Below, piece by piece: positions 1 through 64,000 of a DNA stretch of 64,000 nucleotides; the first letter of the stretch is position 1; the number at the start of each line of letters is the position of its first letter. This DNA is from Bacteroidales bacterium. Its GTDB lineage: Bacteria > Bacteroidota > Bacteroidia > Bacteroidales > VadinHA17. Position numbers and translations under genes: made by a program. The stretch lies in assembly GCA_050014255.1 (NCBI GenBank), contig JBEKDR010000003.1:20497-84496 (forward strand), in the 5' to 3' direction. The notes beneath the pieces were generated by a model. That model saw nothing but the letters and a program-made list of their open reading frames with translations. It was not told where the DNA came from and searched no databases.

Positions 1-1
1 G

Positions 2-301
2 CAACCAGGCATAAAATATACGACGGATATCCCCCCGGAAGGTACCGGAGTTGATGTCTACCCGAATCCTGCAACAGATTTTATTAATGTTAAATTATAT
101 GGGGATGAAGCCCGAAAATTCAGGATTGAGGTGATTAATATTACAGGGATGGTTGTTAATTCGATGACTATGGATTTTACGGACAAGTATTATTATATAC
201 AGCAGGTTGATGTTACCAGTCTGAAATTTGGTTTATATTTTGTAAGGGTAACCAGCGATGACGGGACAATTAAAAGAGTTTTTAAAATAGAAAAAATGTA
301 A
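2..301 (+). CDS. 3' end of a secreted protein with a type IX secretion (Por) C-terminal sorting domain; the 5' end lies outside the window
   Basis: Own translation of frame 2 gives ...DVYPNPATDFINVKLYGDEARKFRIEVINITGMVVNSMTMDFTDKYYYIQQVDVTSLKFGLYFVRVTSDDGTIKRVFKIEKM, with stop TAA at 299-301. The YPNPA start and the ~80-aa tail match the T9SS CTD pattern. Confidence 0.8.
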   Translation, partial: QPGIKYTTDIPPEGTGVDVYPNPATDFINVKLYGDEARKFRIEVINITGMVVNSMTMDFTDKYYYIQQVDVTSLKFGLYFVRVTSDDGTIKRVFKIEKM

Positions 302-312
302 TCCGGAAGACT

Positions 313-1677
313 ATGGCTTTGAAAGGTATTAAGAGGCATTTTACATTGCTAATATTTTTGATTTTCGGTTTTTCATCTTTTGGGCAGAATGTCCCTCTGG
401 GCATATTTTATCAGGCTGTGGCAAGAGATAATACCGGGAAGGAACTTGTCAACAAAAATATCGATGTGAAATTTTCAATCATCATCGGTAATCCACTTGG
501 AACAGTTGTTTACCAGGAGCTCTATTCGGATGTTACCACATCAAAATTTGGAGTTTTTTCATTGATCATTGGTCGCGGGACACCTACAGGCGGTATCTAT
601 ACCGATCTGTCCCAGATTCAATGGAACACAGCTTTTCATTATCTCAAAGTAGAAGTAAAATTCGACAATGATTTTATTGATATGGGAACCATGCAGTTCC
701 TTGCCGTGCCATATGCACTTTATGCACAGAAATCACTTGAGCCCGGGCCACAGGGACCAAAAGGTGATCCGGGTGATCCGGCATCTGATAAACAGACACT
801 TTCGTTTGATGGCAACAATCTTTCAATCTCCAACGGAAATACGGTAAACCTTTCATCTCTTAATATACCTCCCCAGCTTACATTAATAGGAGATACTCTT
901 TCAATACTGGGAGGTAACAAAGTTGCATTAACCAATCAGATCCAGGATCTGCAGCTTGATGTCAACAACCTTCTTAAAATAACAAAAAATCCTTCTGCGA
1001 CTGCAATTGATCTGAGTCCGTTTAAACAAAACCTTTCCTATAATAATACTACCGGATTGTTGAGTATTTCCAATGGTACAGGCGCTGATCTTTCAGCGCT
1101 GCAGACGGCGGGAATTCAGGATATTCATCTGACAGGCAATCAGCTTACAATAGATAAAAATCCTTCTTCAACCGGCGTTGATCTGAGTAAGTATATGGAT
1201 AACACGGATAATCAGCAGTTAACATTTACAGAATCAAGTAAATCGCTTTCAATATCGGGAGGAAACAGTGTGACTCTTGGTTCCCAGATTTCTTTTAGGG
1301 CAAGAAAGGTGGTTGAAGATGTAGGGCTCTCAGTTGGCCTTGATTACGATTTTATTACTCCGGCAATAGATTATAATGATGGATCTGGGTTTGATAGTTC
1401 TACTGGGATTTTTACAGCTCCAATAGCGGGGATTTATACTTTTATTGTAGGTTATAGTGCGGGGAATAATGGCGACCTAAAGACTTTAAAGTTTTTTCTT
1501 AATGGCTCAAGTTATGAAATCTTGAATTCTAACATTAATAGTGGATCATCACTTACAAGATCGATAACAATGAAATTAATGGTTGGAGATAAAGTCAAAG
1601 TGAGTATTAGCATAGGAGGATATGCTAGTACTTTGGGGTCTGGTACAGGATCTTTTTCCGGCTACAAGGTTTATTAA
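313..1677 (+). CDS. Secreted protein with a short collagen-like G-X-Y run, ~24-aa LSISNG-type repeats and a C-terminal C1q/TNF-like globular domain
   Basis: N-terminal signal peptide LLIFLIFGFSSFGQ. Collagen-like run GPQGPKGDPGDP. About six repeats such as LSISNGNTVNLSSL, LSISNGTGADLSAL and LSISGGNSVTLGS. The C-terminus FRARK...YNDGSGFDSSTGIFTAPIAGIYTF...FLNGS...LMVGDKVKV...GSFSGYKVY follows the C1q globular-domain pattern. Confidence 0.75.
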   Translation: MALKGIKRHFTLLIFLIFGFSSFGQNVPLGIFYQAVARDNTGKELVNKNIDVKFSIIIGNPLGTVVYQELYSDVTTSKFGVFSLIIGRGTPTGGIYTDLSQIQWNTAFHYLKVEVKFDNDFIDMGTMQFLAVPYALYAQKSLEPGPQGPKGDPGDPASDKQTLSFDGNNLSISNGNTVNLSSLNIPPQLTLIGDTLSILGGNKVALTNQIQDLQLDVNNLLKITKNPSATAIDLSPFKQNLSYNNTTGLLSISNGTGADLSALQTAGIQDIHLTGNQLTIDKNPSSTGVDLSKYMDNTDNQQLTFTESSKSLSISGGNSVTLGSQISFRARKVVEDVGLSVGLDYDFITPAIDYNDGSGFDSSTGIFTAPIAGIYTFIVGYSAGNNGDLKTLKFFLNGSSYEILNSNINSGSSLTRSITMKLMVGDKVKVSISIGGYASTLGSGTGSFSGYKVY

Positions 1678-1737
1678 TGGAACACCTCCGGGGGAAAGTA
1701 TTTTTTCTTTTTGTTCTAAATCCTGCCATATCCCTTT

Positions 1738-1955
1738 GAGATTCCTCATTAATCCACCATATAACACATAGGATGTGTAAGTGAGGTTGGTGGATTAATT
1801 CGGAATGACACTTTCTGTTTGGGACAAAGGAGGGGAAGAAGCGGCGATTCTCCAGCGGAGATATGGTAGAATCGCCGCTTCTTCCCCTCCCCCCTCATAA
1901 AATTGAAATGTCATTCCGAAAGAAACCGCCAGCTGGCGGTTGAATGAGGAATCTC
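1738..1955. repeat. Composite nested inverted-repeat element (REP/MITE-like), GC-rich relative to its surroundings
   Basis: Outer 13-bp IR GAGATTCCTCATT (1738-1750) / AATGAGGAATCTC (1943-1955). Hairpin TTAATCCACCA (1749-1759) / TGGTGGATTAA (1788-1798). IR TTCGGAATGACA (1799-1810) / TGTCATTCCGAA (1909-1920), which encloses a perfect 23-bp stem (1829-1851 / 1868-1890). Palindrome CCGCCAGCTGGCGG at 1926-1939. Confidence 0.85.
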
Positions 1956-2058
1956 CTGCTCCCGAAACATCCCATCTTAAAAATGTTGTCACTAGTGGTA
2001 GCGTTAGCGAGGAATCTCCATATCCCTTTTTGTAACTTAATAAAAAGAACAGATAATC

Positions 2059-2475
2059 TTATTCCCTCTTTTCTATCCCGATTCTGATCGACCTGAAGAC
2101 CAGGAAGGTAAATAAAGTCGCTGCAAAAACACCCATCACATCACTTGACACATCTTTTATGCTGCATGTCCTTCCGGGAATAAGCTTCTGATGCAACTCA
2201 TCAAGAACAGCAAACAGGATCAGGCTCACCGCTATAATTATAATCTTCTTCCAATTGATCCTGAATTCACCTCCTGCAAATGAAAGAAAAGTCATGAATG
2301 TCAGAATTCCATATTCACAAAAATGCATCATATAATCGAGCCTGATCTCAGATTTTGCAGTATGTATCTTTAATGTCGGAATATTCGGTATAGATGACAA
2401 AATAATTATAGTTAAAACCCAGGCAATTAAAAAATACCTGGCAATGGGACGGATATATATTATTAGTTTCAACAT
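2059..2475 (-). CDS. VanZ-like family membrane protein
   Basis: 138 aa with about 4 TM segments. LDELHQKLIPGRTCSIKDVSSDVMG fits the VanZ-like DExxQ..PGR..D motif. Confidence 0.7.
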   Translation of the reverse strand: MLKLIIYIRPIARYFLIAWVLTIIILSSIPNIPTLKIHTAKSEIRLDYMMHFCEYGILTFMTFLSFAGGEFRINWKKIIIIAVSLILFAVLDELHQKLIPGRTCSIKDVSSDVMGVFAATLFTFLVFRSIRIGIEKRE

Positions 2476-2535
2476 GCTTGTTTAAGAGAATGCCAAAATT
2501 AAAGTTTTATCTCCTATAGTTTTAGGATAAAAGAC

Positions 2536-2543
2536 TAAATTTG
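2536..2543 (+). promoter_or_regulatory. Candidate Bacteroidota -7 promoter box (TAnnTTTG) for prfB
   Basis: TAAATTTG lies 16 nt upstream of the prfB ATG. No clean -33 TTTG was found. Confidence 0.3.
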
Positions 2544-2558
2544 TCCAAAAATTCAGAA

Positions 2559-3648
2559 ATGATAACTAATGAACAGATAAAAGCTTTATCGGGACGCCGC
2601 GACGCGTTAAGGAGGTATCTTTGACATCGAGGGGAAACTGGAACTCATCGCGGAAAAAGAAAACCTGTCCCAACAACCTGGTTTATGGGATGATCCTAAA
2701 AAGGCTGAAGATCTTCTGAAAAGCATTGCACAACTAAAAAGCTGGACAACAGCATTCGACAAAATAAATTCAGCCATCGATGATATCAATGTAATAAATG
2801 ACTTTTACAGGGAGGGAGAAGCAACTGAAGAAGAAGTTGATAACCAGTATCAGAACTGTCTTTCCATGATCGAAGACCTTGAGGTCAGGAATATGCTGCA
2901 GAAAGAGGAGGACCAGCTTGGGGCAATTCTGAAAATAAACTCGGGTGCCGGAGGTACAGAAAGCAACGACTGGGCTGCAATGCTCATGAGGATGTATCTG
3001 CGTTGGGCCGAAAGAAACAACTATAAGGTAAAAGAGCTTGATTATCAGCCTGGTGATGAGGTTGGCATAAAGACTGTGACACTGGAGATTGATGGTGAAC
3101 GGGCATATGGATATCTTAAGAGTGAAAACGGGGTGCACAGGCTTGTAAGGATTTCACCATTCAACGCACAGGGAAAACGTCAGACAACTTTTGCTTCGGT
3201 TTTTATATCACCCCTAGTTGATAACAATATTGAAATTGAAATTAACCCGGCTGATATTACATGGGATACATTCCGGTCGAGTGGTGCAGGGGGACAGAAT
3301 GTTAACAAGGTTGAGACAGCTGTCAGGTTAAGGCATAAACCTTCAGGACTGGTAATTGAAAACCAGGAGACACGATCGCAGCTCAATAATAAAGAGAACG
3401 CGATGAGGATCCTTAAATCGCAGCTTTATGAACTTGAGTTGAGAAAACAACAGGAGGAGCAGGCGAAAATTGAAGGGGAGAAGAAAAAGATTGAATGGGG
3501 CTCACAGATAAGATCTTATGTGCTGCATCCATATAAAATGGTTAAGGACTTGCGCACAAACCATGAGACCGGGAATGTTCAGGCAGTTCTGGATGGTGAC
3601 CTGAATCCGTTCATAAAATCTTTCCTGATGGAGTTTGCGGGGAAATAA
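2559..3648 (+). CDS. prfB: Peptide chain release factor 2, produced by a programmed +1 ribosomal frameshift: join(2559..2621, 2623..3648)
   Basis: Frame 0 reads [21 protein letters not shown] and then TGA at 2622-2624. The +1 frame continues [31 protein letters not shown]... into the 260-aa track ORF (2866..3648, same frame as 2623). The RF2-specific SPF motif ([11 protein letters not shown]) and the GGQ motif ([15 protein letters not shown]) are both present. Confidence 0.93.
2610..2625 (+). promoter_or_regulatory. prfB: RF2 autoregulatory +1 frameshift site: internal SD-like AGGAGG, 3-nt spacer, CTT TGA C
   Basis: The sequence AGGAGGTATCTTTGAC is read directly and is essentially the canonical prfB recoding cassette. 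Confidence 0.9.
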
Positions 3649-3744
3649 TCTTAGATTCTATGCTCATCACAATATGATAAATTTCATAAAAACTATGCTC
3701 GCCGATTCATTTAATTTGTGTTTTAAATTTCAACTCTGAGTCGA

Positions 3745-5241
3745 ATGGCGCAAAAGGAGAAATTATTTGATCAGTTTCCTCCGGTGACAACAAAGGAGTG
3801 GATGGATAAGATCAATTCTGACCTGAAGGGAGCTGATTTTAATAAAACACTTGTCTGGAAACCAAATGAGGGATTTGAGGTACATCCATTTTACCGGATG
3901 GAAGATATTGAGAACCTCATGTATATAAACACACTCCCGGGTCAGTTCCCATATCTGAGAGGTACAAAGGTCAGTAATAATAACTGGCTGATCAGACAGA
4001 ATATTGAAGTAACCAATTATTCAGAAGCGAACAGAAAGGCGTTGACGATCCTTATGAAAGGGATTGACTCACTTGGATTTATTATTGCTGACCCGGAATC
4101 AGTTAATGAAAGAAATTTTGATCTTCTCCTCGAAAGAATCTTCCCCGGAGGAGTCGAAATAAATTTTCTCTCCAATGGCAAAGCAAAGGAGATAATTGAT
4201 CTGATAATAAACTATATAAAAAAATCTTTTTCTGACCCGGACAAAATCAGAGGGGCTATTGAAGCTGATCCGTTGAGCAGACTAATGCTGAATGGCACCT
4301 TATGTATTCCTCCGGAACAGGGATTTGATTATCTGGCTTCAGTTGTTAATTCGGCTGCTTTTCTTCCTAACTTCAGGGTTATCCATCTGAATGCTTCGAA
4401 CTTTAATAATGCCGGCGCCGACATTGTTCAGGAACTTGCGTTCGCGGTTTCGATGGGGAGCGAGTACATGTCACAACTTACCGAAAGGGGAATAAGCGCT
4501 GATGTTGCTGTTTCAAAGATCAGGTTTAGTTTCGGAACCGGATCAAACTATTTCCCTGAGATTGCCAAGCTGAGGGCCGCACGTCTCCTCTGGTCCGTTG
4601 TCACTAACGGTTTTCATCCTGAAAACAGTGAAAATATCAAAATGGATATTCATTGTGTGACAAGTGAATGGAATAAAACAGTTTTTGACCCATTTGTAAA
4701 CATGCTCAGGACTCAGACTGAAGCAATGTCGGCTATTCTCGGGGGAACAGATTCACTTACAATAGAACCTTTTGACATCGTTTTCAGGCATCCTGATGAA
4801 TTTTCTGAAAGAATAGCACGGAACCAGCAACTGATACTAAAGGAAGAAGCTTATTTCGATAAGGTGGCAGATCCTGCCGCAGGTTCATATTATATTGAAA
4901 ACCTCACAAGTCTGATTGCAGAAAGCGCCTGGAAATTATTCCTTGAAATTGAAGATCAGGGCGGGTTTCTTTCCTGTCTGAAATCAGGATTGATACAGAA
5001 AAAATTGTCGAATTCGGCATCAAGTAGAAGATCGGATATTTCAAGCGGCAAAGAGATACTGCTTGGGACAAACAAATTTCCAGATTTAAATGAAAAAATC
5101 CTTTCAGGAATTGATTTAACCAGAGGATTTAAATCGCCGGTTTTGGCAAATGATCTTGAGATTGAGCCAATAATACTTTTCAGAGGATCAGAGGAATACG
5201 AAAGGTTAAGATTAGAAGGCGATAAAGGAGAAAAAATTTAG
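3745..5241 (+). CDS. mutA: Methylmalonyl-CoA mutase small (beta) subunit
   Basis: 498 aa with a mutase-family fold pattern (FPYLRG, RIARNQQLILKEE, DPAAGSYYIE). No B12-binding DxHxxG motif. Its stop lies 3 nt before the large-subunit start. Confidence 0.8.
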   Translation: MAQKEKLFDQFPPVTTKEWMDKINSDLKGADFNKTLVWKPNEGFEVHPFYRMEDIENLMYINTLPGQFPYLRGTKVSNNNWLIRQNIEVTNYSEANRKALTILMKGIDSLGFIIADPESVNERNFDLLLERIFPGGVEINFLSNGKAKEIIDLIINYIKKSFSDPDKIRGAIEADPLSRLMLNGTLCIPPEQGFDYLASVVNSAAFLPNFRVIHLNASNFNNAGADIVQELAFAVSMGSEYMSQLTERGISADVAVSKIRFSFGTGSNYFPEIAKLRAARLLWSVVTNGFHPENSENIKMDIHCVTSEWNKTVFDPFVNMLRTQTEAMSAILGGTDSLTIEPFDIVFRHPDEFSERIARNQQLILKEEAYFDKVADPAAGSYYIENLTSLIAESAWKLFLEIEDQGGFLSCLKSGLIQKKLSNSASSRRSDISSGKEILLGTNKFPDLNEKILSGIDLTRGFKSPVLANDLEIEPIILFRGSEEYERLRLEGDKGEKI

Positions 5242-5244
5242 ACT

Positions 5245-7395
5245 ATGAAGCCAAAATTCCGATATAGCGACCTAAAAACGCTCCTTGTCACTGAAAAGGA
5301 TTACCTGGAGTGGGAGAAAGATAATAACCTAAAAAAAGATTGGGTAACTCCGGAAATGATCCCGATAAAGAGCGTTTACACAAAAGAGGATCTGGCAGGA
5401 GTGGAACATCTTAATTATGCTGCCGGGTTACCTCCATTTTTACAGGGACCCTATTCGGGCATGTATACAATGATGCCATGGACCATCAGGCAGTATGCAG
5501 GATTCTCTACAGCTGAAGAATCAAATGCATTTTACAGGCGTAACCTGGCTGCCGGGCAGAAAGGATTGTCAGTAGCTTTTGACCTCGCCACTCACAGGGG
5601 ATATGATTCGGATCATGAAAGAGTTGCAGGGGATGTTGGCAAAGCCGGAGTAGCAGTTGACTCAATTCTTGATATGAAATTGCTTTTTGACCAGATACCG
5701 CTCAATAAAATGTCTGTATCAATGACAATGAATGGAGCTGTGCTGCCAATAATGGCATTTTATATTGTTGCGGCACTTGAACAGGGAGCCCGGTTAGATG
5801 AATTATCAGGAACAATCCAGAATGATATTCTGAAAGAATTCATGGTGAGGAACACTTATATTTATCCTCCTGAATTTTCAATGAGAATAATTGCTGATAT
5901 TTTCCGGTATACTTCAGAAAAAATGCCGAAATTCAATTCAATAAGCATCTCAGGTTATCACATGCAGGAGGCGGGAGCGACGTGCGATATAGAACTTGCC
6001 TATACACTCGCCGACGGACTGGAATACCTGAGAACGGGAATTAAAGCAGGACTTGATATCGATGCTTTTGCTCCCAGGATTTCATTTTTCTGGGCGATCG
6101 GCATGAACCATTTCATGGAAATTGCCAAGATGAGAGCGGCAAGGATGTTATGGTCAAAAATTGTCAGTGAGTTCAATCCTAAGAATCCCAAATCGCTGGC
6201 TCTGAGAACTCACTGTCAGACATCGGGATGGAGTCTGACCGAGCAGGATCCTTACAATAATGTGGGGCGCACCTGTATAGAATCTATGGCTGCCGTATTG
6301 GGGCACACACAGAGTCTTCATACAAATGCTCTTGATGAGGCTATAGCGTTGCCAACAGATTTTTCAGCACGGATTGCCAGAAACACTCAGATATATATCC
6401 AGGAGGAGACACAGGTTTGCAGGGCAATTGATCCCTGGGCAGGGTCATACTACGTTGAGACCCTTACGCACGAAATTGTTCATCGGGCCTGGGAGCATAT
6501 AAAGGAAGTTGAAAGTCTTGGAGGAATGGCAAAAGCAGTCGAATCAGGAGTTCCAAAGATGAGGATAGAAGAGGCTGCTGCAAGGGCTCAGGCCAGAATT
6601 GATTCAGGAGTGCAGACAATAGTCGGGACAAACAGATATAGGCTTGAAAAAGAAGATCCGATCGAAACACTGGAAGTTGATAATTCAGCTGTCCGTGAAT
6701 CGCAGATAATAAGGCTGGCTAAACTTCGTGCCGAAAGGAACGAGACTGAATGCCAGATTGCTCTTGATGCAATAACCAAATGTGTTCAGACTGTTGAAGG
6801 TAACCGTCTTGAATTAGCCATTGCGGCAGCTGAAAAACGGGCCAGTCTGGGCGAAATATCTTATGCATGTGAAAAAATTGTCGGGAGGTACAAAGCAGTG
6901 ATACAGACTATATCAGGCGTTTATTCATCGGAGTACAAATCCGATGATGATTTTAAAGAAGCAAAGGCACTTGTTGCCAGGTTTGCAGAAAAAGAGGGCC
7001 GTCAGCCCAGGATAATGATCGTCAAGATGGGCCAGGATGGTCACGATCGGGGCGCGAAAGTTGTTTCAACAGGTTATGCCGATATTGGTTTTGACGTCGA
7101 CATCGGGCCACTCTTCCAGACTCCTGCCGAAGCAGCAAAACAGGCAATTGAGAATGACGTTCATGTGCTGGGGGTCTCCAGCCTGGCCGGGGGGCATAAA
7201 ACCCTTGTTCCTCAGGTGATTAATGAGCTGAAGAAGCTTGGCAGGGAAGATATACTTGTTATTGCCGGAGGAGTGATCCCTCACCAGGATTATCATTTCT
7301 TGTACGACTCAGGCGTAGCTGCAATATTCGGTCCCGGAACATCTGTTTCAAAAGCGGCAAAGCAGATTCTGGAGATATTGCTTGAAATCAATTAA
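5245..7395 (+). CDS. mutB: Methylmalonyl-CoA mutase large (alpha) subunit, B12-dependent
   Basis: 716 aa. Motifs [30 protein letters not shown] and [11 protein letters not shown]-terminal cobalamin-binding domain [13 protein letters not shown] (DxHxxG). Confidence 0.95.
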
Positions 7396-7765
7396 AAAGT
7401 CTCCTGTTTAGAAATGTCAAAAAAGGAATACTATCGATCCAGATCCTGAAACATATTATTATAATTATCTCCTCTAACTTTTTTCCCCATGCTTTATAAT
7501 CAAATGAAGTTCTATTGTTTTATTAACGGAAGTGACTGATATTTGGCACTAATTGTGAACTTAATAACAAGAGAGTCTTATTCTTTCATCATTTGACACC
7601 TTCATGATGATTTGATCAGATTTTGTCATTTTAAAATAATTTAGAATGGTTCTAAATGGGCATAAGATCATGATAATAAATATCATTTTTTTGTATATTT
7701 ATTAGATGAAATAATAAATTGTGATTTCCCTGATATTAAATTATTTAATATATATTCATATCTAA

Positions 7766-8230
7766 ATGAAGTTTTATATTCCACCTCAAATTCCCAGGCT
7801 TGCACTTGCCTTTGCAGTATTTATCTCTCTTTTTCTCATTCTACGGCATTTTCTTATTCCTGAAACATTCGGCGAATATGGTCATTACCGGGGAGCTTCT
7901 TTGATAGATAACACGAGACCTGAAATTCATTATGCCGGGCAACAGGCCTGTTTTAAATGTCATCAGGATATTGAAGATAAAAAAGCCCAGGATGTTCACA
8001 GTGATATACATTGTGAAACTTGTCATGGTCCCGGGGAAAAGCATGTAATTAGCAGTAAAGCTGGAGATATATTAAAGCCTTCAGGAAGAGTTTTTTGCGG
8101 GTCCTGTCATATTATTAATGCGGGAAAGCAAAAGAGTACCATAAATCAGATTGACCTTGATAAACACAATGTCGGGAAGAATTGTATAGACTGTCACAAT
8201 CCACATCAACCATGGGAAATGAAAAAATAA
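7766..8230 (+). CDS. Membrane-anchored tetrahaem c-type cytochrome
   Basis: N-terminal TM LALAFAVFISLFLIL. Four CXXCH motifs: CFKCH, CETCH, CGSCH and CIDCH. 154 aa. Confidence 0.85.
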   Translation: MKFYIPPQIPRLALAFAVFISLFLILRHFLIPETFGEYGHYRGASLIDNTRPEIHYAGQQACFKCHQDIEDKKAQDVHSDIHCETCHGPGEKHVISSKAGDILKPSGRVFCGSCHIINAGKQKSTINQIDLDKHNVGKNCIDCHNPHQPWEMKK

Positions 8231-8979
8231 TAACATCACGAAGAAAATTCCTTAAGACGGCAACAGCTCTGGCAGGAGCCACAATAGGATATGCATGGCT
8301 GAAATCATCACAGATTCTGCTTTTTGCAGCAAAACCGAAAGATGAAAGTTTGCCGTGGTATGGGATAGTTATTGATATTCAAAAATGTATAGGATGCGGG
8401 AATTGCGCCAAAGCCTGTAAAAATGAAAATGATGTCCCTCTCGAACCATTTTACTTTCGTACATGGGTAGAACAATATACGGTAAAGAATGACGGCAGTG
8501 TAAATATCGTTTCTCCTAATGGTGGTATAGATGGTTTTAAGCAGATGGCCCCCAATGAGGATATTTTTAAATCATTTTTTGTACCAAAGATGTGCAACCA
8601 CTGTTCAAAATCACCATGTACCCAGGTATGCCCGGTAGGTGCAACATTTGAAAGTCCTGAGGGTGTTGTGCTTATCGATGAAAAATACTGTATCGGATGC
8701 AGATATTGTGTACAGGCCTGCCCCTACGGTTGCAGGTTTATTCATCCAGTGAAGAAAGTTGCCAATAAATGTACTCTGTGCTATCACAGGTTGAAAAAAG
8801 GTCTTGCTCCAGCATGCATGGAAACATGCCCGACAGGTGCAAGGATGTGTGGCAATCTGAGAGACAAAAACAGTGAACTGGTTAAATTTCTTAAAGAACA
8901 TACAACTATGATACTCAGGCCTCACCTGAATACAGGATCAAAGCTTTATTATAATGCACTTAGCTCGGAGGTAAGATAG
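8212..8979 (+). CDS. Tat-exported 4x[4Fe-4S] ferredoxin-type subunit (NrfC/PsrB/HybA/DsrO-like)
   Basis: Start moved to ATG 8212 (MGNEKIITSRRKFLKTATALAGA), which gives a twin-arginine signal. Four Cys clusters: CIGCGNCAKAC, CNHCSKSPCTQVCP, CIGCRYCVQACP and CTLC...CMETCP. It overlaps the cytochrome stop by 19 nt. Confidence 0.85.
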   Translation: MGNEKIITSRRKFLKTATALAGATIGYAWLKSSQILLFAAKPKDESLPWYGIVIDIQKCIGCGNCAKACKNENDVPLEPFYFRTWVEQYTVKNDGSVNIVSPNGGIDGFKQMAPNEDIFKSFFVPKMCNHCSKSPCTQVCPVGATFESPEGVVLIDEKYCIGCRYCVQACPYGCRFIHPVKKVANKCTLCYHRLKKGLAPACMETCPTGARMCGNLRDKNSELVKFLKEHTTMILRPHLNTGSKLYYNALSSEVR

Positions 8980-8980
8980 T

Positions 8981-10180
8981 ATGGAACCACATTACCAACA
9001 CTTGTATGAAATTCTGGCCCACGCACAAGGGTACATTTTCCCAAATGAAATAGATCTTCAATGGGGAATTCTTATTGTTGTATACCCATTTATTACCGGA
9101 CTTGTTGCAGGTGCATTTATTCTTGCCTCTCTCGAGAGGGTTTTCAAGGTTAAAATTCTGAAACCGACCTACCAGATTGCACTGCTTACAGCCCTTTCAT
9201 TTCTGCTGGTTGCAACTATGCCTCTCATAAGTCACCTCTCCCAGCCTCAGCGAGCTTATGAGATTATGATCACACCTCATTCATCATCCGCTATGGCCAT
9301 TTTTGGGTTTGTGTATCTGTGGTATCTTGCGGTGGTGCTTTTGCTTGAGATATGGTTTGACTACCGGCATAGTTTAGTAGTGTGGGCGAATGAGAAAACA
9401 GGTATAATGAGATTGGTTTACAAAATTCTGACTCTTGGTGTTAATGATATTTCTCCCAGGACACTTAAATGGGACCGAAAACTGGGATATATTATTACAG
9501 TAGTAGGAATCCCGTCTGCATTTATACTGCATGGTTATGTTGGTTTTATATTCGGATCGCTTAAAGCTAACCCATGGTGGTCGTCGCCTCTAATACCGAT
9601 TATATTCCTCTTTTCGGCAATGGTATCCGGAATTGCATTGATCATGTTAGTTTATATGATAGTTTCATATGTACGAAAAAAGGCTATTGATCTGAATGTG
9701 CTTGATGCAATCGGGAAGTATCTCTTTTTTGTGTTGATTCTCGACTTTACTCTTGAAAGCCTCGATCAGATACACAGGATTTATGAAGCCGAAGAATCAT
9801 TTGAAATAATTAAACTACTTGTTTCGGGCAAACTATATCTGACTCTTTTTGTTGCACAGGGTCTGATTGGAACAATTATTCCGCTTATTACTCTTGTTTT
9901 CCTGCAGTTCTATAAGCATAAGATACGACTTCAAAAGACTATGTATTTCATTGTGAGCATTCTGGTTCTGATTGGAGTCTATTCTATGAGATGGAATGTC
10001 GTGATCGGTGGACAGTTATTCTCAAAGAGTTTTTCAGGCTTTACCAGTTTTAAAGTAGGATTGATTGGTCTGGATGGGACATTAATGGCTGCATTCTGGC
10101 TTATATTGCCAATTGGGATACTTGCTTTCCTCCTTTGGCTGCTACCTCCCTGGAAAATGGTTAAGGAGGAAGATGAATAA
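8981..10180 (+). CDS. NrfD/PsrC-family polytopic quinone-interacting membrane subunit
   Basis: 399 aa with roughly 8-10 TM helices. It starts 2 nt after the FeS subunit stop, which is the usual FeS-NrfD gene order. Confidence 0.8.
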   Translation: MEPHYQHLYEILAHAQGYIFPNEIDLQWGILIVVYPFITGLVAGAFILASLERVFKVKILKPTYQIALLTALSFLLVATMPLISHLSQPQRAYEIMITPHSSSAMAIFGFVYLWYLAVVLLLEIWFDYRHSLVVWANEKTGIMRLVYKILTLGVNDISPRTLKWDRKLGYIITVVGIPSAFILHGYVGFIFGSLKANPWWSSPLIPIIFLFSAMVSGIALIMLVYMIVSYVRKKAIDLNVLDAIGKYLFFVLILDFTLESLDQIHRIYEAEESFEIIKLLVSGKLYLTLFVAQGLIGTIIPLITLVFLQFYKHKIRLQKTMYFIVSILVLIGVYSMRWNVVIGGQLFSKSFSGFTSFKVGLIGLDGTLMAAFWLILPIGILAFLLWLLPPWKMVKEEDE

Positions 10181-10249
10181 ATTCTGAATACGCGGGTTAA
10201 TATTTTCGAAGCAGATAATCCGGTTTTTTCCAAATTATAATTATTTGCC

Positions 10250-11893
10250 ATGGCTGATCAGAATGAAGAAATGGGGAGAATTCAAGAAAGGCTGCATTCT
10301 TTAGAACTTAGGCTCGGCAGGATGGAATCTGCTCTAAATTTAGCTGATAATAAATCCTTTGAGAAATCAGAGGAGCAACTTCAGAAAACGGATTCAACTC
10401 TGAATGCCAACACTTTAAAGGAAGAAGAGAAAGGACTTGAATCACAAATCGGACGTTTTGGGCTGGCCTGGCTGGGCAATATTGTTTTGCTTTTTGGTAT
10501 AATATTCCTTGCGCAATACATGATGAACCTGGGACACAGGGATCTCTCCTTTTTATTTGGCTATCTGGCATCCGCGGTAATATTTATTATAGCAAATTAT
10601 ATAAATAAATCAAATGTTCACCTTTCGTTTATTCTCAGGATGAATGCTCAGGTACTTCTCTTTTATATCACACTCAGATTACATTTCTTTTCAATTTCAC
10701 CTATAATTCCTGATAAGTTAATCTCTATTGTCAGCCTGATGTTTCTGGTTGCATTACAGGTATATTTATCCATTCGCAGAAGATCTCAACCATTTGCAGC
10801 TCTTGCAGTGTTTTTTGCCGTGGCTGCAGCTATCCTTGGGGATGCCACACATTTGACACTTCCAATTGTAACAATTACTGCCGCCGGAACGGTTTATCTG
10901 TACAGCAGGTTCAGGTGGGAGCCACTCCTGCTAGCAACTATCTTTCTTACCTACATCTCTTTCTTCTTTTGGTTGTTTGGGAATCCACTATTGGGTCATC
11001 CCCTGCAGATGATTGCACAACATCATAATGGCGTCATATATCTTTTGGGAATTGGCACATGTTATTCTATTATGCCATGGTTCAGGAAAAAGGATACAAA
11101 TTCAGATGATTTTTTAATTAGCGCGACAATTATTAACGGGATATTCTTTACTATTCTTCTTCTTTTTATTGTTTTAAGATTTTTTAGTGCTGATTATGTT
11201 GCTCTGTTTGCTCTTATCACTTCAGGCTGCCTTATATATTCAACAATACTGCATTCAAAATCTGACTGGAATTTTGCGTCTGCTTTCTATGCACTTTATG
11301 GTTTTATGGCGATGAGCATTGCACTTTACGGCATCTTTGGGCTTCCCAAAGTTTATTTGCTTCTTTCAGTCCAGAGCCTGCTTGTTGTCTCAATGGCTTT
11401 GTGGTTTCGCAACAGGTTGATAATAGTCATGAACAGTTTGCTTTTTCTGACAATCCTGAGTGTTTATCTATTATCATCGAAAAATGTTAATGGGGTGAAC
11501 TTCAGCTTTGCGCTTATTGCACTTATTTCTGCCAGGATAATTAACTGGAAGAAGTCACGCTTGCAAATTAAAACTGATATGATAAGGAACCTGTATATGT
11601 TCGAGGGTTTTTTTATGATGCTGTTAGCATTATTGCATGCTGTCCCTAAACAATTTGTAACTTTATCATGGACAATGGCGGCATTGCTTTATTTTATACT
11701 CAGTCTTTTACTTAAAAATATAAAATACAGATATATGGCTCTGGGGACAATGATCTGCTCCGCATTCTATCTATTCATAGTTGATCTGGCCAGGATAGAA
11801 ATAATTTACAGGGTTTTAGCTTTGCTTTTTCTGGCTGCAATTTCTATTGGCATTTCTATCTATTATACAAACCGGGTAAAAAAAGCCGATTAA
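10250..11893 (+). CDS. Large polytopic membrane protein with an N-terminal coiled coil (DUF2339-like)
   Basis: 547 aa. N-terminus RIQERLHSLELRLGRMESAL, followed by more than 12 hydrophobic helices. The family assignment is from memory of the DUF2339 layout only. Confidence 0.4.
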   Translation: MADQNEEMGRIQERLHSLELRLGRMESALNLADNKSFEKSEEQLQKTDSTLNANTLKEEEKGLESQIGRFGLAWLGNIVLLFGIIFLAQYMMNLGHRDLSFLFGYLASAVIFIIANYINKSNVHLSFILRMNAQVLLFYITLRLHFFSISPIIPDKLISIVSLMFLVALQVYLSIRRRSQPFAALAVFFAVAAAILGDATHLTLPIVTITAAGTVYLYSRFRWEPLLLATIFLTYISFFFWLFGNPLLGHPLQMIAQHHNGVIYLLGIGTCYSIMPWFRKKDTNSDDFLISATIINGIFFTILLLFIVLRFFSADYVALFALITSGCLIYSTILHSKSDWNFASAFYALYGFMAMSIALYGIFGLPKVYLLLSVQSLLVVSMALWFRNRLIIVMNSLLFLTILSVYLLSSKNVNGVNFSFALIALISARIINWKKSRLQIKTDMIRNLYMFEGFFMMLLALLHAVPKQFVTLSWTMAALLYFILSLLLKNIKYRYMALGTMICSAFYLFIVDLARIEIIYRVLALLFLAAISIGISIYYTNRVKKAD

Positions 11894-11988
11894 CTAAATT
11901 CTGACCCCGGATCACAGCATATTCCCTTCAATAAATTTTATGCATTTGAAAAAATACTTTTAATTTGTATTCTCTTAATTATCAGTTG

Positions 11989-12552
11989 ATGAAAAATATT
12001 TATTTTCTGTTCTGCGTACTTCTTGTTTCCTTCAGTGGCTGTAAAACTACAAAACCGGTGGCTTCAAAATCACCTGTTGCTGAACAGACTTCTGCTCCGA
12101 CAGTCGATTTTTCAGATCAGACAACATGGCTGCTCGGATATTTTAATCCGGTTCAGTTAACCCGTTCTCCTTACTCAATCTGGTATCTTAAAGGGTTTGA
12201 TGAATACCAGCCAAAGACAGATGCAATTAATAAATTGCTGGAAATAAATAAAGAAGATCTGACAATAAAAGTTGTCATGGGAACCTGGTGCCCCGACAGC
12301 AGAAGAGAGGTTCCGCGATTTATGAGGGTTATGAATGCATGGCAGTTTCCCGTTGAAAAATTAATTTTCATAGGAGTTGATGATGCTAAACAATCTCCTG
12401 TTGGGGAATATGTAAAACTGGATATACACCGGGTTCCCACATTTATTATCTATAAAAATAATATTGAGGCTGGACGCATCATTGAAAATCCTACCACGTC
12501 TTTAGAGCAGGATATGGTTAACATCCTTACAGGAATGAATAATAATAAATAA
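11989..12552 (+). CDS. Thioredoxin-fold lipoprotein with a CxxS active-site variant
   Basis: ATG 11989 is preferred over the TTG at 11965. Lipobox LLVSFSGC. Thioredoxin-like motif GTWCPDSRREVP. Confidence 0.6.
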   Translation: MKNIYFLFCVLLVSFSGCKTTKPVASKSPVAEQTSAPTVDFSDQTTWLLGYFNPVQLTRSPYSIWYLKGFDEYQPKTDAINKLLEINKEDLTIKVVMGTWCPDSRREVPRFMRVMNAWQFPVEKLIFIGVDDAKQSPVGEYVKLDIHRVPTFIIYKNNIEAGRIIENPTTSLEQDMVNILTGMNNNK

Positions 12553-12561
12553 TTTAATATC

Positions 12562-13107
12562 ATGGAAGAGGTAAAAAATAATTCGGGACAAAATCTGGGG
12601 ATTGCTGCTCTTATAACAGCTGTAATAACTTTTGTACTTGCAGTTATTCCCTGTGTAGGCCTGATAGCAATTATTCCCGGAATTATAGCTATTGTACTTG
12701 CATCAGTCGGACTTTCTCAGGCTTCGAGAAGCAACTCACCGCGTGGTGTACTGATTGCCGGATTAATCATTGCGATAATAGCTTCGATGATCTCATTTTC
12801 GCAGATTTTTGTTGCCGGGAAGATTGTTAAAAAAGCAGACAACTGGCCAAACAACATTCATAATATTATAAATGATGTTCAGGACAATGTTACTAAAGAG
12901 ATTGAAGATGCACATGTATCAATAAAGGTTGAAAGCAATGGGGAAAAGGTGGAAATAAACACCAACGCCAATAAAAAGGATCAGGAGAAGACACTTGAAA
13001 ATCTTGAGGGTGTAAACATCCAGAAACATGATACTATTCAGAAACATGATAGTATCCAGAAGCATGATAGTATTCAAAAACATGTTATTGTCAGAAAGAA
13101 AAAATAA
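12562..13107 (+). CDS. Small membrane protein with a C-terminal IQKHDx hexapeptide repeat
   Basis: Hydrophobic helices GIAALITAVITFVLAVIPCVGLIAIIPGIIAIVLASVGL and GVLIAGLIIAIIASMISF. The C-terminus reads NIQKHDTIQKHDSIQKHDSIQKHVIV. Confidence 0.5.
   Translation: MEEVKNNSGQNLGIAALITAVITFVLAVIPCVGLIAIIPGIIAIVLASVGLSQASRSNSPRGVLIAGLIIAIIASMISFSQIFVAGKIVKKADNWPNNIHNIINDVQDNVTKEIEDAHVSIKVESNGEKVEINTNANKKDQEKTLENLEGVNIQKHDTIQKHDSIQKHDSIQKHVIVRKKK
13018..13089 (+). repeat. 4 x 18-bp in-frame tandem repeat (ATYCARAARCATGATAST)
   Basis: Read directly: atccagaaacatgatact / attcagaaacatgatagt / atccagaagcatgatagt / attcaaaaacatgttatt. Confidence 0.9.
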
Positions 13108-13549
13108 TACAGCACAGAACTTGAAGGTAAAGCTCCGGAATGAGCCTTACCTCATTATTAATATATTTTTTGCCGGAGTAATATTGGTGATCTTTGCATA
13201 CTCCGGCATTTTTTCTCCTGAGAAGGATAATTATCCCGTTGTATGTATTCATGAGAAGCTAACAGGCCAGCCATGTGTCTCATGCGGCTTATCACATAGT
13301 TTTTCTTTGATTGTCAGGGGAAGAGTTGAAGAAGCATACCATTGGAATAGCTATGGCATGAGGATCTTCCTCTTTTTCGTCGCACAGCTGGTTTTAAGAG
13401 TCGCATTTTCAATTTTCTACCTAAAGTATCCTGACACACGCAAACAATTGATAATTGTTGATTGTATAGGATCAGGAATAATCTTTTTTGTTGCTTTCTG
13501 GCCGTTTATAGTGAGCATAATTACCGGAGTTCTATCAACTGTCTCTTAG
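13082..13549 (+). CDS. DUF2752-like membrane protein (conserved CxxCG motif)
   Basis: TGQPCVSCGLSHSF follows a TM helix, with further TM helices after it. The start is uncertain: ATGs at 13028, 13046, 13064 and 13082 all fall inside the upstream repeat, and 13082 gives the smallest overlap with the preceding gene. Confidence 0.5.
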   Translation: MLLSERKNNTAQNLKVKLRNEPYLIINIFFAGVILVIFAYSGIFSPEKDNYPVVCIHEKLTGQPCVSCGLSHSFSLIVRGRVEEAYHWNSYGMRIFLFFVAQLVLRVAFSIFYLKYPDTRKQLIIVDCIGSGIIFFVAFWPFIVSIITGVLSTVS

Positions 13550-13571
13550 TTCGCTCTGTTTTTGCCCCCAA

Positions 13572-13650
13572 CCCCCCTAAAGGGGGGCTGATACACGTTC
13601 TTATATAAGATTTTAGTCAAAAATCGAGGATTAACCCCCCTTTAGGGGGG
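13572..13650. terminator. Pair of mutually inverted C6-N4-G6 hairpins between convergent genes; likely a bidirectional terminator or repeat element
   Basis: CCCCCCTAAAGGGGGG at 13572-13587 and its reverse complement CCCCCCTTTAGGGGGG at 13635-13650, flanked by further C/G runs. Confidence 0.5.
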
Positions 13651-13699
13651 CAGGGGGGTCAACAAAGAAGGGGAAGGTGACAAAATATAGGTGAATAAT

Positions 13700-14167
13700 T
13701 CATTCCCCGAGATCATTCAGCAAATCATACAATAAACTGCTCTCAAACCCCTTTGATAATCCGTATCGTAGTAATTTTGCCTTCAGATCATACTGATTTT
13801 TAGCTTTAACTGATCTTCTGTGAGCTCCGATAAGCTCAATCAGTAATTTAGTATATTGCTCATTATCAATAGAATCAAGAGCAGAAGATATAATATCAGG
13901 AGGAAGTTTCTTTACTCTGAGATGTGCAGCAATCTTGACCTTTCCCCATTTATTGTACTTAAATTTATCCCTTACAAATGCTGTAGCATACCTCGATTCA
14001 TTAATAAAGTTTTCGTTGATTAGAATTCCTATAATTTTCTCAGCATCATTATTTTCAATGCCCCATAACGACAATTTATTGCGTATATCATCACAACAAA
14101 ATTCCCGGCGGGAGCACTGAGCCATTGCTTTGTCAAGAGCTATCTTGAATAATGCTTTCTCAGCCAT
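13700..14167 (-). CDS. recX: Regulatory protein RecX
   Basis: 155 aa. RecX-like three-repeat helical pattern (ALDKAMAQCSRREFCCDDIRNKL..., ESRYATAFVRDKFKYNKWGKVKI...). Confidence 0.75.
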   Translation of the reverse strand: MAEKALFKIALDKAMAQCSRREFCCDDIRNKLSLWGIENNDAEKIIGILINENFINESRYATAFVRDKFKYNKWGKVKIAAHLRVKKLPPDIISSALDSIDNEQYTKLLIELIGAHRRSVKAKNQYDLKAKLLRYGLSKGFESSLLYDLLNDLGE

Positions 14168-15026
14168 TTTTTCTTCCTTTTATTATTCTTTCTTTATTAT
14201 TAATGTCCGAAACGATTTTTATTTCAGAATAATAAAACAATTCAAACAATTTAATCAATGGTCTGCCCATAGCTTCATTTATTTCAAAATACAAACGGCC
14301 ACCAGGCAGAAGAATTTTGACAGCGAGTTTAAGAATGGCATAATAATAAATAAGAGGATCGGTATCAGTCACAAACAAAGCCAGATGAGGCTCAAAATCA
14401 AGTACATTTTTGGCCATCAGCGGCTTTTCTGAATTCCGGACATAGGGAGGATTGCTCACAATAATACCTGCTTTGCTGACGACTTCATGGGCCAAAGTTA
14501 AGATATCTCCTTTTATAAATGAGACCTTAACTTTATTTAAAACAGCATTTTCATTAGCAATTCTGATTGCATCATCAGAAATCTCAATTCCTGTCAGCGT
14601 CGCAGATGGAAGGTTTGCAGCCAGGGCCACGGCGATACATCCGGAACCGGAACCAAAATCAATAATATTTCCCTTATAATCCCTGTTTTCCCTGATAATA
14701 AGATCCACAAGCTCCTCCGTTTCCGGACGGGGAATGAGAGTGGAACTATTTACTTTAATGGTACAATTGTAAAAAGAGGTTTCACCAAGAATATATTGAA
14801 TCGGCCTCCCGGTTTTAAGCTCCTCAATGATTCCAATAATCTTTTCCGCCTCTCTTTCGGTTATCATATAACCATTATCATATAGCTGATGCAACTTTGT
14901 TGTTCCGGTAACAGTCTTAATCAGGATATCAGCAAGGATTCTCATTTCAGGTTCCTTATAAATACCTGTAAGTTCCTTCGCGAGATAAAACCTGATATCT
15001 TTTATTGTTTGTATCTTGACACCCAT
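14160..15026 (-). CDS. prmC: Release-factor glutamine N5-methyltransferase PrmC/HemK
   Basis: 288 aa. SAM motif IIDFGSGSGCIAVALA and substrate motif IIVSNPPYV (NPPY). Confidence 0.9.
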   Translation of the reverse strand: MGVKIQTIKDIRFYLAKELTGIYKEPEMRILADILIKTVTGTTKLHQLYDNGYMITEREAEKIIGIIEELKTGRPIQYILGETSFYNCTIKVNSSTLIPRPETEELVDLIIRENRDYKGNIIDFGSGSGCIAVALAANLPSATLTGIEISDDAIRIANENAVLNKVKVSFIKGDILTLAHEVVSKAGIIVSNPPYVRNSEKPLMAKNVLDFEPHLALFVTDTDPLIYYYAILKLAVKILLPGGRLYFEINEAMGRPLIKLFELFYYSEIKIVSDINNKERIIKGRKNG

Positions 15027-15052
15027 AAGTCAAATTTAGTACATTCAGCGAA

Positions 15053-16108
15053 ATGACAGAGACAGACGATATCAAATTCATGCGAAGATGCCTTGAACTT
15101 GCCTCGAAGGCAGAAGGTTTGACTTATCCAAATCCAATGGTTGGTTCGGTAATAGTTTATGATGGTAAGATTTTGGGAGAAGGGTACCATATCAGATCCG
15201 GTGAATCTCATGCAGAGGTAAAAGCCATTGACTCTGTTCCCGATAAGACAAAACTGAAGTTATCAACGCTTTATGTCAACCTTGAGCCATGCTCCCATTT
15301 TGGGAAGACACCTCCGTGTGCAGATTATATTATTTCGAGTGGAATTCCAGAGATCGTTATCGGTACGATTGATACAAGTGAAAAAGTTTCGGGGAAAGGT
15401 GTAACCAGACTCAGGGAAGCTGGTTGTGATGTAAAAACAGGAATCATTGAAGAGGATTGCAGAAGACTGAACAGGCGATTTTTCACTTTTCATGAAAAGG
15501 GAAGACCTTATATAACCTTGAAATGGGCAAAAAGTGCTGATGGATATCTGGATACAATAAGATCTGAAAATCATAAAACAGGGCCGACCTGGATAACCGG
15601 TAAGCCGGAAAGAGTACTGGTTCATAAATGGAGAGCATCTGAGCAGGCCATCCTTGCAGGAGCAGGAACAGTGAGGGCCGATAATCCAAGGCTTAATGTA
15701 CGGGATTGGCAGGGTCCCGATCCTTTAAAATTAATACTGAGTAGTTCAGGATCTTTCGATAAAGGGCCGTCTGTGAGTAATTTATATAATAATGCAATTA
15801 TATTTACCCATAATTCAAATGCGGATATTCCGGATGATGTGAAGGTAGTGCTCAGGAAAGATACACCTTCTTCGGTTCAAATATGCGAGTACCTTTATTC
15901 GTCCGGCATTCAATCGTTATTAATTGAAGGAGGAGCAGAAGTACTTAATCATTTTATTTCAACAGGATTTTGGGATGAAGCCAGGATTTTTACCGGAGAC
16001 GATTATTTTAGGGAAGGTGTAAAAGCACCTCTGATAAACGGGATACTATCTTCAAAGACAGTTTTCAGCGGTAGTTCCCTTGAATTATATTTAAAGAATG
16101 GAAGTTAG
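15053..16108 (+). CDS. ribD: Bifunctional riboflavin biosynthesis deaminase/reductase RibD
   Basis: Deaminase zinc motifs HAEVKAI and PCSHFGKTPPCA. C-terminal reductase domain (ITLKWAKSADGY..., LLIEGGAEVLNHF). Confidence 0.92.
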   Translation: MTETDDIKFMRRCLELASKAEGLTYPNPMVGSVIVYDGKILGEGYHIRSGESHAEVKAIDSVPDKTKLKLSTLYVNLEPCSHFGKTPPCADYIISSGIPEIVIGTIDTSEKVSGKGVTRLREAGCDVKTGIIEEDCRRLNRRFFTFHEKGRPYITLKWAKSADGYLDTIRSENHKTGPTWITGKPERVLVHKWRASEQAILAGAGTVRADNPRLNVRDWQGPDPLKLILSSSGSFDKGPSVSNLYNNAIIFTHNSNADIPDDVKVVLRKDTPSSVQICEYLYSSGIQSLLIEGGAEVLNHFISTGFWDEARIFTGDDYFREGVKAPLINGILSSKTVFSGSSLELYLKNGS

Positions 16109-16188
16109 GATTATATGAGAGTGATAATTACGAGAAATATTTCTAATTTTGATATATCGATGAAGAAATTAAACTTAGTCTGGAAAAT

Positions 16189-18546
16189 ATGAAGAAGCGA
16201 ATATTTTTAATGGCAACCATCATGACCCTGGTGGCAGTATGTGCTTTTGGACAAAGTGCCAGGAAGTATTACAAAGCAGGGGTGGAGTTTGTTGATAATC
16301 TGAGATATGATGACGCTATTGTCCAGTTTACAAACGCCCTTGGCCTGGAACCTTCAAATCCTGATTACTATTATGTCAGAGGACAAGCTTATGAAAAGTT
16401 ATCAAAATACGCTGAAGCCAAGGCCGATTTTGAGAAGGCACTGGTTTTTGCACCGAAAGATGTTGATGCAATGATCAGCCTGGGTGCTGTCTCTAACAAG
16501 CTGGGCAAGTATGATGAGGCCCTGAAGGTTCTTAACCACGTTTCAACACTTGATAAGCGAAATTCAAAGGTTTATCCTGAAAAGGTAATGTCTTTGTATT
16601 ACCTTAATAAATATGACCAGGCCCTCCAGGCTTCAGATACAGCAATAATAATTAAAGATACACCAATGGATTACTATTGGCGAGGCCTTATCTATATAAG
16701 ACTAAAAAACAATGTACTTGGAGAAAAGGAATTGCGGAAATCAATTTCAAAAGACAGGAAACTGGCTGAACCAAGAATTGCGCTTGCCGACCTGCTGATT
16801 TCATCAAATCCAAAAGAAGCAATGGATCAGTGCAATGAAGTAATTAAAAATAACGACAGGAATACGGAAGCTTATCTTGAGAGAAGTAAGGTATATAGGA
16901 AAAACCTTGATTATCCCAGCGCAATCAATGATATTTCCAAAACTATCCTGATCGATTCTGTTAATCCGGCATTTTATTATGAAAGAGGCAAATGTTACCA
17001 GAAATTCAACCAGCATACTAATGCGATTAATGATTTTTCAAAAACCATCTCTCTTAATGCAGAGCGTAAGGCGGAAGATCCCGACGTTTATTATTCAAGG
17101 GCCAAATCCTATGAGGAAATTATGGATTATGATAAAGCCAGGGCCGATTATAACAAGATTACATTTCTCTCCAAGTACGATGCAAAAGCACGCGAAATGC
17201 TTGAACTTTCCCAGAAGAGACTTTATGAACTAAACAGGGAGACTGATCCTCCCGAGATTTCAGTTATTAGCCCGGTTCCGGTAAAAGATACTGTAGAGAT
17301 CAAAGGAGACAAAACTGCTCTTCTTATCTCCGGTACTCTTAAAGATAAAAGCAAGATTAAATCATTTAAGATTAATAATGAGAGTGTTATCCTGGTAGAA
17401 AAAAACGGGGAAAATGATTTTCTTGCAAATATTACTGTAAACGGCGTTGATAAGATTACTTTTTCTGCCATCGACGATTATGATAATGAAAAAGTCCTGA
17501 ATTATGTTCTTAAACGCACTGAAACTAACCCTCCTAAAATCATAATTGTTGCGCCATATACGACTGAGGAAGGACAGGTTATACTCGATACTCCGACACC
17601 CAATATTGCTATTCAGGGTAAAATTTCAGATGAAAGCAAAATTAAATCTATTACCGTAGGCAATTTTACGGCAAGCTATAATCCAAATGATTTAAATCCT
17701 GCATTTACAGCAACATTAGATATTTCAAATTTAAATAAGTTTACCGTAGTTGCTGAAGATATCTATGGAAACAGGCAGGAAACCGAATTTACACTTAACA
17801 GGGAAGGTGCAGGAATCGCTGCAACCAATCCGATGGGAAGAACCTGGGTTGTATTTATCGAGAATTCCGGTTATGAAACTTTTGCAAGCCTTGACGGGCC
17901 TATAAAAGATATCAGTACAATGCAGAGAGCCCTTGCTAATTATCAGATTCATAACATTATTTATAAGAAAGATATGACAAAGGCGGAAATGGAAAGATTT
18001 TTTAATATTGAGCTCCGCGACCAGGTAAAGAAAAACCAGGTTAAATCCTTAATGATCTATTATGCTGGACATGGCAAATATATTAATAATGTCGGTTACT
18101 GGATCCCCGTTGATGCAAAACGCGACGATGAGTTTACCTACTTTAATATCAACTCGTTAAAAGCAGGATTGCAGGGTTACAGTGATGTAGTTGTCCATAC
18201 TCTTGTAGTCTCTGATGCCTGCGAATCAGGCCCTGGCTTTTATTCTGCATCACGCGCTGCTAACGAAGCTCCGACTTGCGATAATACACTCGTGGCAGGT
18301 GCAAAATCAGCACAGGTTTTCTCCTCTGCAGGAGAAGCTTACGAGCTGGCTTCCGATAATTCAAAGTTTGCAGCAACATTTGCCAATACCCTGATGAACA
18401 ACAAAAATGCCTGCATCCCTATTGAAACTGTCGTTAAATCAGTTACAGCTGTCATCGCTTCAGATAATAAAGGGCAGAAACCTAAGTTTGGCAGGATTCA
18501 GGGATTGGAGGATATGCTCGGGACATTCTTCTTTATTACGAAATAG
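16189..18546 (+). CDS. Secreted TPR-repeat protein with two Ig-like repeats and a C-terminal caspase-like (peptidase C14) domain
   Basis: Signal peptide MATIMTLVAVCAFGQSA. About 9 TPR units in residues 30-340. Duplicated segment PPEISVISP...KDKSKIKSFKINN / PPKIIIVAP...SDESKIKSITVGN. Caspase His-Cys dyad context LMIYYAGHGKY and LVVSDACESGPG. Confidence 0.8.
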   Translation: MKKRIFLMATIMTLVAVCAFGQSARKYYKAGVEFVDNLRYDDAIVQFTNALGLEPSNPDYYYVRGQAYEKLSKYAEAKADFEKALVFAPKDVDAMISLGAVSNKLGKYDEALKVLNHVSTLDKRNSKVYPEKVMSLYYLNKYDQALQASDTAIIIKDTPMDYYWRGLIYIRLKNNVLGEKELRKSISKDRKLAEPRIALADLLISSNPKEAMDQCNEVIKNNDRNTEAYLERSKVYRKNLDYPSAINDISKTILIDSVNPAFYYERGKCYQKFNQHTNAINDFSKTISLNAERKAEDPDVYYSRAKSYEEIMDYDKARADYNKITFLSKYDAKAREMLELSQKRLYELNRETDPPEISVISPVPVKDTVEIKGDKTALLISGTLKDKSKIKSFKINNESVILVEKNGENDFLANITVNGVDKITFSAIDDYDNEKVLNYVLKRTETNPPKIIIVAPYTTEEGQVILDTPTPNIAIQGKISDESKIKSITVGNFTASYNPNDLNPAFTATLDISNLNKFTVVAEDIYGNRQETEFTLNREGAGIAATNPMGRTWVVFIENSGYETFASLDGPIKDISTMQRALANYQIHNIIYKKDMTKAEMERFFNIELRDQVKKNQVKSLMIYYAGHGKYINNVGYWIPVDAKRDDEFTYFNINSLKAGLQGYSDVVVHTLVVSDACESGPGFYSASRAANEAPTCDNTLVAGAKSAQVFSSAGEAYELASDNSKFAATFANTLMNNKNACIPIETVVKSVTAVIASDNKGQKPKFGRIQGLEDMLGTFFFITK

Positions 18547-18554
18547 GCATTTAT

Positions 18555-21500
18555 ATGTCAGCCATAAACTTCATTACGCGCCAGACAAGATTTGTTGTCT
18601 GGCTGCTTCTTTTATTACCTCTCAATTTTTTACCGGTTACAGGCCAGAAATATTTTTTTGACAATTATAGCATTAAACAGGGTTTAAGTGAACAGAAAGT
18701 ATATACCCTTCTCCAGGATTCAAAAGATTATATCTGGCTTGGAACAGCAAATGGTCTTTCGCGTTTTGATGGGAAGAAGTTTGAGAATTTCTCCTCCCGT
18801 GACAATCTTGCGTCAGGTGGGGTACAGACGATTTTTAAGGATACATTGGGTTATATCTGGTTTGGTCATTTAAATCCCGGGGGGATTTCACGTTACGATG
18901 GCCGGATCTTTGAACAGGCAGTGTTCGATTCAATAAAAATAACCGGAGACATTACAAGTATTATTCAGATAAATGATAAAATTTGGTTCACCTCTACGAA
19001 TGACGGCGCTATTCAGGCCGATTTTCCGGTAAAAGACATAAAGCATATAAAAGCCAGGCAGTTCAGGGGTAAAGCAGGGCTGAGCGACCGGGTCTTCGGG
19101 GCGGATCTGAAGAGGGACAAATCATATATATGCATAACTGATGTAGGCTTAAGAAAGTACAACGCCGGGGAGAAGAAGTTTGAAAACTACCGGATGCCTC
19201 ATATGACTACCTATTTTAACACCACTTGTCTGCTCGAAGACAGAAAAGGAAATCTCTGGTTCGGAACCGATAAGGGAGGTCTTTATAAATATATTATGTT
19301 GGAAAGCAGAATGGAGGTGATTGACCTCCCGAAAGCAGGGATGACAAGTAACACGGTATCCTGTTTAACCGAGGACAGCAAAGGCCGTATCTGGGTCGGT
19401 ACATTCGGGGGCGGAATCGCTGCTTTTGAAGGAGACAATATGCGTAAGTTTGATGCAAGCAACGGACTGAAGGCTACAAAAATCTATGATATTATTGAAG
19501 ATGTTGAGGGCAATATTCTCATCGCTGACACAGATAACGGGCTTACAATTTTTAAGGGTGATGCATTTGAAATAATTAACGATAAAGAGATTCTCCCCGA
19601 TCCAAACGTAAATGCAATTTTCCAGGATAAAACAGGGGCAATGTGGTTCGGGACAAATGCAGGAATTGCACGTTATTATTCAGGATCCGGGGGAAAAGCT
19701 ATGTATTTTAATCAAGCTAAGAGTGCACTTCCGGAAGACATCAGGTATTTCAGAGAAGACAAGGATGAAAATTTATGGATCGGAACATACAATGATGGAG
19801 TTATGCTTTACAACATAAAAACTTCAAAATTTGAAACACAACCATATATCAACTCATACATCAACTCAAATCTCAACGTGAGCGGACAGGTAAAGGCTAT
19901 GGAGATAGACAATCAAAATAATCTTTGGATAGGAACTTTAAACGGACTCGTCGTAGGCACTATTAATGGGCAAAATTTTCAGAAATATAATTTCATGGAC
20001 AGCTTAATAGTCGAAGACATATCATCTCTTTATTGTGATCAGAAAGGGGACATGTGGATCGGGACTAAGAGTATGGGAGGAGAGAAGAAGCCCGGTCTTA
20101 TAAAATTTAATTCTTCAAAAAAAGATTTTAAACGGGTTCCGGCTTTATCGGGTATTATACCCAAGACAATGGTAATGGACGCCAAAGGAATTTTGTGGAT
20201 CGGGACAAGCGAAGGGCTGAAAGCATTCAGAAACGATTCCATTGTTCTGAGTATCACGCAGAATGACGGACTTCTTTCAAATATTATAAACCTGCTTACA
20301 GTAGGGGAAGATGGCAGCATTTATATAGGCACTAATAATGGACTGAACAGGTATTTTCCTGAAAGCAAAAGAATCTTTTCTTACACTGAAAGAAATGGTT
20401 TTACAGGTATTGAAACCAAACCAAATGCTGTTTTTAATAGCCTTCAGGGGGACTTGTGGTTTGGAACAGCGAATGGCGCAATAAATCTAAAACCATCTGA
20501 AACATCGACCCGGAATCTTGAGCCCCTCACTCATATAATGGGCATTCGGGTCAATTATGAACCACGTGAAATGACCTCCGGTCTGAAGTTAAATTATAAT
20601 GAGAAATCTGTTTTATTCGACTATTACAGCATTTGTCTCACAAATCCGGATGTTGTAAGATATAGAGTGAAACTTGAAGGAGCAGACGTAGACTGGCAAC
20701 CTGTAACTGACCGGACCAGGGCAATATATTCAGCTTTGCCTCCCGGTAAATATACCTTTAATGTAATTGCCAGTAATAGTCAGGGAATCTGGAACAGCAA
20801 GCCAGTAACTTTTCATTTTATGATCAGACAAACAATTTATCAGACAAGGTGGTTTATTATCTTATCTGTTGTTTTAATAGTAGTAATTTTGGTAATGTAT
20901 ATTAAAATCAGGCAACAGAATCTGATAAAAGAGAAAATAATTCTGGAGCAAAAGGTGAAAGAAAGAACAGAAGAGGTGGTTCAGAAAAGCATGGAAATCG
21001 AAGAGAAAAACAGGGATATAACCGCAAGTATAAGATATGCCGAGCGTATACAGAGGGCAATGCTTCCAAGGGAAGATACTTTCAAGGAGACTTTTGTTCT
21101 TTTCATGCCTAAAGATATTGTTAGCGGAGATTTTTACTGGATGTACGATAATGGCGACTGGCAATTTATAGCCGTGGTCGACTGTACCGGGCATGGCGTT
21201 CCGGGAGCCTTTATGTCAATTATTGGTCATAACTCTCTGAATAAAGTTGTAAGAGAATACGGCCTAACCCGGCCTTCAGCAATCATCGACCAGCTCAATA
21301 ATGAGGTTATGAAGGCACTTATGCAACGACACGAAAAAGCAATAACCGATGGGATGGATCTTGCTCTGATAGCTTTCAACAGGAAAAATTTTACGCTTGA
21401 ATTCGCCGGAGCATTTAATCCGTTGTATGTTGTCAGAAAAGGAGAAGTATTTCTTTATCGAGGTGACAGATATCCGATTGGCATGACATCAATGGTTGAG

Positions 21501-21764
21501 AGGAAAAACTTTACCAACCAGGCTGTGGATATACAACCGGGAGATATGCTATATATGTGTTCCGACGGTTATGCTGACCAGTTTGGATCACCTGAAATAA
21601 AGAAATATAAATCGGCGAATGTTAAAAAACTCCTGTCGGAGATATGGAATCTTCCTGTTAATGAGCAAAAAGAGAGACTGGAAAAAGAGATATTGGAATG
21701 GAAAGGTGATCTTGACCAGGTGGACGATATACTTTTTGTTGGTACAAAAATCCCTGAAAATTAG
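18555..21764 (+). CDS. Membrane sensor: periplasmic two-component-regulator beta-propeller repeats + Y_Y_Y domain, TM helix, coiled coil, cytoplasmic PP2C/SpoIIE-type phosphatase
   Basis: 1069 aa. Repeated WFGT/WIGT propeller blades. Y_Y_Y region RYRVKLEGADVDWQPV...PPGKYTFNV. TM WFIILSVVLIVVILVMYI. SpoIIE pattern SGDFYW...AVVDCTGHGVPGAFMS...CSDGYADQFG. Confidence 0.85.
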   Translation: MSAINFITRQTRFVVWLLLLLPLNFLPVTGQKYFFDNYSIKQGLSEQKVYTLLQDSKDYIWLGTANGLSRFDGKKFENFSSRDNLASGGVQTIFKDTLGYIWFGHLNPGGISRYDGRIFEQAVFDSIKITGDITSIIQINDKIWFTSTNDGAIQADFPVKDIKHIKARQFRGKAGLSDRVFGADLKRDKSYICITDVGLRKYNAGEKKFENYRMPHMTTYFNTTCLLEDRKGNLWFGTDKGGLYKYIMLESRMEVIDLPKAGMTSNTVSCLTEDSKGRIWVGTFGGGIAAFEGDNMRKFDASNGLKATKIYDIIEDVEGNILIADTDNGLTIFKGDAFEIINDKEILPDPNVNAIFQDKTGAMWFGTNAGIARYYSGSGGKAMYFNQAKSALPEDIRYFREDKDENLWIGTYNDGVMLYNIKTSKFETQPYINSYINSNLNVSGQVKAMEIDNQNNLWIGTLNGLVVGTINGQNFQKYNFMDSLIVEDISSLYCDQKGDMWIGTKSMGGEKKPGLIKFNSSKKDFKRVPALSGIIPKTMVMDAKGILWIGTSEGLKAFRNDSIVLSITQNDGLLSNIINLLTVGEDGSIYIGTNNGLNRYFPESKRIFSYTERNGFTGIETKPNAVFNSLQGDLWFGTANGAINLKPSETSTRNLEPLTHIMGIRVNYEPREMTSGLKLNYNEKSVLFDYYSICLTNPDVVRYRVKLEGADVDWQPVTDRTRAIYSALPPGKYTFNVIASNSQGIWNSKPVTFHFMIRQTIYQTRWFIILSVVLIVVILVMYIKIRQQNLIKEKIILEQKVKERTEEVVQKSMEIEEKNRDITASIRYAERIQRAMLPREDTFKETFVLFMPKDIVSGDFYWMYDNGDWQFIAVVDCTGHGVPGAFMSIIGHNSLNKVVREYGLTRPSAIIDQLNNEVMKALMQRHEKAITDGMDLALIAFNRKNFTLEFAGAFNPLYVVRKGEVFLYRGDRYPIGMTSMVERKNFTNQAVDIQPGDMLYMCSDGYADQFGSPEIKKYKSANVKKLLSEIWNLPVNEQKERLEKEILEWKGDLDQVDDILFVGTKIPEN

Positions 21765-21946
21765 ATTCTTGCAATACTTCGCGGATCCTTGTGCCAGCCA
21801 TCTTTTTTCCCAATCAGGCCTATACCGCCACCTCCAAATACAACATCCGTCTTAGCCTGCGCAAGAAGTAATCCAAGACTTGAAGCAGCAGTTGCATAAT
21901 CATCGTCAATCCGGCTGCTCGATGAGGCAAACACACAAACTGTCAT
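21761..21946 (-). pseudogene. N-terminal remnant of a LOG-family (TIGR00730-type) nucleotide phosphoribohydrolase gene
   Basis: MTVCVFASSSSRIDDDYATAASSLGLLLAQAKTDVVFGGGGIGLIG follows the LOG N-terminal pattern. The ORF then degenerates and ends after 61 aa inside the 3' end of the sensor gene, so the PGGxGTxxE motif region is absent. Confidence 0.55.
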
Positions 21947-21950
21947 AACA

Positions 21951-21988
21951 GATTAATAAAAAGGCCGTTTGAGATTACCCGAACGGCC
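21951..21988 (-). terminator. Rho-independent terminator of trxA
   Basis: On the minus strand, stem GGCCGTT/AACGGCC (21982-21988 / 21963-21969) with a 12-nt loop, followed by TTTTTATTAATC. Confidence 0.6.
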
Positions 21989-22008
21989 AGATTAAAAAAC
22001 ATTATTTT

Positions 22009-22335
22009 CTAAATAAGAGCATTTAATTTTACAACAACGTTCTTCTTTGGAACTGCCCCAACCTGTTTGTCAGCTATTTTCCCATCCTTGAAAAAAAGAA
22101 TGGTAGGGATGTTTCTGATACTATATTTTGCCGCAACTGCAGGGCTACTGTCTACATCGCATTTTACCACAATGGCTTTCCCTTCATATTCATGTGAGAT
22201 CTCTTCCATGATCGGAGAAACCATCCTGCAGGGTCCGCACCATTCAGCCCAGAAATCTACAACAACAGGTTTGTCTGATTTAATGACTATTTCGTCGAAG
22301 TTACCATCATTTACCTCTAATTCCATAATAATCAA
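22009..22335 (-). CDS. trxA: Thioredoxin
   Basis: 108 aa. Active site WAEWCGPCRM. Confidence 0.95.
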   Translation of the reverse strand: MIIMELEVNDGNFDEIVIKSDKPVVVDFWAEWCGPCRMVSPIMEEISHEYEGKAIVVKCDVDSSPAVAAKYSIRNIPTILFFKDGKIADKQVGAVPKKNVVVKLNALI

Positions 22336-22375
22336 TATTTTAAGATTTTACCATAATTACCTGCTGCAAAGATAG

Positions 22376-25300
22376 CTAATTAACTTTAAAATCTATTCCG
22401 GGGTGGTCTTCAAGATAAGTAAGTAACTCGTTATTCAGCCTTATCCGGAAAGTTCTTGAAAACATTGGCAGTGATATTTTATCATCGGAATCAAGGAAAA
22501 GAAATTTAAGCTCGGTTTCGCCTTTATGTTCATTTATCAGGTTTTTCAAATCCTTAATCATTTCATTATCGATGTTTTCGGGGTCGATTTTCAGAGTGAC
22601 TGATTTAATAAGTTCATCCTTGACACTTGATAACAGATTAATTGTTTTAATCCTGAATTCAATTTCATCTTCTTTGTACTTCCGTTTCTGTACTCTTCCT
22701 TTTACCAGAAGATAATAGCCGACAATGAAGAACTTGCTGTTTTCGATATAGTCTTTGTCAAATAACATGAACCGGAAGGAATCAGAATAATCCTGCAAGG
22801 TAAATGAGCCGTAAGGTTTCCCGTTTTTCCCTATACCTGTTTTTATGTCAGTCACCATTCCCGCCACAACAACATCACGCTCGAGGTATTCGCGGAGATT
22901 TTGCAGATCGGCCAGTGTTGCTGTTGTAAAAGTGCTAATCTCCAGTTTGAAATCATCAAGAGGATGAGAAGACAGGTAGATACCTATTACCTCTTTTTCC
23001 CTGTTAAGTTTTTCAAGCTTAGGCCAATCGGGGCAAGGGGCCGGTTCCGGCTTTATCATATCAAACCCTCCGGTTTCTCCGAAAAGTGACTGCTGACTTG
23101 AAATCTTAACCGTCTTTGAATTGTTACCGTATCTGATAAGACTTTCTATAAAGCTTGATCCTTTAGTGTCGAGAGAAAAATACTGCGCTCTGGTTATTTT
23201 GGGGAAACAATCAAATGCACCAGCAACTGCCATAGCTTCAAGGTTTTTCTTATTAAGGGAGTTGAGGTTAACTCTTTCAACCAGATCATAAACATCTTTA
23301 TAAAGACCATTCTTCTCTCTTTCTTCAATAAGTTGTAACACCGCACTTTCCCCGACTCCTTTAATTGCCCCCAGTCCGAATCTTATGTTTCCATCCTTAT
23401 TAACTGTGAATTTCACATTGCTTTCGTTCACATCCGGCCCAAGCACTTCCATTCCCATTCTCCGGGTCTCATCCATGAAAGTCGTGATCTTTTTAATATC
23501 ACTTATATTACGGCTGAGTACAGCAGCCATATATTCTGCCGGATAATTGGCTTTCAGATAACCTGTCTGGTAAGCTATAAGGGCATAGCATGTTGAGTGT
23601 GATTTATTAAAAGCATATTGCGCAAAAGCTTCCCAGTCGGACCATATCTTATTTACAACTTCATCATTATAACCCTTTTTTGAACATCCCTCCTGAAACT
23701 TCAGCTTCATTTCATCCATAATGGAACGTTTCTTTTTCCCCATGGCTTTTCTGAGGGAATCAGCTTCGCCTTTTGAAAAACCTGCCAGTTCCTGTGACAG
23801 TAACATCACCTGTTCCTGATAAACAGTTATTCCGTATGTATCGTTAAGATATTTTTCCATTACAGGAATAGGGTAGTCGATCTTCTCCGTACCATGCTTC
23901 CGTCTGATAAATTTTGGGATATATTCCATTGGTCCGGGACGGTAGAGAGCATTCATGGCTATTAAATCTTCCAGCCTGTTAGGTTCCAGATCTCTCAGGT
24001 ATCTTTTCATCCCGGTAGACTCAAATTGGAATATTCCGGTTGTCTCGCCATTGCTGAACAGGTCAAAAGTTTTTTTGTCATCAAGAGGCAATGTGTCAAT
24101 GTCAATCTCTATCCTTTTTGACTTTTTTATATTGCCTACAGCGTCCTTAATTATTGAGAGCGTTTTTAAACCAAGAAAATCCATTTTGAGAAGACCGACC
24201 GACTCAACATGGCTTCCATCATATTGTGTGGCATAGAGATCGGTATCCTTTGCGGTGCAGAGAGGAATATAATTATCAAGAGAATCTTTCCCGATTATTA
24301 TACCACAGGCATGTACGCCCGTTTGCCTTACTGAACCTTCAAGGACTTCCGCATATTTCAGCGTTTGTGCAATAAGTTTATTTGATGATTCTCTTTCCCG
24401 GGCCAATTCCGGCACTTCTGCATATGCTGCTTTAAGCGTGATCCCTGGTCTTTCGGGAACAAGTTTGGCAAGTCTGTCAGCATCTGGTAAGGGTAATTTT
24501 TGTACACGCGCAACATCGCGGATGGCCATTTTTGCTGCCATCGACCCGAAAGTGATTATATGGGCAACCTTGTCGTGTCCGTATTTATTAACAACATATT
24601 TTAGTACTGCCTCTCTTCCATCCTCATCGAAATCGATATCAATATCAGGCATTGAAATACGATCGAGATTCAGAAAACGTTCGAACAGAAGTCCATATTT
24701 GATAGGATCTATATCTGTGATTCTCAGGCAATATGCAACTGCAGATCCGGCAGCTGATCCTCTTCCCGGACCAACAGAAACCCCCATTTCTCTGGCAGCC
24801 CTGAGAAAATCCTGGACTATAAGGAAGTACCCGGGAAATCCCATTTTGGCAACCATTTCCAATTCAAAATCAAGTCGGTCCGTTTGTTCCTTTGTCAAAG
24901 TTCCCCATCTTTCTTTGGCCCCTTTATAGGTAAGAAATCTCAAGTATTGATCTTTGTCGGAATAGCCTTCCGGGAGGTCAAATTCCGGCATAATTGGCTC
25001 ATGATCGAGTTTGTACCTTTCAATTTTAGCAACCAGCAGAGCAACGTTATCAATAGCTTCGGGAATATCGCTGAAAATAGCACGCATCTCTTCTTCACTT
25101 TTCAGAAATTCCTGCTTTGAATATCTTAACCTGTTCGGATCGTCAATATCTTTTGCGGTATTAATGCATATCAGCCTGTCGTGGGCTTCCGCATCTTCTG
25201 CATTTATAAAATGGATATCATTTGTCGCTATAATCCTGACATTGTACTTCAAAGACAACTTTTTAAAAGCTTCAATGACTTTTTGCTGAAGTGGAAAAGC

Positions 25301-25861
25301 AGTTCTGTCTGCATCGGGATCATATGTCTCGTGCCTTTGAATCTCAAGGTAAAAATCATCACCAAAGATGTCAAGATAACTCTTAAGAGCTGCCTCTGCA
25401 CCCGACATTGTGCCATTAAGTATTTCGTCCTGAATCTCTCCTGCCAGACAGGCTGAAGAAGCTATAAGTCCCTCCTTATGCTTGATTAATAGTTCTTTGT
25501 CGATTCGCGGCTTATAATAAAAGCCTTTGATCCAGGCAATTGATACCAGCTTGATAAGATTCTTATATCCAGTCAGGTTTTTAGCAAGGAGGATAAGATG
25601 ATCTCCTGAGCGATCTTCTTTCCCGCTGACATCTTCAATTGATCTCTTAGCAACATAAATCTCACATCCGATTACAGGTTTTATCCCTTTTTTTGTGGCG
25701 CTGTTGTGAAACTCTTTAACCCCGAACATATTGCCGTGATCGGTGATGGCAATAGCCTCCATTCCCAGAGTTTTGACCTTGTCGATAAGTGAACCGATAT
25801 TAGAGGCTCCATCCAGTATAGAGTATTGAGTATGAACGTGTAAATGTGCAAATCCGGCCAT
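22376..25861 (-). CDS. dnaE: DNA polymerase III alpha subunit
   Basis: 1161 aa. PHP domain FAHLHVHTQYSILDGA. Polymerase core motifs (FERFLN..R.SMPDIDIDF, YRPGPM, FNKSHS). Confidence 0.97.
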   Translation of the reverse strand: MAGFAHLHVHTQYSILDGASNIGSLIDKVKTLGMEAIAITDHGNMFGVKEFHNSATKKGIKPVIGCEIYVAKRSIEDVSGKEDRSGDHLILLAKNLTGYKNLIKLVSIAWIKGFYYKPRIDKELLIKHKEGLIASSACLAGEIQDEILNGTMSGAEAALKSYLDIFGDDFYLEIQRHETYDPDADRTAFPLQQKVIEAFKKLSLKYNVRIIATNDIHFINAEDAEAHDRLICINTAKDIDDPNRLRYSKQEFLKSEEEMRAIFSDIPEAIDNVALLVAKIERYKLDHEPIMPEFDLPEGYSDKDQYLRFLTYKGAKERWGTLTKEQTDRLDFELEMVAKMGFPGYFLIVQDFLRAAREMGVSVGPGRGSAAGSAVAYCLRITDIDPIKYGLLFERFLNLDRISMPDIDIDFDEDGREAVLKYVVNKYGHDKVAHIITFGSMAAKMAIRDVARVQKLPLPDADRLAKLVPERPGITLKAAYAEVPELARERESSNKLIAQTLKYAEVLEGSVRQTGVHACGIIIGKDSLDNYIPLCTAKDTDLYATQYDGSHVESVGLLKMDFLGLKTLSIIKDAVGNIKKSKRIEIDIDTLPLDDKKTFDLFSNGETTGIFQFESTGMKRYLRDLEPNRLEDLIAMNALYRPGPMEYIPKFIRRKHGTEKIDYPIPVMEKYLNDTYGITVYQEQVMLLSQELAGFSKGEADSLRKAMGKKKRSIMDEMKLKFQEGCSKKGYNDEVVNKIWSDWEAFAQYAFNKSHSTCYALIAYQTGYLKANYPAEYMAAVLSRNISDIKKITTFMDETRRMGMEVLGPDVNESNVKFTVNKDGNIRFGLGAIKGVGESAVLQLIEEREKNGLYKDVYDLVERVNLNSLNKKNLEAMAVAGAFDCFPKITRAQYFSLDTKGSSFIESLIRYGNNSKTVKISSQQSLFGETGGFDMIKPEPAPCPDWPKLEKLNREKEVIGIYLSSHPLDDFKLEISTFTTATLADLQNLREYLERDVVVAGMVTDIKTGIGKNGKPYGSFTLQDYSDSFRFMLFDKDYIENSKFFIVGYYLLVKGRVQKRKYKEDEIEFRIKTINLLSSVKDELIKSVTLKIDPENIDNEMIKDLKNLINEHKGETELKFLFLDSDDKISLPMFSRTFRIRLNNELLTYLEDHPGIDFKVN

Positions 25862-26076
25862 TGGTGCAAAGAAAATATTCTGTAAGATGAGTACACAAAA
25901 ATACGCAAAATTGAATTAAGATTGGACGAGTCCGGTTATCAATAAAAAAATAATCTATGAAGTATTTTTTACAATTTAATTACTCCATCCCACTTTGCTT
26001 CGCTGACCTTTCTCCGCACACTGTCGCCGAAGCTTCAGCGTAGGCGCAGAGCTATGCGAAAACGAAAAGGGTGTAA

Positions 26077-26161
26077 ATTGATTTTGACTATGTCGAGCTC
26101 GCCGGGGTAATCGAAGAACCGACAACGCGTAGCGGAGGAGCTCGACGAAGTCAAAATCAAT
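26077..26161. repeat. Long imperfect hairpin element (24-bp arms, 37-nt GC-rich loop) upstream of rpsP
   Basis: ATTGATTTTGACT..GTCGAGCTC (26077-26100) pairs with GAGCTCGAC..AGTCAAAATCAAT (26138-26161). A near-palindrome CGCCGAAGCTTCAGCG lies just upstream. Confidence 0.8.
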
Positions 26162-26201
26162 AAATTTGATACAGGATTTCTGATAGTAATAATAAATATT
26201 A

Positions 26202-26209
26202 TATCTTTG
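26202..26209 (+). promoter_or_regulatory. Candidate -7 promoter box (TAnnTTTG) for rpsP-rimM
   Basis: TATCTTTG lies 46 nt upstream of the rpsP ATG. Confidence 0.4.
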
Positions 26210-26254
26210 CAGCCACAATTTTCAAAACAGGTTAAATAAAAAGCGTAAGAATTA

Positions 26255-26851
26255 ATGGCAGTTAAAATCAGATTAGCTAGAAAAGGCCGCAAGAAGCTGG
26301 CCTTCTACCACATTGTGGTTGCAGATAGCAGATCGCCACGGGATGGCAGATATATTGAAAAGATCGGATCGTATAATCCTATCACTAACCCCGCTACAAT
26401 CGAACTCGATTTCGATAGAGCTTTAGGTTGGCTGCAAAATGGCGCATTGCCTACAGATACATGTAGAGCTATCCTGTCTTATAAAGGTGTCCTTATAAAA
26501 AAACATCTTCTTGAAGGTGTTAAAAAAGGTGCGTTTGACGAAGCTGAAGCTACAAAGAGATTCGAAGAGTGGATTAAGCAAAATGAAGCAAAAATTGAAG
26601 CTAAAAAATCTAATCTTGAGAAATCTCAGGATGATGAATTAGGAAAAAGGCTTTCGGTTGAAAAACGTGTGAACGAAGCAAGAGCAGCAAAACATGCCAA
26701 GAGGAATGCAGACCTTGCAGCTAAAGCAGCAGCAGAAGAGAAAGTCGAGGCCATTGCCGAAGAGGTAGCACCGACAGAGGAAATAGCTCAGTCACCCGCT
26801 TCAGAAGAGACTGCATCAGAACCGGTTGCAGAAGATAAGCCTCAGGAGTAA
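26255..26851 (+). CDS. rpsP: 30S ribosomal protein S16 with a long Ala/Glu/Lys-rich C-terminal extension
   Basis: [42 protein letters not shown] is canonical S16. About 110 extra C-terminal residues are low complexity. Confidence 0.95.
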
Positions 26852-26879
26852 TTGAGTGGTCATAAGGATCAACGATCCA

Positions 26880-27398
26880 ATGGCTTACAAATGCGATATA
26901 TTACTCGGCAGGATCACCAAAATCAGCGGCTATGAAGGTGCCGTTGCAGTTAAATTAGAGGAAAATTTTATTGAAAATATTCCTCAATTAGAATCGGTCT
27001 TCCTTGAAATTGAAGGAAAACCGGTTCCTTTTTTTATATCCGGGCTGGAATATTCCGGAGCGAATATTTTAAAGCTCTCGTTTCTGGGGTATGATTCTAT
27101 TGAAAAAATAAGTGAATTCATAGGTTGCAGGATTTTTTTAACGTCCGGTATTTATAATGATAAGCTGACAGAGGGTAATGAAAACCTCATTGGGTACAGG
27201 CTATTTGTTCAGGAAGATAAACTCCTCGGATCAATTTCAGAAGTTTTGGAAAATAATGGACAATGGCTTATTAAGGTAATATCAGTAAATAAGAAAGATA
27301 TTCTGATCCCTTTTCATGAACATTTTATTGTCAGTTTTGATAAAGGGGAAAAAGTTATTGTCATGAATATTCCCGAAGGGCTCACCGAGATTAACTGA
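26880..27398 (+). CDS. rimM: 16S rRNA processing protein RimM
   Basis: Position directly after rpsP. ILLGRITKISGYEGAV fits the RimM N-terminus. ATG 26880 is preferred over GTG 26856. Confidence 0.8.
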   Translation: MAYKCDILLGRITKISGYEGAVAVKLEENFIENIPQLESVFLEIEGKPVPFFISGLEYSGANILKLSFLGYDSIEKISEFIGCRIFLTSGIYNDKLTEGNENLIGYRLFVQEDKLLGSISEVLENNGQWLIKVISVNKKDILIPFHEHFIVSFDKGEKVIVMNIPEGLTEIN

Positions 27399-27483
27399 AA
27401 TATTTTTTTCAACTTGTGCAGCTTTTTCTGAAAAAACAGGTCTTTAGATAGTAAAATGTTAATATTCATTAATCCACAACACT

Positions 27484-28188
27484 ATGAAAAGGGGAATTAT
27501 CTTATCTGTATTTATTTTAGCAATATCTGTATCGTCAGGATTTGCCGTCGGACAGCCGGTTGTAAAAGAAACCAGGGATGTTAAAGACTTTACAAAAGTC
27601 AGTTTTGGCGTGGCAGGTAACCTTTACATCAATATTGGTCCTGAATTTAAAGTTGTTCTTGAAGGTGAAAAAAGAGATCTTGAGGACATAATTACTGAAG
27701 TTTCAGGAGGCAGACTTGTAATTAAAAAAGATAACTGGAGATTTAATTTTAATGAAAAGGTTACTGTTTATATTACTATGCCTGAGTTAAAGGGATTAGG
27801 TGTTTCTGGTTCCGGGAAAGCCGAAATAAAAGATGCGGTTAAAGCAGAAGAACTTGATCTGAGTGTCAGCGGGAGCGGCAAAATATTTACCGGTGATGTA
27901 ATTGTTTCAAAGCTTGATTGTAGCATATCAGGATCCGGGGATATAGTTCCCGGCGGAAACGGGACCGCAAACAAAGCCGATATTTCAATCAGCGGATCAG
28001 GTAATTACGAAGGAGAATCATTTAAGATCGGGAATGCTGAAATACACATTTCAGGAAGCGGGAATTGCAGTTGTTATGTTACTGAATCTCTCCGGGCAAG
28101 TGTATCGGGGAGCGGGAATGTAACTTATGGAGGCAATCCTAAAGTTGATGCTCATGTGTCGGGCTCAGGGAAAGTAAGATCCAGATAA
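27484..28188 (+). CDS. Secreted DUF2807 / head-GIN-domain (putative adhesin-like beta-helix) protein
   Basis: Signal peptide. Repeated (V/I)SGSG(K/D/N) rungs roughly every 20-25 aa. Confidence 0.65.
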   Translation: MKRGIILSVFILAISVSSGFAVGQPVVKETRDVKDFTKVSFGVAGNLYINIGPEFKVVLEGEKRDLEDIITEVSGGRLVIKKDNWRFNFNEKVTVYITMPELKGLGVSGSGKAEIKDAVKAEELDLSVSGSGKIFTGDVIVSKLDCSISGSGDIVPGGNGTANKADISISGSGNYEGESFKIGNAEIHISGSGNCSCYVTESLRASVSGSGNVTYGGNPKVDAHVSGSGKVRSR

Positions 28189-28189
28189 A

Positions 28190-28759
28190 CTAATTCCTTA
28201 TAATTTTAATTGTACCGTCAGGATTTACTTTGATGACCGGGGACGCAATACTGTTGCTCCGGTCATTCTGACGGTAATTGACAACAAAATCAACTTTTTC
28301 AATCAGAGTCTTTTCGATTTCTTTGAAATTAGCCGGAGAGGGACTTCCGCTGGAATTAGCTGAAGTAGAAACAATCGGTTTACGAAACCGGGTTATCAGT
28401 TCGCTGCAGAATTCATCATGGCAGATTCTAATTGCAATTGAATTATCCTTACCGCAAACCCCTTCTGCAAGATTTTTCCCTTTCGGGTAGATAATCGTAA
28501 GTGGACTATCAGAAACACCGGCGAGTTCGAATACTATCTCCGGGCAATCTCCAACATACCGCTCAATCATAGACAATCCGTCAACAAGAATAATAAGACT
28601 TTTACTCTCATCTCTTGCTTTGATCTTAAAAATCTTGCTGACTGCGGTTTCATTCGTCGGATCACAACCCAGACCCCAGATAGTATCAGTCGGATAGAGT
28701 ATAATGCCTCCTTGTCTTAGGGTTTTCAAAGACTCTTTTATATCTTCTTCGTAAGTCAT
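28190..28759 (-). CDS. tsaC: L-threonylcarbamoyladenylate synthase (TsaC/YrdC family)
   Basis: 189 aa. ILYPTDTIWGLGCD and VSTSANSSGSP motifs. Confidence 0.85.
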   Translation of the reverse strand: MTYEEDIKESLKTLRQGGIILYPTDTIWGLGCDPTNETAVSKIFKIKARDESKSLIILVDGLSMIERYVGDCPEIVFELAGVSDSPLTIIYPKGKNLAEGVCGKDNSIAIRICHDEFCSELITRFRKPIVSTSANSSGSPSPANFKEIEKTLIEKVDFVVNYRQNDRSNSIASPVIKVNPDGTIKIIRN

Positions 28760-28769
28760 TCAAAAGAAG

Positions 28770-29534
28770 TTATCGCCCAACGCCATTTTTGTTCAGAAGT
28801 CGAAGCTTCTTGTATTTATTGAAAGTGGATTTTGCATACATTGAGCAGATAAGGTATCCGTTGCGACCATCAAGGAAACCTCTGTGTATTATATATGATC
28901 TGAAAAATCCCCAGATAAAATGAATATATGGAGTGAACAGATTGGTCTTTCTTCCTGCTTTGTAAAACTCCTCAGCTCCAATCACTGAATACCTGTCCAT
29001 TTTATCTATATGATCCTGCAGTGAAAGAAAAGGCCAGTGGAGCAAGTCCCCTTTCAGTTTTCCAATTGAAGCTCCATTTGACATTAAAAATTTCTCATGA
29101 AGATTTAATTTTCCCCATTTACCATGATCAGAATAGAAAAGTCTAAGCTGCCTGTCAGGGTACCATTCTGAATAATGGATCCATTTCCCGCAATAGTTGC
29201 TTCTTCTGTTAAAGAGGTACCCATCATATTCCCATTTATCTTTAATAGAGATTATCGATTTCCTGAGCTGGTCGCTTAAAGCCTCATCAGCATCAAGGGA
29301 AAGAATATTTTTATGAGTAGCAAGTTTCAGAGCAAAATTCTTCTGATCGCGGAATCCTTCAAATTCATGTTGTATAAATCTTACATTATGTCTATTACAG
29401 ATCTCTTCAGTTGAATCTGTGGAGAATGAATCAACTACAATAATCTCATCAGCAATCCCATCCAGTGAAGCAAGACATTTATCGATAAACAACTCTTCAT
29501 TATAAGTTATGATTACGGCAGATATTTTAGGCAT
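28770..29534 (-). CDS. Family 2 glycosyltransferase
   Basis: ISAVIITYNEE start, DSFSTD, and LSLDADE (DxD-type) motif. Confidence 0.8.
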   Translation of the reverse strand: MPKISAVIITYNEELFIDKCLASLDGIADEIIVVDSFSTDSTEEICNRHNVRFIQHEFEGFRDQKNFALKLATHKNILSLDADEALSDQLRKSIISIKDKWEYDGYLFNRRSNYCGKWIHYSEWYPDRQLRLFYSDHGKWGKLNLHEKFLMSNGASIGKLKGDLLHWPFLSLQDHIDKMDRYSVIGAEEFYKAGRKTNLFTPYIHFIWGFFRSYIIHRGFLDGRNGYLICSMYAKSTFNKYKKLRLLNKNGVGR

Positions 29535-29735
29535 ATATTAACGTTAGTTAGGATTGTGCTCAAATTTAACACAAAATCAATAATTAGCAATTTTTAAAAC
29601 AAGGTATTTTTCTATTTAAATCAATTAACTTTAGTTCTTGACACGTTTCTAAAACATCCTTATCGCAAATATCATGCCGGGATATCATGCTCTCTAAGCG
29701 CCTCATTGAGAGAAGTTTTCTTATCCTTAGATTCT

Positions 29736-30968
29736 TTACCATTTGAGGTTTCCAAGTCTTTTCATAGCGTTCAGCACGTTTTCATGTGTGGCGAATGAAG
29801 AAAACCTGAAGTACCCTTCGCCGGAGGGGCCAAAGCCTGATCCGGGAGTACCAACCACATAGGCTTCATGCAGCAGTTTATCAAACAGGTCCCAGGATTT
29901 AATCTGCCGGCCTGAATTTACCCATACATACGGGGCATTGATGCCGCCGAAGACCTGAAAGCCCAGTTTGGCAAGACTTTCACGCAGGATTTTAGCATTA
30001 TTCATATAGTAACTGATGGTAGCCCTCACTTCTTTTTTTCCTTCAGATGTAAAGATAGCTGCGGCTGCTTTCTGCACAGGGTACGATACCCCGTTGAATT
30101 TTGTAGTATGTCTTCTGAACCAGAGAGGGTACAGGGGTTTTTCTGATCCATCGGAACATGAAGCAACAAGATTCTTAGGGATAACCGTATAGGCACAGCG
30201 GGTTCCTGTAAATCCTGCCGTTTTTGAAAAACTGCGGAATTCAATAGCTACTTCTTTGGCTCCTTCAATTTCATATATGGAATGAGGAATTTCGGGATCA
30301 GAAATATAAGCCTCATATGCTGAATCGTAAAGTATGATGGCTTTATTTTTAATTGCATAATCGACCCATTTTTTTAACTCCGGTTTGCCAGCTGTTGTCC
30401 CTGTGGGATTGTTAGGATAACAGAGGAAGACTATATCCACTTTCTTTTTCGGAATTTCGGGGATAAAGCCATTTTCAGCGTTACAGGGCAGGTATACAAG
30501 ACCGTCGTAGTACCCGTTTCCCAGATACTCGCCGGTCCGGCCTGCCATCACACTTGTGTCGACATATACCGGATAAACAGGATCCTGCATGGCAATGACA
30601 TTATTTAGTCCAAAGATCTCCAGAATATTGCCAGTATCACATTTTGAACCGTCCGAAACGAAAATCTCGTCAGCATGTATATCAGCACCGCGATCCTGGT
30701 AGTCGTTTTTTGCAATAGCTTCGCGCAGAAAATCATACCCTTGTTCGGGCCCGTATCCTTTAAAAGTTTCGGCTTTCGACATTTCTTCAACACCCTCATG
30801 AAAAGCACGGATAATAGAAGGTGTAAGCGGCTGCGTTACATCTCCAATCCCCATTTTGATTATGCCGGCCTGTGGATGCTCTTTCTGAAATTCACGAACC
30901 CGCCGTCCAATTTCAGGGAATAGATAACCAGCCTGAAGTTTAAAATAATTATCGTTAATCTGCGCCAT
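29736..30968 (-). CDS. dapL: LL-diaminopimelate aminotransferase (DapL)
   Basis: [24 protein letters not shown] is the typical DapL N-terminus. Aminotransferase Lys context [13 protein letters not shown]. The start is set at ATG 30968, because the track start at 31085 would overlap lysA. Confidence 0.88.
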
Positions 30969-31019
30969 TTTGTATATTTTAGCCGCAAATATATTAAAGT
31001 TACTTTTCATCCTAAAACA

Positions 31020-32276
31020 ATGAATTATATTTATTCCAAAGTAAGCAGCGAAAAGAAGTTTTTTGGAAACACCAACCCGATTCAACTATCGGAAAAATAC
31101 GAAACTCCTCTCTATGTGTATAACGAAAATATTCTACGCAAACGATGTCGTGATCTTAAAGGACTTATTTCCTATTCAAATTTCACGGTCAACTATTCTC
31201 TCAAGGCAAACAGTAACCTCGAACTCATTAAGATTGTACGGAGTGAAGGATTACGGGTGGACGCCATGTCGCCCGGCGAAATATATTTAAATACGCTGGC
31301 GGGGTACAAACCAGAAGAAATTTTATACATCAGCAATAATGTAAGTGAAGATGAATTTAGCTATGCCATTCATGCCGGGGTAAAGATTTCCGTCGATTCT
31401 GTTTCGCAGCTGGAGATGTTTGGTAAGATCAACCCGGGAGGCAGGGTGGCATTCAGGGTGAATCCGGGTGTTGGGGCGGGGCATCATGAAAAGGTGAGGA
31501 CAGCCGGGCAAAAGACAAAGTTTGGCATCGAGATGAACAGTATCCCTGAGGTTAAAAGAATCATCAAGGAATATAACCTTAAACTAATCGGGATTAACCA
31601 GCACATCGGTTCACTTTTTATGGACAGTGAAGCCTATCTGGAGAGTACCGGCAATATACTTTCCATAGCCAGGCAATTCGACGACCTGGAGTTTATCGAC
31701 CTGGGGGGCGGATTTGGGATTCCATACAAAAAACAGTCCAATCAACCCAGACTCAACCTGAAAGAGTTGGGGGGGAAACTTTCGGAGGTTATTCATTCAT
31801 GGGTAATAGAATATGGAAAAGATATCGAATTCAAGATTGAACCCGGACGGTATATAGTAGCCGAATCAAGTATATTGCTGGGGAAAGTAAATGCAATTAA
31901 AACGAATTACAACATTAAATATATTGGCACAGACCTGGGTTTTAATGTGCTTATACGTCCTGTTCTGTACGACTCACATCACGATATTGAAATATACCGG
32001 GGAAATGCCACTCCTTCATTAAAAGAGGAAACCGTGAGTATCGTGGGGAATATCTGTGAAACAGGCGATATAATTGCAAAAGACAGAAAACTCCCTGAAA
32101 TTATTGAGAATGACATTCTTGGTGTGCTGGATAGCGGAGCTTATGGATATTCAATGAGCTCGAATTATAACAGTCGACTGCGTCCGGCCGAAGTCCTGAT
32201 AGAGGCCGATGGCAATCCCCGGCTAATACGCAGAAGAGACACGCTTGATGACCTCGTCAGAAATTTTATACTTTAG
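31020..32276 (+). CDS. lysA: Diaminopimelate decarboxylase
   Basis: [22 protein letters not shown] (PLP Lys), [10 protein letters not shown] and GNICETGD. Confidence 0.92.
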
Positions 32277-32299
32277 TAGCCCGACTATATCAGTTAACG

Positions 32300-33178
32300 A
32301 TGGAGAAAAACAGTTTTGTTAAGATGCATGGACTAGGCAATGAGTACATTGTCCTGGAGAGCACAAAAATAGATTTCCAACTCACAAAGCAGGCTATAAT
32401 GCGTTTGTGCAATATCCATTTCGGGATTGGCTCCGATGGCATTGTTATGATGGTTCCGTCGACAAAAGCTGATTTTGGTTTCAGGGTTTATAATCCGGAT
32501 GGTTCGGAAGCAGAAAAAAGCGGTAACGGGCTTCGTATTTTATGCAAGTATCTTTATGATTATGGCCATGCAAAAACCCGACAATTTTCCCTGGAAACTA
32601 TGACCGATATTGTTTATGCCGATATCGTTAAAGAAGAAAAAGGAAAAGCAATGCTGGTTCGGCTGGAGATGGGGAAAGCAATCTTTGCATCGCGCGATAT
32701 ACCGGTCAATTCGGATCAACCGGAATTCATCGGGCAAAAAATAATGGCTGGCGATAAGGAATTTGAAGTGAATTGTGTGTCAGTAGGCAATCCGCATTGT
32801 GTTGTTATTAAACAGGAACTGGATGAGAACGAGATCCGCACCTATGGTCCTTTACTGGAAAATCATCCATTGTTTCCCAACCGAATCAATGTACAATTTG
32901 CCAGGGTCCTTTCCGATCACGATGCACAGATTCTGATCTGGGAACGGGGAGCTGGCTACACCCTGGCATCCGGCAGCTCATCCTGTGCAGCATCATGCAT
33001 ACTTGTTAAAAGAGGTCTGATCAAAGGCGATCTTACAATGCATATGCAGGGGGGAACGCTGAAAATACAAATAGATAAGAACTGGAACATCCGAATGACT
33101 GGCGAAGTACGTGAAATCGCCAGAGGAGTGCTGAGTGGGGAGTTGATTGAAGATCTGAACAAACCTTTCACATGTTGA
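32300..33178 (+). CDS. dapF: Diaminopimelate epimerase
   Basis: MHGLGNEYIV, the two catalytic-Cys contexts GNPHCVV and SGSSSCA, and ERGAGYTLASG. Confidence 0.9.
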   Translation: MEKNSFVKMHGLGNEYIVLESTKIDFQLTKQAIMRLCNIHFGIGSDGIVMMVPSTKADFGFRVYNPDGSEAEKSGNGLRILCKYLYDYGHAKTRQFSLETMTDIVYADIVKEEKGKAMLVRLEMGKAIFASRDIPVNSDQPEFIGQKIMAGDKEFEVNCVSVGNPHCVVIKQELDENEIRTYGPLLENHPLFPNRINVQFARVLSDHDAQILIWERGAGYTLASGSSSCAASCILVKRGLIKGDLTMHMQGGTLKIQIDKNWNIRMTGEVREIARGVLSGELIEDLNKPFTC

Positions 33179-33289
33179 AACAATAAGGTAAGAAGTGATC
33201 TGACTAAAACTATGTAAAACAATGTATATTAATGCGATACAAATTTAGAATTTTTTAATGACCGGAATTGTATTTGTTTTGCTTTTCTG

Positions 33290-33320
33290 TTTGGTAGTAA
33301 TTAAATGTGTCCTATATTTG
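33290..33320 (+). promoter_or_regulatory. Candidate Bacteroidota sigma-A promoter (TTTG-N19-TAnnTTTG) for the 33399-hppA unit
   Basis: TTTG at 33290-33293, a 19-nt spacer, then TATATTTG at 33313-33320. It lies about 80 nt upstream of ATG 33399. Confidence 0.45.
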
Positions 33321-33398
33321 TAGCTTCCGTACGTTTGTTTTTATCCTCACTTTGGTATACTGAATTGTTGTGATTTGATTTGTATTAATAATTAACCT

Positions 33399-34163
33399 AT
33401 GAATAAATTTATTTATTTAACAGCAACTCCTGAAGCATTGATTGCTTCTATGCTGCCACCGGTAGAGTTTGGTTCATACCTGTCAACCGGCACAAAAAAA
33501 AGAAATAGAGGTCAGGCAATTTTCTTTGAGGTTGACCTTGCAAAGATTGAAAACTTGATTGATATGGATAGTCTTAACAAGCGATGTGTTGCCAAAGACG
33601 ACGGCAAACGTAAAAGCTCTGTCTATCTTTCAGTTTACAAAACACTGGAAATGATACCATTATCAGCTCTCATGAGTCTGTATCTTACAACCGATAACGG
33701 AAATACGCTGGAATTGAAAAAAGTAGCTTATGATAATTCAGGAGAAATTAAGGGTAAGCTTCATCTTTTTCAGGAGTTATGCCCTGTTACGCCATTGGTT
33801 GCCAGTGAATTAACTCCTTCTGCGTTCCTTAAAAGGCTTACAGACGGATCAACTCCCATTGTTCTTCCAAAACTGTTTTTTGTTAATCTGAAACTGGGAG
33901 AACTGGCAACAAATCCTCTTTCAGGTTCTGTTGAGAATTTGCCCTATTCAAACATAGGTCACCTCAGAGATTGTCTGGAAATTTTAAAAGGCGAATATGA
34001 AAAACACATGAAGACAGTTCAGCGGGTTTATTCAGGTTCGCTTCTCTACAGAACAATCGAAACCGGTTTCTATGTTGGTGCGAAGGACGAGATCCTTTAT
34101 TATCCATATCCGAGTCTGGCAGAGTTGGAAAACATTAATTATGAATTTTTTAGGTCTATATAG
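33399..34163 (+). CDS. Hypothetical cytoplasmic protein of unrecognised family, probably co-transcribed with hppA
   Basis: Clean 254-aa ORF with no TM segment or signal peptide. There is a 28-nt gap to hppA. I recognise no motif. Confidence 0.5.
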   Translation: MNKFIYLTATPEALIASMLPPVEFGSYLSTGTKKRNRGQAIFFEVDLAKIENLIDMDSLNKRCVAKDDGKRKSSVYLSVYKTLEMIPLSALMSLYLTTDNGNTLELKKVAYDNSGEIKGKLHLFQELCPVTPLVASELTPSAFLKRLTDGSTPIVLPKLFFVNLKLGELATNPLSGSVENLPYSNIGHLRDCLEILKGEYEKHMKTVQRVYSGSLLYRTIETGFYVGAKDEILYYPYPSLAELENINYEFFRSI

Positions 34164-34191
34164 TATTAATCTTTTTAATTGAATATTTATT

Positions 34192-36471
34192 ATGGTGAGT
34201 TTACCGGGGGCAACCCCTTTTGAAGTAGTCGCAATCCACACGGTTCTGCTTATTGCATTTTTCGGGCTTGCTTATGCTATCTTTTTACGCCGGCAGGTTA
34301 TGGCCTGTGATAAGGGAACAGAAAAAATGCAGGATGTATGGGATGGGATACGTCTTGGTGCAAATGCTTATCTGAAAAGACAGTTAAAGACAATTATTCC
34401 TCTCATTTTTGTATTTACCGTTATTCTTTTTCTGTCGGTTTACGTTGTTCCTCCGACTGATGAGTCGAAACTGCGTTTTGTAGGTTATTCAGATGAATCT
34501 CTGAAGCTGGTCATTGGCTTTGGCCGGGCAATAGCATTCATTATGGGTTCCCTGTTTTCGCTTATGGTGGGTCAGTTTGGTATGAGGATGGCTGTTCAGG
34601 CTAATGTCAGGGTAGCTTCAGCCTCACGAAGAAGTTTTGGCGAAGCGCTGAAAATAGCATACCGTGCCGGTACTGTTACCGGGATGCTTACAGATGGTCT
34701 CGGGTTGCTAGGTGGCACGATGATCTTTATTATTTTTGGCGTAGCATCACCTGATACACTTCTTGGATTCGGTTTTGGTGGAACATTGCTGGCGCTCTTT
34801 ATGAGGGTCGGCGGGGGTATCTATACAAAAGCTGCCGATGTGGGAGCTGACCTTGTCGGAAAAGTAGAGGCAGGGCTTCCTGAGGATGATGAACGAAATG
34901 CTGCTGTTATTGCTGACCTGGTTGGAGATAACGTCGGTGACTGTGCTGGTATGGCTGCAGACATTTTTGAATCATATGAAGTCACAATTGTTTCGACATT
35001 AATCCTGGGTGTGGTTCTGTTCACTCAGACACACCAGCTTTCATGGATCATTTTTCCGTTACTCGTCAGAGGTATAGGGGTTCTCTCATCAATAATCGGC
35101 ACTTACCTGGTTAAAGGAGGCAAGCAAGACAAAGGCAATAATGCCCTTAAATCAATCAATAAAGGTTTCTATTCCTCGGCTGCGATAAGCATTGCCGCAT
35201 TCGGAATTCTCTCTTTTTTCTATCTCCATGACTGGCGCTCATTTCTTTCTGTTGTTGTAGGGATTATACTTGCGATTGTACTTGATGAAATAACAAAACA
35301 TTTCACCGACGGTAATTATCATCCGGTTAAAGATATAGCAAAGAACTCAAAAACAGGGTCCGCCACGCTGATACTCAAGGGGCTTAGCTATGGATTTGAG
35401 ATTGCAGTTTGGCAGACAATCGTAATTGCTGTCACAATTTTTGCTTCAGTGATGATCTATTACGGACAACCTATTGTATTTGTCCTGTATGGTGTTGCTA
35501 TGACCGGTATCGGAATGCTTACACTCACTGGCAATAACGTAGCGATGGATGCTTTCGGACCTATTGCAGACAACGCAAACGGTATTGGTGAACTATCACA
35601 TCTCGATAAAGATGCACGCAAAATAATGGATTCTCTCGATGCAACGGGCAACACAACAAAGGCTATTACTAAAGGTGTGGCAATTGGTTCTGCAGTAATT
35701 GCTGCAGTTGCATTATTCGGATCCTTTATTACCGATGTTAGTAAAGTTCAGATTCAGATGGGATTTGATAAAGCATCCCAGCTGATTGAGACAGGAATAC
35801 GTATATCAGTTCCAATGGTTTTTATTGGTTTACTTATTGGCGGAACAATTCCATTCCTGTTCTCATCTCTTACAATCAACGCAGTAACACGTGCTGCAGC
35901 TCAAATAGTTGAAGAGGTTCGGCGTCAGTTCAGAATACCCGGTATTATTGAACGTACTGTAAAACCTGATTATCAGAGAGCAGTTGATATTTGCACCATA
36001 TCGGCTCAAAAAGAACTTATCCCACTGGCATTGATCTCAGTATTATCTCCGATTCTTATAGGAGCTTTACTTGGTGTTGAAGCTTTAGGAGGTTTCCTTG
36101 CAGGAGTTATTCTATCGGGACAGCTCCTTGCAGTTTTCATGGCAGGTGCCGGTGGTGCCTGGGATAATGCAAAAAAGACTATCGAGGACGGACTCTATGG
36201 TGGCAAAGGCTCTGATGCTCATCATGCAGCCGTGGTAGGTGATACAGTTGGTGATCCTCTTAAAGATACAGCAGGTCCTGCACTTAACCCGATGATTAAA
36301 GTTATAAACCTGGTCTCACTTCTTGCTGCTCCTGTAATCATTGCATACCAGAAACCCGGACATGCATCGATGGGTATGTTTATCGCCGGCGTATTCTGCC
36401 TTGCAATTATAATTGGGGCAATTACATTCTCCAAGAGAGGCGGATTTAAAAAAGAAGTTTTCGTACCATAA
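34192..36471 (+). CDS. hppA: Membrane-integral proton-translocating pyrophosphatase (predicted K+-independent type)
   Basis: GDNVGDCAGMAADIFESYEV, DATGNTTKAITKG (Lys at the K+-dependence position) and VGDTVGDPLKDTAGPALN. 759 aa, polytopic. Confidence 0.95.
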   Translation: MVSLPGATPFEVVAIHTVLLIAFFGLAYAIFLRRQVMACDKGTEKMQDVWDGIRLGANAYLKRQLKTIIPLIFVFTVILFLSVYVVPPTDESKLRFVGYSDESLKLVIGFGRAIAFIMGSLFSLMVGQFGMRMAVQANVRVASASRRSFGEALKIAYRAGTVTGMLTDGLGLLGGTMIFIIFGVASPDTLLGFGFGGTLLALFMRVGGGIYTKAADVGADLVGKVEAGLPEDDERNAAVIADLVGDNVGDCAGMAADIFESYEVTIVSTLILGVVLFTQTHQLSWIIFPLLVRGIGVLSSIIGTYLVKGGKQDKGNNALKSINKGFYSSAAISIAAFGILSFFYLHDWRSFLSVVVGIILAIVLDEITKHFTDGNYHPVKDIAKNSKTGSATLILKGLSYGFEIAVWQTIVIAVTIFASVMIYYGQPIVFVLYGVAMTGIGMLTLTGNNVAMDAFGPIADNANGIGELSHLDKDARKIMDSLDATGNTTKAITKGVAIGSAVIAAVALFGSFITDVSKVQIQMGFDKASQLIETGIRISVPMVFIGLLIGGTIPFLFSSLTINAVTRAAAQIVEEVRRQFRIPGIIERTVKPDYQRAVDICTISAQKELIPLALISVLSPILIGALLGVEALGGFLAGVILSGQLLAVFMAGAGGAWDNAKKTIEDGLYGGKGSDAHHAAVVGDTVGDPLKDTAGPALNPMIKVINLVSLLAAPVIIAYQKPGHASMGMFIAGVFCLAIIIGAITFSKRGGFKKEVFVP

Positions 36472-36518
36472 AGTTTTAGTTTAAACCGGGAAGATTAAAC
36501 AATAAGATTTTTTTGATG

Positions 36519-36543
36519 TAGAGACAGGTCCGAGACCTGTCTC
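36519..36543. terminator. Perfect 11-bp stem / 3-nt loop hairpin between convergent hppA and exbD
   Basis: AGAGACAGGTC-CGA-GACCTGTCTCT. No U-tract follows it on either strand, so the terminator function is inferred. Confidence 0.45.
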
Positions 36544-36560
36544 TGCTATTATTGAAATGT

Positions 36561-36965
36561 TTAAGAACCAGGAGTTTTATTGGTGGCCATCACCATTTTT
36601 ACTTTTAATCGGGTACCAATTTCAAGAAGATCAGCAAGATCCTGTACCGTCAGTGTATATTCCATCCTGAGAATAATAGTTGGTTCCTGAAGAGCACTGA
36701 TCCTGGCTTTTAAAAGCGGTTCTATATCTTCGAAGTTAATCTGATGGCTATCAATGTAGTATTTTTTATCTTTTGTGACCGAAATCGATATCTGTTGCTT
36801 ACTTAGATTCTGGGCTGATTTTGAGTTAGGTAATAATAGCTTGATTACATTTGGATTAGCCAGGGATGAAACAATCAGGAAGAACAAAAGCAGGAAAAAC
36901 ATAATATCATTCAGAGATGAAGTGCTGACCTCCGCCTTAAATTGTCTTTTTCTCTTAATAATCAT
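36561..36965 (-). CDS. exbD: ExbD/TolR family biopolymer transport protein (copy 1)
   Basis: 134 aa. LNDIMFFLLLFFLIVS TM segment and the typical ExbD periplasmic domain. Confidence 0.85.
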   Translation of the reverse strand: MIIKRKRQFKAEVSTSSLNDIMFFLLLFFLIVSSLANPNVIKLLLPNSKSAQNLSKQQISISVTKDKKYYIDSHQINFEDIEPLLKARISALQEPTIILRMEYTLTVQDLADLLEIGTRLKVKMVMATNKTPGS

Positions 36966-36966
36966 T

Positions 36967-37629
36967 TTATAATGCTTTTACAACCTCATTAACCTGTCTT
37001 TGCATATTTATTGAATAACGATCTATCATCATCTGCAAATAATGATAACAGCTATACGCTATTACTCCTACAATTAATCCAGTACCGCTGCAGATCATCT
37101 TCTGGTATAATCCTCCGGCTATGATACCAATACTTATATTATCAGCCAGCGATATGTTATAGAAGATCTTAATTACACCGGCAATAGTCCCGATGAAACC
37201 GAGCATAGGAGCGATTCCTGCAATAATACCAAGATATCCTGTGTTTTTTTCCATCTCAGAAATCTCGAGATTGGCTGTTGCTTCCATATAATTCTCAACA
37301 TCTTTCGGAGTTTTCCCTTCCTGGCTGAGTCCGCTCTCAAGGATTCTTCCCAGGGAAGTATCATTATTCCTCGAGTGTACCAATGCTTCTTCAGGTCTGT
37401 TGTTCCTGATCTCCTCTATAATATTATAGATAAGGTTTTCATCAACCACAGCACTTTTCCTGATAAAGAGAAATCTCTCTATGAAAAGATAGATGCTGAA
37501 TATCGACAGAAGAATGATGGGGATCATTATAAATCCGCCCTTCATAAGAAGTTCAGCCACATTATTAACTGAATTGGTGTCTCTTAAATGTGGCTGATCA
37601 ATTGCCAGTAAAATGTAAGTATAAAGCAT
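36967..37629 (-). CDS. exbB: MotA/TolQ/ExbB proton-channel family protein (copy 1)
   Basis: 220 aa. LGIIAGIAPMLGFIGTIAGVI and GGLYQKMICSGTGLIVGVIAY motifs. Confidence 0.85.
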   Translation of the reverse strand: MLYTYILLAIDQPHLRDTNSVNNVAELLMKGGFIMIPIILLSIFSIYLFIERFLFIRKSAVVDENLIYNIIEEIRNNRPEEALVHSRNNDTSLGRILESGLSQEGKTPKDVENYMEATANLEISEMEKNTGYLGIIAGIAPMLGFIGTIAGVIKIFYNISLADNISIGIIAGGLYQKMICSGTGLIVGVIAYSCYHYLQMMIDRYSINMQRQVNEVVKAL

Positions 37630-37662
37630 TTTTGTCCTTTTGTTTAGATGCCTAAGATATTA

Positions 37663-37688
37663 ATTGTTCATCGACCTGGATGAACAAT
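37663..37688. promoter_or_regulatory. Perfect 10-bp inverted repeat (ATTGTTCATC-N6-GATGAACAAT) in the divergent exbB/exbB intergenic region; candidate operator
   Basis: Read directly. It lies 34 nt upstream of the copy-1 exbB start. Confidence 0.4.
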
Positions 37689-37867
37689 AGTTTATAATAA
37701 ACAAATGTACAAACTCTTTAGGAAAAACCTGTGTTAACATTTAAATTTGGAATTTTTGTGGGATAACTGTAAATTCAAATCTTGATTCTAAAGCCAATTT
37801 TGGTGAGAGTGATAATTTTTCTGATAAGATTTCGTTTTGATTGATATAAATAATAATACAAACCAAC

Positions 37868-38581
37868 ATGACTGCACTCCTTTTGTATATTGCCCAGACT
37901 TTTGATACTCTGAATAAAACTGTCGCGGCTGCACCCGCGCTTCCCGTACAGCACGCCCCTGAAGCAACGAAAATGATAGATATCATTATGAAGGGTGGTG
38001 TTATTATGATACCAATAGCTTTGCTTTCCATAATAGCTGTTTATGTTTTTATAGAGCGTTATTTGACTATCAGAAGGCATATCAGTTCAGAAGTTGAGTT
38101 TATGAACAGCATACATGAATATATCCTGAATGGAAGAACTGATTCAGCTCTTACGCTATGCCGCAATACTGCCAAACCAATTGCCAGAATGATAGAGAAA
38201 GGGATTTCCCGGCTTGGGAAACCTATCAAAGAAATTGAAGAAGCCATTGAGATTGCCGGCAAATTTGAAGTATATGACCTGGAAAAAAACATAAATATAC
38301 TTGCTGTCATAGCAGGTATCGCTCCAATGTTCGGTTTTCTTGGAACAATAATCGGAGTAATAAAAATTTTCTTCAATATTTCAATGACCAGCGATGTCAG
38401 TATAGGAACGGTTTCAGCCGGTCTCTATACCAAAATGGTAAGCAGCGCGTCTGGTCTTATCGTAGGTATCATTGCTTATATCGGTTATCACTGGCTTAAT
38501 ATTATTTTAAATAAAGCTATCCACCAGCTTGAATGGAATGCAATGAATTTCATTGACCTGTTAAAAAGCCCGTCGAAATGA
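37868..38581 (+). CDS. exbB: MotA/TolQ/ExbB proton-channel family protein (copy 2)
   Basis: 237 aa. LAVIAGIAPMFGFLGTIIGVI and AGLYTKMVSSASGLIVGIIAY motifs, collinear with copy 1. Confidence 0.85.
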   Translation: MTALLLYIAQTFDTLNKTVAAAPALPVQHAPEATKMIDIIMKGGVIMIPIALLSIIAVYVFIERYLTIRRHISSEVEFMNSIHEYILNGRTDSALTLCRNTAKPIARMIEKGISRLGKPIKEIEEAIEIAGKFEVYDLEKNINILAVIAGIAPMFGFLGTIIGVIKIFFNISMTSDVSIGTVSAGLYTKMVSSASGLIVGIIAYIGYHWLNIILNKAIHQLEWNAMNFIDLLKSPSK

Positions 38582-38979
38582 TAGAACTTCGCAAGAAAAA
38601 AGATTTTACGGCTGAAGTATTCACTTCTTCTATGAACGATATAATGTTCTTTCTTATGCTGTTCTTTATCATCATATCAACACTTCTCAATCCCAGCATG
38701 ATAAGAGTTTCATTGCCCAGTTCGCGGAGCAGCCAGACGATTCAGAAGAAGGAGATAAACCTGACGATGACCAAAGAGAAGCTTTATTTTGTGAACAATA
38801 CCCAGATTCCTTTTGAGGCGCTTGAATCGCAACTGAAAAAAGAACTGACGCATTCTCCCGACGCATTCGTTATGCTACGTTTTGATAATACGCTCCCAAT
38901 CCAGGATCTGGTAAATGTACTTTCTATAGGGAACAGGTTAAATTCAAAAATGATTATTGCAACGGCAAAGACAAAGTAG
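38578..38979 (+). CDS. exbD: ExbD/TolR family biopolymer transport protein (copy 2)
   Basis: 133 aa. MNDIMFFLMLFFIIIS TM segment. It overlaps the exbB stop by 4 nt. Confidence 0.85.
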   Translation: MIELRKKKDFTAEVFTSSMNDIMFFLMLFFIIISTLLNPSMIRVSLPSSRSSQTIQKKEINLTMTKEKLYFVNNTQIPFEALESQLKKELTHSPDAFVMLRFDNTLPIQDLVNVLSIGNRLNSKMIIATAKTK

Positions 38980-38995
38980 CCTCCGCTCTAATTAT

Positions 38996-40387
38996 ATGAA
39001 AAACATCCTCTTACGCTCCACTTATTATATTTCGAAAAGGGTATTATTACTAATTCTTTTATTTATGTTATCGCTTGCGGTATCTGCCTCTTCAGGGAAG
39101 GTTCCATCTGTTGGTCCTGTAAGGGTGGAATTCATAATTTTCGGATTGATTCTTATAGGTGTTGCTCTTCTTCATAAGCAAACCTTCTGGGTTGCGGTAA
39201 TAGGATTAACTGTTCTGCTGATCTTCAAGTTTGTTTTTGATCCCGGTTTTCATTTTATGGAACACGTTTTCGGTCAAAACGCTATTTATGACCAGCTTAT
39301 GCACAAAAATCTGAGGCAGGGGGAATGGGGTATTATTCTGAATCTCATGGGATTATTGCTTGGATTTGCGATCCTTGCAAAGATATTTGAAGAATCCGGT
39401 ATACCTGAAATATTGCCTAAATTCCTTCCCGATGACTGGAGAGGCCCGTTTGTGTTACTTGTATTTGTCTGCATAATTTCTTCTTTCCTCGATAATATTG
39501 CAGCCGCTCTGATTGGTGGAACAATCGCCATTGTAGTTTTTAAAAACAGAGTTCATATTGGGTATATAGCTGCAATTGTTGCAGCCAGTAATGCAGGTGG
39601 TAGTGGCAGTGTTGTCGGAGATACAACCACTACAATGATGTGGATTGATGGTGTAAGTCCATTGAATGTTCTTCATGGATTTGTAGCCGCATTGACTGCA
39701 CTTCTCTTTTTTGCCTGGTTTGCATCACACCAGCAGGATAAGTATCAGAGAATCCAAAAAGATGCCGATCCAAATGTTAAGGTTGACTGGATGAAACTTG
39801 TGATTGTTTTATTAATGCTTGTAGGAGCGATTATTTCCAATTTCCTTTATGATATGCCTGCACTGGGTGTTTGGGTTGCCATACTTATTGGAGCTGCTAT
39901 CAGACCTGTTCCCTGGAAAGAAGTGCCAGGTGCAATTAAGGGAATTGTTTTTCTTCTCTGCCTTGTTTCATGTGCATCGCTTATGCCTGTTGAAGATCTT
40001 CCAAATGCTTCCTGGGTGACAGCTCTGGCGCTTGGTTTTGTTTCAGCGGTTTTTGATAATATCCCATTGACAAAATTATGTCTTGAACAAGGTCATTATG
40101 ACTGGGGGATGCTCGCTTATACCGTTGGTTTTGGAGGATCGATGATATGGTTCGGGTCATCTGCGGGCGTTGCAATTACAAATAAATTCCCGGAAGCCCG
40201 CCATGTAGGTCGCTGGGTAAAATACGGCTGGCACGTTGCAGTTGCGTATATAATAGGGTTTTCTATTTTATATTTCACTTTGGGATGGGAACCTGCCGAT
40301 AACAGAGAGCATAAGATTGTTAATTGTCCTGTACCGGGTTGCCCCATGGCAAATAAACATGAAGTATCAAAGGGCTTAAACTATTGA
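38996..40387 (+). CDS. Ion-transporter-superfamily permease (NhaD/ArsB/CitMHS-like)
   Basis: Polytopic protein with the paired re-entrant-loop motifs [14 protein letters not shown] and [15 protein letters not shown] 38996 is preferred over 38957, which overlaps exbD. Confidence 0.6.
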
Positions 40388-40935
40388 GGCATAAGTGTTT
40401 TTTTCTTCTCCTGGTAAAGTTTCATGCTCTCCAGAATGATCTCATATGCTTTTTCCTTGTTCATGAATTGTTCGACGATGACATTCTTATGTTCGAGCAT
40501 TTTATAGTCTTCAAAAAACCTCTTCAACTCGACAAGTGTGTGAGGAGGAAGCTCTGAAAGTTCATTTATATAATTAACTGACATATCGTTCCCTGCAACT
40601 GCTATTATTTTGTCATCGCGCTCAATTCCGTCAACCATCTCCATTGCTCCAATCACTTTTGCCTCAACAATGCACATTGGATGTACATCAATTGAACAGA
40701 TAACAAGGATATCAAGCGGGTCATGATCGTCGCAGTATGTCTGAGGTATGAAACCATAATTTGCAGGATAATGAACTGATGAAAACAATACCCTGTCGAG
40801 TCGCAGTAGCCCTGTTTCCTTATCCATCTCATACTTGCCTTTTGATCCTTTCGGAATCTCAATTATGCTTTTTACAAAAACCGGCGCATCTTTTCCTGTT
40901 TCAATGCAATGCCATGGATGAGTGCATGGTTTCAT
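40381..40935 (-). CDS. ppa: Soluble family I inorganic pyrophosphatase
   Basis: 184 aa. [11 protein letters not shown] and [10 protein letters not shown] motifs. Confidence 0.9.
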
Positions 40936-41020
40936 AATCTGAATTATTTAATGATCACTCAAAGTTAAGAATAAACTGTATGCCTTGAATTAATTTTTTA
41001 TTTTTGAGAAAACATTATCA

Positions 41021-41965
41021 ATGAGAATACCCGGGTTTGCCGATATTCAGGCTGCACATTCAAGGATTAAGTCATTTGTTCATCATACTCCGGTTCTGAA
41101 GTCCCGGCAATTAAATGAACTTTTCAGCTGTGAGCTATTTTTCAAATGTGAAAACTTTCAAAGGGTTGGCGCATTTAAGTTCAGAGGCGCTACCAACGCT
41201 GTGCTCTCATTGACTTCCGGGGAGAGAAGCAAAGGTGTTGTTACTCATTCATCAGGCAATCATGCTGCAGCGCTTGCCCTGGCTGCAAGAATGAACGGAG
41301 TGAAAGCGTATATAGTGATGCCCGATAATGCACCTGTTGTTAAGAAAAATGCAGTTGCCGGCTATGGAGCTGAGATAACTTTCTGTAAACCCACGTTAAA
41401 GGACAGAGAAAAGAGTGCAAGGGTAATAATGGAAAAAACCGGTGCCACACTTATTCACCCATATGATAATTTTACTATTATATGCGGACAGGGGACTGCT
41501 GCACTGGAACTTCTTCAGGAAAAAGGTGACCTTGATATAGTTGTTGCTCCGGTAGGAGGTGGCGGACTACTGAGCGGCACTTCAACATGTGTAAAAGGGA
41601 TTAATAAAAACATTCAGGTTATTGGTGCAGAACCGCTGAACGCAAATGATGCTTTCATTTCATTCACTTCGGGTATTCTTACTCCTTCCGTCAATCCAGT
41701 GACATGTGCAGACGGACTTCTGACATCTCTTAGTGAGCTTACTTTTTCAATCATCAGGAAGAATGTGGACAAAATTCTTACGGTAAAAGAAGACTCAATA
41801 ATTGAATGCATGCTTCTCGTCTGGGAAAGGATGAAAATAGTCATTGAACCGTCATCAGCAACGGTTCTGGCTGTAATAAAAGAGAATCCGGGTTTATTTA
41901 ATGGTAAAAGGATAGGCTTGATTATCTCAGGCGGAAACGTGGATTTCAGGAAGCTCCCGTTTTAG
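41021..41965 (+). CDS. PLP-dependent serine/threonine dehydratase family enzyme (fold type II)
   Basis: FKCENFQRVGAFKFRGA (PLP Lys), SSGNHAAALA and PVGGGGLLSG. Confidence 0.8.
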   Translation: MRIPGFADIQAAHSRIKSFVHHTPVLKSRQLNELFSCELFFKCENFQRVGAFKFRGATNAVLSLTSGERSKGVVTHSSGNHAAALALAARMNGVKAYIVMPDNAPVVKKNAVAGYGAEITFCKPTLKDREKSARVIMEKTGATLIHPYDNFTIICGQGTAALELLQEKGDLDIVVAPVGGGGLLSGTSTCVKGINKNIQVIGAEPLNANDAFISFTSGILTPSVNPVTCADGLLTSLSELTFSIIRKNVDKILTVKEDSIIECMLLVWERMKIVIEPSSATVLAVIKENPGLFNGKRIGLIISGGNVDFRKLPF

Positions 41966-43044
41966 TTTTTCTTCTTGAAATATGCAATGATTGGATAATG
42001 ATCGGAATAATTTACTCTAATTATCTCGAAATAGCTATTGATAAGAGAGTCATTATACAAGATGTAGTCTATCCTGTTCCGGGGATAATTCCCTATATAC
42101 GTGAATCCTGCACCATAACCTGAATTGACAAAGGAATCATTAAGTCCTTTACGGATCTTTGTATAAGCATAAGATACCGGTGTGTCATTAAAGTCCCCGA
42201 GCACGATTACCGGGTATGGCGACCTGTTAATATTCTCTTTTACCACCTGTGCCTGTAGAGCCCTCTTAACAAATCCTTTCTTCAGACTGACTGACAAACT
42301 TTTCACCTCTTTCACAGTCTCTTTATCATCAGAGGCTGTCAGCTCCTCAATGAACGAACGTTCCATTCTGTGAAGCCTGAAAGACTGAAGATGGTTATTA
42401 TAAATCCTGAAAGTATCATTCTGTATCAGAACATCAGTATATATTGAAAGGCTCGATGAACCGGGATGAGGTATTTCACCTTTCCTTATAATTGGAAATT
42501 TGCTGAAAGTGACAATTCCGTAGAACCTGTTTTTGCCGCTACTTATAAGTTTCATGTGAGAATAATATTTTCCACCCAGAGCACCTATCATTAACACCTC
42601 TTCCACTGCAGGATAACCTGATACGAAAAACTCCTGAAGACAAATAATATCAGGGTTTTTAGCTTTTATAAAATCTATCACTTTCTTTTCGGAAGTGATT
42701 CCACGATTATTTTCAAAATAATTAAAAAGGCGCACATTGTAGCTTAATACCTTAAATGTGTTGGTTTTATCTCCTGATGGCCTGACAAGTTTGATATAAT
42801 TTGAGAAATGATGAAATCCGAGTGCAATTATAACGACTGATATCAGAGCCTCGAATCTTAATAACATTGCCCAGATAATTACAAGTATAATATTGATCAG
42901 CAGGAGGTAGGGATAGGCAAGGCCAAAAAAAGCAGGAAGTGCAAAATCTACCGGACTGATGCTTACTGCCAAATATGATAAAAGAAGTGAAAAAGCAAAG
43001 ATTGCGTTTACAACAAAAAGAATTTTATAAAGGATCTTTCTCAA
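41962..43044 (-). CDS. Membrane-anchored endonuclease/exonuclease/phosphatase (EEP) family protein
   Basis: Three N-terminal TM helices. EEP motifs SYNVRLF, ICLQEF, LGDFNDTP and YSDHYPI. Confidence 0.8.
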   Translation of the reverse strand: MRKILYKILFVVNAIFAFSLLLSYLAVSISPVDFALPAFFGLAYPYLLLINIILVIIWAMLLRFEALISVVIIALGFHHFSNYIKLVRPSGDKTNTFKVLSYNVRLFNYFENNRGITSEKKVIDFIKAKNPDIICLQEFFVSGYPAVEEVLMIGALGGKYYSHMKLISSGKNRFYGIVTFSKFPIIRKGEIPHPGSSSLSIYTDVLIQNDTFRIYNNHLQSFRLHRMERSFIEELTASDDKETVKEVKSLSVSLKKGFVKRALQAQVVKENINRSPYPVIVLGDFNDTPVSYAYTKIRKGLNDSFVNSGYGAGFTYIGNYPRNRIDYILYNDSLINSYFEIIRVNYSDHYPIIAYFKKKN

Positions 43045-43156
43045 TTACAATAATTTGTGAATATAAATTTACAGATATTCGATTGAAATGCTGTTGCAGA
43101 ATTCTGTTTTTTGACAAGGGCGTGCAAATGTTATACAAATGGATAAAATTCTAAGA

Positions 43157-44047
43157 TTAATTTTTCTTCTGGCTCTCATTAAAAAGAGTTTCCTTTTCCT
43201 CCTTAGTCAGGCTTTCATATCCACCTTTGGATATCTTATCCAATATATGGTTGATTTGCTTCTGGTGCTCTGTTTTAATTTTGTTATATTCATATTCATT
43301 AGCAACCTTTTTATGAGTGACTTTGAGTTTCTTCCTTGGTTTAAATGCTGTTACAAAAAAATCTATTATTCTGTTGAATCCTTTACCGATATCTCGTCCA
43401 TGTCTCAGGTTTATGATATATAAATATCCAAAAAAAGCTCCTCCTATATGGGCAAGTTTTCCTCCTGAGTTTACAGAAAAGTCCATTATTGAGGTAAGGA
43501 TAAAAATTGCCAGAGCCATGTACTTTATTTTAATTCTTCCAAATAAAAAGAGCTGAACAGCATAATCAGGTACATATGTGGCAATTGCAATGACAATAGC
43601 CATAACAGAGGCTGAAGCTCCTATTGCAACAGAATCAGCTACAATACCTTTAAAAGCGGGGAATATATTAAAAGAGAGTATGTAAACCAAAGCTCCGCTG
43701 ATTCCCCCAAGCAGATATACCGCAACAAGTTTCCTCTGGTCGAGATATTCCAGGAAGATCCTGCCAAACCAGTATAGCCATAACATATTGAAAAGGATAT
43801 GCCAGATATCTTTATGAGTGAACATGTAAGTAATTAATGTCCATGGTCTTATCAGTAAAGCATTAAAAGAAGCAGGGACAGAAAAGAGATCGAGAACTTT
43901 CCCGGAGATTTCCTGGTTATTGACTAAAAACCCAATAACGGCAACTATAGTTATCAGAACAAATACTGCAATATTTATATATATTAGCCTGGTAAGGTTA
44001 CTTCCATTTCTGAAAACTAATTTTATTTCGTCCCAGATTCCCATCAA
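43157..44047 (-). CDS. Rhomboid family intramembrane serine protease
   Basis: HILFNMLWLYWFG, GASASVMA (Ser) and AHIGGAFFGY (His). Confidence 0.85.
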   Translation of the reverse strand: MMGIWDEIKLVFRNGSNLTRLIYINIAVFVLITIVAVIGFLVNNQEISGKVLDLFSVPASFNALLIRPWTLITYMFTHKDIWHILFNMLWLYWFGRIFLEYLDQRKLVAVYLLGGISGALVYILSFNIFPAFKGIVADSVAIGASASVMAIVIAIATYVPDYAVQLFLFGRIKIKYMALAIFILTSIMDFSVNSGGKLAHIGGAFFGYLYIINLRHGRDIGKGFNRIIDFFVTAFKPRKKLKVTHKKVANEYEYNKIKTEHQKQINHILDKISKGGYESLTKEEKETLFNESQKKN

Positions 44048-44787
44048 TATAAAGTATTTGTGGTTTTTCTCCAGTACCTGATCAGGAGGTAGCCGAATAA
44101 CATTCCTCCCAGGTGAGCAGCATGCGCAATATTGCTTCCCGGCTGTGTTACTGCAAGAACTAATTCAAGGGCACCATATCCCAGAACCAGGTACTTGGCT
44201 TTTATTGGCATTGGAGGAATGAGGAGCAATAACTGAGTATTAGGGAAGAGAACTCCGAATGCCAGCAGGACACCAAATATTGCACCGGAAGCGCCAACAG
44301 TAGGTGTATTAAGCAATATTTGAAGGCTTTGCATATCAGGGTCGGTGAATACTTTTCCCTGGTGAAAATATGCCGTTCCTTCATTTAATACGAGCTGGAT
44401 ATTTTCAGGGGACAGAGTCTGAATCAGGTGATGGTACTGCAAAAAGATCACAGATTCATGAGTAAACGCTGCTCCAATTCCGCAAACCATATAAAAAATG
44501 AAAAATCGTTTTGGGCCCCATACATTTTCCAAAATCGGCCCGAATATAAACAGGGCGTACATATTGAAGAAAATATGCATGAAACCACCATGCATAAACA
44601 TGTGGGTTACAATCTGCAATGGCTTGAACTGTGGTGATTTTGGGAAATATAGTCCGAGCAGACCGTTGAGATCAACACCAAAAACGCTCCCCGCTGCATA
44701 GTATGCTAAAAGCATTAATACATTGATCATTATGATATTCTTCACCACCGGGGGTAATCCCAGAATGCCTCTGCCGTATCCGTTCAT
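44044..44787 (-). CDS. Rhomboid family intramembrane serine protease
   Basis: HIFFNMYALFIFG, GASGAIFG and AHLGGMLFGY. 4-nt overlap with the downstream rhomboid. Confidence 0.88.
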   Translation of the reverse strand: MNGYGRGILGLPPVVKNIIMINVLMLLAYYAAGSVFGVDLNGLLGLYFPKSPQFKPLQIVTHMFMHGGFMHIFFNMYALFIFGPILENVWGPKRFFIFYMVCGIGAAFTHESVIFLQYHHLIQTLSPENIQLVLNEGTAYFHQGKVFTDPDMQSLQILLNTPTVGASGAIFGVLLAFGVLFPNTQLLLLIPPMPIKAKYLVLGYGALELVLAVTQPGSNIAHAAHLGGMLFGYLLIRYWRKTTNTLY

Positions 44788-44865
44788 TTATCTGTTATTA
44801 TAAGATATTTAGTCTTCAATTGTCGGGCCAAAACTTCATTCCCCATTTTGATCCGACATATTGTC

Positions 44866-44936
44866 ATTGATTTTCTTCGTTCACCCCGGCCCCAAGGGGA
44901 GCGAAGAAAATCAATTTACTCTCCGCCAGCTGGCGG
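44866..44936. repeat. Hairpin element (14-bp perfect arms) followed by the palindrome CCGCCAGCTGGCGG, between mutL and the rhomboid genes
   Basis: ATTGATTTTCTTCG (44866-44879) pairs with CGAAGAAAATCAAT (44902-44915). The 14-mer palindrome is at 44923-44936. Confidence 0.85.
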
Positions 44937-44996
44937 AATGGGGTAAATAAATTGATTTTCAAGCGTTGATGCAAACATTTAATATCATAAACCGTT

Positions 44997-46808
44997 TTAT
45001 TTAAATCTTTTATCAATTTCTTCAAGGGTAATAATACTTATTACAGGCTTTCCTTTGGGAGAATAATTTGGCGCCTGGCATGCAAAAAGTGTGTCAAAAA
45101 GATCTTCCATTTCGCCCTGACTCAGCACTTTCCCATATTGGATGGCAGAGGCACAAGCCATACCGGCTGCTATTTTTTCTTTTGCACTGGCAGAAGGTTC
45201 GGCCTGTGAATTTTTAAAATCCTGAAGCAAAATCTCCAGCATCTCAATAGGATTGGAAGAATCATTGTCTGCTGGTCTGCCGTCGATTGTGATTTTATTT
45301 TTACCTGAATACCGGATACTGAATCCCAGTAATTTCAGATCTCCTTCGATTTCTTTCAGAATAAAATAATCGGCAGGATTTAACTCTGCTGTAACAGGGA
45401 ACATATCAACCTGGCTTATAGCCCGGTTATTGCTGAGACAATCTAGAAATCTTTCGTAGAGGACCCTTTCATGGGCCCTCTTCTGGTCAATAAGCATGAA
45501 CCCTGATTTAACAGGGCAGACAAAATATTTATTTTTTACCTGGAAGAACTTCCTTTGCGATTCCTTTATCTTTTCGAATTGTTCAGGATTGTCATTTTCT
45601 TTTTCAAGAGCTGTGTAAAGTTTTTCCCAGTTTGCAGTGTTCTCTCTCTCAAACCGTTCAACAAATCCCGACCTTTCATTAGTTCTCTCTTCTCCGTCAA
45701 AAGGATTAAATTGTTTGTTGATCTCGATCTTTGGTTGTTCGGGGATATTGCCAGTTGATCTCATTACCGGGATATCTATGAGGACTTCATTTTCAAAATC
45801 GAGCGAAGGAACTATATTGAATCTGCCGAGAGCTTCCCGCACAGATGCCATAAGTATCTGCCAGATTGATCTTTCGTCCTCAAATTTTATCTCAGTTTTA
45901 GTAGGATGAATATTTATATCTATAGATGCAGGATCAGCCTCCATATATATGAAGTATGAAGGGATTGCTTCAACTGGAAGGATATTCTGATAAGCCTCGA
46001 CAACTGCTTTATGGAAGTAAGGATGTTTCATAAAGCGGTTATTCACAAAAAAGAATTGTTCACCATATGTCCGTCTTGCATTTTCCGGTTTCCCAATAAA
46101 TCCTTTTATGGCTATCAGGCTCGTTTCCGTCTCAAGAGTTATCAGGTCCTGGTTTATTTGTTTTCCGAAAACGCCGATTATACGTTGTCTTAAATTGGCA
46201 GAAATAAGGTTATATATCTCACTGTCGTTGTGATGAAGAGAGAATCTTATATCGGGGTGAGCTAATACGATCTTCTGGAATTCATTGACAATGTGTCTGA
46301 TTTCAGTGTTATCTGATTTAAGGAATTTCCGGCGAGCCGGTATATTGAAAAACAGATTTTTAACTGAAAAGCTTGAACCGGCAGGACAACTACAGGGTTC
46401 CTGAGTTTCAACCTTTGAACCGTTTACTACTACCAATATACCGGTATCACTATCTTCACGGCGAGTTTTAAGCTCAACCATTGCTACTGCGGCTATGGAA
46501 GCAAGCGCCTCTCCCCTGAATCCTTTTGTTGTAATGGCGAAAAGATCCTGTGCTGTAGTGATCTTTGATGTGGCGTGTCTTTCAAAAGACAGCCTCGCAT
46601 CTGTCTCAGACATTCCCGAACCATCGTCAATTACCTGAATTAATGTTTTACCGGAGTCTTTTATTATTACCCTGATATTTCTTCCTCCTGCATCTACTGA
46701 GTTTTCAATAAGCTCCTTTACAACAGAAGCAGGTCTTTGTATTACTTCACCTGCAGCTATCTGGTTGGCTACCGAATCGGGCAAAAGCTTAATAACATCA
46801 GGCATCAA
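44997..46808 (-). CDS. mutL: DNA mismatch repair protein MutL
   Basis: LPDSVANQIAAGEVIQRPASVVKELIENSVDAG and FRGEALASI motifs. 603 aa. Confidence 0.95.
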   Translation of the reverse strand: MMPDVIKLLPDSVANQIAAGEVIQRPASVVKELIENSVDAGGRNIRVIIKDSGKTLIQVIDDGSGMSETDARLSFERHATSKITTAQDLFAITTKGFRGEALASIAAVAMVELKTRREDSDTGILVVVNGSKVETQEPCSCPAGSSFSVKNLFFNIPARRKFLKSDNTEIRHIVNEFQKIVLAHPDIRFSLHHNDSEIYNLISANLRQRIIGVFGKQINQDLITLETETSLIAIKGFIGKPENARRTYGEQFFFVNNRFMKHPYFHKAVVEAYQNILPVEAIPSYFIYMEADPASIDINIHPTKTEIKFEDERSIWQILMASVREALGRFNIVPSLDFENEVLIDIPVMRSTGNIPEQPKIEINKQFNPFDGEERTNERSGFVERFERENTANWEKLYTALEKENDNPEQFEKIKESQRKFFQVKNKYFVCPVKSGFMLIDQKRAHERVLYERFLDCLSNNRAISQVDMFPVTAELNPADYFILKEIEGDLKLLGFSIRYSGKNKITIDGRPADNDSSNPIEMLEILLQDFKNSQAEPSASAKEKIAAGMACASAIQYGKVLSQGEMEDLFDTLFACQAPNYSPKGKPVISIITLEEIDKRFK

Positions 46809-47009
46809 TTAAAATATTATTGTCGATATTGCTAACATCCGATTGAGATACAAGTTTATAAAATGAGCTGTATCTTCACTGTTTAATCAATTTTACAAAT
46901 ATATAAATAATTGGTACATTAACTTTCAGAATGAACTCAATGAAGCTAAACGACAACAATAATTGAAAATAGAATTTAGATGATTATCTTTGATAAAAAT
47001 TACGGGGAA

Positions 47010-47876
47010 ATGAAAAATCTTTATTTCTGTTTATTTGTCATTTTTTTATTTGTTATCTCTGGTTGTTCCCATAAGTCGGGACATCATGATATAAAAGTAA
47101 TGACATTGAATGTAAGATATAATAATCCGGATGATAGTATCTATTCGTGGCCAAAAAGAGCATCACAGGTGTGTGATTTTATATTAAGCGAAAAACCCGA
47201 TATTCTTGGATTGCAGGAAGTATTGTGGAATCAGTACCAGGTGCTTGAATCAATTTTTATGGATTATACTTCGGTTGGAGCAGGGTGCAGCGACGGAGCC
47301 AGGGAAGGGGAGATGAACCCGGTTTTTTTCAGGAAAGAAAAGTTTGATATGGTCAGGAACATCACTTTCTGGCTCTCAGATTCACCTGAGGTTGCAGGTT
47401 CGAGGGGATGGGGTTCTTCTCTTCCCCGGATTGTTACATGGATGGAGCTTGTTGATAAGAATAGCCATAAGCATTTTTTCTTTTTTAATACACATTTTGC
47501 GGAGGATTCTGATTCCGCCAGGTTAATGAGTTCAAAAATACTGCTTAAAGAAATTAATAATATATCTGATGGATTCCCATTTATAATTTCCGGTGATTTT
47601 AATATGGCCCCGACCAGTGCAGGTTATTCAATCTTAACGGGACCGTATGAAAGTGTACCTCTTTTAAAAGATTCTTACATTATAACCGAAAAGAGACCCA
47701 CAGGTCCGGTTTATACTTTCAATGGGTTTTCCGATAAAACCAAAACTGCCAGAATAGATTATATTTTTGTAAAAAACGGAATGAAAGTATTGGATTACAA
47801 AACTGTAATTAAAAAGGAAAAGGGTATCTTCATTTCAGACCACTGGCCGGTGGAAGCAGTTGTATCTGTTGAATAG
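47010..47876 (+). CDS. Lipoprotein of the endonuclease/exonuclease/phosphatase (EEP) family
   Basis: Lipobox FLFVISGC from ATG 47010. Motifs MTLNVRY, LGLQEV, SGDFNMAP and ISDHWPV. Confidence 0.8.
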   Translation: MKNLYFCLFVIFLFVISGCSHKSGHHDIKVMTLNVRYNNPDDSIYSWPKRASQVCDFILSEKPDILGLQEVLWNQYQVLESIFMDYTSVGAGCSDGAREGEMNPVFFRKEKFDMVRNITFWLSDSPEVAGSRGWGSSLPRIVTWMELVDKNSHKHFFFFNTHFAEDSDSARLMSSKILLKEINNISDGFPFIISGDFNMAPTSAGYSILTGPYESVPLLKDSYIITEKRPTGPVYTFNGFSDKTKTARIDYIFVKNGMKVLDYKTVIKKEKGIFISDHWPVEAVVSVE

Positions 47877-47877
47877 C

Positions 47878-48996
47878 TTATGCCGTTTTTCTGTATCTGC
47901 GCACAGCCAGGGTTGTAAAACCAATTGCAATTACAATCAGGGAAAATAGTTCCCTGCTAATATCATTAATCGTCGATCCCTTTAGCATAACCATCCTGTT
48001 TATTCTCATAAGATAAGCAACCGGGTTGACGAGATTGAAGTCCTGGGCCCACATTGGCATACTCTCATAAGGTGTGAAGATACCGCTCATCAGGATAAAT
48101 ATAATCATACAAAAAAATGCCACAAACATGTATTGCTGTTGTGTCCCTGAGAAGGTCGAAATAAAAAGCGCCATCCCAAGAACTGCGATAAGAAATATTG
48201 TACTTCCCAGGAACATTAAGAGGATGCTTCCTTCAAATGGTATATTAAATGCAATTTTGCCTATAACCAGACCAAGGGCAAGATCTGTCAACCCGATTAA
48301 CAGAAAGGGTACCATTTTTGCAATTATAAAATGATATTTTCTGACAGGTGTAACGTTAATCTGTTCGATAGTCCCAATCTCTTTTTCCCTTACCATGTTT
48401 AAGCCGGCAAGCAGGAACCCGATTGCAGTAACGAGGATGACAAGTATCCCGGGAAGCATATAATATTTGTAATTTAATAATTCGTTGTACCAGTACCTGT
48501 TTGTAATTTCTATCCGTGGTGAGAAAATCAGCGGACTTGTTGTTATGTTCTGTTTAATGAGATCTGTATTGTAATCGCCAATGACACCATTAAGATAAGC
48601 CCACGAGATCTCGGCAGATGAGGCATTCACAGCATCAATAGTAGCTAGGAGTTTCCCTTGCTTTCCGTTTCCGATATCTTTTCCGAACCCCGATGGTATC
48701 TGAAGAATAACACTGCATTTATTCCGGTGAAGAAGATCATTTGCCTGATCTTCTGAAAAGGGCGAAAAGGAAAGTCTGAAGAAGGTGGAACCACTTAGCT
48801 TGTTTATCAGACCTCTTGATTCAGGTGTCATATCTTTGTCAATTATAGCGATCCTGATATTCTTTAATTCGAATGTTACTGCCGGGACAAGTATAAGCAT
48901 CTGTACAATCGGAACAGCAAAAATTGCTTTTGAAATAAATTTATTCCGGAAAATCTGGATAAATTCTTTTCTTATCAGGTATAATATTGTTCTCAT
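47878..48996 (-). CDS. ABC-2 type transporter permease
   Basis: 372 aa. N-terminal TM, large extracytoplasmic loop and a C-terminal 5-TM bundle. Last gene of the efflux operon. Confidence 0.8.
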   Translation of the reverse strand: MRTILYLIRKEFIQIFRNKFISKAIFAVPIVQMLILVPAVTFELKNIRIAIIDKDMTPESRGLINKLSGSTFFRLSFSPFSEDQANDLLHRNKCSVILQIPSGFGKDIGNGKQGKLLATIDAVNASSAEISWAYLNGVIGDYNTDLIKQNITTSPLIFSPRIEITNRYWYNELLNYKYYMLPGILVILVTAIGFLLAGLNMVREKEIGTIEQINVTPVRKYHFIIAKMVPFLLIGLTDLALGLVIGKIAFNIPFEGSILLMFLGSTIFLIAVLGMALFISTFSGTQQQYMFVAFFCMIIFILMSGIFTPYESMPMWAQDFNLVNPVAYLMRINRMVMLKGSTINDISRELFSLIVIAIGFTTLAVRRYRKTA

Positions 48997-49065
48997 TATT
49001 TTCTTTGGTCTTTTCCTTTGTCTTCTATCTTTTATTTAAGGGTTTGCGGCATGCGGTGTGCGGTA

Positions 49066-50175
49066 TTATTCAAGTCTTATCTTAAATTTCCTTACGCTGA
49101 GTCCTATAAAAACCAGAGTCATCACTATCAGAATGAGTGTCTCTTTCCAGATATAAATAAAACCGGTTCCTTTTATCATAATGTTCTTTATTATCACAAT
49201 AAAGTATCTTGGTGGTAATATTGAACTTACATAATCATAAATTTTTGGCATGTTCTCAATTGGGAAAATAAATCCTGAAAGCAAGACAGTTGGCAACATC
49301 AACCCTATCAGGGAAATGAAGATAGCCTGTTGCATTGTTTTTGAGACTGTTGATATCAGAATTCCGAGAGTTAAACTCATCAATATGTAAAGCATGCATT
49401 CAGCAAGGAGAAGTATTATGCTTCCTTTCACCGGGAGCCCGAATACTAACCATGATAACAGAAGTATCAGAAGCACATTGACAAATGAGAGGAAGAAGTA
49501 GGGCATCACTTTTCCAAGAATTATCTGGATTGGACGAAGAGGGGAGACCAGCAAAACCTCCATTGTTCCAAACTCTTTTTCCCGTGTTATTGTAACGGAT
49601 GTCATCAATGCACATATCAGTATGAGGATTAAGGTTATAACTCCCGGGACAAACATAAAATGACTTTTAAGAGATGGATTATAAAGCATTTTTACTTCAG
49701 GGCTTATCCTGATAGCGTTCTTTAAGCCGGGTCCTGCTGACTCCATGGAGAAGTCATTCACTATCGAAGTCGTATAATTTGTAATAAGTGTGGCAGTATT
49801 AGGTTCAGATCCATCAGAAATAATACTCAGAGATGCGTTGCCTTCGCTTATCAGCTTTTTACCGAAATCATCTTCATATACTATTACAGCTTTGGTTTTA
49901 CCTTTTTTAAAGACTTTGTCGATATCTTCATAATTCAGTAGGTTTTCTGTTTTTTTAAAAAATCCTGAAGAGAAAATTTTGTCAGTCAGTTTAAGAGTTA
50001 TTTCATCATGTGATAAGTCGAGTACGGTAACGCCTGCATTTTTAATATCTGTACTTACTGCGTAACCGAAGATGAGTATTTGGGCAGCCGGAATACCAAA
50101 TAGTATAAAGAGTGTGCGATAATCCCTGAAAATATGCTGGAACTCTTTTTTTACAAAACCGAGCAATCGTTTCAT
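49066..50175 (-). CDS. ABC-2 type transporter permease
   Basis: 369 aa, with the same architecture as its paralogous neighbour. Confidence 0.8.
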   Translation of the reverse strand: MKRLLGFVKKEFQHIFRDYRTLFILFGIPAAQILIFGYAVSTDIKNAGVTVLDLSHDEITLKLTDKIFSSGFFKKTENLLNYEDIDKVFKKGKTKAVIVYEDDFGKKLISEGNASLSIISDGSEPNTATLITNYTTSIVNDFSMESAGPGLKNAIRISPEVKMLYNPSLKSHFMFVPGVITLILILICALMTSVTITREKEFGTMEVLLVSPLRPIQIILGKVMPYFFLSFVNVLLILLLSWLVFGLPVKGSIILLLAECMLYILMSLTLGILISTVSKTMQQAIFISLIGLMLPTVLLSGFIFPIENMPKIYDYVSSILPPRYFIVIIKNIMIKGTGFIYIWKETLILIVMTLVFIGLSVRKFKIRLE

Positions 50176-50897
50176 GGTCTCGCTATTTTAATAAATACCT
50201 CCTCAACAGATGCAGCATTATATTGCTTCTTTAGCTTTTCAGGTGTGTCCAGCGCTACAATCTTCCCTTCGTTCATTATTGAGATCCTGTCGCAGTATTC
50301 CGCTTCATCCATATAATGTGTTGTAACGAATACAGTTATCCCTCTTGAAGCTGTTTCATATATCGTTTCCCAGAACTGTCTTCTGGTAATTGGATCTACA
50401 CCACCAGTGGGTTCATCAAGAAATACGATTTTTGGTTCGTGCAATACTGCAACTGAGAAGGCAAGCTTTTGTCTTAGTCCGAGAGGAAGATCTGATATCA
50501 TTCTGTTCTCGTCTTTCTGAAAATGGAGCTTTTCGAGCAGACTGGCAAGCCTTTCCCTGATAAAAGATTTGCTCATACCATAAATACCGCCATATAATAT
50601 AATGTTTTCTTTCACGGTCAGGTCTTCATAAAGTGAGAATTTCTGACACATATAACCGATATTCTTTTTAATCATTTCTGCCTGTTTGTAGGCGTCGTAT
50701 CCGGCAACATTAACCTCTCCTGCGGTGGGTTTTGAAAGCCCTGAAAGAATCCTGAGAGCTGTTGTTTTTCCTGCACCGTTAGCCCCCAGAAATCCGAAAA
50801 TTTCACCTGCAAAAACATCAAAACTGAGATTATCGTTTGCAGTGAATTTCCCGAACTTCTTTACCAGATTCTTAACGTAGATTACCTTTTCAATCAT
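50172..50897 (-). CDS. ABC transporter ATP-binding protein
   Basis: Walker A GANGAGKTT and Walker B IVFLDEPTGGVD. 241 aa. Confidence 0.9.
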   Translation of the reverse strand: MIEKVIYVKNLVKKFGKFTANDNLSFDVFAGEIFGFLGANGAGKTTALRILSGLSKPTAGEVNVAGYDAYKQAEMIKKNIGYMCQKFSLYEDLTVKENIILYGGIYGMSKSFIRERLASLLEKLHFQKDENRMISDLPLGLRQKLAFSVAVLHEPKIVFLDEPTGGVDPITRRQFWETIYETASRGITVFVTTHYMDEAEYCDRISIMNEGKIVALDTPEKLKKQYNAASVEEVFIKIARP

Positions 50898-50959
50898 CTA
50901 ATTAATGTTATGTTGTTTTGTCGTTATGTCAAAAATTGTCTTGTTGTTTTTATTTGCCT

Positions 50960-51076
50960 CTTTCCTGGGCCCTCCTCCTTCGCTAAAGCTTCGAAGGACA
51001 CGTGCGCCCTGCATTGCCAGCCGAATCCGCCTGCTGGCGGAGAAGGTTGGTGCCCTGAGCCCTTTACCCTGCGCCC
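50960..51076. repeat. GC-rich palindromic insert between the two ATPase genes of the operon
   Basis: Hairpin CCTTCG..CGAAGG (50977-50997). CCGCCTGCTGGCGG (51027-51040) is a one-mismatch variant of the 14-mer seen at 1926 and 44923. The track ORFs 50905..51147 and 50910..51143 are its translations. Confidence 0.75.
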
Positions 51077-51997
51077 TTATTCCGCTCCCCCTTTTTCCAT
51101 CAGTTCGAGGAACCTGTCTTCAATTCCTGCTTCAGCTTCCTGAATAACCGCATCATTAATACCTTCTCTTATCAGGTATTCAAAAAGGGAATTATCTGAT
51201 GAATCGTTAAATAATGTCACATGTATAGAGTCGCCAAACGGATATGCTGTGAGAACCTCCTGATTTTTCCTGAGTGTTTTAATCAGCTTGTATTTCTCAA
51301 CCGATTTAACGGTAAAAAGTTTTCTGCTGAAACCGGCTCTGATCTTTTGAGGTGTATCAATTGACAGGATTTTCCCATTCTGTATCAGAGCCACTCTGTC
51401 GCATCGAATGGCTTCATCCATATAAGGTGTTGATACAATGATAGATATATTATGTTGTCGTAATTTACTCAGCATATCCCAGAACTCTGATCTTGAAACA
51501 GCATCAACTCCTGTCGTCGGTTCATCCAGAACAAGAAGCCTGGGTTTATGAATCAGTGCACAGGATAGCGCCAGCTTTTGCTTCATACCTCCTGACAGTT
51601 TACCGGCCAGGCGCTTTTTGAACGGTTCTATGTGAGAGTAGATATCTGCAATAAGCTCATAATTTTCCTCAACTGTAGTTCCAAATACAGTTGCATAAAA
51701 ATTTAGATTTTCTTCGACAGAAAGATCCTGGTACAGGCTGAACCTGCCTGGCATATAACCTATGTTTTTCCGAAGTTGGTTATAGTCAGATGTAGCATCC
51801 ATGCCAAGGACTTTCATATTCCCTATATCAGGCAATAACAGTGTGGTAATGATCCTGAACAAGGTGGTTTTTCCGGCGCCATCCGGACCAATAAATCCAA
51901 AAATCTCAGATTCATTTACCGAAAAGGTAATATCATCAAGAGCCAATATTGGTCCAAAGGATTTAGTTATACCCGATGATTCAATAGCTTTTATCAT
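51077..51997 (-). CDS. ABC transporter ATP-binding protein
   Basis: Walker A GPDGAGKTT, signature LSGGMKQKL and Walker B LLVLDEPTTGVD. Start set at ATG 51997 (MIKAIESSGITKSF), 4 nt after the HlyD stop. Confidence 0.9.
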   Translation of the reverse strand: MIKAIESSGITKSFGPILALDDITFSVNESEIFGFIGPDGAGKTTLFRIITTLLLPDIGNMKVLGMDATSDYNQLRKNIGYMPGRFSLYQDLSVEENLNFYATVFGTTVEENYELIADIYSHIEPFKKRLAGKLSGGMKQKLALSCALIHKPRLLVLDEPTTGVDAVSRSEFWDMLSKLRQHNISIIVSTPYMDEAIRCDRVALIQNGKILSIDTPQKIRAGFSRKLFTVKSVEKYKLIKTLRKNQEVLTAYPFGDSIHVTLFNDSSDNSLFEYLIREGINDAVIQEAEAGIEDRFLELMEKGGAE

Positions 51998-52001
51998 CTG
52001 A

Positions 52002-52895
52002 TTATTTTTGCCCGATTGTGAAAAGAGCCTCACCCGGCATTCCCGATTTAAGGGTGCCATCATTTATTACATCTATTTTCACTGCATAGACCATTATCAC
52101 ACGTTCCTCCTTTGTCTGAATGATTTTAGGAGTAAACTCAGCCTTATCCGATATGTAACTGATAGTTCCTGTGAATGAACTGAATCCCTTTTCGCCATTA
52201 TCAATCCTAACCGTACATGTCTGCCCGATTTTTATTTTGCCCAACTGTGCACCGCTTACAAAAGCCTTTAACTTAATAATTGAAAGATCTGCTATTTTAA
52301 CAAGAGGTTTGCCTGCAGCTGTTATCTCTCCTGCTTCTGAATACTTTTCGATGATTGTCCCTTTCAGAGGGCTTTTTACATAACACCTTTTTATCTGATC
52401 ATTCAGTGTGGCTTTTTTCGATTTAGAGACAGACAATTCTGCTGCCACGGAGGCTTTTTGAGTATTATTTGCCGTGATCTGTTTTTGTAAAACAGAAACC
52501 TGTCCTGTCAGATCGTCATATTGTTTTTGGGTCGCGGCATCGTCCTTAAGCATTTTTCCGAACCTTGAGATATTCACATTTATATTTTCGATCTGCTGAT
52601 TAAGGATATCATTCTGAGCATTGATTGAACTGATAGTAGTTTTAATACTCTTCATACCGGCGTCAATTTCATCAGCCTGCAGATGCAGGACTGTGGTGTC
52701 AATCAGGGCAATTATTCCATTCTTATCTACCAGAGTACCCTCTACAGGATCAAACTTCATGATTCTCCCGTTCGTTTCAGCGGAGATAATGACTTCAGTC
52801 GCTTCAAAATTCCCGAATGCATCAGCTTTATCGGTTTTGTTTTTGCAGCCGGCCAGAAACATGGCGGCAATTATTATTAATGATGTGGTTTTCAT
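52002..52895 (-). CDS. HlyD-family membrane fusion lipoprotein
   Basis: Lipobox AAMFLAGC. Coiled-coil hairpin flanked by beta-barrel segments (YVKSPLKGTI). Confidence 0.85.
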   Translation of the reverse strand: MKTTSLIIIAAMFLAGCKNKTDKADAFGNFEATEVIISAETNGRIMKFDPVEGTLVDKNGIIALIDTTVLHLQADEIDAGMKSIKTTISSINAQNDILNQQIENINVNISRFGKMLKDDAATQKQYDDLTGQVSVLQKQITANNTQKASVAAELSVSKSKKATLNDQIKRCYVKSPLKGTIIEKYSEAGEITAAGKPLVKIADLSIIKLKAFVSGAQLGKIKIGQTCTVRIDNGEKGFSSFTGTISYISDKAEFTPKIIQTKEERVIMVYAVKIDVINDGTLKSGMPGEALFTIGQK

Positions 52896-52924
52896 ATTGT
52901 TAAAATATATTGTTAATCAATGAA

Positions 52925-54223
52925 TTATTCTATCTCTTTTCCGCTTATATTCAGATATTCAATCTTCGCCATTGAAAGATTTATTTTATGGATCTCAAAA
53001 TTTATCTGAGCCTGACGTTCCGAATTAAGCTCGTTCAGGTATTCAGTTGCTGTGATAGTACCGTTTTGATATTGCGATTCAGCTGAGGCAGTAATTCTTT
53101 TCCTCAGGGTAATAAGTTCATTATCCCTGTCTATCAGAGCCTTTATGCTTAGGATTTCAGCATTTTTTGAAACAAGAAGCCTGTTCAGGTTATCTGTCAG
53201 ATCGTTTTTCCTGTTTTCAATAATGCTTTGTTGAAATGTGATTATTTGTTTCTCATTTTTGGTTTTGTTCCAGTCGAATATGTTCCATTTGACACTGGCT
53301 CCGACTATATAATAAGGAGCAAACTCATTTTTAAAAAAGTTGCTGCCCGGAGGGTTGCCGTACCCGAGCGTGGCAAATCCAAAGGCTTTCGGCATTCTGT
53401 TGCTTTCTATGACTTTCAATCCGGCTCCAAGTTGATCTTTTCTCATATCCAGTAATTGTAATTCGGGTCGCATTAATTCATTTGAAAATTCCACGGTCTG
53501 AGACGGAACAACAAATTCTGTTGAAGTTTCTATATCTTTGCCGGTAAGATTTGACAGGACTTTAAGAAAAGAGACTTTCATTATCTCATTTTCAGCCAGT
53601 TGCTGTTCAATATTAATTTTTTCCGATGTCAGAACATCAATATCTGATTTAATAATAACACCGTTGTTAATTCCGGATTGCATAGAAGAGATGCGTTTTT
53701 CTATTAACTCAAGATATGTACCCAGCAGTTCTTTCTGCCTTGCAAGCAGCAACAGGTTGAAATAATAATTGTTAATCTCTGCGCGAAGTTTATACAGATC
53801 TGTTTCGGTCTGCTTCTGATTAACATTCATATCGGCTTTTTCAAGTGCCCTGGCGCCTTTTATTGCCCCACCGTCGTAAATAACCTGATTAATATCGAGA
53901 GTGATTTTATATTGTTCATTGGGAAGAGGTTTTATAGCGTTTGCGATACCCGGTATTGGGAGCGCGCCAAGAACCCCGCTCAGATCAACCACCGAGGAAT
54001 TGTAGATTAAGCTCCCGTTTGCATCCAGTGAGGGGAGCCATCCCTTTACCAGATTTTCATCTCTTAGTTTTGAAATATCAGAATAACCTTTTTTTTCACC
54101 GGCAAGAGCGTTAGCAGACATTGCCATATCGTAACACTCCTTAAGAGTCAGAATTATTTGAGCCTGTATTGTTAACTGCCAGGGAATTATCAGAATCATC
54201 AGAATCAGGACTTTCCTTTTCAT
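52925..54223 (-). CDS. TolC-family outer membrane efflux protein
   Basis: Signal peptide from ATG 54223 (MKRKVLILMILIIPWQLTIQAQ). Duplicated coiled-coil/beta repeat pattern. Confidence 0.85.
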   Translation of the reverse strand: MKRKVLILMILIIPWQLTIQAQIILTLKECYDMAMSANALAGEKKGYSDISKLRDENLVKGWLPSLDANGSLIYNSSVVDLSGVLGALPIPGIANAIKPLPNEQYKITLDINQVIYDGGAIKGARALEKADMNVNQKQTETDLYKLRAEINNYYFNLLLLARQKELLGTYLELIEKRISSMQSGINNGVIIKSDIDVLTSEKINIEQQLAENEIMKVSFLKVLSNLTGKDIETSTEFVVPSQTVEFSNELMRPELQLLDMRKDQLGAGLKVIESNRMPKAFGFATLGYGNPPGSNFFKNEFAPYYIVGASVKWNIFDWNKTKNEKQIITFQQSIIENRKNDLTDNLNRLLVSKNAEILSIKALIDRDNELITLRKRITASAESQYQNGTITATEYLNELNSERQAQINFEIHKINLSMAKIEYLNISGKEIE

Positions 54224-54280
54224 TTCTTTTTCTATTAAAAAATTTACAATTTTTTGCACTACGGGCATTTCAGGGACTTC

Positions 54281-54892
54281 TTACCTGGTTATGGCTTTTA
54301 TTACAAAATCCGCAGCGAATTCTTTTCTCAATTCTATATATTTATCAAAATCAACTCCCAGGTTATCAAATACAACTTCAAGAATTCCTTTAGCAGCAAA
54401 CGGGAAAACGCTCATTGAAGCGATTGACGTCAGGATCTGAGGCAGCGTCTCCTCCGTCAGATTATACTTGTATAATTCATTTTCATGATGTTTAAGGATC
54501 GTGAGCCACAAATATTTGAAATCAATATTCTTGATAAGCTTCTGTATCCTTTGGGGGTTATGATTTATTTCATTCAGAATGAACCCGGGAAGTTTCGGAT
54601 TCTGCTGCATGAAGGTAATATGCTCCCTGAAGAAGAACCTGATTTTTTCTTCAAGGGAAAGATCTTTTTCAAAAATAGGGGTGAATTTCATGAACATTTT
54701 CTTTGCCAGTTTGGTAAAGACAGCCTCAAAAAGATGATCCTTTGTCCGGAAATAATAATGAAGCAACGCCTTATTAATACCTGCCCGATCAGCTATTCTC
54801 TGCATTCTGGCACCTGTCAGTCCTTCCTCTTCGAAAACTATTTCAGCAGCTTCAAAGATCTTATCCTCTGTCAGTTTTTCGTTTTCGCTCAT
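54281..54892 (-). CDS. TetR/AcrR family transcriptional regulator
   Basis: N-terminal HTH (GLTGARMQRIADRAGINKALLHYYFRTKDHLF). Confidence 0.9.
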   Translation of the reverse strand: MSENEKLTEDKIFEAAEIVFEEEGLTGARMQRIADRAGINKALLHYYFRTKDHLFEAVFTKLAKKMFMKFTPIFEKDLSLEEKIRFFFREHITFMQQNPKLPGFILNEINHNPQRIQKLIKNIDFKYLWLTILKHHENELYKYNLTEETLPQILTSIASMSVFPFAAKGILEVVFDNLGVDFDKYIELRKEFAADFVIKAITR

Positions 54893-54893
54893 A

Positions 54894-54938
54894 TTTAACC
54901 TGTTGGTTTAACTGTAGGGTTTAACTATAAGGTTTAAC
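54894..54938. promoter_or_regulatory. Four direct (GG)TTTAAC repeats with an exact 13-bp period, abutting the tetR start codon; candidate operator array
   Basis: TTTAAC occurs at 54894, 54907, 54920 and 54933. The last three copies are GGTTTAAC. Confidence 0.4.
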
Positions 54939-55057
54939 CGAATGGTCAAAAATAATATGAATTTTTTATCTGACAAAATAATATTGAAAAATAATTTTAT
55001 TGAGGATCGATATTTCTTAATTTTGCATATGGTCTCGCTGACCTACCATAATATTAT

Positions 55058-55708
55058 ATGATGCATAACAGGAAGCTGACAAGGTTATCCGGATTTGACT
55101 ATTCTGAGAACAGGAATTACTTTTTCACAATTTGTATTCAGAACCACGAGAAAACATTTGGCTCAATTGCAAACAAATCAATGTTATTATCGAAAAATGG
55201 TATTATTGCAATGGAACAATGGCAATGGTTGGGCAATCAATACCCGTACAGTGATTTAATTTCATTTGTAATTATGCCGGATCATGTACATGGAATAATT
55301 TATATTGATACTGATTTTTATAAACATTATGTAGGGAACGGTCGCGACCGTTCCCTACACATAAACCCCGACCGTTCCCTACACATAAACCCCGACCGTT
55401 CCCTACACATAAACCCCGACCGTTCCCTACACATAAACCCCGACCGTTCCCTACACATAAACCCCGACCATTCCCTACACATAAACCCCGACTGTTCTCT
55501 ACCCACAAATCAAACAAATCCCAAGATCAAACCATTACCTGAATTAATCGGTGCATATAAAACAACCGTATCAAAACGAATACATATGTCAGGTGATGTG
55601 AATTTTAAATGGCAAAAATCATATTACGAACATATCATCAGAAATCGACGATCATTGATTTTGATCAAACATTATATCGAAACCAATCCGGAACATTGGA
55701 TTGTGTAG
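55058..55708 (+). CDS. IS200/IS605-family HUH tyrosine transposase of the REP-associated (RAYT-like) type, with a repeat-encoded 56-aa insertion
   Basis: HUH motif IMPDHVHGII and catalytic Tyr context WQKSYYEHIIRN. The insertion between them reads VGNGRDRSLHINP(DRSLHINP)x4 DHSLHINPDCSLPTNQ. Confidence 0.8.
   Translation: MMHNRKLTRLSGFDYSENRNYFFTICIQNHEKTFGSIANKSMLLSKNGIIAMEQWQWLGNQYPYSDLISFVIMPDHVHGIIYIDTDFYKHYVGNGRDRSLHINPDRSLHINPDRSLHINPDRSLHINPDRSLHINPDHSLHINPDCSLPTNQTNPKIKPLPELIGAYKTTVSKRIHMSGDVNFKWQKSYYEHIIRNRRSLILIKHYIETNPEHWIV
55331..55512 (+). repeat. 28-bp perfect palindrome followed by about 6 tandem 24-bp units (half-site CGACCGTTCCCTAC + ACATAAACCC) inside the transposase CDS
   Basis: GTAGGGAACGGTCGCGACCGTTCCCTAC at 55331-55358. 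Units start at 55345, 55369, 55393, 55417, 55441 and 55465, with a degenerate unit at 55489. Confidence 0.95.
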
Positions 55709-55901
55709 GGAACGGTCGCGACCGTTCCCTACATTAAATTCGACCGTTCCCTACATTAAATTCGACCGTTCCCTACAATCAATTCGACCGTTCCCTACAT
55801 CAAATTCGACCGTTCCCTGCATCCAATTCGACCGTTCCCTGCATCCAGTTCGACCGTTGTATGATAATAAATCACCAGTAACGGTCGCGACCGTTCCCTA
55901 C
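55705..55901 (+). repeat. The same 28-bp palindrome overlapping the transposase stop codon, then about 6.5 tandem 22-bp units of the same half-site, closed by a truncated palindrome
   Basis: Palindrome at 55705-55732 (TAG stop at 55706-55708). Units start at 55719, 55741, 55763, 55785, 55807 and 55829, with a partial unit at 55851. AACGGTCGCGACCGTTCCCTAC at 55880-55901. Confidence 0.95.
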
Positions 55902-55954
55902 AGAACGTTATCATTCACGTTAAATATTCGTATTCACAAAAAAAAATAAAAACT

Positions 55955-55991
55955 ATTGCATTTATAAAAAATAATATTTTATATTTGCAAT
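55955..55991 (+). promoter_or_regulatory. Candidate promoter (TTG-N21-TATATTTG) overlapped by the inverted repeat ATTGCA-N25-TGCAAT; possible PadR operator
   Basis: TTG at 55956-55958, TATATTTG at 55980-55987, and IR arms at 55955-55960 / 55986-55991. It lies about 30 nt upstream of the padR ATG. Confidence 0.4.
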
Positions 55992-56017
55992 ATATAAATA
56001 ACTTATATATTAAAAAT

Positions 56018-56362
56018 ATGATACCAACAGACCTTATTAAAGGATCGTTAAAGACAATAGTTCTGAAACTATTGAAAGAAAATGGGCGCATGTATGGTTA
56101 CGAAATTACCCGGAAGGTGGAAGAACTGACAAATGGCAAGATAAAACTGACGTATGGTGCTCTTTATCCTGTGTTGCATAAACTTGAAAGCGAAGGAGTT
56201 CTTGTTACTGAATCGGAAAACTTCAATAACCGTATCCGGATCTACTACCTGCTGACACCCCACGGACAATCCGTTGTCGCTGAGAAGATAAAAGAACTGA
56301 ACGAGTTCATTGAATCTCTTCAGCGGATAGTTGATACCAGACCAGGATTAAGCCATGCCTGA
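56018..56362 (+). CDS. PadR family transcriptional regulator
   Basis: LKGSLKTIVLKLLKENGRMYGYEITRKVEELTNGKIKLTYGALYPVLHKLESEGVL is the canonical PadR winged helix. ATG 56018 is preferred over TTG 55985. Confidence 0.9.
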   Translation: MIPTDLIKGSLKTIVLKLLKENGRMYGYEITRKVEELTNGKIKLTYGALYPVLHKLESEGVLVTESENFNNRIRIYYLLTPHGQSVVAEKIKELNEFIESLQRIVDTRPGLSHA

Positions 56363-57788
56363 ACTCAGTCTGCAGCATATTGATCTGATCAGCCACGACA
56401 TCAGCAGACAGGAGATCATATTTTCACATCTCCTCGAAGATCTTGTCGATCATGTATGCTGTGATGTGGAAAATGAGATGCAGAAAGGGATGAGCTTCAC
56501 TGAAGCTTATCAGAGGGTAAAACAAAAAATGGGACCACGAAGGTTAAAAGAGATTCAGGAAGAAACACTTTATGCAGTTGATACAAAATACAGATTTATG
56601 AAAAACATGATGAAAATTTCAGGCGTTGCAGGCACGGTATTGTTTGGCTTTGCAGCAATATTTAAAATTCAGCACTGGCCCCTTGCAGGGGTTCTAATGA
56701 CTCTTGGGGCTTTCCTTCTCGCATTTATTTTCCTGCCGTCAGCTCTGAGTGTACTTTGGAAAGAGTCTCATAACCGGAAGAGAATATTCCTGTTTATATC
56801 AGCGTTTTTTGCAGGGGTGCTCTTGATTTCAGGGATTCTCTTTAAAATTCAGCACTGGCCAATAGCAGGAGCAATTTTAACCCTGGCAGCATTATCCGGT
56901 ATTCTGTTTTTTATCCCGGCACTGGTTCTAAGCAGACTGTCGGATCAGGATAACAAAGCCAAGCGCCCCGCCTACATCCTGGGTTCAGCTGGCTCAGTGC
57001 TATTTATTGCCGGTATGCTCTTTAAAATACAGCACTGGCCCCTCGCAACTGTGTTTTTGCTTACCGGAATATTCCTTTTATGCTTCCTGGCGTTCCCCAT
57101 GTTTACCCGGCTTACCTGGAAGGAAGAAAGTCATATTAGTTCCATGTTCATTTTCCTGGTCATTGGATTTCTATTAATTGTAGTCCCGGGAGCTATGGTA
57201 ACCCTGAACCTGCAGCATTCATACCAGGCTTATTATTATCCTAATAATGATCAACAGAATGCATTATATGATTATTTATTCAGGAATAACAGTTCTATGA
57301 TCAGCCGATATAGCGATTCCTTAAACTACGATAAGATGGAACAGCTGCATTTAAAAACTGCTGGAATTCTTGCAACTATAAGCAATATCCAGGAGAAGAT
57401 GGTTCAGGAATCAGAAGGGCAACCAGGCAAACCTGCCGTGAGCGATGGTCAGATAAGTCAGACTAAAACCGGTCAGGAAATATTATACATGAAACTTTCA
57501 AGACCGTTCGATCCCCGACCAGCGAAGGTTTTTCTTTTGCCTGGCTGTAGTACGCGGATGGAACTTAATTCGTCAATGGCAGAATATGTAAGCTACTTAA
57601 CCAGCATAACTCCTTCAGAAGATTTGCTGAAGTACAAAAAAATGCTTGACATAGAAACATTCCTGCCTGACGGAAAACCAGAAAAAGGTGAAATGTCTTT
57701 AATGGCAGGCCTTCACACTCTTGAAATTATGAAAAACGGGATGCTTACGGTTGAATCATGTGTATTAAAAAGAATTGTAAAACATTGA
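56355..57788 (+). CDS. PadR-associated polytopic protein: cytoplasmic helical head, three GldL-like KxxHW TM hairpins, a 7th TM, and an extracytoplasmic GldM-N-like domain
   Basis: Motifs AIFKIQHWPLAG, ILFKIQHWPIAG and MLFKIQHWPLAT each sit between two hydrophobic helices. A final TM (FIFLVIGFLLIVVPGAMVTL) is followed by about 190 soluble residues. The start overlaps the padR stop (ATGCCTGA). Confidence 0.6.
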   Translation: MPELSLQHIDLISHDISRQEIIFSHLLEDLVDHVCCDVENEMQKGMSFTEAYQRVKQKMGPRRLKEIQEETLYAVDTKYRFMKNMMKISGVAGTVLFGFAAIFKIQHWPLAGVLMTLGAFLLAFIFLPSALSVLWKESHNRKRIFLFISAFFAGVLLISGILFKIQHWPIAGAILTLAALSGILFFIPALVLSRLSDQDNKAKRPAYILGSAGSVLFIAGMLFKIQHWPLATVFLLTGIFLLCFLAFPMFTRLTWKEESHISSMFIFLVIGFLLIVVPGAMVTLNLQHSYQAYYYPNNDQQNALYDYLFRNNSSMISRYSDSLNYDKMEQLHLKTAGILATISNIQEKMVQESEGQPGKPAVSDGQISQTKTGQEILYMKLSRPFDPRPAKVFLLPGCSTRMELNSSMAEYVSYLTSITPSEDLLKYKKMLDIETFLPDGKPEKGEMSLMAGLHTLEIMKNGMLTVESCVLKRIVKH

Positions 57789-57811
57789 TATTAAATTAAA
57801 TACATAAAACT

Positions 57812-58762
57812 ATGAAACAAAAGATATATATTCTCGGATTGATTACAACCATGATTCTTTCCACCGGGATAATATTAAAAGTGAACCATTGGGCGGGAGC
57901 AGGAATTTTGATGGCTGCAGGATTTTTGATCCTGGTCCTGATATTTTTTCCTGCAGCGTTGATAAATAATTACAAGGCTGAAGGCAATACTCAGAACAGG
58001 TTACTTTATATAGTAACATACATTACTTGTTTTGTTGTCTTCACAGGAATGCTTTTTAAAATACAGCACTGGCCAAATGCGGGAATAGCACTTCTTATTG
58101 CCCTTCCTTTTCCATATATTGTATTTCTTCCAGTTTTTCTGGTTGTTACATCGAAGAATAAGAATTTCAATATCTACAATACGATCTTTGTCTTGCTTCT
58201 GCTTGCATTGAATTCGGTGTTCTCGGCACTTCTTTCATTAAATGTATCAAAAGAAACCATTGATGACAGTTATAACCTATCATGGAATTATAACAAATTA
58301 GAAGCCTCCGCCGCTCAACTCCCGATAATTGTCAATGGATCAGCAGTTGATATGAAAATTGATGAAATAATTAAGATCTCGAATAACTATCAGGATCTGA
58401 TATTAAAACATGAAGGAATGACCCGTGAACAGTGGAAGAAAAATCCGGGGAATCTGGTAAGACCTGATAATGTAAATACGGCTGCATCAATACTGGCTGA
58501 CAACGGTGAGATGACTCCCGGGATGAAGCTCGACAAGGCCATCACTGAGCTTATTGATCTGATGAAGCAAACCAAAGGCTTTGAAGATGCGGCCAAAGCT
58601 CTGCCTTCAATCATGGATCTTAATGAAGAAAAAGAGAAGGATGACGCTTTGAATTTCTATAGCAGGAATATCTTTGTTCCTCTTTCCTGGGCCCTTATTT
58701 ACCTCGATGGTCTTGAAGCAAACCTTTATATGATAAAAGCGTCTGCGCCTGCAGTCAATTAA
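57812..58762 (+). CDS. Paralogous polytopic protein: two GldL-like KxxHW hairpins, a 5th TM, and a GldM-N-like extracytoplasmic domain
   Basis: IILKVNHWAGAG and MLFKIQHWPNAG hairpins. TM ...LLLLALNSVFSALLSL is followed by NVSKETIDDSY, which resembles the GldM/PorM ..ALNVSKEV.. junction. Confidence 0.6.
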   Translation: MKQKIYILGLITTMILSTGIILKVNHWAGAGILMAAGFLILVLIFFPAALINNYKAEGNTQNRLLYIVTYITCFVVFTGMLFKIQHWPNAGIALLIALPFPYIVFLPVFLVVTSKNKNFNIYNTIFVLLLLALNSVFSALLSLNVSKETIDDSYNLSWNYNKLEASAAQLPIIVNGSAVDMKIDEIIKISNNYQDLILKHEGMTREQWKKNPGNLVRPDNVNTAASILADNGEMTPGMKLDKAITELIDLMKQTKGFEDAAKALPSIMDLNEEKEKDDALNFYSRNIFVPLSWALIYLDGLEANLYMIKASAPAVN

Positions 58763-58933
58763 TGCCAGTTAATTGATCTGAAGAACTAGGGATATACTTA
58801 CTGTGTGTCCCTATTTTCATTTTGATACATACCCGAAATTCAGCCTTCTGTCGGTAAATCCTCCCAATACTTCTATTAAGTTTTCACAGGGTTCTGTCTC
58901 CCTATACATTTATCCCAAAATCTAAAAAGGTTT

Positions 58934-60262
58934 ATGAGAAAATTGATTTTAATATTAGGTTTTGGGGTGATTGCAGGGATATGCCAGGGAATGTCTTTAA
59001 ATGAACAGCAGGATTCTGTGTGGACTCTCCAAAAATGTATTGAACATGCTTTGACCAATAATATACAGGTAAGAAAAACCCAGCTTACAAACAAACAAAA
59101 CATGGTAAACGCCGAAGAAGCTAAAGCACAACGGTTCCCTTCGGCTAACGCTTCAGTCAATCAGAATTTCAACTGGGCCAGAAGCACAGCGACCGGAGAA
59201 TCCGGTCTAACTGGTAGCAATGGTTCAAATTATTCAGTGAATTCGGGAATCACAATTTTTAATGCATCGAGGCTTACAGCCCTTATAAAGCAGTCAGAGC
59301 TGAACATTGAAAGCGGAAACTACTCGCTTGAGACCACTAAAGAATCAATAAGCCTGAGTATTCTCGACGCATATCTTCAAATACTATATGCTGAAGAACA
59401 GGTAAGAAACAGTGAGAAGCAACTGGAATCTTCAACCAGTGAGCTTAATCTTGCTGAAGAGCGACTGACACTTCAGGCTATCTCCAAAACCGATTATGCC
59501 CAGGTAAAATCACAGGTGGCAACCGAGAAGCTTACCCTTGCTAATTCACAAAGTCAGCTCGTAATTGCCAAAGTGACTCTCGAGCAATTTATGGAACTCC
59601 CCGTCGCGGATAATTTTGAAATCGCACATCCCGATCTGAGTGAGTCTTTAAATCAGAACAGGGCGCCTGATGTTAAATTAGTTTATGAAACAGCACTGGC
59701 CATAAAACCACAGATAAAAAATGCTGCCGTCAATAAGGAAATTGCTTCACTCGATGAGAAAGTTGCACGATCAGGTCTGTTCCCCATACTTACTGCCAGT
59801 GCCGGAATCACTTCAGGATTTACAAGTCTGAGCAATGAATCTTACTTTGGCCAGTTAAACAGCGGAATTTATCCTTCCGCCGGATTCTCGCTTTCCATTC
59901 CAATTTATCAGAAGAAGCAGGTCAGGACCAGTATTGCGCTTGCTAAAATCGGTTATCAGAATGCTGAGCTGAGTGAATTTGATTCAAAGAACACTCTAAG
60001 GAAAAGCATCGAACAAGCATGTGTCGATGTAAGGTCGGCTCAGATCAAATATGAAGCCAGCAAAGAGAATTACAGTGCAACACTTGAAGCTTCACTCCTT
60101 TCAGATGAAAAATTTGCACAGGGAGTCATTAACTCAGTTGATTACCTGGTTTCAAAAACGAACCTGATAGTTGCAGAAAGTGAGTTATTGCAATCAAAAT
60201 ATAACCTGATAGTCAGCTACAAAATCCTCGATTTTTATATGGGAATTCCTCTATCGCTATAA
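58934..60262 (+). CDS. TolC-family outer membrane efflux protein
   Basis: Signal peptide. Conserved start LQKCIEHALTNNIQVRK. Tandem coiled-coil repeats. 442 aa. Confidence 0.88.
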   Translation: MRKLILILGFGVIAGICQGMSLNEQQDSVWTLQKCIEHALTNNIQVRKTQLTNKQNMVNAEEAKAQRFPSANASVNQNFNWARSTATGESGLTGSNGSNYSVNSGITIFNASRLTALIKQSELNIESGNYSLETTKESISLSILDAYLQILYAEEQVRNSEKQLESSTSELNLAEERLTLQAISKTDYAQVKSQVATEKLTLANSQSQLVIAKVTLEQFMELPVADNFEIAHPDLSESLNQNRAPDVKLVYETALAIKPQIKNAAVNKEIASLDEKVARSGLFPILTASAGITSGFTSLSNESYFGQLNSGIYPSAGFSLSIPIYQKKQVRTSIALAKIGYQNAELSEFDSKNTLRKSIEQACVDVRSAQIKYEASKENYSATLEASLLSDEKFAQGVINSVDYLVSKTNLIVAESELLQSKYNLIVSYKILDFYMGIPLSL

Positions 60263-60325
60263 AAGACAAAAGACAATCCACCTTCGCCAAGGCTACGGTG
60301 GACAAAGAAAGGTAAAAGACAAAAG
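60261..60325. repeat. Short hairpin (TCCACC-N14-GGTGGA) flanked by the direct repeat AAAAGACAAAAG, between tolC and the adaptor gene
   Basis: Direct repeats at 60261-60272 and 60314-60325. Stem arms at 60277-60282 / 60297-60302. Confidence 0.7.
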
Positions 60326-60340
60326 TAAATAGATAAGATA

Positions 60341-61624
60341 ATGAAAAAGAAAATGTTAATAATTATTGCAGCTGTCTCGGTTATCGGGATTGCTGCTATA
60401 CTGGCACTGAAACCCTTTTCAAAAAAGGAAGATGCGGTTTCATTCAATACTGTTAAAGTTGAGAAGGGCAACATCAGCAACACAGTTACTGCCACAGGAA
60501 CAATTGAAGCTATAAAAACTGTTAATGTGGGCACACAGGTTTCAGGGATCATTCAGCACATATATGTTGATTTTAATGATCATGTGAAGCAGGGACAATT
60601 ACTCGCAAAACTGGATACAACACCTCTCAGGACACAACTTGATCAGAGCCAGTCCGCGGTAGATCAGGCCATGTCCCAGCTTCGTTTCGAGGAGGCCACT
60701 TATAACCGGCTAAAGGTCCTGTACGATAAGAAGCTTATCGCACAAACCGATTATGACCAGGCATTGTATAACTTCGAGAATGCAAGAGCCTCCCTGTCGA
60801 ACGCCAGATCTGGTCTGGACAGGGCAAAAGTAAACCTGGATTATGCCACCATTACTTCTCCTATCGATGGAGTGGTACTGAACAGGGCAATTGAGGAAGG
60901 ACAGACAGTTGCAGCCAGCTTCAGCACCCCGACGCTCTTTACCATAGTGAATGACCTGACACAAATGGAAGTTCAGACAAGTGTTGATGAGGCTGATATA
61001 GGAAAGGTAAATAACGGGCAACGAGTTGAGTTTACAGTTGATGCATATCCGGATCTGAAATTTGAAGGTACTGTCTCTCAGGTCAGATTGCAGCCCGTAA
61101 CTACCAACAACGTAGTTACTTATGTAGTAATACTGAATGCTCCTAATCCTGAGAAAAAGCTTATGCCGGGAATGACTGCAAGTGCTACCATTTATGTTGA
61201 AGAAAAGACAAATACTTTAATGCTTTCCGGGAAAGCAGTACGATTTACTCCCGATCAGGCTTATATGATGAAAATGTTTGCAAAAATGAAGAACAGCGGC
61301 TCGATGCCAAAGATGCCGGCAGGAGCTCCTGCAGGTGGAGCCGGAATGCCTCAGAACGCTACTTCAGGACAAACCATGCAGGGAATGCCTGCATCAGCAA
61401 TGGCGGCTATGAATACCGATCCGAAAACGAAAACGGTCTGGTTAAAAGATGATAAAATGGGTATACGTCCAAACAGGATTAAAATTGGTATAGATAACGG
61501 AACAAATGTTGAGGTCCTCTCAGGTTTGAAGGAGGGAGACGAGGTCGTTATTTCTACAGGTGATACTGAAGCTAAAAGCACGGCAAAAAAGACCGATAAT
61601 GGTCCTCCTGGATTTCCTTTTTAA
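60341..61624 (+). CDS. MacA-type periplasmic adaptor (membrane fusion) protein with an internal Met/Pro/Ala/Gly-rich segment
   Basis: VTATGTIEAIKTVNVGTQVSGII, ITSPIDGVV and the beta-barrel/MPD pattern. Low-complexity run YMMKMFAKMKNSGSMPKMPAGAPAGGAGMPQNATSGQTMQGMPASAMAAMN. Confidence 0.85.
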   Translation: MKKKMLIIIAAVSVIGIAAILALKPFSKKEDAVSFNTVKVEKGNISNTVTATGTIEAIKTVNVGTQVSGIIQHIYVDFNDHVKQGQLLAKLDTTPLRTQLDQSQSAVDQAMSQLRFEEATYNRLKVLYDKKLIAQTDYDQALYNFENARASLSNARSGLDRAKVNLDYATITSPIDGVVLNRAIEEGQTVAASFSTPTLFTIVNDLTQMEVQTSVDEADIGKVNNGQRVEFTVDAYPDLKFEGTVSQVRLQPVTTNNVVTYVVILNAPNPEKKLMPGMTASATIYVEEKTNTLMLSGKAVRFTPDQAYMMKMFAKMKNSGSMPKMPAGAPAGGAGMPQNATSGQTMQGMPASAMAAMNTDPKTKTVWLKDDKMGIRPNRIKIGIDNGTNVEVLSGLKEGDEVVISTGDTEAKSTAKKTDNGPPGFPF

Positions 61625-61658
61625 AAAGTGAGAAGCAAAGAACTTAAAAGAAAGAAAT

Positions 61659-62414
61659 ATGAAAGATGCTATCATAGAGATAAAAAGCCTGAGGAAGGAT
61701 TACCATGTCGGTGAGGTCACGGTACATGCATTGCGCGGGGTGGATCTTAAAATCCATGAAGGGGAATTTGTTGCAATCATGGGCGCCAGCGGGTCGGGTA
61801 AATCGACAATGCTTAATATCCTGGGTTGCCTTGATAAGTCAACATATGGGGACTATCTGCTGGACGGGGTTAACGTTAATACCATGAATAACGATGCTCT
61901 TGCAAGATTCCGGAATAAAAAACTGGGATTTGTATTTCAGTCGTACAACCTGTTGGCCAGGACAACTGCCCTTGAGAATGTGGAACTCCCTCTCTTTTAT
62001 AATCCTAATATCAGGTCCAGGGAGCGAAAAGAATCGGCTCTCAGGGCGCTCGAAGCTGTAGGACTTTCAGATCGTATGCATCACATGCCAAACCAGTTAT
62101 CGGGTGGCCAGCAGCAAAGAGTGGCAATAGCCCGCTCGCTGGTTAATGATCCTGTCCTTATTCTTGCAGATGAACCAACAGGAAATCTCGATACCAGGAC
62201 ATCTTTTGAAATTATGGAATTGTTCCAGGATCTGAATGAAAAGGGCAGAACAATCGTGTATGTAACTCATGAAACTGATATTGCAAGATTTGCAACACGC
62301 AATGTAACCTTTAGCGATGGTAAAATTCAGCGTGAATGTCTTGTAAGCGAACGCCTCGATGCAAGAGATATACTGAAAACCATGCCTGTGGAATTAATAG
62401 AGGAATTTGATTAA
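61659..62414 (+). CDS. MacB/LolD-type ABC transporter ATP-binding protein
   Basis: Walker [10 protein letters not shown], signature [15 protein letters not shown] and Walker [12 protein letters not shown]. Confidence 0.93.
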
Positions 62415-62433
62415 TAAAGTAAATCTCAATGAA

Positions 62434-63654
62434 ATGAACTATACAAATTTATTCAGGATAGCGTTCCGGGCTCTGATAAGGAATAAGCTGAGAGCGTTTC
62501 TGACAATGCTGGGAATAATCATCGGAGTTGCTTCAGTGATCGCCATGCTGGCAATTGGCGAGGGTTCCAAACAGAAAATGAGGAAGCAGATATCCTCGAT
62601 GGGAACAAACATGGTAATGGTGATGCCTAACTTTCAGCGGAGAGGAGGCGTGAGCCTGGGAGCCTCAAGTTCAATGGCCCTTAAGTACACTGATGTACAG
62701 GCACTCAGGAACGAAGCCTCAGCTATTTCGGCAGTCTCGCCGGAAGTGGTGGCAAGCGGACAGATTATTTACAGTCACCAGAACACCCAGACAACAATAT
62801 ATGGTGTGAGCGAGGAATACCTGGGGATCAAAAAACTCGAGGTATTGAGCGGGAGATTTTTTAATGCCAATGAACTAAAAGATATGTCTAAGGTATGCAT
62901 ACTAGGGCAAACAGTCGTGACAAACCTTTTTGGGACAAAGGCAGATCCTGTAGGTCTTTCCATTCGCATAAAGAACCTTCCTTTTCTTATTGTAGGAGTC
63001 CTTAAAGAAAAAGGTGAAAGCGGAATGGGTCAGGATCAGGACGATTTGATACTCGCCCCGTATACTACAGTTCAGAGAAGGCTGGCGGCAATCGACTATA
63101 TAAACGGTATTTTTGCCTCAGCGGTAAGCGAGGAGAAGAGCCCGAAGGCTATCGCACAGGTTACAGAAATCCTGCGGAGGACTCATAAGCTGAAAGAGTC
63201 TGCTGATAATGATTTCAGGGTAATGTCACAATCAGAGCTTCTCAAAACGATTACTTCAATTACTGATATTATGACATATCTTCTTGGCGCTATTGCAGGA
63301 ATATCTTTGCTCGTCGGAGGAATTGGAATTATGAACATAATGTTTGTATCAGTGACTTAACGTACACGTGAAATCGGATTACGAATGTCAATAGGCGGAC
63401 GTGGTAAGGATATAATGAAACAGTTTCTCTCAGAGTCTATTATACTCAGCATTCTGGGAGGAGTGTTGGGAGTGCTTTTCGGCTATCTCCTGGCCAGACT
63501 GGCAGGATCGCTCATGAGCAGTCAGGCAATTGTGAAGACACAATCTGTAGTACTTGCATTCATTGTCTGTTTTGTCATTGGTGTTTTCTTCGGTTGGTAT
63601 CCTGCACGCAAGGCTGCGAATCTGAATCCGATCGATGCACTCAGGTACGAATAG
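62434..63654 (+). pseudogene. MacB/FtsX-type ABC permease interrupted by a single in-frame TAA (63358-63360)
   Basis: Track ORFs 62407..63360 and 63385..63654 are in the same frame. Read-through gives ...GIGIMNIMFVSVT*RTREIGLRMSIGG..., so the stop sits where this family has the conserved Glu of SVTERTREIG. Confidence 0.8.
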
Positions 63655-63784
63655 AGAACAGGGATCAGAAAACAGAGAACAGGCGTCAGAAAGCCGTAAA
63701 TAGTGAAAAGAGATGAAAATCGAAAAAAATTAAATCTGCTGATTTTAGGGCAATTTCATTTTATTTTGTTATACTTTTAACTTC

Positions 63785-64000
63785 ATGAAAAACTTTTTCA
63801 CAGGAAATAAAATCAAGGTTTTTCTTCATCTTCTTGCCTGGGCTATTCTCCTGGGTATTCCTCTCTATTTTATAAAAAGATGGCAGGTTGGAAAGGATTT
63901 TATCTTGCTTTATTATATAAATACAATAATCAGTGGTATAATATTTTACACAAATTACCTTGTACTAGTACCGAGATTCTTTTTCAAGAGCCGGAAACAT
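63785..64000 (+). CDS. 5' end of a membrane protein, possibly a LytS/YehU-type sensor histidine kinase; continues beyond the window
   Basis: Own translation from ATG 63785: MKNFFTGNKIKVFLHLLAWAILLGIPLYF...YTNYLVLVPRFFFKSRKH. This resembles the N-terminal TM region of Bacteroidota LytTR-partner kinases. The kinase domain itself is not in the window. Confidence 0.35.
   Translation, partial: MKNFFTGNKIKVFLHLLAWAILLGIPLYFIKRWQVGKDFILLYYINTIISGIIFYTNYLVLVPRFFFKSRKH

Follow-up and report, generated by a model that had tools for sequence, protein, structure and literature searches.

What are the parts of a rotary motor doing behind the gene of a transcription factor? That question is raised by a padR gene and the two genes that follow it, called here P1 and P2, in a window of 64,000 nucleotides of DNA from a Bacteroidales bacterium. 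(Coordinates are those of the window and, one palindrome apart, refer to its + strand.) The three genes are closely linked. The first, padR (56018-56362), encodes 114 amino acids counted from its ATG, a single-domain winged-helix regulator of the PadR family that matches Pfam PadR with E 1.6e-18 and 66.9 bits (cut-off 27). P1 (56355-57788) encodes 477 amino acids and P2 (57812-58762) encodes 316. When the open reading frames were read again, they had the coordinates given in a preliminary description of the locus, and the overlap pointed out there is real: the padR stop and the P1 start share the eight nucleotides ATGCCTGA at 56355-56362, and exactly this 8-mer is kept in 68 of 78 orthologous loci.

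P1 consists, in order, of a helical head, three hairpins of the GldL_N type, a seventh transmembrane (TM) helix and a periplasmic domain, while P2 lacks the head and combines two such hairpins with a single TM helix and a periplasmic domain. By hydropathy P1 has 7 TM segments and P2 has 5, the numbers that had been predicted. The topology suggested for them, with the N-terminus inside and the last helix crossing outward, is self-consistent and is that of GldL and GldM.

That the hairpins are of the GldL type, as the preliminary description supposed, can be accepted. Pfam GldL_N (PF22827) matches three stretches of P1 (E 2e-15, 57.1 bits) and two of P2 (E 3.5e-10, 40.4 bits), the cut-off being 24 bits, and the hairpin profile matches five GldL sequences from the PDB with a probability of 97.4% and E 1.2e-11. 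The hairpins occupy residues 85-258 of P1 (56607..57128; about 85-137, 143-197 and 204-258), each with FKIQHWP, and residues 3-117 of P2 (57818..58162), one with LKVNHWA and the other with FKIQHWP, so the five hairpin centres had been read correctly. All five hairpins have the equivalents of Lys27 and His30, invariant residues in the periplasmic loop of GldL, and these are kept in 71-75 of 75 orthologues of P1 and 71 of 71 of P2. The full-length GldL profile TIGR03513 gives 36.8 and 16.0 bits, below its cut-off of 68.3, with matches that cover only positions about 4-44 of 247; the cytoplasmic C-terminal domain of GldL is absent.

The remainder of each protein is residues 264-477 of P1 (57144..57785), comprising the seventh TM helix and a periplasmic helical domain like D1 of GldM/PorM, and residues 121-316 of P2 (58172..58759), comprising a fifth TM helix that ends in LLSLNVSKETI and a periplasmic D1-like domain. 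The junction motif of GldM/PorM named in the preliminary description is genuine: the PDB sequences have AMLAMNVSKEVI, ALLALNISKDIL and AMMALNVSSEVL, and the counterpart in P2 is ALLSLNVSKETI. By hhalign, a profile of diverse members of the P1 family aligns with four GldM/PorM sequences from the PDB at a probability of 99.3% and E 5e-20, over GldM residues 15-223; shuffled controls gave P of at least 0.19. A profile made only of close orthologues gives a weak match for the C-terminal part of P1 (P 0.014), yet one that is co-linear over 179 columns. The P2 family aligns with GldM/PorM over 168 columns (GldM residues 19-212) at a probability of 80% and E 1.4e-5, the soluble part of the P2 C-terminal domain taken alone is not significant against GldM/PorM by hhalign, and the C-terminal parts of P2 and P1 match each other (probability 96%, E 1.2e-9).

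Structure prediction points the same way. The AF2 models are moderate (pLDDT 74 and 65) and the E-values from Foldseek weak (0.13-0.6), yet PorM/GldM comes first for both proteins: the top three for P1 are 6EY0, the N-terminal domain of PorM, with probability 1.00 and a target TM-score of 0.67-0.70, and those at the top for P2 are 7CMG (PorM), 7SAU_A (GldM, 224 columns), 6EY0 and 7SAX. Pfam GldM_1st (PF12081) does not detect P1 or P2 directly. Among 94 diverse members of the family it matches 63, and TIGR03517 matches 58; the family HMM matches PorM/GldM of the PDB with E 1e-21. From the profile-profile comparisons, from Foldseek and from GldM_1st in the family, it is established that the last TM helix and C-terminal domain of both P1 and P2 are remote homologues of GldM/PorM D1, and the GldM-type stalk claimed for each protein stands.

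How much of the motor is left? GldL5-GldM2 / PorL5-PorM2 (PDB 6YS8, 7SAT, 7SAU, 7SAX, 7SAZ) has the same GldL_N hairpin with its FK..H loop motif, the same N-terminal TM helix of GldM running into the LNVSKE junction and a helical D1, the same membrane topology and, when the two-gene form is summed, the same 10+2 helices. The differences are as plain. In P1 and P2 each chain holds both hairpins and stalk (3+1 and 2+1), neither protein continues beyond D1 into the D2-D4 domains of GldM, P1 carries a regulator-associated head at its N-terminus and sits behind padR, and in place of a gldKLMN/porKLMN operon the surroundings are padR and efflux genes. Also lost are the equivalents of GldL E49 and Y13 and of GldM R9 and Y17, all four required for motor function (10.1101/2020.05.11.089193). 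Glu49, invariant in TMH2 of GldL, gives way to L122, G182 and L242 in P1 and to L41 and P101 in P2, and Tyr13, conserved in TMH1, to G, A, G, G and T in the five hairpins. In the TM helix of GldM, the conserved Arg9 corresponds to F267 in P1 (F or Y in orthologues) and F126 in P2, and the invariant Tyr17 to I275 in P1 and N134 in P2.

The helix count and the homology to GldL and GldM would suit a working ion-driven 5:2 rotary motor made from two fused chains, but the residues just listed do not, and neither does the rest. The preliminary description had seen no acidic residue in the second helix of any hairpin; the same holds for 360 hairpins of the family, in which the frequency of Asp and Glu is about 0 in both TM helices. 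Its caution that a proton-driven rotor was unsupported was well placed, the proton-coupling residues of GldLM all being substituted. Each stalk helix is joined to the hairpin before it by a loop of 8-12 residues, and because of this covalent tether continuous rotation of the stalk is impossible. Nor are there D2-D4 domains to reach the outer membrane, and the system is coupled to a transcription factor. A working motor has almost no chance of being the right account. With all four residues replaced, the stalk tethered and the number of hairpins variable, it was rejected.

A hairpin ring around two single-pass stalks with periplasmic domains is a general idea shared with MotA5B2, ExbB5D2 and TolQ5R2, but P1 and P2 lack the conserved Asp/Glu in the membrane and have ring and axle covalently fused. 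No sequence relation to the MotA/ExbB/TolQ motors was detected except for a weak MotA_ExbB match in 1 of 94 family members (E 0.0012).

Does the count of five and two nevertheless mean something? Clustered at 50%, the family has more than 1,400 representatives, and there are at least 500 matches among Bacteroidota assemblies taken one genome per species. Its invariant core was surveyed in 80 genome loci and 80 metagenome loci: padR is the gene immediately upstream in 79 of the former and, where the upstream flank is complete, in nearly all of the latter. All variants have padR, the head and GldL_N hairpins in common; the number of hairpins, GldM_N and the partner gene vary. Two-gene loci have 3+2 hairpins, that is five hairpins and two stalk helices, in 84 cases out of 84, and these include P1s whose identity to the 2-hairpin search query is no more than about 26-30%. 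Partnerless relatives behind padR with a head, two hairpins and GldM_N make up 35 loci, at least 17 of which have an empty downstream flank of 1.7-6 kb. Still other relatives behind padR have a head with three hairpins and GldM_N alone, a head with four hairpins, a head with two hairpins and no GldM domain, or a head with one hairpin, and the smallest variants are proteins of about 200 amino acids with a head and two hairpins only. The 3+2 split of the two-gene loci, for which a survey had been suggested, is regular, but the 5+2 count is no rule of the family, since relatives have 1 to 4 hairpins with or without a stalk or partner. A hairpin number fixed across homologues had been set beforehand as a test, and on this point the numbers found speak against the idea.

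A narrower form of the idea is that one P1 and one P2 (L-L-L-M + L-L-M) make a heterodimer equivalent to the TM core of GldL5-GldM2, a fixed 5:2 bundle serving as a tethered, non-rotary, proton-blind switch, in which a shift of register between stalk and ring would be read by a HAAS-like head controlling PadR. It fits the 84 two-gene loci, among which no other combination was seen, the GldM-type TM helix and D1 in both proteins (GldM is a dimer), the invariance in all five hairpins of K27 and H30, residues with which the GldL loop touches D1 of GldM in the motor, and the topology shared with GldL and GldM. The 3+2 split may, however, mean simply that the two-gene form arose once, and the Lys and His are kept even in minimal proteins of the family without a GldM domain. 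Single-gene relatives with 2 or 3 hairpins and one stalk have no partner in up to 6 kb, and in others 1-4 hairpins occur without a GldM domain; because single-gene and stalkless relatives exist, the function of the family does not need five hairpins. The bundle is a real possibility, though a doubtful one. It would refine the explanation preferred below and does not contradict it.

P1 and P2 might instead modulate an authentic T9SS motor, mixing with GldL and GldM through the hairpin ring or from D1 to D1 and reporting its assembly to PadR. The shared domains, the retention of those loop residues of GldL that contact GldM D1, and a family found only in Bacteroidota would all agree with such a role. 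But there are no gldK/L/M/N genes near any locus examined, and D1 is very divergent from that of GldM, as seen in the failure of GldM_1st to detect either protein of the window. It would be surprising if this were the answer.

The part of P1 that has no counterpart in the motor is its head, residues 1-84 (56355..56606). The preliminary description had proposed a cytoplasmic helical head of about 85 amino acids, and the AF2 model places helices there at residues 6-17, 24-42 and from 48 onward. It resembles perm_prefix_1, which I take, also in view of the FtsX fusion mentioned in the paper on HAAS-PadR, to be the same thing as HAAS, a three-helix domain related to DUF1700, DUF1129 and DUF1048. 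NCBIfam NF038403 (perm_prefix_1) matches the head in the window below the cut-off (E 0.013); it matches 20 of 32 diverse heads of the family, with a best E of 2e-7, and 16 of 94 full-length members. No match of the head to Pfam DUF1700/DUF1129 or to the PDB was found. Heads of the family have the near-invariant motif L..L.DH.CC..E.....G..F..A, and of the GxP kink of HAAS, G60 is invariant and the next Pro is not, the family consensus being G-S/P-R-R.

In the HAAS-PadR dyad, an N-terminal helical domain is carried by multi-TM sensors that always stand beside a stand-alone PadR (PMC11237479), and the partners of HAAS include "uncharacterized 6TM, 4TM and 2TM domains" (PMC11237479, Ravi et al. 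2024). The locus is like these dyads, the PadR-adjacent perm_prefix_1-FtsX/MacB_PCD permeases (NF038403) included, in having a stand-alone padR directly upstream and a short cytoplasmic helical domain at the N-terminus of a multi-TM module (here head plus 7 TM), and the logic proposed is the same: a membrane signal would change the head, which would release or reconfigure PadR. It differs from them in that its module is made of GldL_N repeats and GldM_1st, which are not named in PMC11237479, in its second, headless subunit, and in the sub-threshold score of the window's own head.

What PadR might control can be approached through the DNA in front of it. A Bacteroidetes-type promoter of the padR operon is predicted from the sequence at 55956..55987, with a -33 box TTG(C) at 55956-55959 and a -7 box TATATTTG at 55980-55987, spaced by 21 nt; the consensus of Bacteroides promoters is TTTG / TAnnTTTG. 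In about 70 orthologous loci the boxes are kept although the sequence around them has diverged. Directly after the -7 box, 28 nt 5' of the padR ATG, stands the palindrome ATATATAAA-TAA-CTTATATAT (55990..56010, no strand), a putative PadR binding site. It is one mismatch from the perfect dyad ATATATAAG-N3-CTTATATAT and is the sole match to that dyad in the window at two mismatches or fewer. Among the 45 orthologous loci listed there is one copy of the palindrome per locus, which mostly lies at -27 to -30 of padR and in about eight loci at -44 to -122; none of these loci has it before TolC. Variant systems, the relatives behind padR, have related TATATA dyads.

Since no operator was found other than that of the padR-P1-P2 operon itself, P1 and P2 could be regulated effectors and not sensors. 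PadR would then sense the signal, perhaps a small ligand (many PadR regulators are ligand-responsive), and P1 and P2 would be the products it controls, protecting the envelope or remodelling the membrane. That the unit appears to be closed after P2 would also suit this: a terminator-like hairpin with an 11-bp stem followed by TTTTCATTTT is predicted, by pattern match and fold, at 58787..58823, 25 nt after the P2 stop. But every variant joins a conserved head with the perm_prefix_1 signature to its membrane module, which fits an adaptor that binds the regulator better, and translational coupling suggests that the partners are stoichiometric. Effectors of this kind seem improbable.

Beyond the hairpin Pfam recognizes a TolC-like OEP (58934-60262), HlyD/MacA (60341-61624), an ABC ATPase (61659-62414) and a MacB_PCD/FtsX permease (62407-63654), the last interrupted by an in-frame TAA. 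The pair could be a dedicated sensor of this pump, turning it on when substrates appear, and heads of the HAAS/perm_prefix type are elsewhere fused to permeases of the FtsX/MacB type (PMC11237479). The adjacency reported in the preliminary description holds here, and in 30 of 59 informative loci P2 is followed by TolC-MacAB, but the pump is absent there from the other 29, no palindrome of the padR type precedes TolC in any locus listed, the terminator-like hairpin lies between P2 and TolC, and the macB permease of this window has its stop. The link is weaker than had been implied, and a dedicated pump sensor is unlikely. TolC-MacAB (58934..63654) is a frequent neighbour, loosely linked to padR-P1-P2.

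I propose, as somewhat more probable than its negation, that padR-P1-P2 is an autoregulated membrane signalling operon of the PadR-HAAS type that re-uses a GldLM core disabled as a motor. A membrane sensor or anti-PadR device with a borrowed fold was only the alternative in the preliminary description, and it is now the better-supported reading: the residues of the motor are lost, and padR, head and hairpins are constant. The membrane module would have been recruited from the motor core of type 9 secretion and gliding and then disabled. PadR would bind the palindrome over the transcription start and so repress its own operon, and the head of P1 would bind or reconfigure PadR at the membrane. 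P1 and P2 would pair through their GldM-like TM helices and D1, as in the GldM dimer, with the hairpins packed around them. A cue from the membrane or periplasm that altered the packing of the bundle could then be passed through TM1 to the head, altering the activity of PadR. Only by read-through of the terminator would the adjacent MacAB-TolC pump be a candidate output.

Such an arrangement has parallels in BlaR1/BlaI and the membrane anti-sigma factors, in which a small cytoplasmic DNA-binding regulator likewise stands beside a multi-pass protein with an extracytoplasmic domain, its presumed controller, in an autoregulated operon. The folds are unrelated, and the padR-P1-P2 system showed neither a protease nor a zinc-finger anti-sigma domain.

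Very few ion-driven rotary machines are known. GldLM is among them and has been regarded as specific to T9SS and gliding. Its two core modules also occur outside those systems, fused, without the residues of the proton path and tied to a transcription factor, in a large and uncharacterised family. The HAAS-PadR class would gain a defined and structurally tractable sensor module, and some of its "uncharacterized 6TM/4TM/2TM" partners would be identified. The family is also a natural experiment that sets the architectural features of the motor (the FK..H loop, the LNVSKE junction and D1) against the energetic ones (E49, R9, Y13 and Y17). If the 3+2 pair does form a 5:2 bundle, it would offer structural work a ready-made locked state, a motor turned switch.

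The locus holds three open reading frames on the forward strand, padR (56018-56362), P1 (56355-57788, 477 aa), and P2 (57812-58762, 316 aa), exactly where the preliminary description placed them. The 8-mer ATGCCTGA contains both the padR stop and the P1 start and is kept in 68 of 78 orthologous loci. Hydropathy gives seven transmembrane (TM) segments in P1 and five in P2, and the motif F/L-K-I/V-Q/N-H-W appears five times, every copy ending the first helix of its hairpin.

The hairpins are of the GldL type. Pfam finds GldL_N (PF22827) in three stretches of P1 (57.1 bits) and in two of P2 (40.4 bits), the cut-off being 24, and a profile built from 360 hairpins of the family aligns with the N-termini of five PDB-verified GldL/PorL sequences at a probability of 97.4% (E 1.2e-11). 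Against PDB sequences, single-sequence and close-orthologue profile searches give marginal matches to GldL (E 0.017-0.9), and the family HMM gives E 6.5e-6. Of 94 diverse P1 relatives, 93 contain GldL_N according to Pfam and 90 contain GldL according to NCBIfam. The full-length GldL model (TIGR03513) stays below its cut-off (36.8 bits vs 68.3); only the hairpin is common to P1/P2 and GldL.

The relationship to GldM becomes significant only once diverse family profiles are used. Pfam detects GldM in neither P1 nor P2, and single-sequence and close-orthologue profile searches find no GldM among PDB sequences. With close-orthologue profiles, which are too narrow (Neff 1.7-1.9), hhalign yields P 2e-4 for P2 and nothing significant for P1; the P1 stalk part, represented only by orthologues of at least 44% identity, is weak against GldM (P 0.014), yet co-linear. 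When diverse family profiles are set against true GldM/PorM sequences taken from PDB alignments, TM7 and the C-terminal domain of P1 align with GldM residues 15-223 (probability 99.3%, E 5e-20), TM5 and the C-terminal domain of P2 with residues 19-212 (80%, E 1.4e-5), and the C-terminal parts of P1 and P2 with each other (96%, E 1.2e-9), while reversed and column-shuffled controls give P of at least 0.19. The family HMM reaches PorM/GldM in the PDB at E 1e-21.

AlphaFold2 models of P1 (pLDDT 74.3) and P2 (65.2), compared with the PDB by Foldseek, independently rank PorM/GldM first, with weak E values (0.13-0.6). The P1 model matches three chains of 6EY0 (A, D, and B) at probability 1.00 and a target TM-score of 0.67-0.70, and the P2 model matches 7CMG_B, 7SAU_A (224 columns, TM helix included), 6EY0_D, and 7SAX. 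The soluble P2 domain alone is not significant against D1, the N-terminal periplasmic domain of GldM (P 0.14); it is assigned to GldM on the strength of the junction at the TM helix, a full-length alignment that is co-linear, its tie to the P1 domain, and the ranking of PorM/GldM by Foldseek. Among the 94 P1 relatives, Pfam recognizes GldM_1st (PF12081) in 63 (best E 1.9e-24) and NCBIfam recognizes GldM in 58; at the family level, these independent curated models concur on GldL plus GldM domains. Given hhalign, Foldseek, and the curated Pfam/NCBIfam models, it was correct to read both proteins as fusions in which GldL-type hairpins lead into a TM helix and D1 of the GldM type. This domain composition is nearly certain. 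The P2 stalk helix has polar residues within the membrane, at 134-135 and 144 (about 58211-58243): S135 is found in 70 of 71 sequences, N134, at the position of GldM Tyr17, in 40, and N144, part of the LNVSKE junction, in 67.

If the parts are those of a motor, is the whole a motor? GldL E49 and GldM Y17 are invariant, proton coupling centres on an R9-E49 salt bridge, and the loop of GldL touches the GldM periplasmic domain through its invariant residues K27 and H30 (10.1101/2020.05.11.089193; 10.1101/2022.01.28.478170). Each of the five hairpins, and essentially every orthologue, retains the equivalents of K27 and H30. At the position of GldL E49 stand L122, G182, and L242 of P1 and L41 and P101 of P2; at that of GldL Y13, G, A, and G of P1 and G and T of P2; at that of GldM R9, F267 of P1 and F126 of P2; and at that of GldM Y17, I275 of P1 and N134 of P2. 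Acidic residues are nearly missing from both helices across the 360 family hairpins. In P1 and P2 alike, a loop of 8-12 residues connects the stalk helix covalently to the hairpin before it, so that the helix cannot turn continuously. Unlike GldM, neither protein has domains D2-D4. A working proton motor is rejected, since the motor residues are replaced and the stalks tethered. The GldLM core has here kept the contacts that define its architecture and lost its energy-coupling chemistry.

The preliminary description also pointed to the sum of five hairpins and two stalks, as in GldL5M2, and had itself named arbitrary hairpin numbers in homologues as counting against its idea. Such variation is what the relatives show. 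The species-level genomes examined, 80 in number, are without exception uncultured Bacteroidales/Rikenellaceae-type MAGs, and their P1 identities range from 44 to 81%. In 73 of them the order is padR, P1 (head, three hairpins, GldM_N), P2 (two hairpins, GldM_N), the others being contig ends save one locus (L073), which is without P2. Representatives down to about 25% identity mostly have a head and three hairpins, and forms with two and four also occur. Another 80 loci were retrieved from metagenomes using variant forms; wherever the flank is complete, padR lies immediately upstream. In 35 complete metagenome loci there is a partnerless protein of head, two hairpins, and GldM_N (at least 17 of them with 1.7-6 kb of partner-free sequence downstream), and 11 have the 3+2 pair. 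Further variants consist of head, three hairpins, and GldM_N alone, or of head and four or three hairpins, each plus a bare stalk helix; the minimal ones have a head and two hairpins only (about 200 aa) or a head and one hairpin. Two relatives, L127 (3988-5055) and L128 (5567-6439), have the head and four or three hairpins and stop after a bare GldM-like TM helix (NNFLFLIYLLVF...), lacking the periplasmic domain; they resemble natural truncations that retained the stalk helix and dropped D1. Five hairpins are therefore not a family requirement. All 84 of 84 two-gene loci are 3+2, so a 5:2-like bundle is possible in the two-gene clade; that P1 and P2 form such a bundle as a fixed structure seems rather doubtful.

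What is constant across the family is PadR, the head, and the operator. The head (84 residues) carries a near-invariant L..L.DH.CC..E.....G..F..A. The NCBIfam model perm_prefix_1 (NF038403) matches 20 of 32 diverse heads (best E 2e-7), P1's own head falling under the cut-off (E 0.013). Ravi et al. (PMC11237479) describe HAAS-PadR dyads, put forward as an alternative to two-component systems, in which multi-TM modules (FtsX/MacB_PCD, FtsW, and 'uncharacterized 6TM, 4TM and 2TM domains') carry a fused helical domain at the N-terminus and a stand-alone PadR is always adjacent; GldL is unmentioned there. A literature search returned no GldL/GldM fusions like P1/P2, and no relevant work on GldL with PadR, on GldL/GldM-like proteins, or on PF22827/PF12081. 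The head matches none of DUF1700, DUF1129, and DUF1048, and Pfam, PDB, and Foldseek yield no independent identification. Because the assignment lacks a direct Pfam DUF1700 or PDB match, the head is termed HAAS-like.

Upstream of padR lies a Bacteroidetes-type promoter (TTG at 55956, TATATTTG at 55980-55987), directly followed by a palindrome, ATATATAAATAACTTATATAT (55990-56010), the putative PadR operator. Each locus has a single copy of the palindrome, which in most of the listed orthologous loci is positioned at -27 to -30 relative to the padR ATG; related dyads are present in the variant systems. Its position and conservation fit autorepression, in which PadR would repress its own operon at the transcription start. 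No second operator was found before TolC or elsewhere in the window. In one metagenome locus (L138), a short tandem repeat of CTTCCATCTTCGAT units (about 3200-3295) takes the place of the usual promoter and palindrome.

TolC-MacA-MacB follows P2 in the window, an arrangement shared by only 30 of 59 informative loci, and a terminator-like hairpin and T-run (58787-58813, then the T-run) stand after P2. Obligatory coupling to MacAB-TolC is rejected on the synteny, the terminator, and the missing operator; functional coupling through read-through is possible. The macB permease (62407-63654, MacB_PCD/FtsX) has an in-frame TAA at 63358-63360, GAA to TAA inside the conserved VSVT-E-RTREIG, which splits it into ORFs of 317 and 89 aa where orthologues are intact at 406 aa; either the gene is a pseudogene or the stop reflects a sequencing error. 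In several genomes where TolC-MacAB is missing from this position (L013, L018, L022), P2 is followed instead by a recurrent same-strand trio of ORFs of about 469, 190, and 331 aa. Upstream of padR, on the minus strand, is a second efflux cluster, a divergent TetR-OEP-HlyD-ABC-ABC2 operon (47878-54892). Besides the TetR regulator it encodes an OEP, a HlyD-type adaptor, a pair of ABC ATPases, and two ABC-2 permeases. Many orthologous loci have a similar pair of ATPases upstream of padR, so the sensor operon is often found between two export systems. Directly upstream of the padR promoter, an IS200/Y1-transposase-like ORF (55058-55949; Y1_Tnp E 3.7e-5 in Pfam) contains a 24-nt tandem array (55345-55509, 6.9 copies) coding for PDRSLHIN repeats. 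A second array, of period 22 (55719-55858, 6.4 copies), shares with it the core CGACCGTTCCCTACA; ORF and arrays resemble a REP-associated transposase and its repeats.

I propose, as the best explanation of P1 and P2, that they are the membrane module in a PadR-HAAS-type signalling system, one that is autoregulated and re-uses a disabled GldLM core. That padR-P1-P2 works by a sensor mechanism is somewhat the better bet.
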